Shown: positions 1-53,800 of the stretch, piece by piece
How positions within the stretch are numbered: the first letter of the stretch is position 1
How the letters are laid out: each line of letters starts with the position of its first letter
Assembly: GCA_964506635.1 (NCBI GenBank)
Contig: CAZDMI010000001.1
Location: 1-53,800 of the forward strand
Source of the DNA: an uncultured Thermotogae bacterium
Lineage (GTDB): Bacteria > Bipolaricaulota > Bipolaricaulia > M55B111
Direction of reading: 5' to 3'
Length of the DNA: 53,800 nt
Program-made: the position numbers and the translations under genes
Notes under the pieces: model-generated
Seen by the model: only the letters and a program-made list of their open reading frames with translations
Told to the model about the DNA's origin: nothing
Databases searched by the model: none

Positions 1-156
1 GTCCGAAAGTCCGCCTTCTGACCTACCGCTCGAGCATGGGAGCTCGAGCTGCTGAGGAGAAGGTATATTTTAGTTCGATTCGATCAGATTCAAGAGGGAT
101 TTCAAGTGGTGAAAGAAATGAGTAGATATTATTTACCCTTACCGGTTGGGTCTCTA

Positions 157-191
157 CAACAACAAAAAGGGGTTCCCAGTTTGGGAACCCC
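157..191 (-). terminator. Intrinsic terminator after the LivJ-type binding-protein gene
   Basis: 9-bp GC-rich stem GGGGTTCCC (169-177) / GGGAACCCC (183-191) with a 5-nt loop. On the minus strand it is followed by TTTTTGTTGTTG (168-157). It lies about 40 nt past the stop at 232-234. Confidence 0.75.
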
Positions 192-231
192 TCTTAATCT
201 ACTATCGAGCTAATATTGGTAATATTTACCT

Positions 232-1533
232 TTATTCTTCTTCCAGAACCTTTGCAGGTACAAACCTACCGTCTTTTACGGCTATTCGTTCAGTATGGTC
301 GGTGATGATCTCACCATCCTCTATCTTCCATACGTTTATCGGAGAAACGACGTCCCCGTCCTTGTTGAAGTCAACCGAACCGGCTGCACCCTGGTAGTTT
401 ATGTCCTTGCCCTGCTGTAGAAGCTCAAAAGCCTTTTCGAAACCTTCCGGACCGGCGTAGACTTTTTCTCCGGGAGGGTTAGCGACAGAGCGCAGGTTGT
501 TTTTGATTGTTTTCGAACTGGTTTTTCCTGCCTTTGCCATTGCCAGACCAATTACCGCAGTTGCGTCGTAAGCGTTCGTCATAAACGGTTTAGGCGGCGT
601 GGAACCGTATTCCTTTTTATACGTTTCCTCAAAAGTCTCTGCAGAAGGTATGTCTTCGGAACCGGGAACAGTGCCGTATGTCCCGTTTAAGTACTTCGTC
701 GCACCGACTTTTTCTATAAGCTCGGGTGCCTTCATGCCATCCGGAAAGATGAACTCGTCTATGTAACCACCGGATATAGATTGGCGTATTATATTGGCGC
801 CGTTCTCCGGGTATCCAATCAAAACCAGGGCGTCCGGATTCTGAGACGTTGCTTCCGCAAGTTCTCCCCGGTAAGAGGCTTTACCTTTCTGATATGGTAT
901 TGAGGCCAGAACCTCGCCGCCCCTCTCCTCGAACCAGCTGGAGCTCGCATCAGCCAAACCTTTTCCATAAGCGTTATTGACGTAGATAATTGATATCTCT
1001 TGGTAATCGAGGTCCTGTGCCAGTTGGCCGATGATCACTCCTTGTAGCGCGTCCGAAGGAACGGTTCTAAATACGTAGTCGTCATCGTTCAACTGTGTCA
1101 GCTGCGGAGAAGTAGAAGAAGGAGATATCTGTACGACTTTGTTCGGAACCGAAACGCTTTCCGCCACGGCCATGGAAACTCCGCTGGAGAGCGCACCGAC
1201 AAATGCAGGTACCCCGTCAACCGAAACCAGCTTCTTTGCCGCGTCAACACCGCTTTGCGGATTGGTTTTCGTATCCCGGGTGATTATTTTTACGTCCTTG
1301 CCCATGACCCCGCCTGCTTCATTCAAATGCATGGCTGCTAGCTTAACTCCCCGATTAATTGGGGGTCCATAAGAAGCCAGCGCGCCACTCATTGCCATCA
1401 GAGAACCTATTTCTACCTTATCATCCTGAGCCTGAACTACCGGACCTGGAACTACCAGACCGGCAAGCAAAACCAGCACTATACCAAGGATAAATCCGTA
1501 AGATCCGTTCTTAATATTCTTCATTTCTTTCAC
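232..1533 (-). CDS. ABC transporter substrate-binding protein, Leu/Ile/Val (LivJ) type; orphan, with no cognate permease or ATPase in the window
   Basis: ORF 232..1614 trimmed to the GTG at 1533, which has a GGAGG SD (1545-1541) 6-7 nt upstream; the ATG at 1524 is an alternative start. Signal peptide ends ...VVQAQDD. Family-typical segments: IGSLMAMSGALASYG, VPAFVGALSSG, FRTVPSD. Confidence 0.9.
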   Translation of the reverse strand: MKEMKNIKNGSYGFILGIVLVLLAGLVVPGPVVQAQDDKVEIGSLMAMSGALASYGPPINRGVKLAAMHLNEAGGVMGKDVKIITRDTKTNPQSGVDAAKKLVSVDGVPAFVGALSSGVSMAVAESVSVPNKVVQISPSSTSPQLTQLNDDDYVFRTVPSDALQGVIIGQLAQDLDYQEISIIYVNNAYGKGLADASSSWFEERGGEVLASIPYQKGKASYRGELAEATSQNPDALVLIGYPENGANIIRQSISGGYIDEFIFPDGMKAPELIEKVGATKYLNGTYGTVPGSEDIPSAETFEETYKKEYGSTPPKPFMTNAYDATAVIGLAMAKAGKTSSKTIKNNLRSVANPPGEKVYAGPEGFEKAFELLQQGKDINYQGAAGSVDFNKDGDVVSPINVWKIEDGEIITDHTERIAVKDGRFVPAKVLEEE

Positions 1534-1799
1534 TATATACCCTCCTTTTGGGTTGATTGAACGGATTATAATGAAAATTATACAGTTATACAAGACTGAG
1601 AGTTGACAACCCAATATTAAGTTGGGGGAATTAATGTGATTTCGTCCATGTAACCCGCCTGCCGGCCCGAGCTGGAACTAAAAGGACTTTGCACCTGGAA
1701 AAGTCCTTGAGGTTATAGTTCCGAAAAGGGTTTAACGAAAAAACGAGGGAGTACCGTGCAGAATACAGTCCGTAGAATCGAAGCTTTTTGAATTTTTGA

Positions 1800-1828
1800 T
1801 TGACAATTTACCCAAAAATAGATATTAT
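1800..1828 (+). promoter_or_regulatory. Sigma70-like promoter of the TrpXYZ-type importer operon
   Basis: TTGACA (1800-1805), 17-nt spacer, TATTAT (1823-1828). Predicted TSS near 1835, giving a leader of about 250 nt. Confidence 0.55.
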
Positions 1829-1864
1829 TGTTTAAATTATGAATTAAGAGAGGTTCATTTGGCC

Positions 1865-1960
1865 ATGAATGAAAAAAGGTCTCAAATTAACAAATCAGTG
1901 GAGGTGATAGAGAGAGAGGAGAGGTATAAAGTTAGCTATACTTATTATTGGTACGAGTGA
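1865..1960 (+). CDS. Leader peptide (31 aa), Tyr/Trp-rich: MNEKRSQINKSVEVIEREERYKVSYTYYWYE
   Basis: ATG at 1865, with GAGAGG (1848-1853) 11 nt upstream. Five Tyr codons and one Trp codon fall within the last 11 codons (1925-1954). The stop TGA (1958-1960) directly abuts the 5' arm of the first leader hairpin. The ORF is below the 60-aa cutoff of the ORF track. Confidence 0.6.
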   Translation: MNEKRSQINKSVEVIEREERYKVSYTYYWYE

Positions 1961-1997
1961 GGTTTAGGGTGCTTCATCAAAATATTTACCCTAAACC
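1961..1997 (+). promoter_or_regulatory. Leader hairpin 1:2 of the putative attenuator
   Basis: Perfect 10-bp stem GGTTTAGGGT (1961-1970) / ACCCTAAACC (1988-1997) with a 17-nt loop. TAAACC (1992-1997) can alternatively pair with GGTTTA (2011-2016) inside the terminator. Confidence 0.6.
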
Positions 1998-2002
1998 CAG
2001 GC

Positions 2003-2032
2003 AAACTATAGGTTTATCCTATAGTTTTTTTT
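2003..2032 (+). terminator. Leader (attenuator) terminator upstream of the importer genes
   Basis: Stem ACTATAGG (2005-2012) / CCTATAGT (2018-2025), loop TTTAT, followed by a T8 run (2025-2032). It lies 52 nt before the ATG at 2084. Confidence 0.7.
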
Positions 2033-2083
2033 ATTTGGCGTCGTCAATAAAAAGAGATATAGACTACCTCACAGGAGGTAATC

Positions 2084-3118
2084 ATGCGATCAAAAAGAAG
2101 TCTTCCTCTAGTTATCCTGGTGGGAACCCTTCTTATTGTCGGTTTTTCTTTCGGAGCGGTGACCGCGGAGAAACCGGTCAAAATCGGAATAGCTCAAATC
2201 GTCGAACACCCGGCCTTAAACGCCGTGCGGGACGCGGTAATTGAAGTCGTAAAAAATAACGGTTACGAAGAGGGCAAGGACGTCAAATTCTTGCTCAGAA
2301 ATGCTCAGGGAGACTTCAACAACGCCCTCTCTATAGCTCAGACCTTCAAGTCACAAAACGTGGACATCGTGGTACCGATAGCTACACCGACTGCCCAGGC
2401 AGCTGCCGAGGTATTTAACGAAACTCCGGTAGTAGTTAGTGCGGTTACAAACCTCGTTGAGGCAGGGCTTGTCGATAATTATTCTGATTACGAGAACCCG
2501 GAAAACAACGGCAACATAACCGGGGTTACTGACATGACGCCGGTGGAAAAGCAGATCCAGTTAATTACCGACCTGAGACCGGAATTAGAAAAAATAGGTA
2601 TCGTCTATAACCCCGGCGAAGCAAATTCGCGTTACCTCACTTCAATAGCTGAAGAAGTCGCGAGTGATATGGGGATAAAAATAGTTAAGGCGACTGCAAA
2701 CAAAACCAGCGAGGTAAAGATGGCCGCGGACTCCCTGAAAGGAAGAGTCGATGCAATCTGGATTTCAACCGACAACACGGTTGTATCCGCTCTTCCCGCC
2801 GTCTCCGAGGTCGCCAGAAACGAAAATATTCCCCTTGTTACCGCCGATCCAACCACGATACAGGACGGTCCGGTTGCCGCTTTTGGCTGGAGTTACGCCC
2901 GTCACGGCAGAATTTGTGGAGAGGTAGTCGTTAGAATTCTTGAAGGGGAAAAACCGAACGAGATACCGATTCATGAACTGGAACAAACGGAAGAAAACAT
3001 ATCAATGGCATTGAACTTGAACGTTGCAAGCGAAATCAACCTCGAATTCCCCGATTCGGTACAAAAACAGGCCGATCGGTTGTACTTTGGAGAACGGCTC
3101 TGGGTTCCGGAGGAGTAA
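2084..3118 (+). CDS. ABC transporter substrate-binding protein, ABC_sub_bind (PF04392-like) family; putative tryptophan/tyrosine transport system type
   Basis: GGAGG SD 5 nt upstream and a signal peptide. Family-typical segments: KIGIAQIVEHPALNAV, NAQGD, PIATPTAQAA, NITGVTD, DAIWISTDNTVVS, ILEGEKPNEIPI. Confidence 0.9.
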   Translation: MRSKRSLPLVILVGTLLIVGFSFGAVTAEKPVKIGIAQIVEHPALNAVRDAVIEVVKNNGYEEGKDVKFLLRNAQGDFNNALSIAQTFKSQNVDIVVPIATPTAQAAAEVFNETPVVVSAVTNLVEAGLVDNYSDYENPENNGNITGVTDMTPVEKQIQLITDLRPELEKIGIVYNPGEANSRYLTSIAEEVASDMGIKIVKATANKTSEVKMAADSLKGRVDAIWISTDNTVVSALPAVSEVARNENIPLVTADPTTIQDGPVAAFGWSYARHGRICGEVVVRILEGEKPNEIPIHELEQTEENISMALNLNVASEINLEFPDSVQKQADRLYFGERLWVPEE

Positions 3119-3155
3119 CGGACTAATCTCAAAAACCAAGCGGTGATCTCAATCG

Positions 3156-4058
3156 ATGTCACTTCTGATTAACTCTCTAGAACAAGGTCTTGTTTACGGA
3201 TTAATGGCTCTCGGGGTCCTGATAACTTTCAGAGTACTGGACTTTCCAGATCTGACGGTTGACGGCAGTTTTCCTATGGGGGCGGGGATCACCGCTTCTC
3301 TACTTGTCATGGGGTGGAATCCGGTTCTTGCCATCGTAATTGGTATAGCCGGTGGGGTCCTGGCCGGTACCGTGACCGGTATGTTGAGTACCAAGTTAAA
3401 CATTTTGAACCTGCTTGCGGGTATTCTTACGATGACCCTCCTCTACTCAGTAAATTTGAGGATCATGGGCCGGCCAAATATTCCCCTGATAGGTAGAGTT
3501 ACGATTATTGAACAGGTCGACCAGCTAATAGAACCTCTGGGTCTCGGGCGTTATTCGACTCTATTATTCTTTGCCGTACTGGTTCTTTTCATAAAGCTAT
3601 TACTCGACGTATTCTTTAATACCGAAATCGGCCTGGCTCTTCGAGCAACCGGAGATAACGAACAAATGATCAAGGCCCAGGGCGTCAATACGGACAACAT
3701 GAAAATCCTCGGTCTTGCCATCTCGAACGGGTTAGTTGCCCTGTCCGGCGGTCTGGTCGCTCAGTATTCCGGTTTTGCCGACGTCGGAATGGGAATCGGA
3801 ACGATAATAGCCGGCCTTGCTTCGGTAATTATAGGAGAAACACTATTACCAACGAAGAGTTTCCGCTGGATGACCACCGCCGTAATCGTGGGTTCATTGA
3901 TATACCGGACCACCATAATGGTCGCCCTGAGGTACGGTCACAACTTTGGCTTCAAATCGAGTGACTTAAAGCTGATAACCTCAATGATAGTAATTCTAGC
4001 ACTTGCAGTTCCTCAGGTAAGAGGGAAAATTGATCTGAGATTTGGGGAAGAAACTTAA
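3156..4058 (+). CDS. ABC transporter permease (BPD_transp_2 type) of the same system
   Basis: 300-aa polytopic membrane protein immediately downstream of the binding protein. Typical N-terminus: LEQGLVYGLMALGVLITFRVLDFPDLTVDGSF. Confidence 0.9.
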   Translation: MSLLINSLEQGLVYGLMALGVLITFRVLDFPDLTVDGSFPMGAGITASLLVMGWNPVLAIVIGIAGGVLAGTVTGMLSTKLNILNLLAGILTMTLLYSVNLRIMGRPNIPLIGRVTIIEQVDQLIEPLGLGRYSTLLFFAVLVLFIKLLLDVFFNTEIGLALRATGDNEQMIKAQGVNTDNMKILGLAISNGLVALSGGLVAQYSGFADVGMGIGTIIAGLASVIIGETLLPTKSFRWMTTAVIVGSLIYRTTIMVALRYGHNFGFKSSDLKLITSMIVILALAVPQVRGKIDLRFGEET

Positions 4059-4074
4059 GTATGGGAGGAGAATT

Positions 4075-4863
4075 ATGTTAGAAGTCATCGACCTGAGCAA
4101 GAAGTTTCTGGAGGGTACCAACAACGAAGTCGTGGCACTGGAAAAGCTGAGTTACCACCTCGAAGAAGGCGACTTCGTATCGGTGATCGGGAGCAACGGA
4201 GCAGGGAAGACGACTTTCCTGGATTTGATCGCAGGTAGTTCCTACCCCACTACCGGAAAGGTGCTCGTAGAAGATACAAACGTCACCAGTTATTCCGAAC
4301 ACCAGCGAGCTGCCTACATTGGAAGGGTATTCCAGGAACCCGGCAAGGGTACTGCACCGGGAATGACCGTAGCCCAGAACCTGAGCCTTGCTTTGAAGAA
4401 AACGAATCGGGGACTGCGCAGGGGAGTTACCCCGGAGCGAAAGAAAAAGTTTCGGGATGAACTGAGCAAGCTGGGACTGGGTCTCGAAGACAGACTTGAG
4501 GAGAGAATTAGACACCTATCAGGCGGCCAGAGGCAGGGAGTCGCCGTGCTCATGGCAACCCTCACCACTCCAAAATTGCTGCTCCTCGACGAACACACGG
4601 CTTCACTCGACCCGAAAAACGCCGAAAAAATAATTGATATTACGGAAAAGCTGGTGGAAGCCAAAGGGTTGACCACGATCATGGTAACCCACGACATGAA
4701 ACAGGCCCTCGATCTCGGCAACAGGTTAACCATGCTTCACCGGGGAAACATAGTCTACGACGTAAATGGTCGTAAAAAACAGGCGTTGACAATTGACGAT
4801 CTGCTCGAGAGCTTTTCCGAGAGGGACATAGAGGACGACGAGCTTCTGCTCAGCATCGAGTAG
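4075..4863 (+). CDS. ABC transporter ATP-binding protein of the same system
   Basis: ATG at 4075 with GGGAGGAG SD; the ORF track extends it to a TTG at 4042. Walker A GSNGAGKTT, signature LSGGQRQ, Walker B LLLLDE. Confidence 0.9.
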   Translation: MLEVIDLSKKFLEGTNNEVVALEKLSYHLEEGDFVSVIGSNGAGKTTFLDLIAGSSYPTTGKVLVEDTNVTSYSEHQRAAYIGRVFQEPGKGTAPGMTVAQNLSLALKKTNRGLRRGVTPERKKKFRDELSKLGLGLEDRLEERIRHLSGGQRQGVAVLMATLTTPKLLLLDEHTASLDPKNAEKIIDITEKLVEAKGLTTIMVTHDMKQALDLGNRLTMLHRGNIVYDVNGRKKQALTIDDLLESFSERDIEDDELLLSIE

Positions 4864-4899
4864 GACTAATCGGGTAACTGCAACAAATAGTTTACGATT

Positions 4900-5754
4900 C
4901 TATTCCCTATCTACTACCCGCTTTATGGCCTTCAGCGCAACCTCGAGCTGGTCATCGGACGGCTCCCGGGTCGTAATCTTTTGAAGCATCAAACCCGGCC
5001 ATAGAAAAGGTTTGAGAATGGGGTTTTCGGCGTGCTTACCGGAAAAACGGAGTATTTCATAGGAAACGCCAGCAACGACTGGAAGTAAGATAATCCTGGA
5101 CGCTATTTTTATCAGTAGAGGGGGGTTGCCAACGAGCGAAAAGGTAAGAATTGCTACTACCAAAACAATCATCAAAAAAGCCGTTCCACATCTCGGGTGG
5201 AGCGTGCTGTAACCCTTGGCCTCTTCGACAACCAGGTCCTTACCGTTTTCGTAAGCATATACCGACTTGTGCTCCGCCCCATGATACTGAAAAACGCGCT
5301 TTATGTCCTCGAAGAACGTAATGCCGGCCAAGTAGAGCAAAAAGAAACCGATCCTGATAAGCCCTTCAACGAGGTTAAAAAGGAAGGCGTTGGCTTCGGA
5401 TAACCCCCAGAGATTATTTGTCGCCCAGACGGGCAATACGACAAAAACCCCGATTGCCACCAGAAAAGCTATTCCGGTGGTCAAGATGGTCTCGGACGTT
5501 CCAAACTCCTCTTCCTCGTCTTCCAGGGCAATTTCTGCGGAGAGGTTCAGAGCCCTTATGCCAGTACTCATCATGTCGTAGAGGTTGAAAACCCCACGGA
5601 CAAAAGGGATATTACTCAAACGCTGGAACTTATTCCGGGGTTCCAGATCCTCTACGACGATTTCCCCATCCGAGGCACGTCTCACTGCTACGGAGATATC
5701 ATCTCCATTTCTCATCAAGACGCCCTCAATTACTGCCTGTCCTCCAACTGGCAT
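4900..5754 (-). CDS. DUF1385 (YqhQ-like) membrane protein
   Basis: N-terminal GGQAVIEGVLMR motif, HGAEHK segment and several TM helices. It sits directly downstream of rpmE, as in many Firmicutes and Thermotogae-type genomes. No clear SD. Confidence 0.8.
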   Translation of the reverse strand: MPVGGQAVIEGVLMRNGDDISVAVRRASDGEIVVEDLEPRNKFQRLSNIPFVRGVFNLYDMMSTGIRALNLSAEIALEDEEEEFGTSETILTTGIAFLVAIGVFVVLPVWATNNLWGLSEANAFLFNLVEGLIRIGFFLLYLAGITFFEDIKRVFQYHGAEHKSVYAYENGKDLVVEEAKGYSTLHPRCGTAFLMIVLVVAILTFSLVGNPPLLIKIASRIILLPVVAGVSYEILRFSGKHAENPILKPFLWPGLMLQKITTREPSDDQLEVALKAIKRVVDRE

Positions 5755-5789
5755 AAAAACCCCGGAAAGTTTAAAAAACTATAAAGGCC

Positions 5790-6071
5790 TTATTCCGAAT
5801 CTTTTTCTTCCGTATCAGGGGCCTCGGTTTCCTCGCCTTCCTCTTCCCCTTCCTCGCTTTCGGCTTCGTCCGACTCGATTCCGTACTTCTTTTCAAACTT
5901 GCTAATTCGTCCTTCGGAGTCGAGAAATCTATCGCCCTCGGAGAAGAACGGATGACATTCCGAACAGACGTCCACGTGCAGGTCTTCCTTCGTAGATAAA
6001 GTTTCGAAAGTATTACCGCACGCACACTTTACCTCTATCTTCTTCATGTCAGGGTGTATTCCTTCTTTCAT
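5790..6071 (-). CDS. rpmE: 50S ribosomal protein L31 (Zn-ribbon type A) with a 29-aa acidic C-terminal tail
   Basis: MKEGIHPD...CACG...CSECHPFF...KFEKKYG, with a GGAGTGAGGT SD. The tail is IESDEAESEEGEEEGEETEAPDTEEKDSE. Confidence 0.95.
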   Translation of the reverse strand: MKEGIHPDMKKIEVKCACGNTFETLSTKEDLHVDVCSECHPFFSEGDRFLDSEGRISKFEKKYGIESDEAESEEGEEEGEETEAPDTEEKDSE

Positions 6072-6135
6072 TTTACCTCACTCCATACAAATCTGATTTT
6101 AGCTGATTCGAAGTAGATAAACAGGAAAAGCGGTA

Positions 6136-6558
6136 TTAACGTTTGGAGAACTGCTGTCCTCTTCTCGCTTTGTGCTTTCCAACTTTCTTCCTTTCGACCA
6201 TTCTCGGATCCCTTGTAAGCAGGTCCTCTTGCTTGAGGTCCTTCTTGTACTCTTCTCCCAGTGCAGTCATAGCTCTTGCTATCCCGTGCTGAATTGCTTC
6301 CAGCTGGGCCTTGTATCCCCCACCTTCCGCGTTAACTTCTACGTCGAAGTTGTTTTTCGTTCCCGTTACGGAAAAAGGTTTACGCGCAATGAGGTCTACC
6401 GTGTCCTCAGTAAACGGTAGCGCGCTGAAGTAATCATTCACGTCTTTGCCATTGACCCTCATCTCGCCATCGCCCCTTTCCAGGTACACTCGTGCTCTAG
6501 ATTCCTTTCGTTTACCAACGCAATGTGCTCTTCCATCAACAACTTTTGGTTGTGCCAT
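6136..6558 (-). CDS. rpsI: 30S ribosomal protein S9
   Basis: ORF trimmed to the ATG at 6558 (MAQPKVVDGRAHCVGKRKESRARVYL...), with GGAGG upstream. C-terminus is ...KARRGQQFSKR. Confidence 0.95.
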   Translation of the reverse strand: MAQPKVVDGRAHCVGKRKESRARVYLERGDGEMRVNGKDVNDYFSALPFTEDTVDLIARKPFSVTGTKNNFDVEVNAEGGGYKAQLEAIQHGIARAMTALGEEYKKDLKQEDLLTRDPRMVERKKVGKHKARRGQQFSKR

Positions 6559-6636
6559 CGATATTTCTACCTCCAGTTCCCAATGAGTTCTGAACAATGA
6601 TAAAAAACCAGTTCATGGATTGCAACTGGGACGGAT

Positions 6637-7506
6637 TTAGTTTCCGGTGGTACTCTCTATCTGACCCGCCAGACGAGAGAATTCATCGAGGGTTAGTTCT
6701 TCTGGTCTCTTGCCGGAATCGATCCCGGCGGCTTCCAGAATGGACTCGACCTCTTCTCTTGTAAAAGAGAACTCGGGGGTGCTTGTTAAACCATTCCTTA
6801 TGGTCTTCCTCCTGTGGGTAAAACTACCCCTAAGAATCGAATCAAACAGGCTTTCGTCCACTTCCAGCCACCCTTTCTCGTGGAAGTTTATCTTCAAAAC
6901 CGTCGAAAAAACTTCCGGTTGAGGGTAAAAGTGTTTGGGCGGGACATCCATAACCCGACTTACATTCCCGTAAGCCCGAATCAGGTAGGACATCCTGCTA
7001 CAATTCTTCGTTCCAGGTTCCGCTAAAATCCTATCCGCCACTTCTCTCTGCAGAGTAAAAACCGCCTTATCAAAGAGGTCTCTGCTCCCTATAGCTTTCC
7101 GCAGTATTTTTCCGGTAATGTTGTAAGGGATATTACCAATCAATTTACTTTTCTCGCCCCCGTCTCCAACTAGTTCCGCAAAATCCATATCAAGCACGTT
7201 ACCCTCGATGAACTTGACGTTTTCCTCCGGGTTTATTCTCTCAAAAGGTTCCTGGAACCCCCCGTACAGTTCGATGGCGTAGACGGTAGAGAACCTCTCT
7301 TTTAGGGGGCAGGTTAGCGTTCCCATAGCGGCTCCGACTTCCACCACCGTACCATCGCTACCAGCTGCTTTACATATTGAACTGATTGTCGAGCGATCGA
7401 GTAGAAAATGCTGACCGACATCTTCGTTGGGGCGAATCTCAAAAGATCGGAGGAACTCCTGCAAACCTTCCCTGCTATAAATTTCCTTGCAATTCGAAAA
7501 CTTCAA
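6637..7506 (-). CDS. rsmA: 16S rRNA (adenine1518/1519-N6)-dimethyltransferase
   Basis: GQHFLLD motif, SAM-binding VVEVGAAMGTLT, NIPYNITG. The TTG start overlaps the upstream stop (TTGA); the exact start is uncertain. Confidence 0.9.
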   Translation of the reverse strand: MKFSNCKEIYSREGLQEFLRSFEIRPNEDVGQHFLLDRSTISSICKAAGSDGTVVEVGAAMGTLTCPLKERFSTVYAIELYGGFQEPFERINPEENVKFIEGNVLDMDFAELVGDGGEKSKLIGNIPYNITGKILRKAIGSRDLFDKAVFTLQREVADRILAEPGTKNCSRMSYLIRAYGNVSRVMDVPPKHFYPQPEVFSTVLKINFHEKGWLEVDESLFDSILRGSFTHRRKTIRNGLTSTPEFSFTREEVESILEAAGIDSGKRPEELTLDEFSRLAGQIESTTGN

Positions 7507-8780
7507 AGTTCGATCAAACCAACCTTTTCCAGTCCTTTTAGCTCGTTGGCACTGTAGTTAACCGGATCCCGTCTGAAACCCCGGGGTGGAGTTTCCCTGT
7601 CGTAGCCGAGATCGGAATCAAGCTCCAGGGTTCTTTCTTCCCTACCCATGTTTGCTTCCACCTCAAACACACCTCTTTTCCGGCAATAATTGATAAAGGA
7701 TTCCCAGCGTTTATCCACCCCTTTCCGTTCGGAAAGGCGGTCATCCACGTTGAACTGCGATTCTTTGAAAAACTCCAGGGTATCATTAACCTGGTCCCGC
7801 AACTCTTTCTCGCTTATTTTATCACGACCGGTTTTATGGGCTTCAACAAGGTAATAACTGGCAAGTTGACCGAGGTTTATCGTGGTCAACCCAAGAATTT
7901 TCCTTCTGAGCCTTCTGCTTTTCTCCTTTCTGCCGAGCTGATCCAGCCCACTCATTTCTTTGGCTACCTGAACAAATATTTTCGTTTTACCGTCCGTCAA
8001 AAAGTCATAAGTAATATTGGTCGGAACTACGACGACCTCCGTCTCGGCTTCGTCAATCAAAATGAGCAAACTATCCTTGAGCTGTCCAAGCATTCCGTTC
8101 TGTGATAGCCTGCCCTCCGGCGTTATATAAAGTATCGCTCCTTCGTTCAACAACTCTATAAACTTGCCGAGCTGCTCCTTGACCGCCCCAAGCTTAGTCT
8201 GCTTAACCGCCTTTCTGAACTCGGACTTAAAGTAACTGGATTTTATCTTTTTTCTGGGATAACCTTCCTTTTCGAAGAACTCGGATATCCTCATAGAGGG
8301 GCTACCGAAGGAAGTATCCTTCAACAACCTCTTCAGAGCTTTTTCTTCGATTACTTCCCGCAATTTTGGGTCGTCATCCTTCTCCTGAATGATTCGTAGC
8401 GCCTCGTGAACCGGTACCGAATGGAAATCCAGTTTCCCTATCGGGTAAGCATTGAGATACTGAAGCACGTGATTAAGCGAAAGCGGCTGGAGAACCTTTT
8501 TCAACAGCTTCGGTCCTTTAATCCAATCAGCCAGGAAACCTGGCTGAAACAGGTTCTCGTCTCCCATAAAGGAGACGGGTGTCGAAGGGTTTAAAAATCC
8601 TTCATTGTAATAGAAAACCGAAGCAATCAACACGGAATCCAGGTCGCGCTTATGATTTGCGACTATTAGAGAGGATGGCGATTCGGAGTAATGCTCCATG
8701 CCATCAATCTGGAGTTCGAAAAAAGGTTTGATACCTAGCCTGAAAGTCAAGCCAATCAAGTTATAAACCAACCAGCTCAT
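7503..8780 (-). CDS. Acyltransferase (PlsC/GPAT family) with a long C-terminal extension
   Basis: HX4D motif (NHKRDLD) near the N-terminus and PEGRLS block III. The C-terminal extension of about 200 aa has no family I recognise. Confidence 0.8.
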   Translation of the reverse strand: MSWLVYNLIGLTFRLGIKPFFELQIDGMEHYSESPSSLIVANHKRDLDSVLIASVFYYNEGFLNPSTPVSFMGDENLFQPGFLADWIKGPKLLKKVLQPLSLNHVLQYLNAYPIGKLDFHSVPVHEALRIIQEKDDDPKLREVIEEKALKRLLKDTSFGSPSMRISEFFEKEGYPRKKIKSSYFKSEFRKAVKQTKLGAVKEQLGKFIELLNEGAILYITPEGRLSQNGMLGQLKDSLLILIDEAETEVVVVPTNITYDFLTDGKTKIFVQVAKEMSGLDQLGRKEKSRRLRRKILGLTTINLGQLASYYLVEAHKTGRDKISEKELRDQVNDTLEFFKESQFNVDDRLSERKGVDKRWESFINYCRKRGVFEVEANMGREERTLELDSDLGYDRETPPRGFRRDPVNYSANELKGLEKVGLIEL

Positions 8781-8948
8781 AAAGTGCCTTAACCTTTTTT
8801 ATTTTTGCCAAATATTGTATTAAGTATCCCACCATGTAATATTTATATATGGTGAGGAAAATCACAAGTGGTTGCGATTTCCGGGTGCACTCGATAGTCT
8901 TATACCCATAACCTAATTTAGAACAATAAAAAGACGAGGAATGACCAA

Positions 8949-9950
8949 ATGAAAACTGTTTGTGTTTACCAGGATCCAACTATGTACGGAGTTCATGGAA
9001 TAACTGCAGCAGTCAAGCAACAGCGTAAGGCGCTACGGAAGAACGGAATAGAAGTCAAGGAAAAACCTGAGGAACCGTATGACGTAATTCACATAAACTG
9101 GCCGGGGCCGATATCCTATCTCAGGTTAAAACAGGCTCAGAGGCGGGGAAAAATGGGTATCGTATTCGCCCACTCGGGCAAGGATATCGAAGGCGGCTTT
9201 ACCCTATCAGGTTACCTGGAAAAACCTTTTATTAAATGGCTTTCGGCCCTATATGACTCCGGAGACAGAATCATTTCTCCATCCGAATACACGAAAGAAA
9301 TGATCGCCGATTTCGGTGTTGATCAGAGCAAAACCCGCGTGGTCAGCAACGGCGTTGACCTTTCAAAAGTCGAATACTCCGAGGAAGGGCGCCAAAAATA
9401 CAGGGAGCGTTTTGGTCTTGACCGCCCAACCGTAATCGTCGTCGGACAAGTAATACCGAGGAAGGACATCACCACCTTTGTCAAAGTCGCAAGTGAATTA
9501 CCCGAGTACCAATTTATCTGGTACGGGCACAGGATGAACAGGCTCTTCATGTTTGACCAGAAAATGGACAGGGCGATAAAAAACTCCCCTGAAAACGTCC
9601 AGTTTACCGGTTACGTCGAAGATATAGGGGCTGCATTTTCTTCCGGCGACCTTTTCTTCTTCCCTTCAAAAGAGGAGAACGAAGGTATCGTGTTACTCGA
9701 AGCCGCAGCTCACGGTCTTCCGATAGTTACCAGGGACCTGCCGGCATACAGAGGCTGGCTTGAAGACGGTCGCAATTGTTTAAAAGGCAATGAGAAGGAA
9801 GAATTCGTCGATCTAATTAGGCAGGTCATGGAAAACGAAGAAAAAAAAGAGGAATTAACAGCGGAAGCAAGAGAAACAGCTAAAAGGCACGGACTGGAAC
9901 GAATCGGAGAAAAATACATAGAGATTTACGAAGAATACCTGGGGAGTTAA
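8949..9950 (+). CDS. Glycosyltransferase family 4
   Basis: GAGGA SD. C-terminal GT-B motif: FFFPSKEENEGIVLLEAAAHGLPIVTRD. Confidence 0.85.
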   Translation: MKTVCVYQDPTMYGVHGITAAVKQQRKALRKNGIEVKEKPEEPYDVIHINWPGPISYLRLKQAQRRGKMGIVFAHSGKDIEGGFTLSGYLEKPFIKWLSALYDSGDRIISPSEYTKEMIADFGVDQSKTRVVSNGVDLSKVEYSEEGRQKYRERFGLDRPTVIVVGQVIPRKDITTFVKVASELPEYQFIWYGHRMNRLFMFDQKMDRAIKNSPENVQFTGYVEDIGAAFSSGDLFFFPSKEENEGIVLLEAAAHGLPIVTRDLPAYRGWLEDGRNCLKGNEKEEFVDLIRQVMENEEKKEELTAEARETAKRHGLERIGEKYIEIYEEYLGS

Positions 9951-10262
9951 CTATAACAAAACCGGGCTGCACGCGGCGCAGGGACTTCACGATTCCAAAA
10001 TCAAAAATAATTTAATGAGCCGGAAAGCCGCGGATTTTTCGGGGATCTTTAATTATTTAATTTAGACAAACCTACCTTTTCCTGTACCTCATTCTCTTTA
10101 AAGGGTCTTGAATCACCGGAGGGGAGCTACTAGCCTTTCCAGGTTAGTCGGCTATTTAATTAAAGATAATATACATTTTTTAGTCAAGAATATAATTTGA
10201 TATATATTTAACCTAAAAATTTTTCAGAATTTATTTTTATATTCACTTTTATATATTACCTC

Positions 10263-10290
10263 TTGAAAATATAAATTTAGCTACTATAAT
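10263..10290 (+). promoter_or_regulatory. Sigma70-like promoter of the small gene in the AT-rich island
   Basis: TTGAAA (10263-10268), 16-nt spacer, TATAAT (10285-10290). Confidence 0.5.
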
Positions 10291-10377
10291 CACGTTGAGT
10301 TAGTTGAGATAGATAAGCTTCAATAAGCTGATGAGTTTAAGCTAATATGTTTGCAAGTACACTAGGAGGTGTCCTTC

Positions 10378-10506
10378 ATGAAGAAGAAAGAAAACGCTGC
10401 AAAAAGGTACTCAACAATCAAGACAATTTACAATGAGACGTACCGAGAAGATATCTCACGCAAAATGAGAGAAAAAGCATCAGAAGAAAAAGAGAATTGT
10501 TCGTAA
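10378..10506 (+). CDS. Small basic hypothetical protein (42 aa): MKKKENAAKRYSTIKTIYNETYREDISRKMREKASEEKENCS
   Basis: Strong SD, AGGAGGTG, 6 nt before the ATG. It has its own promoter upstream and a hairpin terminator downstream. It is below the ORF-track cutoff. Confidence 0.55.
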   Translation: MKKKENAAKRYSTIKTIYNETYREDISRKMREKASEEKENCS

Positions 10507-10528
10507 ATCAAACAAATCTAAGAGCTTA

Positions 10529-10573
10529 ATAATAAGGGGGAAGATGAAAATTCTTCCTCCCTTATTATTTCTT
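10529..10573 (+). terminator. Hairpin terminator after the small gene (possibly bidirectional)
   Basis: AATAAGGGGGAAGA (10531-10544) pairs with TCTTCCTCCCTTATT (10552-10566), with one bulge, followed by ATTTCTT. Confidence 0.55.
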
Positions 10574-10686
10574 ATCTCTGAACCCTCTAAACGAACCTAC
10601 TTTTCCCATTAAATAAAAACCGAAAAGGCAATACTTAGCATCATATTTATCCTGGGGTTTTCTGAAGGCCGGTCGATATATCCAAT

Positions 10687-11841
10687 CTAATCCAATACTT
10701 CTTCGTAACTATCCAGTAGTTTCCCGGCCATCGTCTCGGCGGAGAACCTTTCTGCAACTTTTCGAGCTTCTCTTCCCTTTTCCTCCAGCAACTTCTCGTC
10801 TTCTAGCAGGGAAAGAACCTTTTCGCTAAAAGGAGTAACTTCTTCAGGTACCAGGTAACCACCTTTTTCCTGGTTTAATACGTCCCTAACACCTGGTGCA
10901 TCTACAGCCACTACGGGAGTTGCCGCAGCCAGAGCCTCGGCGATAACGAGACCCTGGGTTTCCGTAAGTGAAGCAAATAGGAACACGTCCGCTTCCTGGT
11001 AGTAACGGGCAAGTATATCATCGTCCTCGACGTAGCCGGTAAAATGAATCGTCCGAGAGGAATTCATCTTGCTCACACGAGCCAGCACTTTACCCAGCCC
11101 CCTTCCACCACCCACGATGACGAAATGAACTGGGGTAAAATCACGTGATATCCTTTTAAAAGCATCGAGGAGGAACCCCACGTTTTTCTCACTCCCGACC
11201 CTTCCAACGTAAAGCAATATTTTCTCGTCCTTCCCTATCCCGAATTGTTCTCGCAGGCTCCTTGTATCCCCGGATTTCGAGTCGTAAGTATCCAGATTTA
11301 TCCCAGTCGGTAAAACATCAATCGGAGGGCCGAGATCGTAGGAGCTCAAAAGTTCTTCCATATCAGGAGAGGGGACGAATATTTTCTTGCCGCTTCGCGT
11401 TTCACGGGAAGTATAAAATCGGGCCAGAGATCTGGCGACGTTTTTCGGTACTCCGGGTACGTAATGACGGATATAGAGCTCGAGGTTCGTGTGGTAGGTG
11501 AGAAATATGGGTATACTATAATAACTGGCAATCCAGCGGGCTGGCGTGCTCATTATGGTCGGAAGGTGAATATGAACGATATCCAGGTCGGAAAACTCGC
11601 TTCTAAAAACCCGGGCAGCCTGAAAAGGGTCGGTCAAGCGGAAATCCTTCAATAACGGGCTATAATAGGACGTTATGCGAAATACGTTTTCCTCTTCTCT
11701 GGTATCCTCCTCGGGGTATTCCGGACAAAATACCCGGACTTCGTGTCCAAGCTTTTTCAGCTGGTTCGAAAAATTAACTACCGAAGTGGTAACCCCTCCC
11801 GGCGCCGGCAGATAAGCCCCCGTAATGAAGCCTATTTTCAT
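10687..11841 (-). CDS. Glycosyltransferase family 4
   Basis: ATG at 11841 with GAGGGG SD; the ORF track extends it to a TTG at 11853. MKIGFITGAYLPAPGGVTT N-terminus. GT-B motif: ETQGLVIAEALAAATPVVAVDAPG. Confidence 0.85.
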   Translation of the reverse strand: MKIGFITGAYLPAPGGVTTSVVNFSNQLKKLGHEVRVFCPEYPEEDTREEENVFRITSYYSPLLKDFRLTDPFQAARVFRSEFSDLDIVHIHLPTIMSTPARWIASYYSIPIFLTYHTNLELYIRHYVPGVPKNVARSLARFYTSRETRSGKKIFVPSPDMEELLSSYDLGPPIDVLPTGINLDTYDSKSGDTRSLREQFGIGKDEKILLYVGRVGSEKNVGFLLDAFKRISRDFTPVHFVIVGGGRGLGKVLARVSKMNSSRTIHFTGYVEDDDILARYYQEADVFLFASLTETQGLVIAEALAAATPVVAVDAPGVRDVLNQEKGGYLVPEEVTPFSEKVLSLLEDEKLLEEKGREARKVAERFSAETMAGKLLDSYEEVLD

Positions 11842-12110
11842 ATTTCCCCTCAAAAGTTAGATAGTATTACAATAATCAGCAGTTTCCCGGAGGACATCAA
11901 GATAAATTAACCGAATACATGGCTTTCCGCCCACGGGAAATTGCTATGTGGAAAGCCAAAAACGATTACATTTTTCATTTTTTATCGGCTTGACCATATC
12001 AATATAAATCTATATATACATTAAAGACCACAAAGCTTCGGTTCAAGCTAATTATTCCGTATAATGTAATCACAAACGGAAAAGCCTCTATTCTAATCAG
12101 GGATAGCTTT

Positions 12111-12139
12111 TTGAACTATACAACCCTGCGAAGTATAAT
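12111..12139 (+). promoter_or_regulatory. Sigma70-like promoter upstream of the S1-domain gene and the 2-oxoacid oxidoreductase operon
   Basis: TTGAAC (12111-12116), 17-nt spacer, TATAAT (12134-12139). Confidence 0.55.
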
Positions 12140-12184
12140 CATTTTAGAAGAAAAAATAGATTCTTTTTTCAGGCTGGTGGTAAC

Positions 12185-12604
12185 ATGGATATTAGAGTTG
12201 GAGAAAAAGTAACGGGAGTAATAGAAGAAATACGAGACGAAGGATACCTAGTTTCCCTCTGTAATGAGGTAAAAGGATTTGCCCCTGAAGACTCGCTCCT
12301 TGACGATGTAAAGGAATCAGAGGTAAATGAAGGCTCGGAGGCAAAAGTCAGGATAGACAAAAAAAAGGAAGAAGGCCATTTCCGGGTCACGCTTATTAAA
12401 ATTTTCTCAAAGGATAATTTCCAGGAAAAGCCGGATAAATATCTGAAAAAAGTCTCCCATGAAAAACAAAACGGAGGTGAAAAATCCGAGGAACCAGAAA
12501 TTTCCGAAGAGCTAGAGGAATGGTTTTCCGAACTGGACCGAACTCTCGACGAAATCAGGGAAAACCGCAAAGAGAGGTTGGACGTGGATTTCTGGACCGT
12601 ATAA
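12185..12604 (+). CDS. S1 RNA-binding domain protein with a charged C-terminal region
   Basis: S1-like fold signature: [21 protein letters not shown]...KGFAPEDSL...[12 protein letters not shown]. The antisense 151-aa ORF is Ser-rich shadow sequence. Confidence 0.75.
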
Positions 12605-12623
12605 AATCCAGGAGGGTTACTCA

Positions 12624-12851
12624 ATGCCGAGGGGCAAAGTCGAGGTCGACAAGGAACGCTGTAAGGGGTGTGGGCTCTGCATAGAAGCCTGCCCTCAGGA
12701 GGTCCTGTCTTTTTCCGACGAATTCAACTCAAGTGGTTACAACTACGTAAAAGTAGAGAATCCGGACGATTGTGTCGGTTGTGCTTTTTGCGGTAAAGTC
12801 TGCCCTGATGTGGCTCTGACCGTTTATCAGAAGCAAAAGGAGGGAGTCTGA
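12624..12851 (+). CDS. 2-oxoacid:ferredoxin oxidoreductase, delta (2x[4Fe-4S] ferredoxin) subunit
   Basis: Two CxxCxxCxxxCP motifs ([24 protein letters not shown]). GGAGGG SD. Confidence 0.9.
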
Positions 12852-13906
12852 TGGGGGAAAAGAAACTGTTGCGGGGTAACGAAGCCATTGCAGAAGCAGC
12901 AATACGGGCGGGCTGCCGAAACTACTTTGCTTACCCCATTACTCCCCAGGCCGAATTGCTGCAGTGGATGGCAAACCACATGCCGGAAGAGGAAGACGGG
13001 ACTTTTCTCCAGGCGGAAAGCGAAATTGGTGCGATAAACATGGTTTACGGCGCCTCCTCCGCAGGGGAAAGGACCATGACTTCTTCAAGCAGTCCGGGAA
13101 TTAGCCTTAAACAGGAGGGAATTTCCTATCTGGCAGGTGCCGAATTACCAGCCGTCATAGTTAACATCATGCGAGGTGGACCAGGACTGGGTAATATTCA
13201 ACCGGCTCAGGGTGATTACTTTCAGACGACGAAAGGTGGAGGGCACGGAGACTACAGGTTAATCGTACTGGGGCCTTCCACGGTACCGGAAGCCGCCGAA
13301 CTTACCTTTGAAGCTTTCAACCTTGCCGACGAATACAGAACCCCGGTGGTGGTTCTCGCCGACGGAATGATTGGTCAAATGATGGAGCCAGTGGAACTAC
13401 CGGAAAGAGTCGATACCTCAAAACTACCGGAAAAACCCTGGGCTACAACCGGAACTGATGGACGTGAGCCAAACGTAGTCAGGAGTTTTGCCCTGGGGGC
13501 AGAGGACCTGAATTCGCTCAACGAAGGCCTGCAGGACAAGTACTCAAGGATAGAATCGAAGGAGACTCGCTTCGAAAAAATTGGAACCGAGGACCCGGAC
13601 GTACTTATGGTCGCTTTTGGAACGGTAGCTCGTATAGCCCGTTCCGCTCGCAAGCTTGCACGGGAAGAAGGAATAAACGCAGGTATATTCAGACCGATTA
13701 CCCTCTGGCCTTTCCCGGATGAACCACTTAGGGAGCTTAGCGACAGGGTCGATACTGTATTGACGCTTGAAATGAACTCGGGTCAGATGGTGGAAGACGT
13801 TCGGCTGGCCGTGAATTCCGACGTAGATACTCCTTTTTACGGGGAAATGGGAGGAGTGGTGCCCACTCCGGAAAGAATCCTCGAGGAGGTTAAGAAATAT
13901 GTCTAA
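12851..13906 (+). CDS. 2-oxoacid:ferredoxin oxidoreductase, alpha subunit
   Basis: Start overlaps the delta stop (TGATG). Typical N-terminus: LLRGNEAIAEAAIRAGCRNYFAYPITPQ. Substrate (2-oxoglutarate, pyruvate or other) cannot be resolved by eye. Confidence 0.9.
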   Translation: MGEKKLLRGNEAIAEAAIRAGCRNYFAYPITPQAELLQWMANHMPEEEDGTFLQAESEIGAINMVYGASSAGERTMTSSSSPGISLKQEGISYLAGAELPAVIVNIMRGGPGLGNIQPAQGDYFQTTKGGGHGDYRLIVLGPSTVPEAAELTFEAFNLADEYRTPVVVLADGMIGQMMEPVELPERVDTSKLPEKPWATTGTDGREPNVVRSFALGAEDLNSLNEGLQDKYSRIESKETRFEKIGTEDPDVLMVAFGTVARIARSARKLAREEGINAGIFRPITLWPFPDEPLRELSDRVDTVLTLEMNSGQMVEDVRLAVNSDVDTPFYGEMGGVVPTPERILEEVKKYV

Positions 13907-14672
13907 AGAGGCCGTCGCAGACGAAACTTCTGAAATGAAGAAAGTTTTCGAGGGGCCGGAAAGCCTCAACGAAGAAGAATTTAGCTACTGTCCCGGCTGT
14001 CATCACGGAGTCATTAACCGTCTTATTGCGGAAGTGATTGACGAACTTGGAATACAGCACAACACTATCGGAACTGCCCCCGTCGGATGCTCGGTCTTTC
14101 TGTATAAATGGTTTGACGTCGACGTAATTCAGCCCGCGCACGGCCGCGTTTCGGCAGTAGCCACGGGAGTTAAGAGGGCTCGCCCGGACTTAAACGTTTT
14201 TGCCTACCAGGGTGACGGGGATTTCGCTTCGATAGGAACCAACAACTCAACCCACGCGGCAAACCGAGGGGAAAACATCACGGTATTTTTCGTTAATAAT
14301 ACGCTTTACGGCATGACAGGCGGTGAAATGGCTCCTACTACTCTGCTGGACCAGAAGACCACCACGACTCCGCACGGCAGAAGCGCAGAGGATTACGGTT
14401 ACCCAATAAAGATGTCGGAGATGCTGGCGGAACTGGACGGACCGACGTATATCACCAGGCAGGCAGTCTACGACCCCAAACGCATCGATAAGGCGAAATC
14501 CGCCATGAAAAAGGCCTTCAGAATTCAAATGGAGGGAGAGGGTTACGCAATGGTGGAATTACTGTCCGCCTGTCCGATAAACTGGGGAATGGATCCGGTA
14601 GAAGCGAACGAGAGAATAAAGGAAAACGTAGAGAAAGTCTATCCCCTCGGGGATATCATAGATAGGACTTAA
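13899..14672 (+). CDS. 2-oxoacid:ferredoxin oxidoreductase, beta (TPP-binding) subunit
   Basis: CPGCHHG segment and the GDGD TPP motif ([11 protein letters not shown]). Confidence 0.9.
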
Positions 14673-14684
14673 AGGGGGATAATC

Positions 14685-15233
14685 ATGGAAGAACACTCTA
14701 CGGTGGTTTCAGGATTTGGCGGACAGGGTGTTATCCTGACCGGAAAAATCATCGCGCGTTCGGGTATGGAAGAAGGTCTCGAGGTAACATGGCTACCCTC
14801 ATATGGCCCGGAAATGCGAGGAGGGACGGCAAACTGTACCGCTATCATATCGTCCGAACTTATAGGTTCACCGGTAGTAAACAAACCGGCCTCATTAATT
14901 GCGTTCAACGAACCTTCTCTGGACAAATTCGGTCACCAGGTCAAGGAAAATGGAACGATTATACTCAACAGCTCTCTAATTGATAGCTACGACTACGACG
15001 ATAAAAGCTTACCCGTACCTTTAAATGATATCGCCAAGGACATAGGCAACCAGAAGGTTATAAACATGGTCGCGCTGGGAGCCTGGTCCAGAACGACCGG
15101 AAAGCTATCCCTCTCCGCAGTGAAAACAGGCATGAGACTCACCCTTGAGGAATCCGGTAAGGGAGAATTCGTAGAAATCAACGAAAAGGCACTCGAAAAA
15201 GGGCACTCCGCTGTCGAGAAAGCAAAAGTCTAA
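14685..15233 (+). CDS. 2-oxoacid:ferredoxin oxidoreductase, gamma subunit
   Basis: [15 protein letters not shown] and [13 protein letters not shown] segments, typical of gamma subunits. Confidence 0.9.
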
Positions 15234-15265
15234 GGAAGCACAAAGCGATTGAAGGAGAAACTCAG

Positions 15266-15844
15266 TTGACAGTTCACTCCGAAGACGAAGAGTTCGACCA
15301 CTCGGAGCTTGCCGAGGAACGACTGGAAGAAAAAGAGGTATTTTCCGGAAACCTGCTTCGGGTTACGATAAACCAGGTTAAGGACGCCGAAGGAAATATC
15401 GCGGGACGGGAAGTAGTCCACCACCCCGGTGGAGTTGTTATAGCCCCGCTGATCCGTGGTACCGAGTTCCACGAAATCGTTCTGGTCAAACAATACAGGG
15501 AACCTGCCGAGGAAACCCTGTGGGAACTCCCGGCAGGGACCCTGGAAGAGGGTGAAACGAGGGAAGAATGCGCACAAAGAGAATTAATGGAGGAAACTGG
15601 TTACAGAGCCGGTAAGCTCGAGAAAAAAGTCGATCTTTATACCTCACCTGGCTATTCCGATGAAGTTCTTTCCCTTTACGTGGCTTCGGACCTGGAAAAA
15701 CTGGAGGCCCCTGATAAAATGGAAACTCCGGACGACGAAAACCTGATTATCGGGGAGTTTTCCCTGCAAGAAGCCGTCAATATGGCCAAGAATGGCGAAA
15801 TTAGGGACGGTAAAACTCTCGCCGGAATGATCTTCCTGCTCTAA
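15266..15844 (+). CDS. NUDIX hydrolase (ADP-ribose pyrophosphatase-like)
   Basis: TTG start with AAGGAG SD. Nudix box: GTLEEGETREECAQRELMEETG. Confidence 0.85.
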   Translation: MTVHSEDEEFDHSELAEERLEEKEVFSGNLLRVTINQVKDAEGNIAGREVVHHPGGVVIAPLIRGTEFHEIVLVKQYREPAEETLWELPAGTLEEGETREECAQRELMEETGYRAGKLEKKVDLYTSPGYSDEVLSLYVASDLEKLEAPDKMETPDDENLIIGEFSLQEAVNMAKNGEIRDGKTLAGMIFLL

Positions 15845-15857
15845 GTTAAGAAGATAT

Positions 15858-15896
15858 CCCGCGCCGTAACTGGAATCGAGCTACGGCGCGGGTTTT
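15858..15896 (+). terminator. Intrinsic terminator between convergent genes
   Basis: 11-bp stem CCCGCGCCGTA (15858-15868) / TACGGCGCGGG (15882-15892), followed by TTTT. Confidence 0.8.
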
Positions 15897-15910
15897 CTCA
15901 TTCAATCAAG

Positions 15911-18883
15911 CTACTTTAACAGGTTCTTTATAGCCTCAGTGTTCTCTTCAAGCTCCGAACTCATTCCCGGTGTAAGTTCGACTTTTTTGCCAAGAGAATT
16001 AACTAACGTACCCTTTTTCTCGAGCCAGGATCTGATCGGAACAAACACGTCGACCCAGTCCGGGCGCCGCTCTAGGCTGCTTCTAAACCAGACGACCTTC
16101 GAATAGTCCTCTGGCTTTAACTCCTCCACCGATGCCACGTTCCCCCAAAGCAAGAGCACCTCACTTCCGCGTCCACCAGACTCCAATCCGGCTTTCGCCA
16201 AACCGTTTCCGTTTGCTTCTCGGCTGGCGACAATTCTCCTTTCGCCCTGTTCTCCGTTTTCGGGCCTTAAGAGGCTAACTCCTTTATCGGCTGTGAACCC
16301 TTCAGGGGATTCGACCTCGCTGGCACCCCGATCCTTTGCTTCCTTGACGAGCAGTTTTAAGACGGGGTTGAGTTCGTACACTCCGTCTTCGACGTACAGC
16401 AATTCTGTGGAAAGCAGTTCTTCCATGCCCGCAGTGGAGCGGTATTCGTGCGATTGGACAGTTGATATCGTCCCTCCGGAAGTCCTCGCAATTCTTTTTA
16501 ATAGATTTAACTCTTCCTCCGTGGTTGCCTTACCAGGTACTACGTCCATCGCACCGGCTGAAAGAACGTCATGAACTAATTCCCGGCTTCCGTTTTCCCA
16601 GGAACCATTTTTTCTGACCTCAACCCGGGTCAACCTATCGTCCCATCCTTTGAGGCTCTCGAATTTTCCGAGGTCACAGAGGTGGCCACCGTAAGGCCCC
16701 GTTTCGCGCGGTACGAGCCCGATCGGCCTCCCCTTGCTTACCTGAACAGTGGCAGGACAGGTCAGCCCACAGCCCGGACAGTAAGTATCAATTTCCTCGT
16801 CCACTTCGAATGGACCCGGTTTCTCGCCGGCAACCACTTCTTCAAGCGCCCCAGTCGGGCAACTATCGGCAAGGTCGCCAAGCAAATCGCTCTTCGATTG
16901 GCCAAGCTGGTCTTCAAAGGGTGGAGCTACTTTTGTGCTGAAACCTCGGTTGACGAACTTTAACTCACCTTCGTCGTGGACTTCATCGGACGTCCTGACG
17001 CAGGAACCACAGAGAACACATTTGTTCGGATCATGCTCCACCCTCGGATCGGATTGATCGATATCTCGCTCTAAAAGCTCTCCTGCGTAATAATCCTGGC
17101 GGGCATCGTACTTATCGGAGTACTCCCTGAGCTCACAATCGTAACGGTCGAGACAACCGCACTCCAGGCAGCGCTTAGCTTCGGTGACCGCTTCCTCGTC
17201 ACTGAATCCGTGCTCTATTGCCCGGAAATGATCTATCCGGCTCCGTGGGTCGCGCCTGGGCATCTCTACCCTGGGTGATTCCTCTTCGCCCTCAAAGTCC
17301 CCGGAAGTCTTCTCGTCCCGGTGAACGTAGCCAAACGGGGTACGAAAATCCTCGGGCGCCTCGTATTCTTCGATTTTTCCGTCGAGGTAAGCATCGATCG
17401 CGTAAGCGGCCTCTCTACCCTGCCCGGTCGATTCGGCTATAGAGGAGGGGCCCAGGGAAACGTCCCCGGCCGCAAATACGTCTTCGTAGTTCGTCCGGTA
17501 CTTGCCATGGTTAGTTACCGTCGAATCCTCCATATCGATCCCTTCTTCTTCGAGAAGTTCCTCCTCCGGCGATTCACCGATCGACATCAGAACAGTATCA
17601 CAGGAAATATTGCGGGACTCCCCCTCTATTTTAACCGGCTTTGGTCGCCCGGACTCGTCCGGTTCCCCCAGCTCCATCCTGGCACATTTCATTCCATCCA
17701 CGTGTTCTTCCCCGTTGATCTCCTCAGGGCTCAGAAGGAACTCGAATTCGATGCCCTCTTCCTTGGCCTCTTCTATCTCCGCTTCAGGGGCAGGAGCCTG
17801 TTCCTCCGTTCTCCTATATACGACCTTTACCTCCGCTCCCAGTCGCCTGGCGACTCTTGCCGTATCCATGGCGCAGCCTCCGCAACCGATTACCACGACT
17901 TCGTCGCCTATACCAACTTCTTCCCCGGAAGCATGATCAACCAGAAAGTCCGTCCCGCCGAGTACACCATTAAGCTCATGACCGGGGATCGGTATCTTCC
18001 AGCACTCCCAGGCACCTGTAGCGACAAGGACGGAATCGTTTTTCTCTCTCAGTTCATCCAGCGTAAAGTCCTCGCCGAGCCGCGTTCCAGTCCGCGCGTC
18101 TATCCCCTGTTCGAGTATCCAGTCCACTTCCCGGGCCAGCAAATCATTGGGAAGTCTATAGTTGGGGATCCCGTAGCGCATCATGCCCCCAAGCTCCGGT
18201 TTCTGGTCGTAAATGGTCACCGAATGGCCTTCCAGCCTAAGATAGTAAGCAGCAGTCAAGCCAGCCGGCCCACCACCTACCACACCTATTTCCTTGCCGG
18301 TTTCTTCTGGAATTTCTGGATACCAAGGGTCTTCAAGATCCTTTTCGGCGACGTATTCCTTTAACTGACGAATAGCCATCGGCTCCTCAACCATCTCTCG
18401 CCTGCATTCGTCCTCACACGGAGCAAAACAGGCACGGCCAAGAGAGACTGCCAGCGGTGTTTTCTCCTTGATCAACTTTACTGCCGCCTCAGGGCGACCG
18501 TTAGCTATATGTGCTATGTAACCCTGAACGTCCAAACTGGCCGGACATTCATAAGTACATGGCGGAACGCAGTCCCCGGTATGCTCGGAGAGTAGAAGTT
18601 CGAGCGCCGACCTCCTGTCTTCAACTACTTCCTCGGTTTCGGTATTTACCCGCATACCGCCCTCGACGGGTGTATCACAGGAAGTCGTAATTTCATTGCC
18701 CTCCGAAGTTTCTACCTCCACAAGACAGACCCTGCAACCACCGTAAGGTAAGTCCATCTCTTCCATCTCACATAGCGTGGGAATAAACACGTCGTTTTCG
18801 CGGCATGCTTCCAGAACGGTCTTCTCCGAGTCTACAGACCGTTTCTCACCATTTATCTCGATAGACACGTTATCCGACATCAT
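15911..18883 (-). CDS. NuoG-like/GltD-like fusion subunit of a NuoEF-containing (Bfu family; Stn/NfnABC-like) NAD(P)H:ferredoxin oxidoreductase
   Basis: N-terminal plant-type [2Fe-2S] domain (GGCRVCLVEV). GltD-type Cys-rich segment plus FAD/NAD(P)H folds (VVGGGPAGLTAAYYL; VVVIGCGGCAMDTARVA). NuoG-type [4Fe-4S] motifs (CVLCGSCVR; CPTGAL). A Mo-oxidoreductase-type CxxCxxxC motif (YCPGCGLTCP) is followed by only about 250 aa. No H-cluster motifs seen. Confidence 0.8.
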   Translation of the reverse strand: MMSDNVSIEINGEKRSVDSEKTVLEACRENDVFIPTLCEMEEMDLPYGGCRVCLVEVETSEGNEITTSCDTPVEGGMRVNTETEEVVEDRRSALELLLSEHTGDCVPPCTYECPASLDVQGYIAHIANGRPEAAVKLIKEKTPLAVSLGRACFAPCEDECRREMVEEPMAIRQLKEYVAEKDLEDPWYPEIPEETGKEIGVVGGGPAGLTAAYYLRLEGHSVTIYDQKPELGGMMRYGIPNYRLPNDLLAREVDWILEQGIDARTGTRLGEDFTLDELREKNDSVLVATGAWECWKIPIPGHELNGVLGGTDFLVDHASGEEVGIGDEVVVIGCGGCAMDTARVARRLGAEVKVVYRRTEEQAPAPEAEIEEAKEEGIEFEFLLSPEEINGEEHVDGMKCARMELGEPDESGRPKPVKIEGESRNISCDTVLMSIGESPEEELLEEEGIDMEDSTVTNHGKYRTNYEDVFAAGDVSLGPSSIAESTGQGREAAYAIDAYLDGKIEEYEAPEDFRTPFGYVHRDEKTSGDFEGEEESPRVEMPRRDPRSRIDHFRAIEHGFSDEEAVTEAKRCLECGCLDRYDCELREYSDKYDARQDYYAGELLERDIDQSDPRVEHDPNKCVLCGSCVRTSDEVHDEGELKFVNRGFSTKVAPPFEDQLGQSKSDLLGDLADSCPTGALEEVVAGEKPGPFEVDEEIDTYCPGCGLTCPATVQVSKGRPIGLVPRETGPYGGHLCDLGKFESLKGWDDRLTRVEVRKNGSWENGSRELVHDVLSAGAMDVVPGKATTEEELNLLKRIARTSGGTISTVQSHEYRSTAGMEELLSTELLYVEDGVYELNPVLKLLVKEAKDRGASEVESPEGFTADKGVSLLRPENGEQGERRIVASREANGNGLAKAGLESGGRGSEVLLLWGNVASVEELKPEDYSKVVWFRSSLERRPDWVDVFVPIRSWLEKKGTLVNSLGKKVELTPGMSSELEENTEAIKNLLK

Positions 18884-20643
18884 ACCACCTCAACTGCATC
18901 TACAGGGCATACTTCCTTACATGTTCCACACTTGATACATTCGTCCTGATTGATTACGTGACGACTACCGCTATCTCCATCGATCGCGTCCACGGGACAT
19001 TCCTGGCTGCAGGTAGTACAACCTATGCACCCGTCGGTAATACTATAAGCAATAAGATCCCGACAGACGCCGGCCGGGCAGGTCTCCTCGTCTATATGTT
19101 GCTCGTATTCGTCTTCGAAATACCGCAAAGTCGTCAAGACTGGATTTGGGGCCGTTTGACCGAGCCCACAAAGAGAATGTTGCTTTATCCTGGGGGCAAG
19201 CTGCCGGAGCTTTTCCAGGTCCTCTCGTTCACCGCCCCCGGACGTGATTCTCTCCAGAATCTCCAGCATTCTCTTGGTTCCAACGCGGCAGAAAGTACAC
19301 TTGCCACAGGACTCTTCCTGGGTGAAATCGAGAAAGTACTGGGCTACATCTACCATACAGTCTTCCTCGTCCATCACGATCATTCCACCCGATCCCATTA
19401 TGGCGCCGGCATCAGTAAGGGTTTCGTAGTCGACGGCGGTATCGAGCTGGGATTCCGGAAGGCATCCACCCGAAGGACCACCGAGTTGTACGGCCTTGAA
19501 ATCATTATCATCCTCGATACCGTTCCCTATATCGAAAATTATCTCCTCGAGAGAAGTGCCAATTGGAACCTCCACCAGACCACCGCGCTCTATCTTACCG
19601 GCGAGCGCGAAAACTTTCGTGCCCCCGCTGTTTTCCGTGCCGATAGCTCGATACTCCTCTGGTCCATTACGGACTATCCATGGTACGTTGGCAAAAGTCT
19701 CCACGTTATTTATGTTGGTAGGTTGACCGAACAAACCTTTCTGAGCCGGGTACGGCGGTCTGGGGGAAGGCATTCCCCTTTCGCCCTCGATCGATCCCAT
19801 AAGTGCCGTCTCCTCTCCACAAACAAAGGCACCGGCACCTTTGCTGATCTCAATATCAAAAGAGAATCCACTGCCAAGGATGTCCTCGCCGAGGAAGCCA
19901 TTTTCCCTTGCCTGCTCGATGGCAACATTTAACCTTTTCAGCGCCAGTGGGTACTCCGCTCTGCAGTAAATATACCCTTTACTTGCACCTATAGCCCGTG
20001 CACCTATTATCATTCCTTCCAGCAGGGCGTGCGGATCACCCTCGATAATCGATCTATCCATGAAAGCACCCGGATCCCCTTCGTCCGCATTGCAGATAAG
20101 GTATTTCTCTTCAGCGTCGGTATCCCGGGCAAAGCTCCATTTTACCCCGGTAGGAAAACCGGCTCCGCCCCTGCCCCGGAGCTTGCTATCCTTGATAAGC
20201 TGTATCAACGCTTCCCCATCTCGTTGCAGCGCGGTCCGGAGCGCTTCGTAGCCGTCCTTTGCCACGTATTCATCTATCTCCTCCGGATCAATAACGCCGC
20301 TATTCCTTAAAACTACTTTTTGCTGTTCTGCAAAGTAATCGTAGTCGTCCCTTCCCGGGATCAGTTTGTCCTCGTAACTGGTATCCTGGACCAGATGGCT
20401 TTTCAGCAACCCCCCGACGTCCTCTCGGTTCAAATTTCCATAGGTAAAACTGGCCCCGTTCGGCTCCACTAGTTCCAGAATCGGCTCGTTGTGACACATA
20501 CCGACGCAGCCAACCTTGGTCAGATCGACCGAATAATCCTCCCGGCTAATTTCCCGCTCCAGTTCGTCGTAAACTTCCTCCGCCCCCGCCGCTATTCCAC
20601 AGGATGCGTAGCCGATCTTGATCTCGAGGTTTTCTTTCATCAT
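18880..20643 (-). CDS. NuoF/HydB-like FMN- and NADH-binding subunit with N-terminal thioredoxin-like [2Fe-2S] and C-terminal 2x[4Fe-4S] domains
   Basis: GRGGAGFPTGVKW, ESCGKCTFCR and C-terminal CIGCTTCSQECP / CIKCGTCKEVCP motifs. ATGATG start overlaps the upstream stop. Confidence 0.9.
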   Translation of the reverse strand: MMKENLEIKIGYASCGIAAGAEEVYDELEREISREDYSVDLTKVGCVGMCHNEPILELVEPNGASFTYGNLNREDVGGLLKSHLVQDTSYEDKLIPGRDDYDYFAEQQKVVLRNSGVIDPEEIDEYVAKDGYEALRTALQRDGEALIQLIKDSKLRGRGGAGFPTGVKWSFARDTDAEEKYLICNADEGDPGAFMDRSIIEGDPHALLEGMIIGARAIGASKGYIYCRAEYPLALKRLNVAIEQARENGFLGEDILGSGFSFDIEISKGAGAFVCGEETALMGSIEGERGMPSPRPPYPAQKGLFGQPTNINNVETFANVPWIVRNGPEEYRAIGTENSGGTKVFALAGKIERGGLVEVPIGTSLEEIIFDIGNGIEDDNDFKAVQLGGPSGGCLPESQLDTAVDYETLTDAGAIMGSGGMIVMDEEDCMVDVAQYFLDFTQEESCGKCTFCRVGTKRMLEILERITSGGGEREDLEKLRQLAPRIKQHSLCGLGQTAPNPVLTTLRYFEDEYEQHIDEETCPAGVCRDLIAYSITDGCIGCTTCSQECPVDAIDGDSGSRHVINQDECIKCGTCKEVCPVDAVEVV

Positions 20644-21113
20644 CCCTCGCCCCTGATATCGCCCAGAACGTTCCTGATTTTGTCACGAGACAGATTACCG
20701 TAAACCGTTTCGTCGACCATCATAGCGGGAGCCAGGCTACAGCATCCAAGACAGGCCACTCTTTCGACCGTAAACTCTCCGTCTTCGGTGGTTTCCCCCA
20801 TGTTCACGTCAAGTTCCGACTCCACCGTTTCAGTCACGGTCTCCGCTCCCTTGACGTGACACGCGGTCCCATGGCAGATCTTTATTAAATGTTCTCCCAG
20901 CGGCTCAAACCGGAACTGGGCGTAGAAAGTAGCCACGCTATAGACTTTACCTGGCGGTATACCAATGTAATCGCCTATTTCCTCCATGTAGTTCCTTGGA
21001 AGGTACCCGTGACTGCTCTGAACATCCTGTAAAATTGGGATCAAAGACTTTTCTTCCTGTGAGAAATCCTCAAGCTCGGCTCTAAAACCTTTTGTCTCTT
21101 CTTTGGTGACCAC
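20640..21113 (-). CDS. NuoE/HydC-like [2Fe-2S] subunit
   Basis: GTG start with GGGAGGTG SD. CHGTACHVKG and ACLGCCSLAPAM cluster ligand motifs. Confidence 0.9.
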   Translation of the reverse strand: MVTKEETKGFRAELEDFSQEEKSLIPILQDVQSSHGYLPRNYMEEIGDYIGIPPGKVYSVATFYAQFRFEPLGEHLIKICHGTACHVKGAETVTETVESELDVNMGETTEDGEFTVERVACLGCCSLAPAMMVDETVYGNLSRDKIRNVLGDIRGEG

Positions 21114-21122
21114 CCGACACCT

Positions 21123-21279
21123 CCCTGCAAAGATAAGCGTTTCATCTGATCTCTAAATGAACTAATCCTCCAGAAGGGTCCCTGCAAACTTCCGACAGGT
21201 TCCTGAATGTGCGAAGGGAAAGAAAACGGTGGAATTTCTAACCGGCGGAAACCTGGTAAGGGTAGAAACGCCCTGCAAA
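21123..21279 (-). promoter_or_regulatory. Three exact copies of a 9-mer (sense TTTGCAGGG) in the 5' region of the nuoE-like operon
   Basis: Plus-strand CCCTGCAAA at 21123-21131, 21180-21188 and 21271-21279. The first copy is fused to the SD (TTTGCAGGGAGGTG). Confidence 0.4.
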
Positions 21280-21585
21280 AGGTAACCAGATAAACCGATT
21301 TCCATAGTCAGTTCCTAAGAACAACCCGAATTAGCGATTCACCCATGACTCTCCCCTCGCGAAACAACTTAAAGTTCTTTGAATGACCGAGAAAAAACGA
21401 CCTGATCAGAATATCGTCCCCTCCGGTCGGAATCCCGGCCAGTAAAACTTCAGTTAGTCCATTTAAGCCTTACCAAGAGTCAGCTATATGTTAACTGAAA
21501 ATTGTAAAGTTGAAAAGGAAAATTAGAAGAAATTTGCGGATTACTTAAAAAGTAGGATCCGCCCAGGTCATATTAGTTATAAGGT

Positions 21586-21711
21586 ATGGCGAAAAAACTG
21601 CGAAGGAAGGAGGCTAAACCAACGCAGCAAAACACCACACCATTTTATGCCCAGGCGGACCCGTGGTGGGTATATTACTTTATTGCCTTCCTAATTTCGT
21701 TGCTATTATAA
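21586..21711 (+). CDS. Possible small membrane protein (41 aa): MAKKLRRKEAKPTQQNTTPFYAQADPWWVYYFIAFLISLLL
   Basis: Basic N-terminus and hydrophobic C-terminus. The SD is weak and too close (AAGGT 1 nt before the ATG). It lies in a 732-nt gap. Confidence 0.25.
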   Translation: MAKKLRRKEAKPTQQNTTPFYAQADPWWVYYFIAFLISLLL

Positions 21712-21809
21712 TAGCTCATTCAAGTAAAATCCAGACCATTTTCGTCTCATTTCTTGACCCGTATATTTCGTCCATGAACCCATCCAAAAAAGTATCGACT
21801 CCCTATTTG

Positions 21810-21838
21810 TTGAATTATAACCCGCGGGATATTAATTT
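21810..21838 (+). promoter_or_regulatory. Candidate promoter positioned for a leaderless coaBC-like mRNA
   Basis: TTGAAT (21810-21815), 17-nt spacer, TAATTT (21833-21838), then 7 nt to the ATG at 21846. There is no SD before that ATG. Confidence 0.35.
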
Positions 21839-21845
21839 TTTGTAA

Positions 21846-23066
21846 ATGAATAAGATCAAATTCCTCTCCGACAAAAAGATAGCTCTCGGTATCTGCGGCG
21901 TAAGCACGGCATACGAAAGTGCCTATCTTGCAAAGCAATTGGAAGAAACCGGAGCTGACCTGGAGGTTTTGATTAGCGAGCAGGGTAGTAAGTTCATCGC
22001 CCCTTTGACCTTCGAGGAAATAACCGGGAGCAAGGTGATTATAGAAGCCCCATCCGAGGGAGAGCAGCCGAAGCTAGAAAACACCCTGGCTCGGACTGAT
22101 ATGGTTATAATTGCACCGGCATCCTTCAACTTTATCGGCCGGCTTTCATCCAACCTGGAAGGGGGACTTTTAAATAAACTTTCCGTTGAATCGGATCAAC
22201 CTGTCGTTATCGTACCTTCACTGGACAAAAAGCTCTATTCGAGTCAGAACGTCACGAAAAACCTGCAGGACCTGAGGGATAGAGGCTACCACATATTGGA
22301 ACCCTCTCGAGGGGAAAAGCCAGAGCCCCACGAAACGGAATTGCCTCTATTCCCAAAAACGGAGGAGATAATCGAGGAGATAGGGAGGGTCTTCCAGGAG
22401 GATTCCATGTTAAAAAACAAAAAAGTGCTAGTCACTGCTGGTCCAACACGGAGGTCATTTGATTCCAATGAACCACCTGCGACACGACCACGGAGCTCGC
22501 TTGGATTCCAGATAAGCCAACAGGCGAGACAGATGGGTGGTGAAGTACTCCTAGTTAGCGGTCCCACAGAACAGATTCCGCCCTCCGGGGTTGGAGTGGT
22601 ATGGACGAGGACTACTGAAGAGTTAGATGACCTGCTGGTCGAAGAAAGCTCCGAGCAAGACTTGATCATCATGGCAGGTTCTGCAAGGGACTGGGAAACT
22701 ATTGGAGGTATTGGCTTACCCAAAGGGGAAAAGACTCAAAAACTTGACCTGGACCTCGACGAAAGACCTGACGTACTGCGTAAACTGGGAAAACTTAAGG
22801 AGGATGAACAGATTCTCGTCTCGGTCGAACTCAACCCGCGCGCCGGCGACGAGATTCCGGAGGAGAAGATCGAGGGAAAAAACCTGGATGCTTACTTTTT
22901 CAGACATGGAGGTGAAGGTCTCGGGGAGTTAAATTCCGATCTCTTTTCGGGAAAGATGGTGTTCAACGACGGCAGCACGAAGGAATTCAAAACCCAAAAC
23001 GACTCCAGGTTGGCCCGAAGCCTATTAAAAGAAATTGGAAGGAATCTGGTGGAAAAAGAAGTTTAA
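21846..23066 (+). CDS. CoaBC (Dfp)-like two-domain protein, divergent, hallmark catalytic residues apparently missing
   Basis: HFCD flavoprotein-like N-domain (KIALGICGVSTAYES; IIAPASFNFIG; VPSLDKKLY). CoaB-like C-domain (KKVLVTAGPTRRSFD...SSLGF; LLVSGPT). See the corresponding finding for the missing His, Asn, Cys and SSGK residues. Confidence 0.7.
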   Translation: MNKIKFLSDKKIALGICGVSTAYESAYLAKQLEETGADLEVLISEQGSKFIAPLTFEEITGSKVIIEAPSEGEQPKLENTLARTDMVIIAPASFNFIGRLSSNLEGGLLNKLSVESDQPVVIVPSLDKKLYSSQNVTKNLQDLRDRGYHILEPSRGEKPEPHETELPLFPKTEEIIEEIGRVFQEDSMLKNKKVLVTAGPTRRSFDSNEPPATRPRSSLGFQISQQARQMGGEVLLVSGPTEQIPPSGVGVVWTRTTEELDDLLVEESSEQDLIIMAGSARDWETIGGIGLPKGEKTQKLDLDLDERPDVLRKLGKLKEDEQILVSVELNPRAGDEIPEEKIEGKNLDAYFFRHGGEGLGELNSDLFSGKMVFNDGSTKEFKTQNDSRLARSLLKEIGRNLVEKEV

Positions 23067-23079
23067 AAACCGGGCAATC

Positions 23080-23499
23080 CTAAAACCGGCTACCCCAGTT
23101 TCCGAACAGCAATCCGAGCCAGCTATTCCTGTTTTTCTTCAGCAGCTCACCCGTAAAACTCTCGGACTCGTCATGATCCAGTTTGCGCGTCCCTTCCGGA
23201 AATCCATCCTCTAGAACTCCTACGTTCTCCTTATTTTTTACCCTGATAGTATATATATCCGCTCCGTGGTCCTCTCCTTCAACCATTTCGTTCCAGACGA
23301 GAAAAGTAAACTTGTTTTCAATAGCCATACCCACCACGGCGTCGGAGCTTCGAACTAGAGAGCGGATATCGTCCTTCAGGCCGTAATTTGCGGGATTAAC
23401 AATTTTCTCCGGTTCAAGCCCATCATCTATAATTTTCATGCATGATTTCTCCGTCCGGGTTCGGAAGGTCAAAGTCGGATGGCTGAAGTACACCTTCAT
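23080..23499 (-). CDS. Hypothetical 139-aa protein, possibly TIR-like / nucleoside 2-deoxyribosyltransferase-like fold
   Basis: ATG at 23499 with AAGGGGGTG SD 9 nt upstream; the ORF track extends it to a GTG at 23511. MKVYFSHP first strand, SSDAVVGM and a W-NEM segment resemble the TIR/NDT superfamily pattern. This is inference only. Confidence 0.6.
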   Translation of the reverse strand: MKVYFSHPTLTFRTRTEKSCMKIIDDGLEPEKIVNPANYGLKDDIRSLVRSSDAVVGMAIENKFTFLVWNEMVEGEDHGADIYTIRVKNKENVGVLEDGFPEGTRKLDHDESESFTGELLKKNRNSWLGLLFGNWGSRF

Positions 23500-23500
23500 A

Positions 23501-24100
23501 CTATTCAGCACCCCCTTCGTCGTTATCTAACCCCATGAAGTCCACGTGTTCTCCCTCGTTCTCCCCCTCTTCCCGGTCCTCGAGCTCCTGCACTCTCTCC
23601 GCGGCAAAGTTCGACATGAACTGCTCGAAACCCCGGTATATAGCTATAACACCGAAGACGGTAAATAAAGCAGCGGGAATCGCTAAAAACCGTAAGGGCT
23701 GGTAGGAGTAATCAATGCGATACTCGTAGCTCAGATCAACACCACCGGAAGCCAGACGAAAATAACTGTCGGCTTCATCGATCCCCACATCCCCACCTCT
23801 TGCCAGCTGTGTCTTACGAATGACTTCCCGGTTATTGTTCAGGAAAACGATCTCAACTGGCTCGTCCAGTGAATCCTCTCCAGGTAGGATATTTAGTTTA
23901 CCTTCGTTCTCCGGCCTTCGTTTCTCGATACCAACTGTCTCTCCGGGTTCGACGATCCCTTCCCGAGAAAAAGTGGCAGATCTTCTGTAGACGGCGGAAA
24001 AAGCCAACGCCACTGCCAGCAGGAGCGAGAACAATCCAAATAAAGTTTTCCGGTTTCCGGCAAGGACTTCCAGCACTCCCGGAGCCGAATCACGATCCAT
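23501..24100 (-). CDS. Hypothetical two-TM membrane protein with an acidic C-terminal tail
   Basis: AAGAGGT SD. TM1 is LFGLFSLLLAVALAFSAV and TM2 is FLAIPAALFTVFGVIAIY, with about 95 aa between them. Its stop is 1 nt from the next gene's ATG. Confidence 0.65.
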   Translation of the reverse strand: MDRDSAPGVLEVLAGNRKTLFGLFSLLLAVALAFSAVYRRSATFSREGIVEPGETVGIEKRRPENEGKLNILPGEDSLDEPVEIVFLNNNREVIRKTQLARGGDVGIDEADSYFRLASGGVDLSYEYRIDYSYQPLRFLAIPAALFTVFGVIAIYRGFEQFMSNFAAERVQELEDREEGENEGEHVDFMGLDNDEGGAE

Positions 24101-24157
24101 AATTGGATACCTCTTTAGCTGAAAATATTAAGGTGAGAACTGGAATATCAAACGGGT

Positions 24158-25159
24158 TTAAGGTACTTCTCCAGCAAAGTGACAGGCGACTTCTCTTCCC
24201 TCGACTCGCCTCAGTTCGGGTTCTTCCTCCTCGCATATATCCTGGGAATAAGGGCACCGGGGGTGAAATCGGCAACCGGATGGAATATTGGTGGCATCAG
24301 GGACCTCACCCTTGATAGGTATCTCCTTTATCTCCTCCACCATTTCGGGTTTTGGCTCCGGAACTGCCTTCAACAGGGCCTGAGAATACGGATGAAGCGG
24401 GTCGTCAAGCACGGTTCCGACATCGCCTTTCTCAACAAATTTACCCAGGTACATTACGGAAATGGAATCGGAAAAGAACCGGGAAGTGGATATGTCGTGA
24501 GTGATGTAGAGATAAGTCAGGTTCTCTTCGCTCATCAAATCCTTCATCAGGTTGAGCAACTCTGCCCGGACCGAGACGTCCAGCATCGAGGTCGGCTCGT
24601 CGGCAACTATGAAATCCGGGTTCAGTATCAGGGCACGAGCTATCGCGACTCTTTGCTTCTGACCACCGGAAAGCATGTGCGGATAACGATCTATGAACTC
24701 CTCGGCCGGCGTCAGCTGAACTTCTTCGAGCGCTTCCATGATCTTCTCCTTTCTTTGTTCGTAACCCCCACCGATACCGTGGATATCCATCGGTTCCTCG
24801 AGGGTATTGGAAGCGGTAAACCTGGGGTCCATGGAGGAAAAGGGGTCCTGAAAGATCATCTGGGTCGTCCTGCGGTAGGCCTTTAGCTCGCCCGAACCAC
24901 TGAGTTCCGTGACGTCATTACCCTCCATTACCAGCTTCCCGCCGGTAACGTCAAGCAGCCTCATCACTACCTTACCGAGAGTGGTCTTGCCACAGCCGGA
25001 TTCACCGACCACGGCCATGGCGTTTTTGCGGGGGATTTCGAAATCTACCCCGTCCACGGCCTTGACGTGTTTCGTCTGACTGCCTAGCAACCTTCCGAGG
25101 AAGGACTGACTCATGGTATAGTACTTCTTGAGGTCTTCAGCTTTTAGGACGGCTTTCAT
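24158..25159 (-). CDS. Oligopeptide/dipeptide-type ABC transporter ATP-binding protein (OppF/DppF-like)
   Basis: Walker A GESGCGKTT, LSGGQKQR, Walker B IVADEPTS. C-terminal 4-Cys segment: GCRFHPRCPYSQDICEEE...VACHF. Confidence 0.9.
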   Translation of the reverse strand: MKAVLKAEDLKKYYTMSQSFLGRLLGSQTKHVKAVDGVDFEIPRKNAMAVVGESGCGKTTLGKVVMRLLDVTGGKLVMEGNDVTELSGSGELKAYRRTTQMIFQDPFSSMDPRFTASNTLEEPMDIHGIGGGYEQRKEKIMEALEEVQLTPAEEFIDRYPHMLSGGQKQRVAIARALILNPDFIVADEPTSMLDVSVRAELLNLMKDLMSEENLTYLYITHDISTSRFFSDSISVMYLGKFVEKGDVGTVLDDPLHPYSQALLKAVPEPKPEMVEEIKEIPIKGEVPDATNIPSGCRFHPRCPYSQDICEEEEPELRRVEGREVACHFAGEVP

Positions 25160-25172
25160 GGTCTCAACTCCT

Positions 25173-26144
25173 TCACGTTACCTCGCCCGCGAAGTGACAG
25201 GCGACCTTTCTTCCCTCGACTTCTTTAAGCTCCGGCACCTCTTCCTGGCAAACCTCCTCGGCGTAAGGACATCGTGGATGGAACCTGCAACCCGAAGGTG
25301 GATTGACCAGGTTGGGCGGAGCACCCGGTATCCTTTCCAGCCTCTTTACGTCCTTATGGAGTCGCGGTATTGAAGCCAGAAGCTTTTCCGTATAAGGATG
25401 CTTCGGATTGTTATATATTTTTTCAGCGTTACCGAGTTCGGCAAACTTGCCGGCATACATTATCGAGAGCTTGTTCGAAACCTCCGAGAGGATGCTCAGG
25501 TCGTGCGTAATGAATATCATCGATATACCAAGCTCCTTCTTAAGGCGCTTGAGCAGGTTCATTATCTGGGCCTCGACCACCACGTCCAGGGAAGTCGTCG
25601 GCTCGTCCGCTATCAAGACGTCGGGTTCCAATAGCAGTGACATGGCAATAATAACCCGTTGCTTCTGGCCACCACTTAACTCGTGAGGGTATCTGGTAAA
25701 TATTTCCTTATCGAGACCGACCTCTCCTAAGTACTCCTCGCACTTCTCCCTGGCCTCTTTTCCGGTAATTCCCTTGTGGTGGTGAAGCGGTTCCTTCATC
25801 TGGTGACCGACGGTATAAACGGGGGTCAAAATATCCATTGCTCCCTGAAAGACCATCGAAATTCGTTCCCACCTTACTTTTTGTCTCGTCTCCGTCTCGG
25901 AGAGCTCGACCGTATTGATACCATTGATATTGACCTCTCCGCTGACCACTCTGCCAGGTGGCTGAACCTGGTTAATCAGGGAAAAAGCCATGGTGCTTTT
26001 TCCGCAACCGCTCTCCCCGGCTACCCCCATCGATTCACCCCTGGCAAGCTGGAAGCTGGCGTCATCCAGAGCCTGGACCTCGCCTTTCCTGGTAAAATAG
26101 TGGGTTGTCAAGTTTCGCACGTCTAGAACAGGGTTGGACATCAT
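25173..26144 (-). CDS. Oligopeptide/dipeptide-type ABC transporter ATP-binding protein (OppD/DppD-like)
   Basis: Walker A GESGCGKST, LSGGQKQR, LIADEPTT. C-terminal 4-Cys segment: GCRFHPRCPYAEEVCQEE...VACHF. Confidence 0.9.
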   Translation of the reverse strand: MMSNPVLDVRNLTTHYFTRKGEVQALDDASFQLARGESMGVAGESGCGKSTMAFSLINQVQPPGRVVSGEVNINGINTVELSETETRQKVRWERISMVFQGAMDILTPVYTVGHQMKEPLHHHKGITGKEAREKCEEYLGEVGLDKEIFTRYPHELSGGQKQRVIIAMSLLLEPDVLIADEPTTSLDVVVEAQIMNLLKRLKKELGISMIFITHDLSILSEVSNKLSIMYAGKFAELGNAEKIYNNPKHPYTEKLLASIPRLHKDVKRLERIPGAPPNLVNPPSGCRFHPRCPYAEEVCQEEVPELKEVEGRKVACHFAGEVT

Positions 26145-26162
26145 CTTCCCCCTTGAAGGATC

Positions 26163-27575
26163 CTATTCCTGCTTCATCTTCGGATTGACTATCCTCTCAA
26201 CAGCCATGCCGGCCGATATGAAACCAAACCCCAGCAGCGTGATCCCCAGCCCGGGTAACAGGACCCACCACCACATGCCCCGGATCGTTGCGCCCGCGCT
26301 GTTTGCCTCGCTGAGCATGGTACCCCAACTCACTATCGACGGATCACCGAGCCCCAGTACGTGCAATCCGGCGGCGGCTATAATTGCCATTGGTACCATC
26401 AAAGCAGCCTCAGCAAAGGCGTAGGGCAGCATCTGCGGAATCATATGGCCTCGGATGATTCGGGCACCGCTCGCACCCAGAGCTTCGCCGGCCTCCACGT
26501 AGGTATTCTCCCTTATCTGCAGCCCCCTGGCTCTGATGGTTTTGGCTATACCTCGCCAATACATCAGGGCCATAACACCTATAACGATCCAAATACTCCG
26601 CCCCCATAAGGTCGCGACTACAACCAGTATCGGCAAAGTCGGTATTCCCATAACTATCTCGTTAAGTCGCTGCATCAGCTCGTCTACCCAACCCCCGTAA
26701 TACGCACTCGTCATCCCGAATATAAGGGCTATAATTACCGTACCAGCAGCTACTGATAAACCTAGTAAAAGCCCATACCGAGCACCCCAGACCCATCCCC
26801 GAGCGATGTCGTGGCCACTACCGTCAGTTCCCATCAGGCCGTAAACTCGACCCATAAATATCCCTCGAGAGCTGGTTAGCTTCGTTCCGGGACCTACCAG
26901 CATCAACTCAAACCTGTATTCCCCGTTTAATGGCGCGGTGCTGGATAACATCCCGTCCTGAGCTTTGGCAAAAGCCGTCTTAGTGACGTCGATCTCACTC
27001 GGGTCGGGAGTCTCACCCTTCTCATAACCCTTAGCGAACCTGTGAACCTTAGTTCTTTGTTGGTTTCCCCCAAACATGCTCATTCGCGTCTCAAACGTGT
27101 AACCTTCCTCCCCCTCACTACCCTGAATCGTTTGAGACCCGAGCTGTAACTTCTCCCCGTCGGGTCTGATTAAGCTTGCTATCAATTGCGGCTGTTCATC
27201 CTCGTACTCCCCTTGAACGTAAAAGACTACATCTTTTGGTGGAACCTCGGTACTGAACTGGTAATCGTAAACCAGCGTAGTAATCACTGATTCACTCGAA
27301 ACGCTTGCTGGTTTGGTCTTCACTTGCTGGGTAGCTTTTTCTTCTTCAGTAAAGTAATTCATCCAAAAAGGCGGTGCACCGTTTGGCAGGTCTTTCCACC
27401 TGTCCACGTTGTCCCATTTGGTATTAGTTTCCGGGGCGAGCGTAGGGGCCAGAAGGGCGAGAATAATCATTGAAATTATCAACCCCAGACCGATCATCCC
27501 AGTAGTCTCTCCCCTGTACTCCCTGAATACGTCCCAAAAACCCCGGAAAAGGTCCTTTAACTTTTTCCGTATCAT
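26163..27575 (-). CDS. Opp/Dpp-type ABC permease (OppC-like) with an extracytoplasmic insertion of about 200 aa after TM1
   Basis: AGGTGA SD. N-terminal TM, then a long soluble segment (residues about 50-250), then a BPD_transp_1-type core. Confidence 0.85.
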   Translation of the reverse strand: MIRKKLKDLFRGFWDVFREYRGETTGMIGLGLIISMIILALLAPTLAPETNTKWDNVDRWKDLPNGAPPFWMNYFTEEEKATQQVKTKPASVSSESVITTLVYDYQFSTEVPPKDVVFYVQGEYEDEQPQLIASLIRPDGEKLQLGSQTIQGSEGEEGYTFETRMSMFGGNQQRTKVHRFAKGYEKGETPDPSEIDVTKTAFAKAQDGMLSSTAPLNGEYRFELMLVGPGTKLTSSRGIFMGRVYGLMGTDGSGHDIARGWVWGARYGLLLGLSVAAGTVIIALIFGMTSAYYGGWVDELMQRLNEIVMGIPTLPILVVVATLWGRSIWIVIGVMALMYWRGIAKTIRARGLQIRENTYVEAGEALGASGARIIRGHMIPQMLPYAFAEAALMVPMAIIAAAGLHVLGLGDPSIVSWGTMLSEANSAGATIRGMWWWVLLPGLGITLLGFGFISAGMAVERIVNPKMKQE

Positions 27576-27583
27576 TTTATCAC

Positions 27584-28645
27584 CTAACGCATCGCCTGGG
27601 AACTACCGACTTCTACCCGCGGGTCGAGTAGACCGTAAAGCAGATCCGCCACCAGGTAACCAAAGATGTATAATGCGGAGGTAATGAACATCACGCCCAT
27701 GACCACGGGTATATCGTTCTGCATGATCGCTATTCTAGTCAATAAGCCGATTCCCGGCCAATTGAATATAACCTCGGTAATCATCGCCCCACCGATAGAC
27801 ATAAGCAGCGAAAGTAGCGCCGAGGTTATAACCGGTGGCGCCGCGGTCCGAAGGGTATGGCCGTAAATAACCTTTCGTTCCGGTACCCCTTTAGCCCTAG
27901 CCGCCATTATGTAGTCGTCCTGCAGTACGTCGGTAACGATATTTCGCGTTACCCAGGCCCTGGCACCGAAGATGTTGAAGACGATCGTTGCCAGCGGCAG
28001 GGCCAACCTGTAAAGAACGCCGAAGTAGTAATCCAGCCCCGAAGTCTGAGGTAGAGGCATGGCAGTCGAAGGAAACCAGCCAAGCTGATATGCAAAAACC
28101 AGGATTGCTAGCATACCAAGCCACCACATGGGCATGCTGGAGGAAGTCATGCCAAAAATCGACAGAAACCTGTCCAGTTTACCCCCGGCAACCTGAGCCG
28201 CCTTTAAACCAACTACAAGCCCCAAAAAGACGTAAATAACCGCCGCGGTCGTAAACAAAAGTATTGTCCGGGGCAACCGAGACATAATTATGTCCATTAC
28301 CTGCCTGCTCCCCCCGGGTGCAGTCATCATAAAGGACTGGCCGAAGTTGAGCGTCATCTTGTCCCATGCATCCGTGAATATCCGCTTCCAGACGGGCTCG
28401 TCCAGACCTCTCCTCTCCCTCAGCTTCGATATTTCGTTTTCCCGCCACTCTTGAAGCTCTTCATCGGATAGTTGCTGTAATTCAGGGTTGTTGCGAACCT
28501 GAGCAGTTACCGACTGACGGATTCTAGTCTGCATCTGCTCCTCCGACACGCTGTTAAACAGGGCGGAAAGGATGAGTATTACTATACCCAAGGTGATCAG
28601 GGCCTGAAAAGTCCTGGAAACGAGGTACTTCAACCGAGCTGGCAT
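27584..28645 (-). CDS. Opp/Dpp-type ABC permease (OppB-like)
   Basis: 353-aa polytopic protein with the typical DYIMAARAKGVPERKVIYGHTLR EAA-loop region. GGGGGGT SD. Confidence 0.9.
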   Translation of the reverse strand: MPARLKYLVSRTFQALITLGIVILILSALFNSVSEEQMQTRIRQSVTAQVRNNPELQQLSDEELQEWRENEISKLRERRGLDEPVWKRIFTDAWDKMTLNFGQSFMMTAPGGSRQVMDIIMSRLPRTILLFTTAAVIYVFLGLVVGLKAAQVAGGKLDRFLSIFGMTSSSMPMWWLGMLAILVFAYQLGWFPSTAMPLPQTSGLDYYFGVLYRLALPLATIVFNIFGARAWVTRNIVTDVLQDDYIMAARAKGVPERKVIYGHTLRTAAPPVITSALLSLLMSIGGAMITEVIFNWPGIGLLTRIAIMQNDIPVVMGVMFITSALYIFGYLVADLLYGLLDPRVEVGSSQAMR

Positions 28646-29011
28646 TTCTTTACCCCCCTGGCGAAAACGGGTTTATCGAACAAAACCATCAAAAAGATCC
28701 TCTTAATGTAGTTCCTTTCATTACCTTCTATTATACCATCTATTATAAAACCCTCAGGACTTTACTAACCCTCTTACTTTCCTTCAGCGGGCGGATCAAA
28801 CCACCACCGAAGGACCTCTCCCCGAGCAACTATAAAATGAAAATAAGTCAGAGAAAAGAAAAATTCAAACAAATTAGAGCTTTTTATCGTATTCATTTCA
28901 ATCTTTCATCCTCTTTCCCGGTTCCCGAAAGCTACTTTTTTACTCAACGTTCTCAATCAAGATTCAACCTATCCGGTCCAGCATCGACCAGCAAAAGGAA
29001 TTCTCGGTCCT

Positions 29012-29060
29012 GATGAAAAAGAAAAGCCAGGGCAAAGGGCTCGTAACCCTCTACCCTGGC
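29012..29060 (-). terminator. Intrinsic (probably partial) terminator between the binding-protein gene and the permease genes
   Basis: Minus-sense GCCAGGG...CCCTGGC stem (29060-29026) with an inner AGGG/CCCT extension, followed by TTTTCTTTTTCA. Confidence 0.7.
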
Positions 29061-29104
29061 GAAAAATTTCGACTGATTCTATTCGTATTAATTGCCTCGA
29101 GCAG

Positions 29105-31669
29105 TTATACCAGGACTATAGTACTCGTCGCTTCTACCAGGGATGCTTCTTGTCCGGGCAGTGAACCGACGACCTTTACCTCGTAGGCGCCTGCGTCGAG
29201 GTCCACGGTGGCATCCGCGGGCATCGTAGCCTCGAACATTCCGGGTTCCGAAAGTTCCGCCTGGACCGAGTGGATGAGTTCACCGTCCGAGAGCAACCTG
29301 ACTTCGACGTTTCCTTCTTCGGCAGGAGATGATTCCTCCGTCGGATAGGTCTGAGTCCTCTCCGCGCTAATGCTAACTTCAAAGTTGGACCCTCGCGGCG
29401 TGTTGGTGGGAACCTGAATGTTACCGATCGTCAGGCTGACGAACTCCATGTTTTCGCTCCAGTAATCCCAGCTGTACGGGTAATCCGGGTTCTCGACGAC
29501 CTGATCGAACCTATCGAAGTTCATGACCTTGTTCTCGGCATCGTAGTTGGTCAAGACAAACGGTCCCTGTGACGCGTAGAAGTGACCGTACTCATCGTAG
29601 AACTCGACTACGCTGTCCACCTGAGAACTCAATTCGTCCTCGCTGATCGGCGCCGGTGAGTTATTTTCTTCCTTGAGATAGGGAGGAACGTTAAAGTTCT
29701 CCTTCATGCTTTCCAGCTTGGCCTTGAAGTCCTTACCCTGGTTTTCACTGATGAAGTGAATCCATTTCGAGCCTTCCGAATCCTCCCAGGTATAGGACGA
29801 TTCAAGTACGGGTGAAGGTTCTTCCGATGCAACTAACTCACCCGCGGCGTAATTGACCTCCCAGGGTTTGTATACATCTATGTTGTAGTACATACCAATA
29901 TGGGAATCGGCCGGGAAGGTGTAGTCGCCGTAGACGGTGAATTTACCGTCACCGTGCCAGACGACACCTTTGACCTTTTCGTAGAAAGGTTTAGCCTGGC
30001 CGGAGAAGCCACTATTGAACTTACGATCGTTCTCTCCATTCTTGTAGGCCCATTCCTTATCTAACGCCCACGAGGCAACTAGATCCGTATCGTCCATCAT
30101 GCTGCCGTCGTGGAACTTCGAGAACTTCCACTGATAAGTGGCACTGGTCGCCGCCATTGTACCTTCTTCGACCTTTTTCCACGTTTTGTCATCAGTATCG
30201 TAATAGACGGCGTCATCCGGAACTTCCAGACCTCTTTCCAGTTCGCCATCCACGTATTCGAAGTCCTTATTGATCTCCGTCCAGTCACCGCGAAGCGGTC
30301 TATTCAACCCGGTTTGCGGATCCGTCCAGTAAGAAGGATCCCGCATAAGCCTCAGCAACCGGGTGGAATAGGCGTCGGTCGAACCCCCGATGTAGTTCCA
30401 GTTATCCATGAACAGGTTACCCTGACTGGCGAATTCGGCGGTCTCCAGGACGCCGTCCACCGTCTTAATGGTCCTGGCAGTCCATATACTTGACCAGCCG
30501 ATTTTGCCGTCGGGCACGAAAGAGGTAACCTGGTTTTTATTATAAGGGTAGTAGTCAAAGGTCGTTGTCAGGAAGACCCTGACGCTCTCTTCCAGACCGA
30601 GGTCGATACATTCCTGGAAGGTTTCCCAGTATTCCTCCTCAGAAGACAGTTTTCCTTGCTGTATTTTCTGACCATACTTGTCAAGTTCCTCGTTCTTGTA
30701 CTTCCAGGCGGTCTCGCCGGCAAAACCTCCCGGCATGTAACCGTAAAATGGAGCGTACATCTGGAAGGCACTGAACCTTTCAAAGAAGGAGTTACCGGAG
30801 GCAATCCATCCTCCAGTGTAGACGTGCCATTTTAGGGCCTTGGGGTCAGTGTACCAGGCGTTCTGGATGGCCTTTCTCCTGTCCCACTGCTTTCTGTCCG
30901 GCTTAATACCGACCTTCTCCAGCTGGTCGCAGTAGTACTGGCCTATCTGCTTCCTCGCGTCCTCGACCCTGATCATGACGATCGGGCTTATCACGCTGAA
31001 TTCTTCCTCGTTCGGACCTTTATAGGCCCACCAGTAACCGACTGGAGAATCATCGGATTCCATCTTCTTTAATTCGCCCTGGAGCTCGGAATCCTCCATC
31101 GCGGATTCCATGGCAGCCGTAATCATCGTCTTCGCCTTCTCAAAATCGCCAGTCGGCGTAACACCGTGTTCCTGAACTACCGGCTGGACGTATTTGTCGT
31201 AAGTAGAAACGCTTTTGGCTACGGAAGTAGGCCTGACCTCCGCGTAGCCGTCATACATTTCCTCGACGATCTTCTGCCTGTCCACCAGCCAGTTCATCGC
31301 GTAGCGGAACTTCTCGATGGAAAACGGGTTGAATTGTCTCTGTCCTCCTACATCGGAAGTGTACTTACCGGTAGCTGCAGGGTTGAAGTAAAGGTTGTTA
31401 TACGCACCGGCACTTCTGATCCTACCCAGGTTTGCCCGCATGCTCTCCGAGATTCCTTCAAATTGTTTACCCGGTACCCCTTGCATGAAGAGATCGAGAG
31501 TGCCTTCAGCAGTGTCACCGATACCTGTAGACTGGCTAGTTCTCACTTCCAGGTTAATCTCCTTGACCAGCTCTCCTTCTTCGTCCTGGGCAAGAACGGT
31601 GGCAAATGAAGCCAGAACTAGCAACAGGGCAAGTGAAATTACTATTGCACTTTTATAATTATAGTTCAT
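29105..31669 (-). CDS. Family-5 (Opp/Dpp-type) substrate-binding protein, unusually large (854 aa) with a C-terminal beta-rich extension
   Basis: AAGGAGGG SD. Signal peptide ends ...FATVLAQDEE (no lipobox Cys). SBP_bac_5-like core. The C-terminal region of about 120 aa (NFEVSISAERTQ...YEVKVVGSL...) looks Ig-like. Ligand could be peptide or oligosaccharide. Confidence 0.85.
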   Translation of the reverse strand: MNYNYKSAIVISLALLLVLASFATVLAQDEEGELVKEINLEVRTSQSTGIGDTAEGTLDLFMQGVPGKQFEGISESMRANLGRIRSAGAYNNLYFNPAATGKYTSDVGGQRQFNPFSIEKFRYAMNWLVDRQKIVEEMYDGYAEVRPTSVAKSVSTYDKYVQPVVQEHGVTPTGDFEKAKTMITAAMESAMEDSELQGELKKMESDDSPVGYWWAYKGPNEEEFSVISPIVMIRVEDARKQIGQYYCDQLEKVGIKPDRKQWDRRKAIQNAWYTDPKALKWHVYTGGWIASGNSFFERFSAFQMYAPFYGYMPGGFAGETAWKYKNEELDKYGQKIQQGKLSSEEEYWETFQECIDLGLEESVRVFLTTTFDYYPYNKNQVTSFVPDGKIGWSSIWTARTIKTVDGVLETAEFASQGNLFMDNWNYIGGSTDAYSTRLLRLMRDPSYWTDPQTGLNRPLRGDWTEINKDFEYVDGELERGLEVPDDAVYYDTDDKTWKKVEEGTMAATSATYQWKFSKFHDGSMMDDTDLVASWALDKEWAYKNGENDRKFNSGFSGQAKPFYEKVKGVVWHGDGKFTVYGDYTFPADSHIGMYYNIDVYKPWEVNYAAGELVASEEPSPVLESSYTWEDSEGSKWIHFISENQGKDFKAKLESMKENFNVPPYLKEENNSPAPISEDELSSQVDSVVEFYDEYGHFYASQGPFVLTNYDAENKVMNFDRFDQVVENPDYPYSWDYWSENMEFVSLTIGNIQVPTNTPRGSNFEVSISAERTQTYPTEESSPAEEGNVEVRLLSDGELIHSVQAELSEPGMFEATMPADATVDLDAGAYEVKVVGSLPGQEASLVEATSTIVLV

Positions 31670-31929
31670 TTTACCCTCCTTAGTTGAGTTTTTATTCCGA
31701 TGAAAGCGTTAACTCAGAGATTTTCATCTGACATCAACCAGTCGCAGTTAGATCTTTTGAACCTTTTAGTTTAATCAAAGGGAGAGCCTACCACCTCCTC
31801 GCAGGTTTTTGGGTATTAGAGATTCGGGCAGACTTAGCCTTTTTACGTTATCTGAATAATTCACGATCTTTACAACCCTGATCTAGTTTCCGTAAGTAGT
31901 TTGAAGATGTCACGGTTTGCTCAGTTTTT

Positions 31930-31958
31930 ATGATATATATAAAGATCAAAAATGTCAA
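31930..31958 (-). promoter_or_regulatory. Sigma70-like promoter of the Opp-type operon 1
   Basis: Minus-sense TTGACA (31958-31953), 17-nt spacer, TATCAT (31935-31930). This implies a 5' UTR of about 250 nt before the ATG at 31669. Confidence 0.5.
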
Positions 31959-32134
31959 ATTCTTTGGATCAAGTTCTAACCGCTAAAGTCACCGCCCAAT
32001 AGCACTCAAATCGGTAATCCGCGCGGTTGAAAACAATCGAGCTAAATTGGAAACTAAAAAGGTACTATGAGAGTGTAGTATTTTGATCGGCATTAAGAGA
32101 GGATCCAGGCTCCAGATTAGATTCAAGGGGTATA

Positions 32135-32773
32135 ATGAAACTAATCGTTTTTTACATTCTGTACTTTCTCGGATTGCCGGTAATTCTGCTTTATTTCTAC
32201 TTCAAATTAAGGCACCAGGCGGGATTAGTGGATTTTCTTGGCGGAGTAAACGACAATCAGGGCAATGAGGGGTCGGAAAGAACGGAAAAGGCGAAGCAAA
32301 AACGCCGCAGGACACAGGTCGCCTTCGCCGTAGTCCTAGTCCTGTTTCTCCTTTCCTGGCACCTGATTACTTCGGATCTGGTCGATCTCCGGTTCAAGGG
32401 AGAAATAAAGTCCGGCCCCGCAGGGATGTACACGGAAAACCCCGTTGTGGTTTCTCTGGGCCCGACTTACGACGTCAATGAGACCGTCCAAACTATTCAG
32501 GAGGACGAAAGCCGGTGGCTGCCGAACGAAGTCGAGCAAGTAGTCGATTTGGACAAACTGGCTAACAAGTGGGGCAGGATCGCGGTGTACAGAACCTACG
32601 ACCAGAGGTACGTCATCACATTTACCTATCTCGCTCCCTGGCCGGTCGTCAGGAGTTACGGTTTTCAATACGTCGAAACTGAGGACGGGAAAAAGAAGAT
32701 AATAAAGAAAGAGCGTAAGACCGTCTTCTACCCGCTTGACCCGGGAATAGTCGACGAAACCGCAAAATTGTGA
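32135..32773 (+). CDS. Hypothetical membrane protein (two TM plus a C-terminal soluble domain)
   Basis: AAGGGG SD, hydrophobic N-terminus MKLIVFYILYFLGLPVILLYFYF and a second TM, VAFAVVLVLFLLSW. No family recognised. Confidence 0.6.
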   Translation: MKLIVFYILYFLGLPVILLYFYFKLRHQAGLVDFLGGVNDNQGNEGSERTEKAKQKRRRTQVAFAVVLVLFLLSWHLITSDLVDLRFKGEIKSGPAGMYTENPVVVSLGPTYDVNETVQTIQEDESRWLPNEVEQVVDLDKLANKWGRIAVYRTYDQRYVITFTYLAPWPVVRSYGFQYVETEDGKKKIIKKERKTVFYPLDPGIVDETAKL

Positions 32774-32988
32774 TCGGGGAAACTAGCACTTCGTAGGTTC
32801 CATTAACCTTAGTAATTGTTCTTTTTCTAGCTTCCTGACACTTCGCCTCTTTCAAGATAATCGATACCAAAACCTGAATTAACCGAAATAGAGGATAATT
32901 ATCTCATCTATTAGCACAAACTAACTACCTTTTCGAAAGGTACGAAACTTAAACCAGAAACCTCCTAGTAATGGGCTGATATTTACTG

Positions 32989-34788
32989 TTAAGTCTTTTT
33001 TAGGTAATTTTTCTCCAAAAAACTTTTTAAATTCCGCTCAACCTCGCCCAGCCAATTACCTATTACCCTGTTAAGGGAAAGTGAAAGGGAGTTATTGCCT
33101 CCAAGGGGAGTTGTCAGATGCCAAACTCTTCTAAACTTATCAGCACCGTATTCTTCAAGAAGGTAGCCCACAAAAGCTCCGGCCTCAGAAAGTTTTACAG
33201 CTTCTGCCCCCTCAGCAAAGACCGTTCCCTCCAGAGAGTTCCAATCTCCTTCTGCAAGTATTTCACCGGCCATAGACAAAACTTCCTGGTTTGACAGGTA
33301 ATGCTCCAGACCGTTCCGTAAAAGACCCGAATAAGTCGGGGTTTTTGAGACCCTGTCGACCACGAACTCCGAAACTTCTCCTACCAGGGTTTCAGTTTCA
33401 GTTCCCCAAATGACCGTCTCCGGGGTTTCCAACTCCCTCCAGAGCTTTACCCGGTCGGAGTCGTGCAGCAAAAATATCTTTACCCTCCCCACTTCCTCGC
33501 TTAGCCAGGGAAAGGCATCGCTGGTTCTCTCTAAGACCGAGGAAAGGGATTTCGACGAACCGGTTTTCCTTCCAACCCTTTCTGTAAAAAATACGGGTAC
33601 ACCCCCCAACTTTACTCGCATAATCGGGCCAAATTTGCGGATTAACTTGAGGTATGGCGAAACTTTTTCTCCAATAACCGAACCCTGCTCGGAAGAGATG
33701 GTCTTCTTAAAGTGTTTTTTTGCCCGTTCCCATTCACCCTGGAAGAAATTAATCTTACCCTTTAAAACCTCAACTTTCTCTTCTAACTCCTTTTTTACTT
33801 CTCCTTCAATATTCCGCAAAGGTTTATCAGCGCTCGATAATCTCCCCTGACCGAACAGAAAACGAGCACGATAGTAATAATAGTCCCTGGATTTCCCCGC
33901 GATGGATTCTACGAAATCGTTCCACTTATCATCCATAGCCTGCAGCGAGACTCCAAGGGATTCAGCAACACCTCCCCTGAAACTATTCGCTTTCCATACT
34001 GACCTGACCTCCGGAACACCGTACTTTTCGAGCAGGAAGGAAACAAACGAAGCTGATTCCAGTTGAACTATTTCCTGATATGGTTTCGGACCTCCCTCCG
34101 ACCGGATCAATGACGAAAACAGGGAAAGACTCATACCGGCAGGAGCGTCCGGTGCGTCGAAGTAATCATATATCTTTTCCTGGGCCGTGATCGGTATCCT
34201 ATCAGTATTTTCCAGTTTCGAGACTTCCGAGAGGGTGAAACGGTTCTCCTTCAGGGGGGCAGTTCTCACGTGGGGGTGTTCAAATTGATCAGTCAAATTA
34301 GCCTGAAGCCCCTTTCGGAGGAATTCGGATGAAGGCGGACCCCAGGAAAATAGAGTCAGGGCACGGACCAGAAGTATTTCAACGTTTGAGCCGTAAACCA
34401 GATCAATCGTCACCAGAGGAGCACCTGCCCCTGACGAACTTTTCCTGCGGGCTATCGTTGATTTAAGCGCATTCAAGTCTTTATGAAGGTAAACGTGAAC
34501 CCGGTCCGGAACTCCGCCGTCCAAATTCAGCCTCTTTTCTATCTTTTTTCGGTAGCTAGTTACTTTGGTCAGATAATTTTTCGGTTCCAGTTCCTGCAGG
34601 TCTTTTTCCAGGTAGTGAACGGCGGCCAAATCGTTCCTATCGACCTTCCAATCCGGTCCGGAATTACCAAGGTAAGAGGGTACTAGATAAAAAATCGAGA
34701 CACCAGCGAGCCCAATCGCCAGGAAGAAAAAAGTTAGAACGATCGAAACCCGCCGAAGTGTCCCATGTCCGTTTTCTTTTATGCTCAT
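32989..34788 (-). CDS. Membrane-anchored protein with two degenerate peptidase-MA-like modules
   Basis: N-terminal TM (IVLTFFFLAIGLAGVSIFYLV). There are two internally similar modules ending SFVSFLLEKYGVPEVRSVW and AFVGYLLEEYGADKFRRVW. No HExxH motif anywhere in the protein. It is the last gene of the Opp-type cluster 2. Confidence 0.65.
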   Translation of the reverse strand: MSIKENGHGTLRRVSIVLTFFFLAIGLAGVSIFYLVPSYLGNSGPDWKVDRNDLAAVHYLEKDLQELEPKNYLTKVTSYRKKIEKRLNLDGGVPDRVHVYLHKDLNALKSTIARRKSSSGAGAPLVTIDLVYGSNVEILLVRALTLFSWGPPSSEFLRKGLQANLTDQFEHPHVRTAPLKENRFTLSEVSKLENTDRIPITAQEKIYDYFDAPDAPAGMSLSLFSSLIRSEGGPKPYQEIVQLESASFVSFLLEKYGVPEVRSVWKANSFRGGVAESLGVSLQAMDDKWNDFVESIAGKSRDYYYYRARFLFGQGRLSSADKPLRNIEGEVKKELEEKVEVLKGKINFFQGEWERAKKHFKKTISSEQGSVIGEKVSPYLKLIRKFGPIMRVKLGGVPVFFTERVGRKTGSSKSLSSVLERTSDAFPWLSEEVGRVKIFLLHDSDRVKLWRELETPETVIWGTETETLVGEVSEFVVDRVSKTPTYSGLLRNGLEHYLSNQEVLSMAGEILAEGDWNSLEGTVFAEGAEAVKLSEAGAFVGYLLEEYGADKFRRVWHLTTPLGGNNSLSLSLNRVIGNWLGEVERNLKSFLEKNYLKKT

Positions 34789-34810
34789 CCCCTTTTAATA
34801 TCTCGGTAAG

Positions 34811-35950
34811 TTACTCTTGAACGGTGGCAAACGGATCAGCTGCGTCTCTCAAGGCATCGCCGACGAAATTCATCGCAAGTACCGCAACTATAATGAACCC
34901 ACCGGGAATTAATAACCAGGGATAAGAAGTGAGGGATTGGACGTTATTTGCTTGGCTCAACAATAATCCCCAGCTGGTCTGGGGTTCCTGAATACCTAAT
35001 CCAAGGAAACTAAGGCTGGCCTCCCCCAAGATCATTCCAGGAATTGTCAGGGTTGAACTTATAATTAGATAGGAAACCGTATTCGGAAGGATATGCCGGA
35101 ACATAACTCGCCAGTTACTTCCGCCAGCAGCTCTGGCAGCCATGGTATAGTCTTCCTCCCTAGCTGAGAGAACTAGCCCCCTCAGGGTACGAGCTGGAGT
35201 GGTCCAGTCTACAAAGGAAAACACCGCAACAATGAAAAAGAACCGCAACGATGAAGGAACACTTTGGAATATCATAGCCAGGGAAAGCCACAGCGGAAGT
35301 TTCGGAAAAGCCATTATTACTTCGATTATCCTCTGGGTAATCATATCCACTACTCCACCGAAAAAACCCGAAATTAAACCTATTGGGATGGCAATGATCA
35401 AAGTAGTAATTAAAGCAAATGGCCCGATTGCTAGAGAAACCCACCCGCCCCAGAGCGTCCGGGTAAACATGTCCCTACCGAATTTGTCGGTGCCAAATAG
35501 AAAGACCGGTGCTTCGGGTTCACCCGTGCCGAATAAGTGGATTCGTGATTCGAATAACCCCCAGAAGCTATACTTTTCCCCTTTGACGAAGAGCTTTACA
35601 GGATACTTTTCCCCATCTTCGTCCCGTGTAAAAACCTTTTTGAAGTTTTCGTTGAACTCGGACTCCAGTTTGTAAACGTAGGGCCAGGTTAATCCTTCTT
35701 CGTCGAAAAAGTGTACCTTCGTCGGGGGGGCGTGAGAGTAATCCCTGTGCTGTTCTTTATAATCGTATGGGCCGATGAAATTGGCACCAAATACAATCAA
35801 GGCAAGAACAAGAATTACTACACCACCAACCCTGCCAGCCGTGTGGCGTTTAAACCGCCGCCACATCCTTGCCCACTGTGATTCTTCCTCTTCCTCCTCG
35901 ACTTCGAGTTCTAGCTCGGACTGTTCAGTCACCTCGTCCTCCTCAGTCAT
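34811..35950 (-). CDS. Opp/Dpp-type ABC permease (OppC-like) with an acidic N-terminal extension
   Basis: ATG at 35950 with GAGGA SD, overlapping the upstream stop (ATGACTGA). BPD_transp_1 core with the EEDYTMAARAAGGSNWRVMFRHILP loop. Confidence 0.9.
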   Translation of the reverse strand: MTEEDEVTEQSELELEVEEEEEESQWARMWRRFKRHTAGRVGGVVILVLALIVFGANFIGPYDYKEQHRDYSHAPPTKVHFFDEEGLTWPYVYKLESEFNENFKKVFTRDEDGEKYPVKLFVKGEKYSFWGLFESRIHLFGTGEPEAPVFLFGTDKFGRDMFTRTLWGGWVSLAIGPFALITTLIIAIPIGLISGFFGGVVDMITQRIIEVIMAFPKLPLWLSLAMIFQSVPSSLRFFFIVAVFSFVDWTTPARTLRGLVLSAREEDYTMAARAAGGSNWRVMFRHILPNTVSYLIISSTLTIPGMILGEASLSFLGLGIQEPQTSWGLLLSQANNVQSLTSYPWLLIPGGFIIVAVLAMNFVGDALRDAADPFATVQE

Positions 35951-36947
35951 AGCGAATCCTCGGGTCGTTCCAGGCAAGTAAGAAATCCGCAACAAGGTTA
36001 CCAAAGAGCAACATCAACGCGAAAAACGTCAGTCCAACCATTATGACCTGCTCGTCCTGCTGGTTAAGTGCCATCCAGTAAGCTCTTTCAACCGTAGGTA
36101 TCCCGAGAACGATTGCAGTAATCAAAGCCCCCGAAACGAGCCGGCGAAAAGAATAGCCAAAACCAGTAATCAGCGGGTTTATAGCGTTCCGGAAAACGTG
36201 TTTGTAAACTACAGAACGGTGGCTCAACCCCTTTGACTCTGCAGTCTGGGCAAACTGCCTGTTGAGGAATTCGAGCATCTGACCGCGCATCAGCCTTACC
36301 ACTCCCGCCATAGAAGCCGTCCCGACTGCGATCACGTAAGGCCAGACGTGCCAGAAAAAGTTTCCGATCTTTCCCCAGTTGGGCATAAATCCATTAAACC
36401 ACGGGGCCGAAATGTACTTTTGAATAAATAAACCCCCAATTCCAAGGTTCGGCCCGACCTGGAAAACGGCAGCTAGTAAATAAAGCAAAACCAGGGCCAG
36501 GAAAAAGTTGGGAACCGAGAGCCCTATAAAGGATAGTAGCGTAAAAAAGTGATCCGATGATTCGTACTGGTGAACTGCTGAATAAATCCCAATGGGAATA
36601 CTCAAGGCATAGGTAAAAAACAGGGTTAAAATTCCCAGGAAGATCGTATAGCCGATCCTGCCTTCAAACAAAACCACCGAAACCGGAGCGTAATTTGCGA
36701 AGGAAAAGCCGAGCTGACCCTTTGTTACCACGTTCTTCACCCACTTCCAGTAACGCACGTAAACGGGGTCGTCCAGACCCAGCCTTTCCTTTTGCTTCTT
36801 GATCATCTCCCTGCTGATGGTCGGATCAAACTTATGCTTTGTCAAATAGTTACCCGGAATCATCTGAACTATCCCGAAGGAGATGATCGATATCAAAATT
36901 ATGGTCGGGATCATGTAAAGAACCCGGCGTATCATATAAGAAAGCAT
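35943..36947 (-). CDS. Opp/Dpp-type ABC permease (OppB-like)
   Basis: Typical N-terminus MLSYMIRRVLYMIPTIILISIISFGIVQ and EAA region QFAQTAESKGLSHRSVVYKHVFRNA. Confidence 0.9.
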   Translation of the reverse strand: MLSYMIRRVLYMIPTIILISIISFGIVQMIPGNYLTKHKFDPTISREMIKKQKERLGLDDPVYVRYWKWVKNVVTKGQLGFSFANYAPVSVVLFEGRIGYTIFLGILTLFFTYALSIPIGIYSAVHQYESSDHFFTLLSFIGLSVPNFFLALVLLYLLAAVFQVGPNLGIGGLFIQKYISAPWFNGFMPNWGKIGNFFWHVWPYVIAVGTASMAGVVRLMRGQMLEFLNRQFAQTAESKGLSHRSVVYKHVFRNAINPLITGFGYSFRRLVSGALITAIVLGIPTVERAYWMALNQQDEQVIMVGLTFFALMLLFGNLVADFLLAWNDPRIRYD

Positions 36948-36955
36948 AGTGAAAT

Positions 36956-36985
36956 CCGGGACGAGGTAATCACTCCTCGCCCCGG
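36956..36985 (-). promoter_or_regulatory. Intercistronic hairpin between the binding-protein and permease genes of cluster 2
   Basis: 11-bp stem (one G-U) with an 8-nt loop: minus-sense CCGGGGCGAGG (36985-36975) / CCTCGTCCCGG (36966-36956). It ends 8 nt before the permease ATG. Confidence 0.55.
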
Positions 36986-37013
36986 GTAAACTTCACCTCA
37001 GTTTATAAAACTT

Positions 37014-38804
37014 CTACTTCTTCCACCAGATATATTCTGCGTGCCCCAGAGTGGAGCCAAGCGGGCTATAGGTTTCGGTATTCTGAAGCTTGTTTTCGGC
37101 AGCGTAGAGGTAGACTTCACCCGCCGTATAAATAACTGGTACCTGTTCGGATGCAATCATCTGGAACTCGTTGTAATACTTCTTCCGGTTTTCGTAACCG
37201 ACGTGTTTTAAGCCTTCGTTGAATAGCTCCGTGACCCTTTTCTCCCATTCAGATGGATTCTTGGATGCGTTCAGGTGCCACATATGTAATGAACCGCTGC
37301 TCGACCATACGTTCTTGGCGCTATTAGGTTCGATTGGGTCCCCGACCAAACCAACTATGACCGATTCGTACTTGCCGCCCAGCAGCTTTTGAACCATGGG
37401 GTTGAAGCTTATTGGATTCAGATTTGCATCGACACCGATTTTCTTGAAGTCCGTTGAAACTATGTTTCCAACGTCAACTCGACGGGTAGCTCCTTTGTTA
37501 GTCATTAGTTCGAAGGAAAGATCCTTTCCGTCTGGCAGTTCCCTAGTTCCGTCGTCATCCGTGTCTTTAAGTCCGAGTTCGTCCAGCATCTTTCTAGCTT
37601 TTTCCAGGTTGAATTCTTTAGGATACGCTTCTTTCGCTTTGGAATTATAGTAAGGGGAGAGCTGTGATATTGGACTGACCTGAGCTATAGCAAGCCCATT
37701 GTATATATTATCGATAATATCTTGCCTGTTTACGGCATGAGACATCGCCCGCCGGAACTTCTTGTTCCTGAATACTTTAGCCAGTGCTTCACTTGAAGTA
37801 TCCCAGTTGAAGGCAATAAAGTCAGTACCCGCAGGAGCTCCCGTTGAGGGTTTCTGGTTGATTTTTACGTTCCAGTTCTCCTTATCCTCATTTCGTAAGA
37901 GATACGGAATATCCTCGGCCCTGGCAGCAAGGACGTCAAGCTCGTGGTTCTTAAATTTGAGCATCTGTACGTCGGTATTCTTTACCTTGAGGAAGATAAG
38001 CTCGTCGAGGTAGGGAAGCTGCGTCCCTTCCGGATCCCTTTTATAGTAGTATGGGTTCCGCTTCAATACTATTTGTTGTGCGGGGGCAAAGTTCTTGACC
38101 ATAAAGGGGCCAGCACCAATTATCTTTTCCGGATTGTTGGCAGCTACCTGTTTCCCCCAGGCGCTATTGAATTCCTCGCCGTCAAAATTAGGAAAGGCAT
38201 GTCGTGGGTAGATCGGCGTATAACCAATTTGCCGAACAAAAGGTCCAAAAACAGTTGGTGTGGTAAACTGAACTGTGTATTTGTCAATCTTCTTAATAGA
38301 TGGAAGTTTGCCTTCCACTTTTAGAATGCTTCGGGCATCCGCGGAAACTTTTTCGTTAAATATTATTTTCTTAAAAGTGAATACGACGTCTTCGGCAGTA
38401 AGTGGTTTTCCATCGTTAAACTTGACACCCTTTCTGAGGTGGAAAGTATACGTCTTCTTGTCCTCGGAAATTTCCCAGTCCTTAGCTATTGCCGGAACGG
38501 TTTTTCCGGTAGCGGGCGAGGTATCGGTCAACCCAGCCCCCATGATCATGTCCGTAACGTCGGTGGAAGACGTTTCCTGGGCAACTGCGTGGTTGAAAGT
38601 TTTAGGAAGACTTATACTTGCCAGAGTGACTGAACCGCCCTTCTTGCCCGAAGAGAGTGGCCCCATACCCCAGGTAGCGTTTTTATTGCCAATAGGTACA
38701 ACCATCGGCTCCTCAACTTCGTGACCTGAAGCCAGACCAACCAATCCAGCACCCGTAACTAGTAGTGCCAGAGCAATGAACAAAACTGTACTTTTTCTAA
38801 CCAT
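37014..38804 (-). CDS. Family-5 (Opp/Dpp-type) substrate-binding protein
   Basis: ATG at 38804 with GGGAGGT SD; the ORF track extends it to 38831. Signal peptide ends ...GLVGLASGHEVEE (no lipobox). SBP_bac_5-like core. Confidence 0.9.
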   Translation of the reverse strand: MVRKSTVLFIALALLVTGAGLVGLASGHEVEEPMVVPIGNKNATWGMGPLSSGKKGGSVTLASISLPKTFNHAVAQETSSTDVTDMIMGAGLTDTSPATGKTVPAIAKDWEISEDKKTYTFHLRKGVKFNDGKPLTAEDVVFTFKKIIFNEKVSADARSILKVEGKLPSIKKIDKYTVQFTTPTVFGPFVRQIGYTPIYPRHAFPNFDGEEFNSAWGKQVAANNPEKIIGAGPFMVKNFAPAQQIVLKRNPYYYKRDPEGTQLPYLDELIFLKVKNTDVQMLKFKNHELDVLAARAEDIPYLLRNEDKENWNVKINQKPSTGAPAGTDFIAFNWDTSSEALAKVFRNKKFRRAMSHAVNRQDIIDNIYNGLAIAQVSPISQLSPYYNSKAKEAYPKEFNLEKARKMLDELGLKDTDDDGTRELPDGKDLSFELMTNKGATRRVDVGNIVSTDFKKIGVDANLNPISFNPMVQKLLGGKYESVIVGLVGDPIEPNSAKNVWSSSGSLHMWHLNASKNPSEWEKRVTELFNEGLKHVGYENRKKYYNEFQMIASEQVPVIYTAGEVYLYAAENKLQNTETYSPLGSTLGHAEYIWWKK

Positions 38805-38827
38805 TTTTATACCTCCCTGAATCAAAG

Positions 38828-39793
38828 TCAATTTGCAAGCCTATTTGCCAGCGCCCTGACGACAGCAAGCTTATATCCCTCAGAGGAGCTTTTCGTAGCT
38901 AAAGCCGCCATATCCATTAAATCTTCCTCGGTTTTATCCGAAGAAATAAGTGTTTCTGCCAGTCCTTCACCGGCTCCCTGTCTTACTGCCTTGGTACTAC
39001 CGTTTTTGGCCAGAGTGGTCAATTTCTCAAGCTTCAGGTTCTCCGCAGCTAGCTTGCCAAAAGCGAGACCGGCAGCTTTCCTTTCTCCCGGGGTCAGTTC
39101 CTTGTCTTTCGCCATTTTCTGGAGCTCCTTGAACTTCATGCTGGGAGAAAGAGGACTACTGTAAAGAACTGATAGAGCCTCGTAAGCAGCTTCTTCTATC
39201 ATCGAGTACTCAGCTTCCTTGATCATGCTTTTTAACTCTTCTGCCGACTTCTCGTTCGGGTATATCGATGCCAGTGCTTCAGTAACTGCAATTTGCAGGC
39301 CGGAAAACTCTACTTTATCCGTTACCACGAACCGCAAAGCCTCCAGGTCCTCGGTACTGTAGCCCTTGACTCCGTTGAGGTTGAAGGAAGTAAAGAAGGT
39401 AGCCAGAGCTTTTCCGGCCGCCTCTTTGATTGCGTCGGTTTCTCCGGAGACGGCTTTCTTTCTTACTTCTTTTGCCTTTTCCTGGGCTTTTTCTCTGGTA
39501 TTGATATTGGAAACGTCACCATACTTCTCAACCAGTGCCGGTACTGCGGCTTTTCTCAGACCGGCCCTGTCGCCTTTTGCTATCGATTCAAGTTTTTTCA
39601 GACTGAGATCGGACTTTACGTACACTTCGGCCAGTGCCTCCACGGCGGCTTCCTGTACCAGACCGGGCACGGCTTCGGAAGTAGCAAGAGATTCTAGTTC
39701 AGCCCGTGGTCGTGCCACGGTGGCGAAAGTAAACCCAACCAGCAGTACTAATGCAAGCGAGATAACGGATAGCTGCTTTAAATTCGGTTTCAT
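38828..39793 (-). CDS. Secreted HEAT-like alpha-helical repeat protein (321 aa), paralog A
   Basis: GGAGGT SD and signal peptide MKPNLKQLSVISLALVLLVGFTFATVA. Recurring modules of about 30 aa (AAVEALAEVY, AAVPALVEKY, EAAGKALATFF, AVTEALASIY, EAAYEALSVLY, RKAAGLAFGKLA, AVVRALANRL). Confidence 0.75.
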   Translation of the reverse strand: MKPNLKQLSVISLALVLLVGFTFATVARPRAELESLATSEAVPGLVQEAAVEALAEVYVKSDLSLKKLESIAKGDRAGLRKAAVPALVEKYGDVSNINTREKAQEKAKEVRKKAVSGETDAIKEAAGKALATFFTSFNLNGVKGYSTEDLEALRFVVTDKVEFSGLQIAVTEALASIYPNEKSAEELKSMIKEAEYSMIEEAAYEALSVLYSSPLSPSMKFKELQKMAKDKELTPGERKAAGLAFGKLAAENLKLEKLTTLAKNGSTKAVRQGAGEGLAETLISSDKTEEDLMDMAALATKSSSEGYKLAVVRALANRLAN

Positions 39794-39805
39794 TTAGTAC
39801 CTCCT
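39330..39805 (-). repeat. Copy 1 of a 476-bp perfect direct repeat (SD plus signal peptide plus the first ~155 codons of the HEAT-repeat gene)
   Basis: Reads identical base for base to 41074-41549 (offset 1,744 bp). This is corroborated by the identical translations of ORFs 39366..39797 and 41110..41541 and by the identical N-termini of both genes. Confidence 0.95.
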
Positions 39806-40013
39806 TTAGTAAATTAGCTATTGAAACGAAAACAGACTAAAAATTCGCCCAAGAGGTCGATACCTCCAGCCTTTCATTACCACCTCCAGGATTAACATCT
39901 CCAACTTGGGAATTTATAACCAAGTTCGGCCTACTTCTCAATCAAGACAATTTCGAACTCAAAATCATTTGTTTTGCCCAGCAAACAGTATTAATCACGC
40001 TAGTGAACGATAT

Positions 40014-41537
40014 TTACTGATTCACTTGGTAGACCACGTGGATCTTTATTTTGCCCTTGTTCGTTAACCCGCCTTCATCTTTCACCGTATAACTAGTAGA
40101 GAAATCACCAAGCCGAAGGTTTGACGTATAAATCGCACGTCCGGTGGTCTCATCCACTTCAAGCCTTCCCTCGGAAGGCTGACCGAAGGAAGTAACCGTC
40201 ATTTTTTGCCCTTCAACGTCGCTATCATTTGCAAACAGGTAAAAGCTGGTTGAAAGCGACTCCGCAATATTTAAAGTCACTTCGTCGTTTTTTACAGTTG
40301 GTGGGTCGTTCACCTGTTTAATTTGCAAATTCACCTTAACTTCCGAGCTCAAAGCTCCGTCCGTAACTTCGTACAGAAAGAGATCTTTTCCAGCGTAATT
40401 ACCCTCCGGCTCGTAATGAAAAGAACCGTCTTCATTGAGAGTTAGGGCCCCATGCTCGGGATTTTCCAGCAAGTTCGCCACTAACTCATCTCCATCCGGG
40501 TCCCAATCATTGGCCAGCACGCCGGGCGCTTTTACTCCCAGCTCGGAATCCTCCTTTAAAACGTATTCGTCCGGAACGCCTTCAGGTGGCCTCTCAAGTT
40601 TATGGGCAAGCCCTCCACGCAAACCGTAACTTAAGCTCTCGCTGCGCTGTTTCAGGTCCTCGTAAATTTGAAGCACTTCAGTCTCCGTCCTATCCGATTC
40701 TATAATTTGCCTTTTTAATGCTATTCCAGCCCCTTTTGCCAGCTGGATATGAGACGAACGTGTAAGTGTCAATAACTCTTCGAGCTTTACTTTTTTGACA
40801 GCCATTTTACCGAACGCCAGTGCTGCCGCCCGTCGCATCCAGGATCCTCTCTGTTGACTTTTTGCCAGTGATTTAATCTTCTTTAAATCAGTATTCCCGT
40901 CGTTGACGTAGTGTAAAGCAAGCCCTTCTAAAGCCGTAATTCTTTTTAACTTGTTCTCCGAGCCGGTCAATAGCTGCTCGAGTTCTCCCCGGCTTAACTT
41001 ATGAAAAAAGATACTGGAAAACCCTTCTACCTTTACCTGCAGGTTACTAAAATCTATTTCATCAGTTAAGAGAAACCGCAAAGCCTCCAGGTCCTCGGTA
41101 CTGTAGCCCTTGACTCCGTTGAGGTTGAAGGAAGTAAAGAAGGTAGCCAGAGCTTTTCCGGCCGCCTCTTTGATTGCGTCGGTTTCTCCGGAGACGGCTT
41201 TCTTTCTTACTTCTTTTGCCTTTTCCTGGGCTTTTTCTCTGGTATTGATATTGGAAACGTCACCATACTTCTCAACCAGTGCCGGTACTGCGGCTTTTCT
41301 CAGACCGGCCCTGTCGCCTTTTGCTATCGATTCAAGTTTTTTCAGACTGAGATCGGACTTTACGTACACTTCGGCCAGTGCCTCCACGGCGGCTTCCTGT
41401 ACCAGACCGGGCACGGCTTCGGAAGTAGCAAGAGATTCTAGTTCAGCCCGTGGTCGTGCCACGGTGGCGAAAGTAAACCCAACCAGCAGTACTAATGCAA
41501 GCGAGATAACGGATAGCTGCTTTAAATTCGGTTTCAT
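40014..41537 (-). CDS. Secreted HEAT-like repeat protein with two C-terminal cadherin/VCBS-like Ig domains (507 aa), paralog B
   Basis: The first ~155 aa are identical to paralog A, the middle is diverged but homologous, and the C-terminus carries VLANDWDPDGDEL... and LFANDSDVEGQKM... modules typical of bacterial cadherin-like repeats. Confidence 0.75.
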   Translation of the reverse strand: MKPNLKQLSVISLALVLLVGFTFATVARPRAELESLATSEAVPGLVQEAAVEALAEVYVKSDLSLKKLESIAKGDRAGLRKAAVPALVEKYGDVSNINTREKAQEKAKEVRKKAVSGETDAIKEAAGKALATFFTSFNLNGVKGYSTEDLEALRFLLTDEIDFSNLQVKVEGFSSIFFHKLSRGELEQLLTGSENKLKRITALEGLALHYVNDGNTDLKKIKSLAKSQQRGSWMRRAAALAFGKMAVKKVKLEELLTLTRSSHIQLAKGAGIALKRQIIESDRTETEVLQIYEDLKQRSESLSYGLRGGLAHKLERPPEGVPDEYVLKEDSELGVKAPGVLANDWDPDGDELVANLLENPEHGALTLNEDGSFHYEPEGNYAGKDLFLYEVTDGALSSEVKVNLQIKQVNDPPTVKNDEVTLNIAESLSTSFYLFANDSDVEGQKMTVTSFGQPSEGRLEVDETTGRAIYTSNLRLGDFSTSYTVKDEGGLTNKGKIKIHVVYQVNQ

Positions 41538-41549
41538 TTAGTACCTCCT
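41074..41549 (-). repeat. Copy 2 of the 476-bp perfect direct repeat
   Basis: See copy 1. The sequences diverge immediately outside both boundaries. Confidence 0.95.
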
Positions 41550-41808
41550 GTAGAGGCAACAGTATATTTAAATCTCCTCGTTCGCGCAGGTAGAAGGTTA
41601 ATATGTAACCCAGATTAAAAACCCAACTACGAATTTACAGAACAATTTACAATCGTTAGTGCTCCCGGATGAAGAAACAAATAACGTCAGATTTTATTAT
41701 CGCAAAATTTATTCATTTTTCAACATAAAAGGCACAATTGAAAAGTGCAAAACCGCCTAAAAGTTCCACCACAACAAACCGCTGATAATGACTGACCGAC
41801 TTTGGGGT

Positions 41809-41840
41809 AAAAAGGAGAAAAAAACAAAGACTTTCTCCCC
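41809..41840 (-). terminator. Possible terminator after tatC (second copy)
   Basis: Minus-sense GGAGAAA (41839-41833) / TTTCTCC (41821-41815), followed by TTTT. Weak, AT-rich. Confidence 0.35.
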
Positions 41841-41890
41841 CAGGAACCACTTAGCATCAGTACCTTTCAATCAAGTAAGTAAGGCTACTT

Positions 41891-42598
41891 CTATTCTCTT
41901 TCCCGATATAAAAAGCCAACGGCGTGAATAGAGACCTCATAAAGTATTATCAATGGAATAGCCATAAAGGCCTGAGAAAATAAATCAGTGGGCGTAATAA
42001 AAGCCGCGGTGGTGAAGGCAATAATGATTACGTACTTCCTGTTTGCCCTGAGAGTTTCGACTTCGACAAAACCGAGGCGGACCATGAGATAAATAAGTAG
42101 CGGCAGTTCAAATATCAGACCCATTGCGAAAGAAAGGAGGGAGGAAAAGGTTATATAATTACGGACGGTGAAACTGGATACGAGGTTTTCCCCTCCCACT
42201 CCGGACAGAAACCTAACCGTATAGGGAATTCCGACCAAGACCGCAAGTCCGATCCCGACATAAAAAAGAACTCCTCCCAGCAAGAAACCAAACCGGAACA
42301 GCCTTGCCTCGTCCTCCAACAGGGCCGGGACGATAAACTTCCACATCTGATATAGCAACCACGGTGTCGATAGGATTATCCCCGTTATAACCGCAAGCTT
42401 GAGGTAGGTTAAAAAAGCTTCCGTGGGATGAAGGTAAATTAAGGATTCTTCGTTAGAGGCCCTGAGAAGTAGTCCCAGGAGCTCAGTTCTAAAATAATAC
42501 GCAGCTCCAGCCAGTAGAACGATCGCACCCAGGGAGCTGATTACCCTGCTCCTCAACTCCTCGAGATGCTCCCCGAGCGGACGTTCTTGGTCTTTCAT
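41891..42598 (-). CDS. tatC: Twin-arginine translocase subunit TatC (copy 2)
   Basis: HLEELRSRVI N-terminus, six predicted TM segments, TatC-typical PTEAF and FITPTD segments. Confidence 0.9.
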   Translation of the reverse strand: MKDQERPLGEHLEELRSRVISSLGAIVLLAGAAYYFRTELLGLLLRASNEESLIYLHPTEAFLTYLKLAVITGIILSTPWLLYQMWKFIVPALLEDEARLFRFGFLLGGVLFYVGIGLAVLVGIPYTVRFLSGVGGENLVSSFTVRNYITFSSLLSFAMGLIFELPLLIYLMVRLGFVEVETLRANRKYVIIIAFTTAAFITPTDLFSQAFMAIPLIILYEVSIHAVGFLYRERE

Positions 42599-42617
42599 TC
42601 AGGTACTATAATCCTCA

Positions 42618-42887
42618 TTAACTCTGAGGTTCTTCCTCGTCGTCGGCCTCTTCTTCAGTAGACTTATCTCCGGAGCTTCGGTCGGACTTTCCGCCCCCGG
42701 TTTCCGTATCCACGTCAATTGCATCCTGAGTCTCTTCGTACTGTTCCTGAATTTTTTCCTTTTCCTTATTGAATTCTCGTACGCCCTTGCCGAGCGACCG
42801 AGCCAGTTCGGGGAGCTTGTCCCCGCCAAATATCACGAGGATGATCACCAAAATGATTATTAACTCAGTCGGTCCCAGTCCAAACAT
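42618..42887 (-). CDS. tatA: Twin-arginine translocase subunit TatA/E with an acidic tail
   Basis: MFGLGPTELIIILVIILVIFGGDKLPELARSLGKGVREF. GGAGGTG SD. Confidence 0.9.
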   Translation of the reverse strand: MFGLGPTELIIILVIILVIFGGDKLPELARSLGKGVREFNKEKEKIQEQYEETQDAIDVDTETGGGKSDRSSGDKSTEEEADDEEEPQS

Positions 42888-42966
42888 AGTACTTTAACAC
42901 CTCCGAACTTCCGTGATCAAATCTTAACCCATCAGACGGCAAAATGTAATACCCGGGCTGACTGTA

Positions 42967-43680
42967 TTAATCGGGCTCAGCTATTCCGGCAAGTACTATC
43001 GATAAACCGTAAAGTACCAGCAGAGGGCCCCACAAAAACATCTGTGTAATGGGGTCCGGTGGTGTCAGTACGGCTGCCAGAATCGCAGCCCCTACAAGCG
43101 CTATTCTCCACTGGCTGGTTAAAGTTTTCCGCCTTATAATGTTTAACTTCGCTAGTCCGTATGAGATTACCGGCATTTCAAAGAGGAAACCAAATATTAG
43201 GGTAAATGCCATCACAAAAGAAGCGTAATTACCCACTGTAAAAGTCGGGTCTAAACTCTCGCCACTTATGCCCCTGAGGAAATCAAGCGCAAACGGTAAT
43301 ACTCCCAGCAGGGCAAACCCGGCCCCCACGTAAAAGAAAAAGCTTCCAAACACAAATAACCCGAACGTGAAACCCCGCCCGAAACGATCGCTCTTGCTTA
43401 AAAAAGGCGAAACGATCTGAATTAGCTGATAAAGTAAATAGGGAGCGCTCAACAGGACCCCTACGAACAGCGATAACTTAATGTAGGTAAAGAAGGCCTC
43501 CGTCGGATGGATAAAAATTAGCTCTTTTTCCACCAGCGGCCGCTGCAGGAACTGGAGGACCCTGTCCCTGAAAACGTACGCGAGGATAGCGAAAGCGACA
43601 ATTAAAATAAAACTCCTGATAAGCCGCCCGCGAAGGTCCTCGGTCCTTTCCAGTAAATCCTGTATAACGCTATCAGACAC
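42967..43680 (-). CDS. tatC: Twin-arginine translocase subunit TatC (copy 1)
   Basis: DLRGRLIRS N-terminus, PTEAF, LTPPDP, six TM segments. GTG start with no visible SD, so the start is uncertain. Confidence 0.85.
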   Translation of the reverse strand: MSDSVIQDLLERTEDLRGRLIRSFILIVAFAILAYVFRDRVLQFLQRPLVEKELIFIHPTEAFFTYIKLSLFVGVLLSAPYLLYQLIQIVSPFLSKSDRFGRGFTFGLFVFGSFFFYVGAGFALLGVLPFALDFLRGISGESLDPTFTVGNYASFVMAFTLIFGFLFEMPVISYGLAKLNIIRRKTLTSQWRIALVGAAILAAVLTPPDPITQMFLWGPLLVLYGLSIVLAGIAEPD

Positions 43681-43724
43681 TGTATTTAAAAGTTACTAAA
43701 ACCAATTTATTGAAAAGTTAGCGG

Positions 43725-44012
43725 TCAATCTTCCATCTGCTCTTCTAGTTCGTCCTTGTCCATATCCAGAGCTTCCGCCACTTCTTCCGTTCCGACGTCT
43801 TCTTCTACCTGCTCCGCCAGATCCATAAGCGCTTGCTTATTTACCTGCTCGTCCAGCCACCTGTCTACCTCGGACTTCCTGATCTTGGTCTGACCGTTTA
43901 GCTCCATTGCGTCCAATTCGCCCTTATCAATTAAATCTTTGACGGCGTCGGCTTTCAAACCGGTATATTTGGCAACGTCCGATACCTTCAAATACGCTTC
44001 AACTTTGCTCAT
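43725..44012 (-). CDS. Small helix-turn-helix (excisionase/MerR-like HTH_17-type) DNA-binding protein with an acidic tail
   Basis: YLKVSDVAKYTGLKADAVKDLIDKGEL...IRKSEVDRWL. AGGTGA SD. Confidence 0.7.
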   Translation of the reverse strand: MSKVEAYLKVSDVAKYTGLKADAVKDLIDKGELDAMELNGQTKIRKSEVDRWLDEQVNKQALMDLAEQVEEDVGTEEVAEALDMDKDELEEQMED

Positions 44013-44087
44013 TATATCACCTAAACCTATCTACTGTTGGTAAATGTCTCGTAAAGCTTACCGGAAAGGTCACGGTTTTTAATGGGG

Positions 44088-45512
44088 TCAGGAGTTAACG
44101 CTCCAGTTGGTCCCTCCTTCCTGGTCTTTGATTTCTATCCCCATCCCTTTCAATTCGGATCTGATCTTATCGGCAAGCTCCCACTGCTCCTCCTCCCTGA
44201 GGTCGTTCCTGACATCCAGCAATAGCTTCAGTAGTCCTTCCTCGAGACCTTTGAGTCGATTTTCTCCCTTGCCCTGAAATAGTCCAAGTGGGCGGGAAAG
44301 CTCTCTGACCTTAGCTGCTGCCCCCTCTAGCAAGAACAGGTCCTCTTCTGGACCGTCGTCCCGGAATTTATTACCCCTCTTGACCAGGTCGAAGATTACC
44401 CCAAGACCGCCGGGGGTATTGAAGTCCTTATCCATTTCTTCCATAAAGCGGTCATCCGCCGATTCCAGGTAATTCTGGAACTCCTTCCCGCGTTCAGTGC
44501 TGACGGAACCTTCACCCTCGGAGCTTTCAATTCCCTCGACTGCTTCAAAGAAATCGTATACCTTTTTCACCGCACTGTCGGCGTCATCGAGGTTCTTTTT
44601 GCTGAAGTTCAATGGTTTGCGATAATGGGTGGAAAAGTAGAAGTAGCGTACGGTCTCACTGTCAAATTGCTCCAGGACGTCCCGCGCGTACTCGAAATTG
44701 CCCAGGGACTTCGACATCTTCTCACCCTCGAACCGTAGAAGCCCATTATGTAACCAGTAACGCGCAAACTGTTTTCCCGTCCGCGCCTCGGACTGCGCGA
44801 TTTCGTTCTCGTGATGAGGGAAAATGAGGTCCTGGCCGCCTGCGTGAATATCGATAGTATCGCCGAGAGTACCCTGAGCCATGACGGAACACTCTATATG
44901 CCACCCCGGACGGCCTTCTCCCCAGGGACTCTCCCAGCTCGGTTCACCGGGCTTGGAACTCTTCCACAGAGCAAAATCCAGCGGATCTTCCTTCTTGACG
45001 TTTACCTCTACCCGGGATCCACTTTCCAGGTCATCCACCGAACGACCCGAGAGCTTGCCATAATCCTCGAATTCCCTGACCCGAAAATATACGTCCCCTT
45101 CGACCTCGTAACCATAACCCCTATCAATCAGTGCACTGACGTGATCTATTATTTCATCGACGTATTCCGTCACGCGGGGGCGGTAGTCGGCTTCTTTTAT
45201 TCCCAGTCGCTCCAGGTCTTCAAAGTAGGCCTCCGCGTACTTTTTTGCCAGTTTGTCGGGTTCCATACCTTCTTCGTCCGCTCTATCTATGATCTTATCG
45301 TCGAGATCGGTCACGTTCTGGGTGAATTCGACTTCGTATCCTTTGAACTCCAGGTAACGTCTCAGACCATCGAACACTATAAAAGGCCTTGCGTTGCCTA
45401 TGTGAAAGTAATCGTAGACGGTGGGACCACAGCTATAAAATCTGACCTTTCCTTCTTCCAGGGGGTCGAATTCCTCGGTTTCTCCGGTCAAAGTATTATA
45501 AAGCTTAAGCAT
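44088..45512 (-). CDS. cysS: Cysteine--tRNA ligase
   Basis: HIGN (HIGH) motif in YFHIGNARP, KMSKS motif in GEKMSKSLGN, and the Zn ligand context CGPTVYD. Confidence 0.95.
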   Translation of the reverse strand: MLKLYNTLTGETEEFDPLEEGKVRFYSCGPTVYDYFHIGNARPFIVFDGLRRYLEFKGYEVEFTQNVTDLDDKIIDRADEEGMEPDKLAKKYAEAYFEDLERLGIKEADYRPRVTEYVDEIIDHVSALIDRGYGYEVEGDVYFRVREFEDYGKLSGRSVDDLESGSRVEVNVKKEDPLDFALWKSSKPGEPSWESPWGEGRPGWHIECSVMAQGTLGDTIDIHAGGQDLIFPHHENEIAQSEARTGKQFARYWLHNGLLRFEGEKMSKSLGNFEYARDVLEQFDSETVRYFYFSTHYRKPLNFSKKNLDDADSAVKKVYDFFEAVEGIESSEGEGSVSTERGKEFQNYLESADDRFMEEMDKDFNTPGGLGVIFDLVKRGNKFRDDGPEEDLFLLEGAAAKVRELSRPLGLFQGKGENRLKGLEEGLLKLLLDVRNDLREEEQWELADKIRSELKGMGIEIKDQEGGTNWSVNS

Positions 45513-45680
45513 GCTTTAACACCTTCCCTGAAAAAATGGGGCTTAAAATTCGGGGATGACGGTCTAGAGGAAATCTTCACGAAATAAATTTTTAAACTTT
45601 TTCCAGCGCCACTTCTGCCACCGTATTCAACCAAATTGGCTGCTACTATGTAAACGAACTTAATTCATAAACGCTAAGAC

Positions 45681-45709
45681 AGTATAAGCAAGGGTCTTGC
45701 CGATGACAA
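45681..45709 (-). promoter_or_regulatory. Sigma70-like promoter of cysS
   Basis: Minus-sense TTGTCA (45709-45704), 17-nt spacer, TATACT (45686-45681). This implies a leader of about 160 nt. Confidence 0.45.
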
Positions 45710-45902
45710 GCAGGGACACCTAAGGTAAATTGTCTATGGAAACTGGTAAAAGTACGGCTAATTGCTTATACATACACCGTCTTGAATCAGTATCCAAGTA
45801 CGTCCAAAGTTAGAAATAGAGGAACCCAGGCGTACCTGAAAACCGCAAAAGTAAAACGACAAAGAGAGCCAGTAATAAATTTAACCCGGAGGTACCTCAA
45901 CA

Positions 45903-46451
45903 ATGAGCAGGAAAAACCTCCCAAACTTTCTGACGCTGTTCAGGATAATTGCCGTTCCTTTCGTGATTTTCCTTCTCCTGATCGGCAACTACCTGGCCGC
46001 ACTGGCGCTTTTTTCTTTTGCTTCGATAACGGACTTCGTGGACGGATACATGGCCCGAAAGCATGGCCAGATCAGCCCTTTTGGCAAGTTTGCCGATCCG
46101 ATTGCCGACAAATTGCTTGTGGCAGGGGTTCTCGTGACTTTTATTCAGCTGGACGCCGTAACTGCAGTTCCAGTGGTGGTTATAATTGCCCGTGGTTTCC
46201 TGGTTACCGGAATCAGGCTACTGGGTACCACGGAAGAAGAAGTGATTTCGGCAAGCTGGATGGGGAAGGTAAAAACAGTTTCACATATAACCCTGATAGT
46301 TGTAATAACGTTAAATCTGGAATTAGGTTTTAGTTGGCTGGATACAACAGTAAATCCGTTGATTTACCTGGCCATGGCAACTGCCCTGATTTCGGGGGTT
46401 GACTATCTTTATCAGAATAAAGAGTTAATCAGAAAAAGTTTCCGTAACTAA
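45903..46451 (+). CDS. pgsA: CDP-diacylglycerol--glycerol-3-phosphate 3-phosphatidyltransferase
   Basis: CDP-alcohol phosphotransferase motif DFVDGYMARKHGQISPFGKFADPIADK. GGAGGT SD. Confidence 0.9.
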   Translation: MSRKNLPNFLTLFRIIAVPFVIFLLLIGNYLAALALFSFASITDFVDGYMARKHGQISPFGKFADPIADKLLVAGVLVTFIQLDAVTAVPVVVIIARGFLVTGIRLLGTTEEEVISASWMGKVKTVSHITLIVVITLNLELGFSWLDTTVNPLIYLAMATALISGVDYLYQNKELIRKSFRN

Positions 46452-46465
46452 GTCGTGCAATTCTC

Positions 46466-46788
46466 CCCCCTAAGACCAAGTTCTAACTCTTGTTACGAGG
46501 AAATATCCCAACTATTTAAGAAACTTATTTTCTTTCACCCATTGGATGATATCTAAGGGGGTAAATCAAGTCGCTTTTCCAAGGTTTTCACCCAGCACCC
46601 AGATGAGCTCCGAAACCGGGCTCAAGGTCTTTAACTTAACACAAGTAAGGCTACCTCACTTGCTTAAACGTAAATCCTACTCCAAGTTACATATCTCATC
46701 TGGGTGCTGGACCAGTTCTTGCTGGCAGAATTGGTTCCTAACCAAAATATAATTTTCAATAACCAGGAAAGATCGCTGAAACTGGTCC
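46466..46788. ncRNA. Candidate structured RNA: three consecutive long-range stem domains filling the pgsA-rsfS intergenic region; class and strand unknown
   Basis: Stem I: CCCCCTAAG (46466-46474) / CTAAGGGGG (46553-46561), 8 of 9 bp. Stem II: perfect 16 bp, CCAGCACCCAGATGAG (46592-46607) / CTCATCTGGGTGCTGG (46695-46710), with nested TAACTT/AAGTTA and a CAAGTAAGG..CCTCACTTG hairpin. Stem III: perfect 9 bp, GGACCAGTT (46709-46717) / AACTGGTCC (46780-46788), with an inner TTGGTT/AACCAA hairpin. Confidence 0.4.
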
Positions 46789-46807
46789 GGAATTGAGGCG
46801 CGAGTGG

Positions 46808-47164
46808 CTAACCCTCTTCGGCCTTTTCCAGGGAAAACTCCCGGTCAACCCACAGGTCATCCAGGTCGTAAAAGTCCCTGACTTCCTCGTCAAATATATG
46901 CACCATCACTTCACCGTAGTCCAAAGCGACCCAGCTACCATCCTCGAAACCGTCTTTCCCAGACGGCTTACTGTCGAATTTCTCTTCGAGGTTTTCGGCG
47001 ATTGCCCTCACGTGTTTCGGGTTGGTTCCATTGGCAAGAACAAAAAAACTGGTCGCGAGGGAGTGGTCACGCATATCTATAATCCTGGCTTTTTCACCTT
47101 TTTTGTCCTCGATCAAGTTAAGTAAAGTTCGAAGGTCCTCTCTTTCTTCTAAATCACGAGACAA
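46808..47164 (-). CDS. rsfS: Ribosome silencing factor RsfS (iojap-like)
   Basis: LLNLIEDKKGEKARIIDMRD...FFVLANGTNPKHVRAIAENL...WVALDYGEVMVHIF. TTG start overlaps the end of the upstream gene. Confidence 0.9.
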   Translation of the reverse strand: MSRDLEEREDLRTLLNLIEDKKGEKARIIDMRDHSLATSFFVLANGTNPKHVRAIAENLEEKFDSKPSGKDGFEDGSWVALDYGEVMVHIFDEEVRDFYDLDDLWVDREFSLEKAEEG

Positions 47165-48386
47165 AGCTAGGGGATCCCTTTCCCATTATTAAAAGTAAGT
47201 TCGTCTCCTCGGGTAAACTTACACCCGAGCTTTCCAGTGCAGCCATGGTATCCTGGAAGTTATCCTGGCTGACGGTCTCCAGGTTGAAATTAAGCTCCTG
47301 TTTCAGGGAATCAGCCATTTCCCGACCTTCCTGGTTCAGCGTTACAAGGTAGCTTGTTTCGTAATCGAACCTGTTCGCGTTGTCCGTACCGGTCACCTTA
47401 AAGCCGAGCCCAACCAGCTTATCCGCAGTCTTCCGGGCAAGGTAATTTGCCCCTTCACCGTTTAGTACATAAACCGCGGCGTCCACTTTGCTCTTTATAC
47501 TCAAGCCGTTAATTTCCTGTGCAACTACCCTCCTGGTTTGTACGATACGGGGAAGGAGAACTGCCTTATTATCCACCCGTTCGGGCTTGCCGGATAGCGT
47601 CACCATGTTAAAATCTTCCATCCCGAGGTTTTGAACCGTCCTTCCAAGGTCGTACATATCCATCAGCGAGAGGTTGGTCTTCGTATATTTCCTTCCCGTA
47701 TCTATCAAACTTTTTATCTGTGACCAGCCCTCCATCTGGACTCCCCCCTCGAGAAGCGCCTTCAGGAACTTCTGCTGCCGGCTAATGCGCTGTAGGTCGC
47801 TTTGACCGGCCCTGTACCTGACGTAACCCATCGCCTCCTGGCCATTCAGCTTCTGCTGTCCGGGGTCGATATCGATGTTCAGGCCAGCCGCCTCGTCAGT
47901 ATACTTAAGTCTTTCTTCTACAGTGAGCTGGACACCACCCATGAGGTTCACTATCTCCTTGAAACCCTGGTAATCAACCACCAGGTGAAAATCTATCGGC
48001 ACGCCAAGAAAATTGGAAACTATTTCCGTGGCGAGTTTGGGGCCATCAATGGCGTAGGCAGCATTTACCCTGCGGAACTCTTCATCCGGGTACTTGAGGT
48101 AGAGGTCTCGCGGAATTGAGACTAGACTGGCCTCGTTGTTTTCAGGGTCGATGCTGACGACCATCATGGTGTCACTGCGTCGGGCCGTTGCTCCCTCAAT
48201 ATGGTCCAGGCCCAGAACGAGCAGGTTAACCCGCTCGCCCCTTTCAACCAGCTCGTTTACGTTGCGCTGATTCAGGACGTAGATTCCTATCCCGGACCCA
48301 ATAACCAGGATAACTAAAACGACTGATATCGTTATCTTCCATTTCATCTCGGCATCAAGCTTAACATAACGCATCCTGCTCGACAA
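47154..48386 (-). CDS. LytR-CpsA-Psr (LCP) family protein
   Basis: N-terminal TM and the LCP core (NLLVLGLD...RSDTMMVVSIDP...SIPRD). Start is uncertain: TTG 48386, ATG 48374 or ATG 48347. Confidence 0.85.
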   Translation of the reverse strand: MSSRMRYVKLDAEMKWKITISVVLVILVIGSGIGIYVLNQRNVNELVERGERVNLLVLGLDHIEGATARRSDTMMVVSIDPENNEASLVSIPRDLYLKYPDEEFRRVNAAYAIDGPKLATEIVSNFLGVPIDFHLVVDYQGFKEIVNLMGGVQLTVEERLKYTDEAAGLNIDIDPGQQKLNGQEAMGYVRYRAGQSDLQRISRQQKFLKALLEGGVQMEGWSQIKSLIDTGRKYTKTNLSLMDMYDLGRTVQNLGMEDFNMVTLSGKPERVDNKAVLLPRIVQTRRVVAQEINGLSIKSKVDAAVYVLNGEGANYLARKTADKLVGLGFKVTGTDNANRFDYETSYLVTLNQEGREMADSLKQELNFNLETVSQDNFQDTMAALESSGVSLPEETNLLLIMGKGSPSFVS

Positions 48387-48416
48387 GTCAAGAATCGGCT
48401 TTCTACCGACCCTGCT

Positions 48417-48445
48417 TTGAATAAGGGGGGTTTTCGGTCTATAAT
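48417..48445 (+). promoter_or_regulatory. Near-consensus promoter positioned for a leaderless or very short-leader AMMECR1 mRNA
   Basis: TTGAAT (48417-48422), 17-nt spacer, TATAAT (48440-48445), then 8 nt to the ATG at 48454. Confidence 0.5.
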
Positions 48446-48453
48446 AAGGTGTT

Positions 48454-48987
48454 ATGGAAGATAACTACGTAAAATTAGCCAAGAAAGCTGTTAGAGAGGC
48501 CGTTACGGGAGAGGAAAGCGACGAGACGAGTGAGCTAAAGGAGAAGCTACCGGATTCGCCCCAGGGCGTTTTCGTCACGCTAAAGAGACACGGAGAGGAA
48601 CTCAGGGGCTGCATAGGAACCTACACTCCGGCGACTGGTTCACTTGGTGACGAGGTGGTAAGGAACGCCTCTTCGGCCGCCCTGAATGACCCGCGTTTCC
48701 CTACCGTAAAAAAAGAAGAACTTTCCCAGCTTACGGTATCGGTGGACGTACTTACCGAACCGGAACCCTGCGAAATCGACGACTTGAACCCCGAGAAGTA
48801 CGGTATAATGGTAGAGAAGGGCGGTAAATCGGGGCTCCTCCTGCCTGATCTGGACGGAGTAGACAGCGTGGAAAAACAGGTCGAGGTCACCAAGAAAAAG
48901 GCCGGACTCTCCGCAACGGACGATGATTTCGAACTCAAACGCTTCGAAGTCGAGAGACACGAGGGAGAGGAACCAATTGGCAATTAA
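48454..48987 (+). CDS. AMMECR1 domain protein
   Basis: LRGCIGT motif and DPRFP segment. 177 aa. Confidence 0.85.
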   Translation: MEDNYVKLAKKAVREAVTGEESDETSELKEKLPDSPQGVFVTLKRHGEELRGCIGTYTPATGSLGDEVVRNASSAALNDPRFPTVKKEELSQLTVSVDVLTEPEPCEIDDLNPEKYGIMVEKGGKSGLLLPDLDGVDSVEKQVEVTKKKAGLSATDDDFELKRFEVERHEGEEPIGN

Positions 48988-49028
48988 AGCCACTTCACGA
49001 GAATTCTTCAGCCGATACCTTCGATAAT

Positions 49029-50366
49029 ATGGCTACCAGGATAGCGTTTTATACGCTTGGCTGTAAATCCAACCAATACGATACCGAGATAATGAAAAAG
49101 GAAGTGGAAAAGAGGCCAGGTTATCGAGTGGTTTCCTTTGGCGAAGACACGGACATATCAGTGATTAATACCTGCAGCGTCACTACGGGGGCCGACAGGA
49201 AATCACGAAAGTATATCAGAAGGTCGAACCGCAGGGGAGAAACCGTTATGGTTACCGGGTGCTACGTAACTATAGACGGCGACGTGATCTCCGACATAGA
49301 AGGCGTGGATTTAATTTTCCCGAATTCACACAAGTACAAATTTCAACAGGTCCTTGATAAACTAGAGAATGGGTACGAGGGGATGATCGATAGCCGAAAA
49401 GGGATAAACTGGAACCTGGATAGCAAAACCATCACCCGGGACAGGAACCATACCAGAGCCTTTGTAAAAATTCAGGACGGGTGTAATAATAATTGTTCGT
49501 TTTGTAAAGTCCGCTACCTGAGGGGCCCGACCAGGAGCAAATCTCCCGAAAAAGTCCTGGAAGAAGCCGAAAGGCTCGGGGCAAATGGGTTTGAGGAAAT
49601 CGTACTAACCGGGATAAACCTGGCAGAATACGGAGAAGAGGGCTTGAATCTACCGGATCTTCTCGAGAAACTGACAGGGGTAAAGGCCATCAGCAGGATA
49701 AGGCTGAGTTCGATAAACCCTGCAGGGATCACGGGAGAACTTTTAGAGGTTTTTCAACGCTCACAGAAGCTCTGTCCGTATTTCCACGTGCCGCTGCAAT
49801 CCGGGTCCAGCAGTATTCTGGATTCAATGAACAGAAATTACACCCGGGAAGAGTACTTAGGAAAAATAAATCTGGTCAAAAAAAAGCTCGAACACCCTAC
49901 CTTTGGCACAGATATTCTGGTAGGCTTTCCGGGAGAAAAGGATATAGATTTCGATAGAACCAGGGAGATTATCAGGGAAGTAAAATATTTAAACGTGCAT
50001 GAGTTCCGTTTCACCCCCCGAGAAATGACCGCCGCCGCCGATTACGGTGAGACGGTGCATTCGAAAGTAAAGAAGGAACGGGCAAGGAAGATAAGAAAGC
50101 TGGCTTCAAATGTCAGCAAGGAGGTCCGCAGGAGCTTCGAAGGAAGCACCGCAAAAATGGTTCTCGAGGAACCCAGCAAAGTACTGGACGGGTGGAGAGG
50201 TTACTCGAAGCACTACCTGGACATTCATATATCGGCAAGCGAGATCGGGGAAGGGGTTGGAAAGGGTGATACTGTAACCGTGAAGCTGGATCAAGTCAGG
50301 GAAGATTTTAACCTGGCGAAATCGCCGGAGCTCATGACTATAAATAGTAGTTCTCAAAATAATTAA
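49029..50366 (+). CDS. mtaB: tRNA methylthiotransferase, MtaB-like (radical SAM, UPF0004 plus TRAM domains)
   Basis: FYTLGCKSNQYD, VINTCSVT, and the radical-SAM motif CNNNCSFC. No SD upstream. Confidence 0.85.
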   Translation: MATRIAFYTLGCKSNQYDTEIMKKEVEKRPGYRVVSFGEDTDISVINTCSVTTGADRKSRKYIRRSNRRGETVMVTGCYVTIDGDVISDIEGVDLIFPNSHKYKFQQVLDKLENGYEGMIDSRKGINWNLDSKTITRDRNHTRAFVKIQDGCNNNCSFCKVRYLRGPTRSKSPEKVLEEAERLGANGFEEIVLTGINLAEYGEEGLNLPDLLEKLTGVKAISRIRLSSINPAGITGELLEVFQRSQKLCPYFHVPLQSGSSSILDSMNRNYTREEYLGKINLVKKKLEHPTFGTDILVGFPGEKDIDFDRTREIIREVKYLNVHEFRFTPREMTAAADYGETVHSKVKKERARKIRKLASNVSKEVRRSFEGSTAKMVLEEPSKVLDGWRGYSKHYLDIHISASEIGEGVGKGDTVTVKLDQVREDFNLAKSPELMTINSSSQNN

Positions 50367-50479
50367 AAAGAGAATACGAAAACGGTGCCCTTTCGGGGCC
50401 GGAAGGTTTGTTTTTAATTGAACTTTTTCACAGAGGTCGAAAGGTTCTCCAATAATTTTTAAGGATATTTCGTCCAATT

Positions 50480-51440
50480 ATGGCGAGGAGTGATAACATC
50501 AGCAACGGAAAAGAGATTGAAAGGGAACTGACTCTCAGGGACCACGATCAGACAGTGACCTTACTGGGACAGTACAATAAGAACCTGGACTACATCCGTG
50601 AAAACTTCGAAGCTAAGATCATTGTTAAGGACGGCTCAATAAAGATTAAAGGGCGCGAGGAAGAGGTCAAGCAGGTAAGGTCCCTATTCGACGAACTGCT
50701 CGAAATGATAGAGAGCGGTCAATCGCCGAAGTTCGACGAAGTAAAAAAATTAGCACAGATGGTCAAGGGCGGGGAAGAGGAGGAGCTCCAGGGGGTACTA
50801 TCGGACGTCATCCAGACAACCTACTGGGGCGAACAGATCAAACCAAAGTCCCTTAACCAGAAGCAGTACGTCGAAGCAATTCGGGAAAAGGACATAGTAT
50901 TTTGTATCGGTCCGGCAGGTACCGGTAAAACCTACCTGGCGGTGGCCATGGGAATAGAGTTCCTGAAAAAGGGCAAGGTAAAGAGGATGATACTGACGAG
51001 ACCGGCAGTCGAAGCGGGCGAGGAGCTTGGTTTTCTGCCTGGGGACATGCAGGCTAAGGTAAACCCTTACCTGCGACCGCTATACGACGCAATCTATGAC
51101 ATGATTCCGGGCGAGGAGTTTGAAAGGTTAAAGGACGAGGGTAGAATCGAAATTGCGCCCCTTGCCTTTATGCGGGGCAGGACCTTAAATAACTCCTTCG
51201 TAATTCTTGACGAAGCACAGAACACTACTTCGACCCAGCTCAAGATGTTCCTCACCAGGCTCGGCTTTGACTCAAAAGCAGTAATCACGGGTGACATAAC
51301 TCAGATTGATCTACAAAAAGACGTTTCGGGACTCAGCCACGACAGAAAATTTCTGGAAAACATACCCGGCATCGAATTTATTTACCTTGATAAAGCCGAC
51401 GTAGTCAGACACGACCTCGTAAAGGAAATTATAGAAGCTT

Positions 51441-51463
<23 letters not shown>
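50480..51463 (+). CDS. PhoH-like ATPase
   Basis: Walker A GPAGTGKTY, ILDEAQN, GDITQIDL. Confidence 0.9.

Positions 51464-53800
<2,337 letters not shown>

Follow-up and report, generated by a model that had tools for sequence, protein, structure and literature searches.

Leader-peptide attenuators of the trpL/pheL type in Proteobacteria (Rfam Trp_leader) have a short ORF in which codons for the regulated amino acid are clustered shortly before the stop, a hairpin starting at the ORF end, and an intrinsic terminator 5′ of the structural genes. One leader peptide can also mix codons for several related amino acids, as in the multivalent attenuators of thr (Thr and Ile codons) and ilvGMEDA (Leu, Val and Ile codons), which are proteobacterial biosynthetic operons with well-defined alternative helices. 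In the tna operon, the Trp-related leader peptide TnaC controls, among others, a Trp permease; it blocks Rho after sensing free Trp through the nascent chain, whose geometry is fixed. In Streptococcus suis and other Firmicutes, Trp limitation induces the trpXYZ importer via a T-box, in which uncharged tRNA binds an RNA of ~460 nt and premature intrinsic termination responds to tRNA charging (PMC9382623). Upstream of aroF in Acholeplasma, the uORFC-13-1 motif was described as a predicted uORF beside a terminator stem (PMC8632094).

The window analyzed here is the whole stretch of 53,800 nucleotides. It carries a TrpXYZ-type importer behind a leader with the following features.

1800–1828, + strand: sigma-70-type promoter, −35 TTGACA at 1800–1805, 17-nt spacer, −10 TATTAT at 1823–1828.
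1848–1853, + strand: SD-like GAGAGG of the leader ORF, read from the sequence, with an AGAGG(G)T block conserved in the alignment.
1859–1960, + strand: predicted leader peptide ORF, 33 codons from TTG 1859 or 31 from ATG 1865, stop TGA at 1958–1960.
1900–1908, + strand: internal SD-like GGAGGTGAT (codons E-V-I), complementary to the 16S rRNA 3′ end.
1925–1954, + strand: regulatory codon cluster, Tyr 1925, Tyr 1937, Tyr 1943, Tyr 1946, Trp 1949 and Tyr 1952.
1961–1997, + strand: hairpin 1, arms 1961–1970 and 1988–1997, a perfect 10 bp directly 3′ of the stop codon, −13.8 kcal/mol.
2003–2036, + strand: intrinsic terminator, stem 2003–2012/2018–2027, loop TTTAT, T8 at 2025–2032, then ATTT, −10.6 kcal/mol.
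2062–2083, + strand: RBS region of the binding-protein gene, AGGAGGT at 2073–2079.
2084–3118, + strand: substrate-binding protein of a TrpXYZ-type importer (PF04392; Pfam E = 3.8e-76).
3156–4058, + strand: permease (PF02653, BPD_transp_2; Pfam).
4042–4863, + strand: ABC ATPase (PF00005; Pfam), start codon approximate.

The PF04392 binding protein, the PF02653 permease and the ABC ATPase form one operon, as in TrpXYZ-type importers. The family is called 'putative tryptophan/tyrosine transport system' (JGI/KEGG), which bears out the naming in a first-pass annotation of this DNA, and its remark that the Firmicutes transporters are T-box controlled agrees with the published work (PMC9382623). The 2084–3118 protein has its nearest solved relatives in 3LKV, 6HNI and 3LFT (E = 7e-55 to 6e-39), whose ligands are Phe, Tyr and Trp (PMC6816091). 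The two specificity positions of the window protein are D255 and Y271. Asp-255 aligned with Glu-263 of the Tyr binder and Tyr-271 with the Gln of the Trp binder, and by alignment these residues suggest a Tyr or Phe ligand rather than Trp. All relatives, including those from Proteobacteria, carry the same D255 and Y271, which thus do not discriminate substrates; the idea that the specificity residues track leader codon content was rejected as uninformative for the same reason.

The promoter matched the consensus at 11 of 12 positions and was the sole promoter-like site on the + strand within 1400–2300, and its −35 and GATATTAT −10 are kept in the alignment of subfamily A leaders. GAGAGG lies 5 nt 5′ of the in-frame TTG 1859 and 11 nt 5′ of ATG 1865, the TTG having the better SD spacing. 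The predicted peptide, (MA)MNEKRSQINKSVEVIEREERYKVSYTYYWYE, ends in YKVSYTYYWYE and showed no signal peptide or hydrophobic segment. Tyr and Trp account for five of the six codons at 1937–1954. The promoter, the 31-codon ORF at 1865–1960 with its upstream GAGAGG and aromatic end, the perfect 10-bp hairpin abutting the stop codon and the start of the structural genes at 2084 were all found where the first-pass annotation had placed them. For the terminator, its T8 run was confirmed, but the stem has 10 bp and not the 8 bp proposed. Folding of the leader beat 200 of 200 shuffles (z = −2.7). Both strands of the whole window were scanned with a loose detector, which asks for four or more aromatic codons out of six close to a stop together with a hairpin and a T-run, and seven matches were returned; three of the six others were looked at and lay inside long coding ORFs. 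Between the terminator and the binding-protein RBS, neither a promoter-like site (window scan) nor a conserved block (subfamily A alignment) was found, indicating that expression of the operon relies on readthrough. The binding-protein RBS is partly sequestered in a small local hairpin, ACCTC 2066–2070 with GAGGT 2075–2079, which the window shares with close relatives only.

We propose, at a probability of roughly 0.6 and from sequence analysis, that the element is a ribosome-mediated (leader-peptide) transcription attenuator which ties importer expression to the charging of tRNA-Tyr and tRNA-Trp, and in most relatives also of tRNA-Phe. The cell would most likely make the importer only when these aromatic amino acids run short. 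Transcription would begin near 1835 from the 1800–1828 promoter, and we infer that the 31–33-codon ORF is translated as RNA polymerase proceeds. With Tyr and Trp plentiful, the ribosome would reach the stop codon at 1958 and depart, and hairpin 1, the proposed ribosome-sensitive helix, would close. The terminator (2003–2032) would then form 5 nt 3′ of hairpin 1, a leader RNA of ~200 nt would be released and the importer would be off. Under a shortage of charged tRNA-Tyr or tRNA-Trp, the ribosome would linger on the cluster at 1937–1954, and on the last codons it would hold the 5′ arm of hairpin 1 within its mRNA channel. The 3′ arm would stay single-stranded beside the terminator, and formation of this weak, AU-rich terminator would be delayed, allowing readthrough into 2084–4863.

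The layout resembles trpL/pheL in its short ORF with a regulatory codon cluster and a stop soon after, in the hairpin at the ORF end and in the intrinsic terminator ahead of the structural genes. It differs in having its regulatory codons immediately 5′ of arm 1 instead of within it, in its mixed Tyr/Trp(/Phe) codon set and in serving an importer where trpL and pheL serve biosynthetic operons. In addition, no 2:3 antiterminator was detected, and there is no sequence or covariance-model match, none of the Rfam amino-acid leader models (Trp, Phe, His, Leu, Thr) giving a hit. The mixing of codons for related amino acids is shared with thr and ilvGMEDA. With the Firmicutes trpXYZ the element shares an orthologous PF04392 importer and, on our reading, the same physiological logic, namely control by premature intrinsic termination responding to tRNA charging; the sensor there is a T-box, whereas the window has none and holds a predicted translated ORF instead (PMC9382623). 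The uORFC-13-1 motif is similar in its uORF by a terminator stem and its tie to aromatic amino-acid metabolism, but it belongs to another phylum and is unrelated in sequence; its U-run encodes at least one Phe, and the gene behind it specifies the first enzyme of the shikimate pathway (PMC8632094). In the literature searched, no report of leader-peptide control for this transporter family, or of this element, was found.

The conservation of the leader was examined in related genomes. At 94 loci, a short ORF rich in aromatic codons and then an intrinsic terminator precede the orthologous PF04392 binding-protein gene; among them are every Bipolaricaulota/Acetothermia locus with enough upstream DNA and loci of Thermotogota. 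The family holds 75 unique leaders. The loose detector that was run over the window found the element at 0 of 54 loci from other phyla (proteobacterial, clostridial and other). Across the 75 unique leaders, the aromatic fraction was 0.40 in the last 14 codons versus 0.07 over the remaining codons; for comparison, the three transporter proteins of the window have 0.057. Phe, Tyr and Trp all occur in 62 of the 75, while the window clade uses Tyr and Trp only, and the GC-rich leaders of subfamily B still hold AT-rich aromatic codons. An SD match of at least 4/5 was seen in only 53 of the 75. The first-pass annotation had proposed leader-peptide control by aromatic codons and had staked it on their enrichment being kept in orthologous leaders; retention was overwhelming (94 loci versus 0 of 54), which supports the proposal.

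At all 94 loci, in two phyla, indels within the leader ORF come in steps of 3 nt that leave the frame, the start codon and the position of the stop intact. Synonymous exchanges of TAT with TAC and of TTT with TTC were also observed. F, Y and W interchange between lineages, and the N-terminal part varies in sequence and length. These results suggest selection at the codon level rather than the peptide level, and bear on whether the ORF could be an independent gene, coding for a small aromatic-rich protein with its own terminator, with the importer expressed by constitutive leak-through. The strong promoter, SD, start codon and terminator framing the ORF would suit such a gene, as would the fact that the terminator was never out-competed in our folding models. 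However, only the aromatic run is conserved in a peptide whose N-terminus and length vary and whose F, Y and W interchange, and even the count of aromatic codons is unstable, with W replaced by R in L005 and Y by S in L087. Moreover, the peptide lacks a signal peptide or hydrophobic segment, the ORF is always linked to an aromatic amino-acid importer in both phyla, and no conserved promoter lies 3′ of the terminator. We therefore regard an independent gene as unlikely.

The attenuator reading was also weighed against RNA-based sensing. No Rfam family matched the window at gathering score, and none matched 1500–2150 at E up to 10; no Rfam family, T-box (RF00230) included, matched in 14 related loci. 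A T-box stem I with specifier loop and an antiterminator bulge were not found in the window, in 1500–2150 or in the 14 related loci. On the other hand, some nucleotides are more constant than coding requires. GAGGTGA of the internal SD-like motif is invariant, third codon positions included, in 11 of 11 aligned subfamily A leaders, and GGTGAT is retained in subfamily C. The invariant internal SD-like GAGGTGAT lies 48–51 nt upstream of the Trp codon in every A lineage. No pairing partner for GAGGTGAT was consistent across subfamily A; arm 1 of hairpin 1 is a possible partner in subfamily C, and CTACCTCAC, 5′ of the binding-protein SD, in the window clade. A start codon served by the internal SD was considered and rejected, being present only in L004 and L006. 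UGGU follows every Trp codon.

A protein- or tRNA-binding RNA or a riboswitch, with the ORF incidental, would account for the invariance that coding does not explain in GAGGTGAT, in the CTATAGG/CCTATAG stem and in the UGGU after every Trp codon. Nevertheless, it seems very improbable to us: no Rfam model matched, T-box included, even at E up to 10; just two simple hairpins are conserved; and frame, start codon and stop position persist through the 3-nt indels of the 94 loci. An arrest peptide of the TnaC kind, in which bound free Tyr or Trp stalls the ribosome at or near the stop codon and gives substrate induction, has a similarly slim chance. In its favor, the peptide has a C-terminal motif with Trp, the stop codon is embedded in structure, and the stop is UAG in 52 of 70 leaders versus 36% of long ORFs in subfamily B loci. 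But in contrast to the fixed geometry of TnaC, the spacing to the stop is variable, with the Trp codon 2 to 12 codons away depending on the lineage; outside the aromatic run no residue is conserved across subfamilies, and the downstream signal is an intrinsic terminator and not a Rho site.

Hairpin 1 and the terminator were the only conserved helices, with compensatory changes at five pairs. In hairpin 1, four of eight consensus pairs keep pairing through two-sided changes (17 sequences). The terminator is found in all 94 leaders (−11 to −32 kcal/mol); its basal pair covaries A-U/G-C, and its core CTATAGG/CCTATAG is invariant in subfamily A. The geometry was scored in the 70 unique Bipolaricaulota leaders. 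In 70 of 70, a distance of 0–9 nt separates the last aromatic codon from the 5′ arm of hairpin 1, the stop codon directly adjoins this arm or falls within it, and the gap from hairpin 1 to the terminator is 0–9 nt. Hairpin 1 sequences differ between subfamilies A, B and C. In modeled positions, a ribosome reached arm 1 only from the last 2–3 cluster codons, earlier Tyr stalls leaving hairpin 1 intact, and a terminating ribosome covered arm 1 as well. Because the stop codon abuts arm 1, a terminating ribosome masks it in the same way as one stalled on the last Tyr/Trp codons, and the two are told apart by dwell time alone.

The first-pass annotation had assumed a trp/pheA-type switch among 1:2, 2:3 and 3:4 helices. 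GGTTTA is indeed present at 2011–2016, and the energies it called for came to −13.8 kcal/mol for 1:2, −3.1 for 2:3 (TAAACC:GGTTTA) and −10.6 for 3:4, the terminator. With arm 1 masked, P(terminator) was 0.997, and the terminator persisted at every modeled ribosome position and in every constrained fold. Moreover, the 2:3 pairing occurs only in close relatives and is lost in L007–L011, L086 and L088. The classical switch thus did not hold up, the 2:3 helix being weak, restricted to one clade and unable to displace the terminator at equilibrium.

Partners for both terminator arms were then sought in the post-cluster region, the upstream ORF and the downstream spacer. For the 5′ arm, the best partner in Bipolaricaulota was no better than shuffled sequence (RNAduplex versus shuffles). 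No co-evolving partner of either arm was found in subfamilies A, B or C by cognate versus non-cognate swaps (A, −4.7/−4.7; B, −11.2/−11.6; C, −9.5/−8.8 kcal/mol). A 4-bp core, CCUA:UAGG (−1.1 kcal/mol), is common to the 3′ arm of hairpin 1 and the 5′ arm of the terminator; it is the only conserved candidate for coupling the two, and the window clade adds UAAACC:GGUUUA. Such coupling could be kinetic only and not at equilibrium. Two further routes were rejected. The leader 5′ end (AAATTATGAA in the window and AAACTATAGG in L010) might mimic the terminator 5′ arm and pair with the 3′ arm; judged by eye, L010 pairs strongly, but the helix is weak in L008 and L011 and disrupted in L009. A hungry-codon frameshift or stop readthrough might carry the ribosome through the terminator; the path is open in only 2 of 17 subfamily A leaders, the window −1 frame being open over 1948–2244. 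In subfamily B, the long spacer consists of GC-rich DNA with all three frames open and so gives no evidence either way on a second uORF.

The Thermotogota leaders (Mesotoga L041/L144; Thermotogaceae L037/L053/L149) share the transporter family, the aromatic-rich leader ORF and the terminator. In contrast to Bipolaricaulota, where no counterpart was found, they possess an explicit co-evolving antiterminator: the 5′ arm of the terminator pairs with the strand directly 3′ of the aromatic codons (X:T5). The pairing reached −19 kcal/mol in L041 (z = −3.9) and −15.5 in L037 (z = −2.5), and cognate pairs (−16.8 kcal/mol) were better than non-cognate ones (−11.7) in 8 of 8. X:T5 was the sole partner that passed both the shuffle and the cognate-swap comparisons. 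The Thermotogota ORF also runs 10–15 codons beyond the aromatic cluster, its stop codon lies 3′ of the post-cluster hairpin in 4 of 7, and the internal SD-like motif is missing.

The same sensor might act in Bipolaricaulota through a different output, in which a ribosome-gated hairpin 1 works on RNA polymerase or on the adjacent terminator without RNA-RNA competition, for instance by inducing a pause, by steric or stacking effects, or by modifying polymerase in a put-like manner. We consider this possible, if doubtful. The lack of any antiterminator in subfamilies A, B and C speaks for it, together with the closeness of hairpin 1 to the terminator (0–9 nt) and the stop codon at or inside the 5′ arm in 70 of 70, which suits masking by a terminating ribosome. 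The logic could even be inverted, a closed hairpin 1 meaning starvation and ON, and masking by the terminating ribosome meaning OFF; ribosomes on early cluster codons do not touch hairpin 1, and the equivalent strand in Thermotogota must be exposed for readthrough (ON). However, no precedent was found among known leader-peptide attenuators, the differences in hairpin 1 between A, B and C argue against a sequence-specific polymerase-binding RNA, and the aromatic codons lie 0–9 nt from arm 1, as classical masking predicts. In the same tentative spirit, the Bipolaricaulota attenuator may work without an antiterminator helix, hairpin 1 being a ribosome-gated switch that changes termination directly (pausing, stacking or polymerase-modifying), and GAGGTGAT may place a second, queued ribosome behind the stalled one. 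If true, such a switch with a queued ribosome would be a new route from ribosome speed to a transcription decision.

Returning to the leader-peptide attenuator that we favor, its codon content would provide independent evidence for the cargo of an otherwise uncharacterized importer, pointing to Tyr and Trp in the window clade and to Phe, Tyr and Trp in most relatives. It would extend leader-peptide attenuation to Bipolaricaulota/Acetothermia, a candidate phylum with no cultured model, and to Thermotogota, and to an uptake system that is under T-box control in Firmicutes. The 75 distinct leaders offer a natural contrast between Bipolaricaulota, without the helix that defines the classical mechanism, and Thermotogota, with it, so that the minimal RNA features which let a stalled ribosome defeat a terminator become directly testable. 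With the same transporter and the same signal, tRNA charging, the two modes of control would represent convergent RNA-level sensing.

The leader of the importer operon carries the following elements in the window, at the positions that the first-pass annotation had proposed.

Elements of the leader and operon
1800-1828, + strand: promoter, TTGACA (1800-1805), 17 nt, TATTAT (1823-1828), 11/12 matches to consensus
1848-1853, + strand: Shine-Dalgarno (SD)-like GAGAGG, from sequence
1865-1960, + strand: leader ORF of 31 codons, ATG at 1865, TGA at 1958-1960, C-terminus Y-K-V-S-Y-T-Y-Y-W-Y-E
1961-1970/1988-1997, + strand: hairpin 1, perfect 10 bp, -13.8 kcal/mol, adjoining the stop codon
2003-2012/2018-2027, + strand: terminator, AU-rich 10-bp stem followed by a T8 run, -10.6 kcal/mol
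Downstream of the leader, + strand: PF04392 binding protein, PF02653 permease and ABC ATPase

The terminator stem with its T8 run was as annotated, but its length is 10 bp rather than 8 bp. The folding of the leader was stronger than that of all 200 of 200 dinucleotide shuffles (z = -2.7), and no other promoter-like site was found on the + strand in 1400-2300. An in-frame TTG at 1859 lies 5 nt 3′ of the SD, and relatives keep TTG, GTG or ATG there; this codon may be the true start of the leader ORF. The importer operon needs readthrough, because the stretch from the terminator to the RBS of the binding-protein gene has neither a promoter-like site nor a conserved block. In the region 2062-2083, a local hairpin formed with ACCTC 2066-2070 partly occludes the binding-protein SD (AGGAGGT, 2073-2079). 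Only in the window clade could an internal GTGGAGGTGA (1898-1907) form a helix with CTACCTCACA (-9.6 kcal/mol), which would release this SD; more distant relatives are without that pairing. Upstream lies a divergently transcribed LivJ-type binding-protein gene (PF13458, 232-1524, - strand), with a separate promoter-like TTGTAT-17-TATAAT near 1560-1590 on the - strand (region 1525-1799). The spacer between the two promoters (1615-1795) is unrelated among the window and two relatives that keep the leader (loci L002 and L005).

Two sets of 80 loci around relatives of the binding protein were collected, one from metagenomes and one from species-representative genomes. They were scanned with a mechanical detector that asks for at least 4/6 aromatic codons no more than 30 codons from a stop and for a hairpin and a T-run no farther than 160 nt away. 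The detector was positive in 94 loci, comprising all Bipolaricaulota with enough upstream DNA, plus Thermotogota; beyond these, L117 and L133 had the ORF with a terminator under the threshold. None of 54 Proteobacteria, Clostridia and other loci bearing the same transporter family was positive. Over both strands of the whole window, 7 matches were obtained, and the three others examined lay within long coding ORFs. The closest proteins and contigs carry the names Candidatus Acetothermia or Bipolaricaulota, while many TPA_asm MAG records of the clade (L002, L003, L005 and others) are titled 'uncultured Thermotogae bacterium'; titles alone therefore give the wrong phylum.

The leader peptides fall into three types in Bipolaricaulota, with related leaders in Thermotogota.

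Leader peptide patterns
Subfamily A (the window's clade): ...E-V-I-x(8-13)-Y-x-Y-x-(Y)-W-Y-x(1-4)-stop
Subfamily B (GC-rich): M-[NI]-E-A...F-Y-W-F-W-[FY]-x-x-G-F-x-A-A-R-stop
Subfamily C: E-V-I...F-Y-x-W-Y-W-F-x-stop
Thermotogota, Mesotoga: M-T-R-A-A-Y-V-S-Y-V-Y-A-Y-W-F...
Thermotogota, Thermotogaceae: ...N-Y-S-Y-F-Y-F-T-W...

Enrichment of aromatic codons in orthologous leaders, a check named in the first-pass annotation, was conserved: the aromatic fraction was 0.40 in the last 14 codons versus 0.07 in the remainder of 75 distinct peptides, and 0.057 in the window's three transporter proteins. Phe, Tyr and Trp were all present in 62 of these 75 peptides; the window clade uses Tyr and Trp only. 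Sequence comparison points to selection on the codons of a translated frame, and not on the peptide or an untranslated RNA, because F, Y and W swap between lineages, synonymous TAT/TAC and TTT/TTC changes are common, indels are multiples of 3 nt, the aromatic codon count drifts, the N-terminal portion varies in both sequence and length, and subfamily B keeps AT-rich aromatic codons despite its GC-rich DNA. Among very close relatives of the window, CGG (Arg) replaces Trp TGG in L005 (2839-2877), giving a Tyr-only leader, and TCT (Ser) replaces one Tyr TAT in L087 (2048-2086).

All distinct Bipolaricaulota leaders (70/70) shared the same rigid geometry: arm 1, the 5′ arm of hairpin 1, begins 0-9 nt past the final aromatic codon and has the stop codon within it or next to it, and 0-9 nt separate the 3′ arm from the terminator. 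RNAalifold of subfamily A gave hairpin 1 and the terminator as the only conserved helices, with 5/18 pairs still pairing after changes on both sides; subfamily B has the same two helices, and the base of hairpin 1 clearly covaries. In subfamily A, hairpin 1 covaries but the terminator stem CTATAGG/CCTATAG stays invariant over a range of 55-92% binding-protein identity. CTATAG in this stem (2003-2027) is a DNA palindrome, and a CTATAG-like AAA(C/T)TAT(A/T)G lies just 3′ of the -10 box in most relatives (window 1836-1846). Together, the invariant stem and this motif may reflect a second constraint, e.g., a putative protein operator.

UAG was the leader stop in 52/70 distinct Bipolaricaulota leaders (L007-L035, L086-L155), and in 40/47 of those in subfamily B; its share among long ORFs of the same subfamily B loci was about 36%. 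The window clade retains an out-of-frame TAG within arm 1 (1965-1967). In subfamily B (L025 about 2833-3000; L017, L018, L020 and most others), the binding-protein start follows the terminator after a spacer of 150-320 nt, which holds several GC-rich hairpins, e.g., GGCCCGCCCGCGAG..., GGACGATC...GATCGTCC and GGTCC...GGACC, and an SD-like GGAGGTGA directly 3′ of the T-tract. The spacer is open in all three frames, which speaks neither for nor against a second uORF, and no Rfam match was found for it.

The antiterminator of the first-pass annotation, a 2:3 helix TAAACC (1992-1997):GGTTTA (2011-2016), did not hold up. Its stability was -3.1 kcal/mol, the terminator had an equilibrium probability of 0.997 with arm 1 masked, and the GGTTTA loop was confined to relatives whose binding proteins are at least 79% identical, being missing in L007-L011, L086 and L088. 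A ribosome footprint imposed on the fold at each Tyr/Trp codon and at the stop left the terminator in place every time, and only A-site positions 1949, 1952 and 1958 perturbed hairpin 1. Representatives of subfamilies A, B, C and Mesotoga likewise kept the terminator at equilibrium. The best duplex with the terminator 5′ arm was no stronger than in shuffled sequence in A, B and C, and in the swap test non-cognate partners did as well as cognate ones (cognate/non-cognate, in kcal/mol: A -4.7/-4.7, B -11.2/-11.6, C -9.5/-8.8). Tests with the terminator 3′ arm, the upstream ORF and the downstream spacer also gave no partner. In Thermotogota, the terminator 5′ arm does have a pairing partner, the strand directly 3′ of the aromatic run (L041 -19 kcal/mol, z = -3.9; L037 -15.5, z = -2.5), and the cognate partner was superior in 8/8 (-16.8 vs -11.7 kcal/mol). 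This pairing is a clear predicted antiterminator: an upstream ribosome stall would expose the strand, and continued translation would cover it. In subfamily A, hairpin 1 and the terminator have a single conserved overlap, a CCUA/UAGG core; its helix amounts to -1.1 kcal/mol and could work kinetically only.

The window leader is most likely a ribosome-mediated attenuator sensing the charging of tRNA-Tyr and tRNA-Trp, and in relatives most likely also of tRNA-Phe, which would set readthrough of the terminator (2003-2032) into the importer operon. The parts of the leader, their geometry and their conservation were established, as was their exclusive tie to this importer family in two phyla. We infer that the leader ORF is translated and that hairpin 1 is coupled to the terminator. 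Starvation would turn the operon on, as the T-box-controlled homologue was taken as the analogue (PMC9382623). A terminating ribosome covers arm 1 like a late-stalled one, so the classical reading depends on dwell time and a very weak competitor helix. A serious though clearly less likely rival is that hairpin 1 influences termination with no competition between RNA strands, perhaps with the states assigned oppositely. Frameshifting or readthrough across the terminator was rejected: the -1 frame is open in the window, yet in only 2/17 subfamily A leaders. An arrest peptide is unlikely, the Trp-to-stop distance ranging from 2 to 12 codons, and no T-box or other Rfam family was found.

Within the leader ORF, GGAGGTGAT (1900-1908) is SD-like and fully complementary to the 16S rRNA 3′ end. 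Its GAGGTGA is invariant, third codon positions included, in every aligned subfamily A leader, and subfamily C keeps GGTGAT. GAGGTGA(T) lies 48-51 nt 5′ of a Trp codon in all A lineages despite an N-terminal part varying over 27-50 nt, and no conserved pairing partner for it was found. This spacing would conceivably fit a second ribosome that waits behind one stalled at Tyr/Trp codons and contacts the motif through its anti-SD.

Leader-peptide attenuators are a well-known kind of regulator. No family in Rfam 15 matches this element, and our literature search found no paper on leader-peptide control of PF04392-type importers or on such leaders in Thermotogota or Bipolaricaulota. What is new is the codon set, the target, the phyla and the apparent lack of an antiterminator in Bipolaricaulota. 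Concerning the substrate, the three solved relatives of the window binding protein, 3LKV, 6HNI and 3LFT, contain Phe, Tyr and Trp (PMC6816091). In the window protein, Asp-255 sits at the position of CD0873 Glu-263, which contacts Tyr, and Tyr-271 occupies the position of Gln in the Trp binder, which hints at Tyr or Phe as ligand. These residues weigh little because they are invariant in all relatives, leaderless ones included; the codon content of the leader is the better clue to what the importer would carry.

Follow-up and report, generated by a model that had tools for sequence, protein, structure and literature searches.

Tandem genes for secreted HEAT-like proteins in an uncultured Bipolaricaulota share a 5' module probably homogenised by recurrent gene conversion

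Results

Genetic organization of the locus

The window analysed in this study is a complete metagenomic contig of 53.8 kb from an uncultured member of the Bipolaricaulota of hypersaline (salt-lake) context. Its minus strand carries two tandem genes encoding putative secreted proteins. The upstream gene, paralog B (40014-41537, minus strand; 507 aa), encodes a signal-peptide-like N-terminus, a HEAT-like solenoid (approx. aa 30-315) and two cadherin-like/tandem-95 Ig domains (approx. aa 317-507; nt 40014-40589). The downstream paralog A (38828-39793, minus strand; 321 aa) combines a signal-peptide-like N-terminus with an all-alpha HEAT-like solenoid. It is followed by a gene for a family-5 solute-binding protein (SBP) of the Opp/Dpp/Nik type (37014-38831, minus strand; Pfam SBP_bac_5, 2.5e-88), whose likely start is the ATG at 38804, 23 nt past the stop codon of A, and then by OppB- and OppC-type permease genes (34811-36947, minus strand; Pfam BPD_transp_1, BPD_transp_1_N and OppC_N). 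The Opp/Dpp-type set placed directly after A consists of the SBP and the two permeases, with no ATPase genes in the cluster; the nearest oligo_HPY ATPase genes (24158-26144) belong to a second Opp-like cluster located approx. 9 kb away. All NCBIfam matches that could indicate the substrate type of the SBP were below their cut-offs, and the equivalog scores were far below.

The locus is further surrounded by genes for TatC/TatA, CysRS, an HTH_17 protein and ABC components; 23 of the contig's larger ORFs, all between 15.9 and 48.4 kb, were scanned with Pfam. As no twin-arginine motif occurs in A, B or the SBP, we discarded the idea that they are linked to the neighbouring Tat genes.

Properties of the encoded proteins

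The product of paralog A matches Pfam HEAT_2 (PF13646) with an E-value of 1.2e-08 and a score of 35.6 bits (gathering cut-off 27.7), and its AlphaFold2 (AF2) model (pLDDT 84) is composed of 17 helices, which classifies it as a predicted alpha-solenoid. The best Foldseek matches of this model in the PDB were PP2A-A, importins and AP2, i.e. generic HEAT/ARM solenoids, and no specific structural relative was found there (all E >1e-3, TM <0.5). The HEAT_2 score of B is borderline (27.7 bits against the same cut-off of 27.7). With HEAT_2 scores at or above the gathering threshold and alpha-solenoid AF2 models, these proteins resemble the HEAT_2/PBS-lyase-type HEAT proteins of bacteria.

The two cadherin-type Ig domains that the first-pass annotation had placed on B were confirmed by matches to Big_9 (1.7e-30, 106 bits), Cadherin_4 (98.8 bits) and Cadherin_5 (91.8 bits) in Pfam, and to tand_rpt_95 ("tandem-95 repeat") in NCBIfam (107 bits against a cut-off of 90). 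The Ig domain models considered were NF012211, PF17963, PF17803 and PF17892, and matches to such domains above the cut-offs were obtained for B only, not for A. The AF2 models agree with this division, since B (mean pLDDT 65) shows the same helix pattern as A, to which it adds beta domains at residues 335-502. Since B keeps both this helix pattern and the invariant residues of the family, it appears to be a functional paralog rather than a decaying copy.

At 50% identity, the secreted family of approx. 320 aa to which A belongs falls into no more than about 10 clusters in a set of 1.84 billion representatives; what defines the family is its location upstream of SBP_bac_5. Scans of JGI metagenomes with the family alignment retrieved no further loci beyond a contig that was already known. 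The HEAT-like protein has no match to an NCBIfam family and is named "hypothetical protein" in GenBank, in keeping with the earlier remark that secreted HEAT-repeat proteins in such a position lack an assigned function.

An exact repeat covering the 5' parts of both genes

A perfect direct repeat of 476 bp with an offset of 1,744 had been reported in the first-pass annotation, and self-comparison of the window returned exactly this as the longest exact run at that offset: 41074-41549 (copy 1, minus strand, in B) is identical to 39330-39805 (copy 2, minus strand, in A). In both genes the repeat, hereafter referred to as the head, extends from 12 nt before the ATG to codon 155, and comprises the Shine-Dalgarno sequence (SD; AGGAGG), the start codon, the signal-peptide-like N-terminus and, in total, 154 codons plus 2 nt, as had been claimed. 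The two proteins are therefore identical over 155 residues (to ...EDLEALRF), and the head accounts for the first 48% of A and the first 30% of B. An exact repeat of 476 nt cannot be of chance origin.

On the 5' side (with respect to the genes) the exact run is followed by one mismatch and three matches, and the homology stops 16 nt upstream of the ATG; farther upstream only 5-11 of 30 positions match, as expected by chance, which bears out the view that the sequences preceding the SD are unrelated. On the 3' side approx. 36 nt of partial similarity (39294-39329, approx. 65%) precede the fall to chance level. The boundary zone on this side (39311-39329, minus strand; codons 155-161 of A) corresponds to a low-confidence loop between two helical sub-blocks, with pLDDT values of <50 at residues 157-161 in the model of A and at residues 135-176 in that of B.

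Beyond the boundary the amino-acid identity of A and B is 33% (codons 156-249) and 31% (codons 250-319), with a nucleotide identity of 44-46%; the two bodies can be aligned, yet well under half of their positions are identical, as noted previously. Along the alignment of the paralogs, synonymous divergence (Nei-Gojobori pS) is 0 through codon 150 and then 0.6-1.25, i.e. saturated, which amounts to an abrupt step at the edge of the repeat. A repeat scan of the window revealed no significant inverted repeats.

The region upstream of B (U_B; 41538-41890, minus strand) is unrelated to that upstream of A. Consensus scanning identified in U_B a terminator-like hairpin after tatC (41841-41814) and a promoter-like site (41723-41696, TTGAAA-16-TG-GATAAT). 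The 220-nt B-A intergenic region (I; 39794-40013, minus strand) differs from U_B except in the last 12-16 nt, which include the SD. The same type of scan detected no strong promoter or terminator consensus in this spacer, and its predicted RNA fold is no more stable than those of shuffled sequences (z = -0.65). No Rfam families were found in the region 38000-46000.

Independent assemblies of the same species

An independent assembly, L001 (ENA ERZ23491536; 99.69% identity), contains the same tandem pair with the same 476-nt repeat, and it shows the same pattern as the window. The only head SNP distinguishing it from the window is synonymous and affects codon 83 (41289, minus strand; GCA in the window, GCG in L001). 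This substitution is present in both copies (the homologous position in copy 2 is 39545), a picture that a collapsed graph node would also produce. A third assembly, L011 (JGI 3300053705), has the order U_B, head, B body, which backs both junctions of copy 1; its head carries a 2-nt deletion and a SNP. The density of strain SNPs in the B body is 4-5 times that of the neighbouring genes, and seven of the nine SNPs are synonymous.

The tandem pair of a sister species

A related pair is present in L002 (GSL_GSL3510_5, JAGXLB010000002.1), a genome of a sister species from the Great Salt Lake, where B' (607 aa, with three Ig domains) is followed by A' (322 aa) and the family-5 SBP. Synteny is thus retained in this species, and in total the tandem pair was found on three independent contigs (the window, L001 and L002), to which the junction fragment L011 can be added. 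The repeat of L002 is longer than that of the window: 764 nt with one mismatch, from 15 nt before the ATG to approx. codon 250. The pS values for B' and A' are 0 to approx. codon 240 and then saturated, while the identity beyond the 3' edge decays gradually (50/60, 34/60 and 24/60).

The heads are 100% identical inside the window and inside L002, a value that could be slightly inflated because the assemblies appear to be short-read (confirmed only for L002, built with metaSPAdes, and for the Logan contigs L003 and L004), but between the two genomes they share only 73.5% of nucleotides and 77% of amino acids (a difference of approx. 26% at the nucleotide level). Near-identical repeats are merged by assemblers based on De Bruijn graphs, and the perfect identity and the SNP present in both copies could therefore partly reflect consensus building. 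The pS values of orthologs between the species are 0.5-0.95 throughout, with 0.54-0.80 in the head.

The tails of A and A' group clearly across the species (63% identity, versus 31-41%), whereas those of B and B' show no more than 30-31% identity, whether compared with each other or with any other sequence. The Ig parts of B and B' are composed of colinear domains with 43-44% identity, versus 30% for the solenoid tail. The proposed orthology of B and B' therefore rests on their shared HEAT plus tandem-95 architecture, their position and the colinear Ig domains, and not on a clean tree. No cross-species similarity was detected for the U and I regions, local alignment scores being equal to those of shuffled controls. 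A search with the solenoid body of B alone gave no match and missed even the near-identical P0003, a null result caused by the limits of the word index. A search with the body and Ig domains of B' returned only B' itself and generic tandem-95/VCBS proteins, with no additional B orthologs and no B' fragments in other runs.

The first-pass annotation predicted that recombination between the two copies would delete 1.7 kb and place the body of A behind the promoter of B. One candidate counterpart of this product was found, in the sister species: a 1.3-kb Logan contig, L003 (SRR14023866), from Great Salt Lake site CB2, with the order U_B', head, A' body and SBP. Its read set differs from that of L002 (PMC8506154). 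The topology is that of the predicted recombinant (B upstream region, head, A body), which is suggestive but not proof, since the contig is short, probably of low coverage, and graph clean-up could yield the same arrangement. The head of this contig holds a 36-nt variant patch, and this hypervariable patch of the sister species falls on the same residues as the 3' boundary zone in the window.

Single-gene relatives

More distant relatives (L005-7, L008-9, L010, L012-14 and L015) have a single A-type gene adjoining SBP_bac_5, and in L005, L008, L010, L012 and L015 the HEAT ortholog is located directly upstream of it. The SBP gene adjoins the HEAT gene in every locus recovered, and can be regarded as a conserved partner gene. 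Since these relatives have only the single gene, A appears to be the ancestral type. In L012 the upstream context is TatC-TatA-TatC, as in the window, and because tatC directly precedes the single HEAT gene there, U_B is probably the ancestral upstream region. Compared with the orthologs P0002 and P0004, the head has diverged to the same degree as the body of A (48/47/46% for the head, middle and tail against the distant ortholog), and therefore looks A-type.

Discussion

Recurrent gene conversion between old paralogs

We consider that A and B are old tandem paralogs whose 5' module has been homogenised by recurrent gene conversion, i.e. that they undergo concerted evolution, and we assign this reading a probability of approx. 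80%. The identity is bounded by diverged but homologous sequence and the heads group by genome rather than by gene, as would be expected of such a process. The recent gene conversion proposed initially is backed by the abrupt rise in synonymous divergence, the SNP that L001 carries in its two heads, the pair of the sister species and the relatives with a single gene. Constraint acting at the nucleotide level cannot explain the identity of the heads, since the pS values between the species are 0.5-0.95 with the head included; nucleotide-level selection exerted on the head by an RNA element, or by the antisense ORFs at 39366-39797 and 41110-41541, was rejected on the grounds that its synonymous sites are saturated between the species.

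In the scenario that we favour, A would be the original gene, a secreted alpha-solenoid protein of approx. 320 aa encoded immediately upstream of the family-5 SBP throughout the lineage, and B an upstream duplicate which gained cadherin-like (tandem-95) Ig domains and whose solenoid body is now only approx. 30% identical. Homologous recombination between the direct copies, presumably of the RecA type, would repeatedly and non-reciprocally transfer the 5' module. The net direction is most likely from A to B, but it cannot be proven, since none of the data sets contains an unconverted B head. As a result, the SD, the start codon, the signal peptide and the first solenoid block would remain the same within a genome while drifting between species. 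A functional reason for keeping the heads identical may exist as well, e.g. a shared module for docking or anchoring to the SBP or the transporter.

The limits of the converted segment may be explained in the same terms. The 5' limit, which lies approx. 15-16 nt ahead of the ATG in each of the two species, would mark where the ancestral duplication ended; farther upstream the copies have no homology through which to recombine. The 3' limit would be the point at which divergence halts the extension of the heteroduplex: a stretch that escapes conversion diverges, becomes a permanent barrier and so generates an abrupt step, positioned in a variable loop (codon 155) in the window and at approx. 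codon 250 in the sister species. Were this recombination to be resolved reciprocally, or by single-strand annealing, the B body would be deleted and the promoter of B left to drive A.

Alternative explanations

A broader reading, which we regard as speculative and doubtful, gives the HEAT-like protein the status of an obligatory accessory partner of the family-5 SBP in the Bipolaricaulota, its halophile version being modular, with a converted common head and two different C-terminal ends, and with recombination in the head determining the presence or absence of the cadherin version. The HEAT gene is always found just upstream of the SBP gene, with stop and start codons that often overlap. The common block would supply the export signal and the first half of the solenoid, perhaps for docking to the SBP, the transporter or the envelope, while the cadherin-like domains of one of the ends might bind polymers or surfaces. 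L003 may then reveal presence/absence of the cadherin-bearing version at the population level.

Differences in tempo are at issue in another possibility, a single recent replacement in each lineage (a partial duplication or an unequal crossover which pasted the head of A onto B) instead of ongoing conversion. One very recent event would also be expected to leave 0 differences in 476 nt, or 1 in 764 nt. It is nevertheless unlikely, because two such events, independent and both very recent, would have had to occur in two species and to share their 5' edge; moreover, the SNP common to both copies would call for another conversion, at the least, since the strains of the window and of L001 split, and the gradual decay of identity past the 3' edge of the L002 repeat hints at earlier tracts that ended elsewhere. 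A one-off replacement would in any case still be gene conversion.

Recurrent conversion also accounts better for the locus than does programmed switching, in which the heads would be recombination sites of a surface-protein contingency locus, selecting the body placed behind the B promoter or silencing B. Several observations could be read in this way: the B body is flanked by direct repeats, the contig with recombinant topology (L003) comes from another Great Salt Lake site, fragments of the B' body are lacking in other data sets (weak evidence), the B body is rich in strain SNPs, and the number of Ig domains varies with the species (two versus three). However, each gene is equipped with an SD, an ATG and a complete ORF of its own, there are two copies only and no silent cassette, and neither inverted repeats nor, among the ORFs scanned between 15.9 and 48.4 kb, genes for a site-specific recombinase, an invertase or a reverse transcriptase were found in or near the locus. 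Since the repeats are direct, recombination between them would delete the intervening sequence irreversibly, whereas a switch would have to be reversible. The SNPs of the B body are mostly synonymous, and general homologous recombination is sufficient to account for everything seen. Programmed switching is accordingly quite improbable, and the cassette-like arrangement mentioned in the first-pass annotation was not borne out. Two specific forms of variation were also tried and rejected: cassette-type systems (pilE/pilS, vlsE, Mycoplasma vsa-like), as there are no silent, promoterless or truncated donors and no recombinase among the ORFs scanned (15.9-48.4 kb), and a diversity-generating retroelement, as the repeats are identical and no reverse transcriptase was found among the same ORFs.

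The least probable explanation is that the duplication in tandem, or the lack of any difference between the heads, was created by a short-read assembler through a collapsed or chimeric node: the sequence is a whole metagenomic contig, the MAG of L002 was assembled with metaSPAdes at k <= 127, below the size of the repeat (PMC8506154), and head variants between which assemblers could choose do exist in the populations (the 36-nt patch of L003, the 2-nt deletion and SNP of L011), but four junctions have to be satisfied (U_B-head, head-B body, I-head and head-A body), for which a tandem pair is the simplest genome, separate assemblies from three projects and two species gave this arrangement, one mismatch is retained between the L002 copies, and a collapse erases differences of only a few per cent, so that the step from at least approx. 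97% to approx. 45% nucleotide identity would stay.

Comparison with known systems

Gene conversion under which paralogs stay the same inside a genome but drift apart between species is well known from tufA/tufB, where it is RecA-dependent. Such cases homogenise whole genes under strong purifying selection, whereas here only the head is homogenised and the remainder is among the most diverged sequence of the family.

The closest known analogue is the ligA/ligB pair of Leptospira, also composed of tandem genes for exported proteins with a near-identical 5' segment that then differ, and with Ig-like domains. The near-identity of the lig 5' part has been ascribed to gene conversion, promoted by the placement of the genes in tandem (PMC7821625). 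The lig block, however, begins 266 nt ahead of the start codon and also takes in the promoter, and the lig genes are therefore co-regulated, while the block described here begins 12-16 nt upstream and each gene keeps its own upstream region. Moreover, the identical part consists of Ig domains in lig but of the signal peptide and a HEAT-like block here, the Ig domains being confined to B, and the organisms, protein families and ecology are unrelated.

In Helicobacter pylori, 5' (and 3') segments of babA, babB and babC are exchanged by intragenomic homologous recombination, which gives rise to chimeric genes (PMC4552749). As proposed for our locus, exported paralogs recombine and the body of one gene ends up behind the 5' region of another. 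The bab loci are, however, dispersed, and their exchange is tied to phase-variable CT repeats and host adaptation; the locus of the window has neither a CT repeat nor a host context.

Partial gene conversion between tandem paralogs is a textbook process, and this locus is a new example of it in an uncharacterised protein family. It is nonetheless an unusually clean natural case: synonymous divergence changes in a perfect step, the repeats of the two species agree in their 5' edge but not in their 3' edge, and one contig may represent the deletion product. The locus could therefore serve for studying the limits of conversion tracts in an uncultured phylum. The analysis has also revealed a small unannotated family of secreted HEAT-like solenoids which is invariably paired with a family-5 SBP in the Bipolaricaulota, and this pairing suggests an accessory role in substrate capture. 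For users of MAGs, it should be borne in mind that intragenic repeats of 0.5-0.8 kb are places where short-read assemblies can hide or create variation. The only other long repeat of the 53.8-kb contig is shared by two ABC ATPase paralogs and has 71% identity.

Structure of the repeat

Self-comparison of the window revealed one exact 476-nt repeat, its copies offset by 1,744 nt (39330-39805 = 41074-41549), and no second repeat of this kind was present within the 53.8-kb contig. It forms the common head of two tandem genes encoding secreted HEAT-repeat proteins, paralog B (40014-41537, minus strand, 507 aa) and paralog A (38828-39793, minus strand, 321 aa). Read in the direction of the genes, the repeat starts 12 nt 5' of the ATG, at the AGGAGG Shine-Dalgarno sequence; beyond this point lie one mismatch and three matching bases, which sets the limit of homology at -16, and further 5' the two loci match only at chance level. 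The repeat stops at the second base of codon 155, and the proteins therefore have 155 residues in common (...EDLEALRF). Past the repeat they still align (BLASTP 3e-131 overall), with an amino acid identity of 33% over codons 156-249 and 31% over codons 250-319, and a nucleotide identity of 44-46%. Nei-Gojobori synonymous differences are 0 in codons 1-150 and then saturated (pS 0.6-1.25). Paralog B additionally carries two cadherin-like/Big_9 domains (NCBIfam name “tandem-95 repeat”).

The first-pass annotation had thus described the locus accurately: the perfect repeat and its coordinates, the inclusion of the Shine-Dalgarno sequence, start codon, signal peptide and about 155 codons, the unrelated upstream sequences, the bodies alignable at well under half identity and the extra domains of B were all recovered. 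The scan of synonymous divergence that it proposed gave an abrupt step.

Probable concerted evolution of the heads

The sole match among GTDB species representatives was a Candidatus Bipolaricaulota MAG of a sister species from Great Salt Lake (GSL_GSL3510_5, JAGXLB010000002.1; L002). Its gene order is that of the window: B' (607 aa, HEAT and three Ig domains, “tandem-95 repeat protein” in GenBank), A' (322 aa, “hypothetical protein”), a family-5 solute-binding protein (SBP), two permeases and a conserved 596-aa protein without Pfam matches. B' and A' share a block of 764 nt with one mismatch, from 15 nt 5' of the ATG to near codon 250. The heads are identical inside each genome, and those of the window and L002 are 73.5% identical to each other at the nucleotide level (77% aa), a divergence similar to that of the remainder of A; synonymous sites are saturated along the whole gene, head included. 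Such identity within a genome, combined with divergence between species, is the pattern that concerted evolution leaves. The body of B is as remote from A (19-32% identity) as are the most distant family members.

Neither sequence-level constraint, given the saturated synonymous sites of the head between species, nor a duplication that postdates the separation of the two species can account for the identical heads. Within B' itself, an exact 50-nt repeat (L002 9165-9214 and 9444-9493, 279 nt or 93 codons apart) lies between adjacent tandem-95 domains. This repeat, together with the third Ig domain (two in B of the window), suggests recent domain duplication or intragenic conversion.

The most probable mechanism (approximately 80%), in our view, is recurrent gene conversion of the RecA type between the two direct copies of the tandem, the reciprocal product being an occasional deletion. 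The head of one copy would be copied repeatedly onto the other, and the same recombination would now and then remove the intervening DNA. The conversion proposed in the first-pass annotation is supported by the step in pS and by heads identical within but diverged between genomes; the finding is very probably real, that interpretation is probably correct and the mechanism is ordinary. The closest analogue is the tandem pair of exported-protein genes ligA/ligB of Leptospira, near-identical from -266 to +1890 and then different, which has been ascribed to gene conversion aided by the tandem arrangement (PMC7821625). The lig identity takes in the promoter, whereas A and B each keep their own upstream region. 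A second analogue is provided by the bab chimeras of H. pylori (PMC4552749). Conversion between paralogs is a known process; the present case comes from an uncharacterised protein family of an uncultured phylum, and offers a clean natural example.

Repeat boundaries and alternative explanations

The 5' edge is common to the window and L002 (-15/-16) despite turnover of every synonymous site. We interpret it as the limit of the original duplication; conversion cannot extend past a point without homology. The 3' edges are unlike (codon 155 in the window, about codon 250 in L002), and just past the latter identity falls off gradually (50/60, 34/60, 24/60), as expected for older tracts with other end points. 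The 3' edge of the window coincides with the sole low-confidence loop in the AF2 model of A (pLDDT <50 at residues 157-161, mean 84), and the model of B is also disordered near the junction (residues 135-176).

Two other public assemblies of the window's species exist, L001 (ENA ERZ23491536, 6.5 kb, 99.69% identical to window 35464-41941) and L011 (JGI 3300053705, 931 bp). The window and L001 differ by 20 SNPs. The head contains only one of these (GCA/GCG in codon 83, window 41289), and it recurs at the homologous site 39545 of the other copy; small between-copy differences are merged by De Bruijn graph assemblers, so that both this coincidence and the 100% identity may be slightly flattering. 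One recent replacement per lineage, instead of ongoing conversion, would also leave identical heads, and is the least improbable of the alternatives, though still unlikely: it is opposed by this strain SNP common to both copies, by the same 5' edge in two species and by the graded 3' decay. A programmed cassette or switch system, the other arrangement raised in the first-pass annotation, is very improbable, since A and B are both complete genes, only two copies exist, direct repeats would make the event irreversible, significant inverted repeats are absent, and none of the 23 larger ORFs scanned with Pfam (between 15.9 and 48.4 kb) encodes a recombinase or reverse transcriptase.

The window is an entire metagenomic contig, and assembly error had therefore to be weighed. 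L001 also contains both genes and the exact 476-nt repeat, and L011 runs from the unique region upstream of B (U_B) through a complete head into the B body. A pure artefact is very improbable, because the four junctions (U_B-head, head-B body, spacer-head and head-A body) are most simply met by a tandem pair, and assembler merging cannot produce a step from near-identity to about 45% at the nucleotide level.

Strain variation was also seen elsewhere. The B body (40014-41073, 1.06 kb) holds 9 of the 20 SNPs (0.85% versus about 0.2% elsewhere), seven of them within 40578-40776 and seven of the nine synonymous; this excess could stem from local import by recombination or from relaxation of the region. 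L011 carries a 2-nt deletion in its B-context head at about position 478 (equivalent to window 41294-41295), which cuts the ORF to 87 aa (P0014), and an AAT to AGT change at 527 (window 41245). Either these are errors of a low-coverage contig, or they represent a population with B as a pseudogene.

Probable ancestral copy and direction of conversion

Distant relatives (L005-7 from JGI, ENA and Logan, L008-9, L010, L012-14 and L015) have just one such gene, for a protein of about 320 aa, and in every case it lies directly 5' of an SBP_bac_5 gene, with overlapping stop and start codons in some. The proposed synteny comparison thus yielded the tandem pair in L002 and a single A-type gene in the more distant relatives. 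In L012, TatC-TatA-TatC genes immediately precede the single HEAT gene, which is the context preceding B in the window. We infer that the SBP-coupled A type is the ancestral form, that the present U_B is probably the ancestral upstream region, and that B is a duplicate to which Ig domains and a spacer of 220 nt were added. Compared with a distant A-type ortholog, the head diverges in step with the A body (48/47/46% for head/mid/tail), which is most simply explained by net conversion from A to B; an unconverted B head is absent from the data.

The TatC paralogs flank TatA at window 41891-43680 (minus strand) and L012 346-2205, directly 5' of the HEAT gene(s). As twin-arginine motifs are missing from the HEAT proteins and the SBP, this linkage appears to reflect synteny and not function. 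A 95-aa acidic HTH_17 (excisionase/MerR-like) protein is encoded between cysS and the first tatC (43725-44012, minus strand), with no integrase or other mobile-element gene nearby.

A candidate deletion recombinant

Recombination between the repeats had been predicted to place the A body behind the upstream region of B. Exactly this layout, equal to the inferred ancestral single-gene one, is seen in L003, a Logan contig of 1,299 bp assembled from the reads of Great Salt Lake site CB2 (SRR14023866); the L002 MAG derives from site GSL 3510 (SRR14023937; PMC8506154). Its first 94 nt are identical to the unique region 5' of B', followed by the head, the A' body and the start of the SBP gene, with the A' base at the single B'/A' mismatch position of L002. 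A search with the B' body and Ig domains found no B' body fragments in other data sets. L003 is short, and Logan contigs are taken from a k=31 graph that makes no use of read pairs, in which tip-clipping at low coverage could delete both competing branches and leave the same topology. The evidence for a real recombinant is suggestive, at roughly even odds.

L003 (559-594) also differs from both copies in L002 (8381-8416 and 10390-10425) at 21 positions of a 36-nt patch in otherwise identical sequence (amino acid alleles DLETLELVVSDKVEF versus ELEAIGPITSAEGEF). The patch covers residues ~150-162, exactly at the loop that ends the window's repeat. The CB2 allele resembles A of the window (31/42 nt), and the GSL3510 allele, present in both copies of L002, is unlike both of the window's paralogs. 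The patch may derive from an old B' by mini-conversion, from import out of another strain, or from two copy-specific alleles that the assembler collapsed. The loop appears to be a hypervariable spot able to block heteroduplex extension.

Protein family and gene neighbourhood

The family is very small: a word-index search of 5.8 billion proteins gave four clusters, and 1.84 billion representatives, searched exhaustively with an HMM, yielded about ten full-length clusters (316-326 aa). A is modelled with good confidence as a 17-helix alpha-solenoid (pLDDT 84, pTM 0.79) preceded by an N-terminal hydrophobic helix, which by its sequence resembles a Sec signal peptide, having a K-rich n-region, a hydrophobic core and TVA|R. 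Foldseek matched it only to generic HEAT/ARM solenoids (PP2A-A, importins, AP2), and it had no NCBIfam match. B retains the residues that are invariant across the family (R-x-AA-x-x-AFG, GAG and others) and the helix pattern, and is therefore predicted to be a working paralog. The findings point to a conserved HEAT-SBP5 gene pair. That the two genes always occur together suggests that the HEAT protein assists in capturing substrate or in anchoring the SBP; a docking or anchoring module common to both paralogs would be in keeping with one head on two different bodies.

The gene that follows the OppC-type permease gene encodes a 599-aa protein (32989-34788, minus strand) that has a TM helix at its N-terminus and matches nothing in Pfam or NCBIfam; with a 42% identical counterpart in the same position of L002 (14962-16752), it may be a further uncharacterised cluster member. 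The HEAT-SBP5 cluster of the window lacks ATPase genes of its own. A second Opp-like cluster (24158-31669, minus strand) encodes an 854-aa protein (partial SBP_bac_5 match only), two permeases and two oligo_HPY ATPases. The corresponding permease/ATPase genes of L002 lie directly 5' of B', which indicates that the two clusters were rearranged between species; they may share ATPases.
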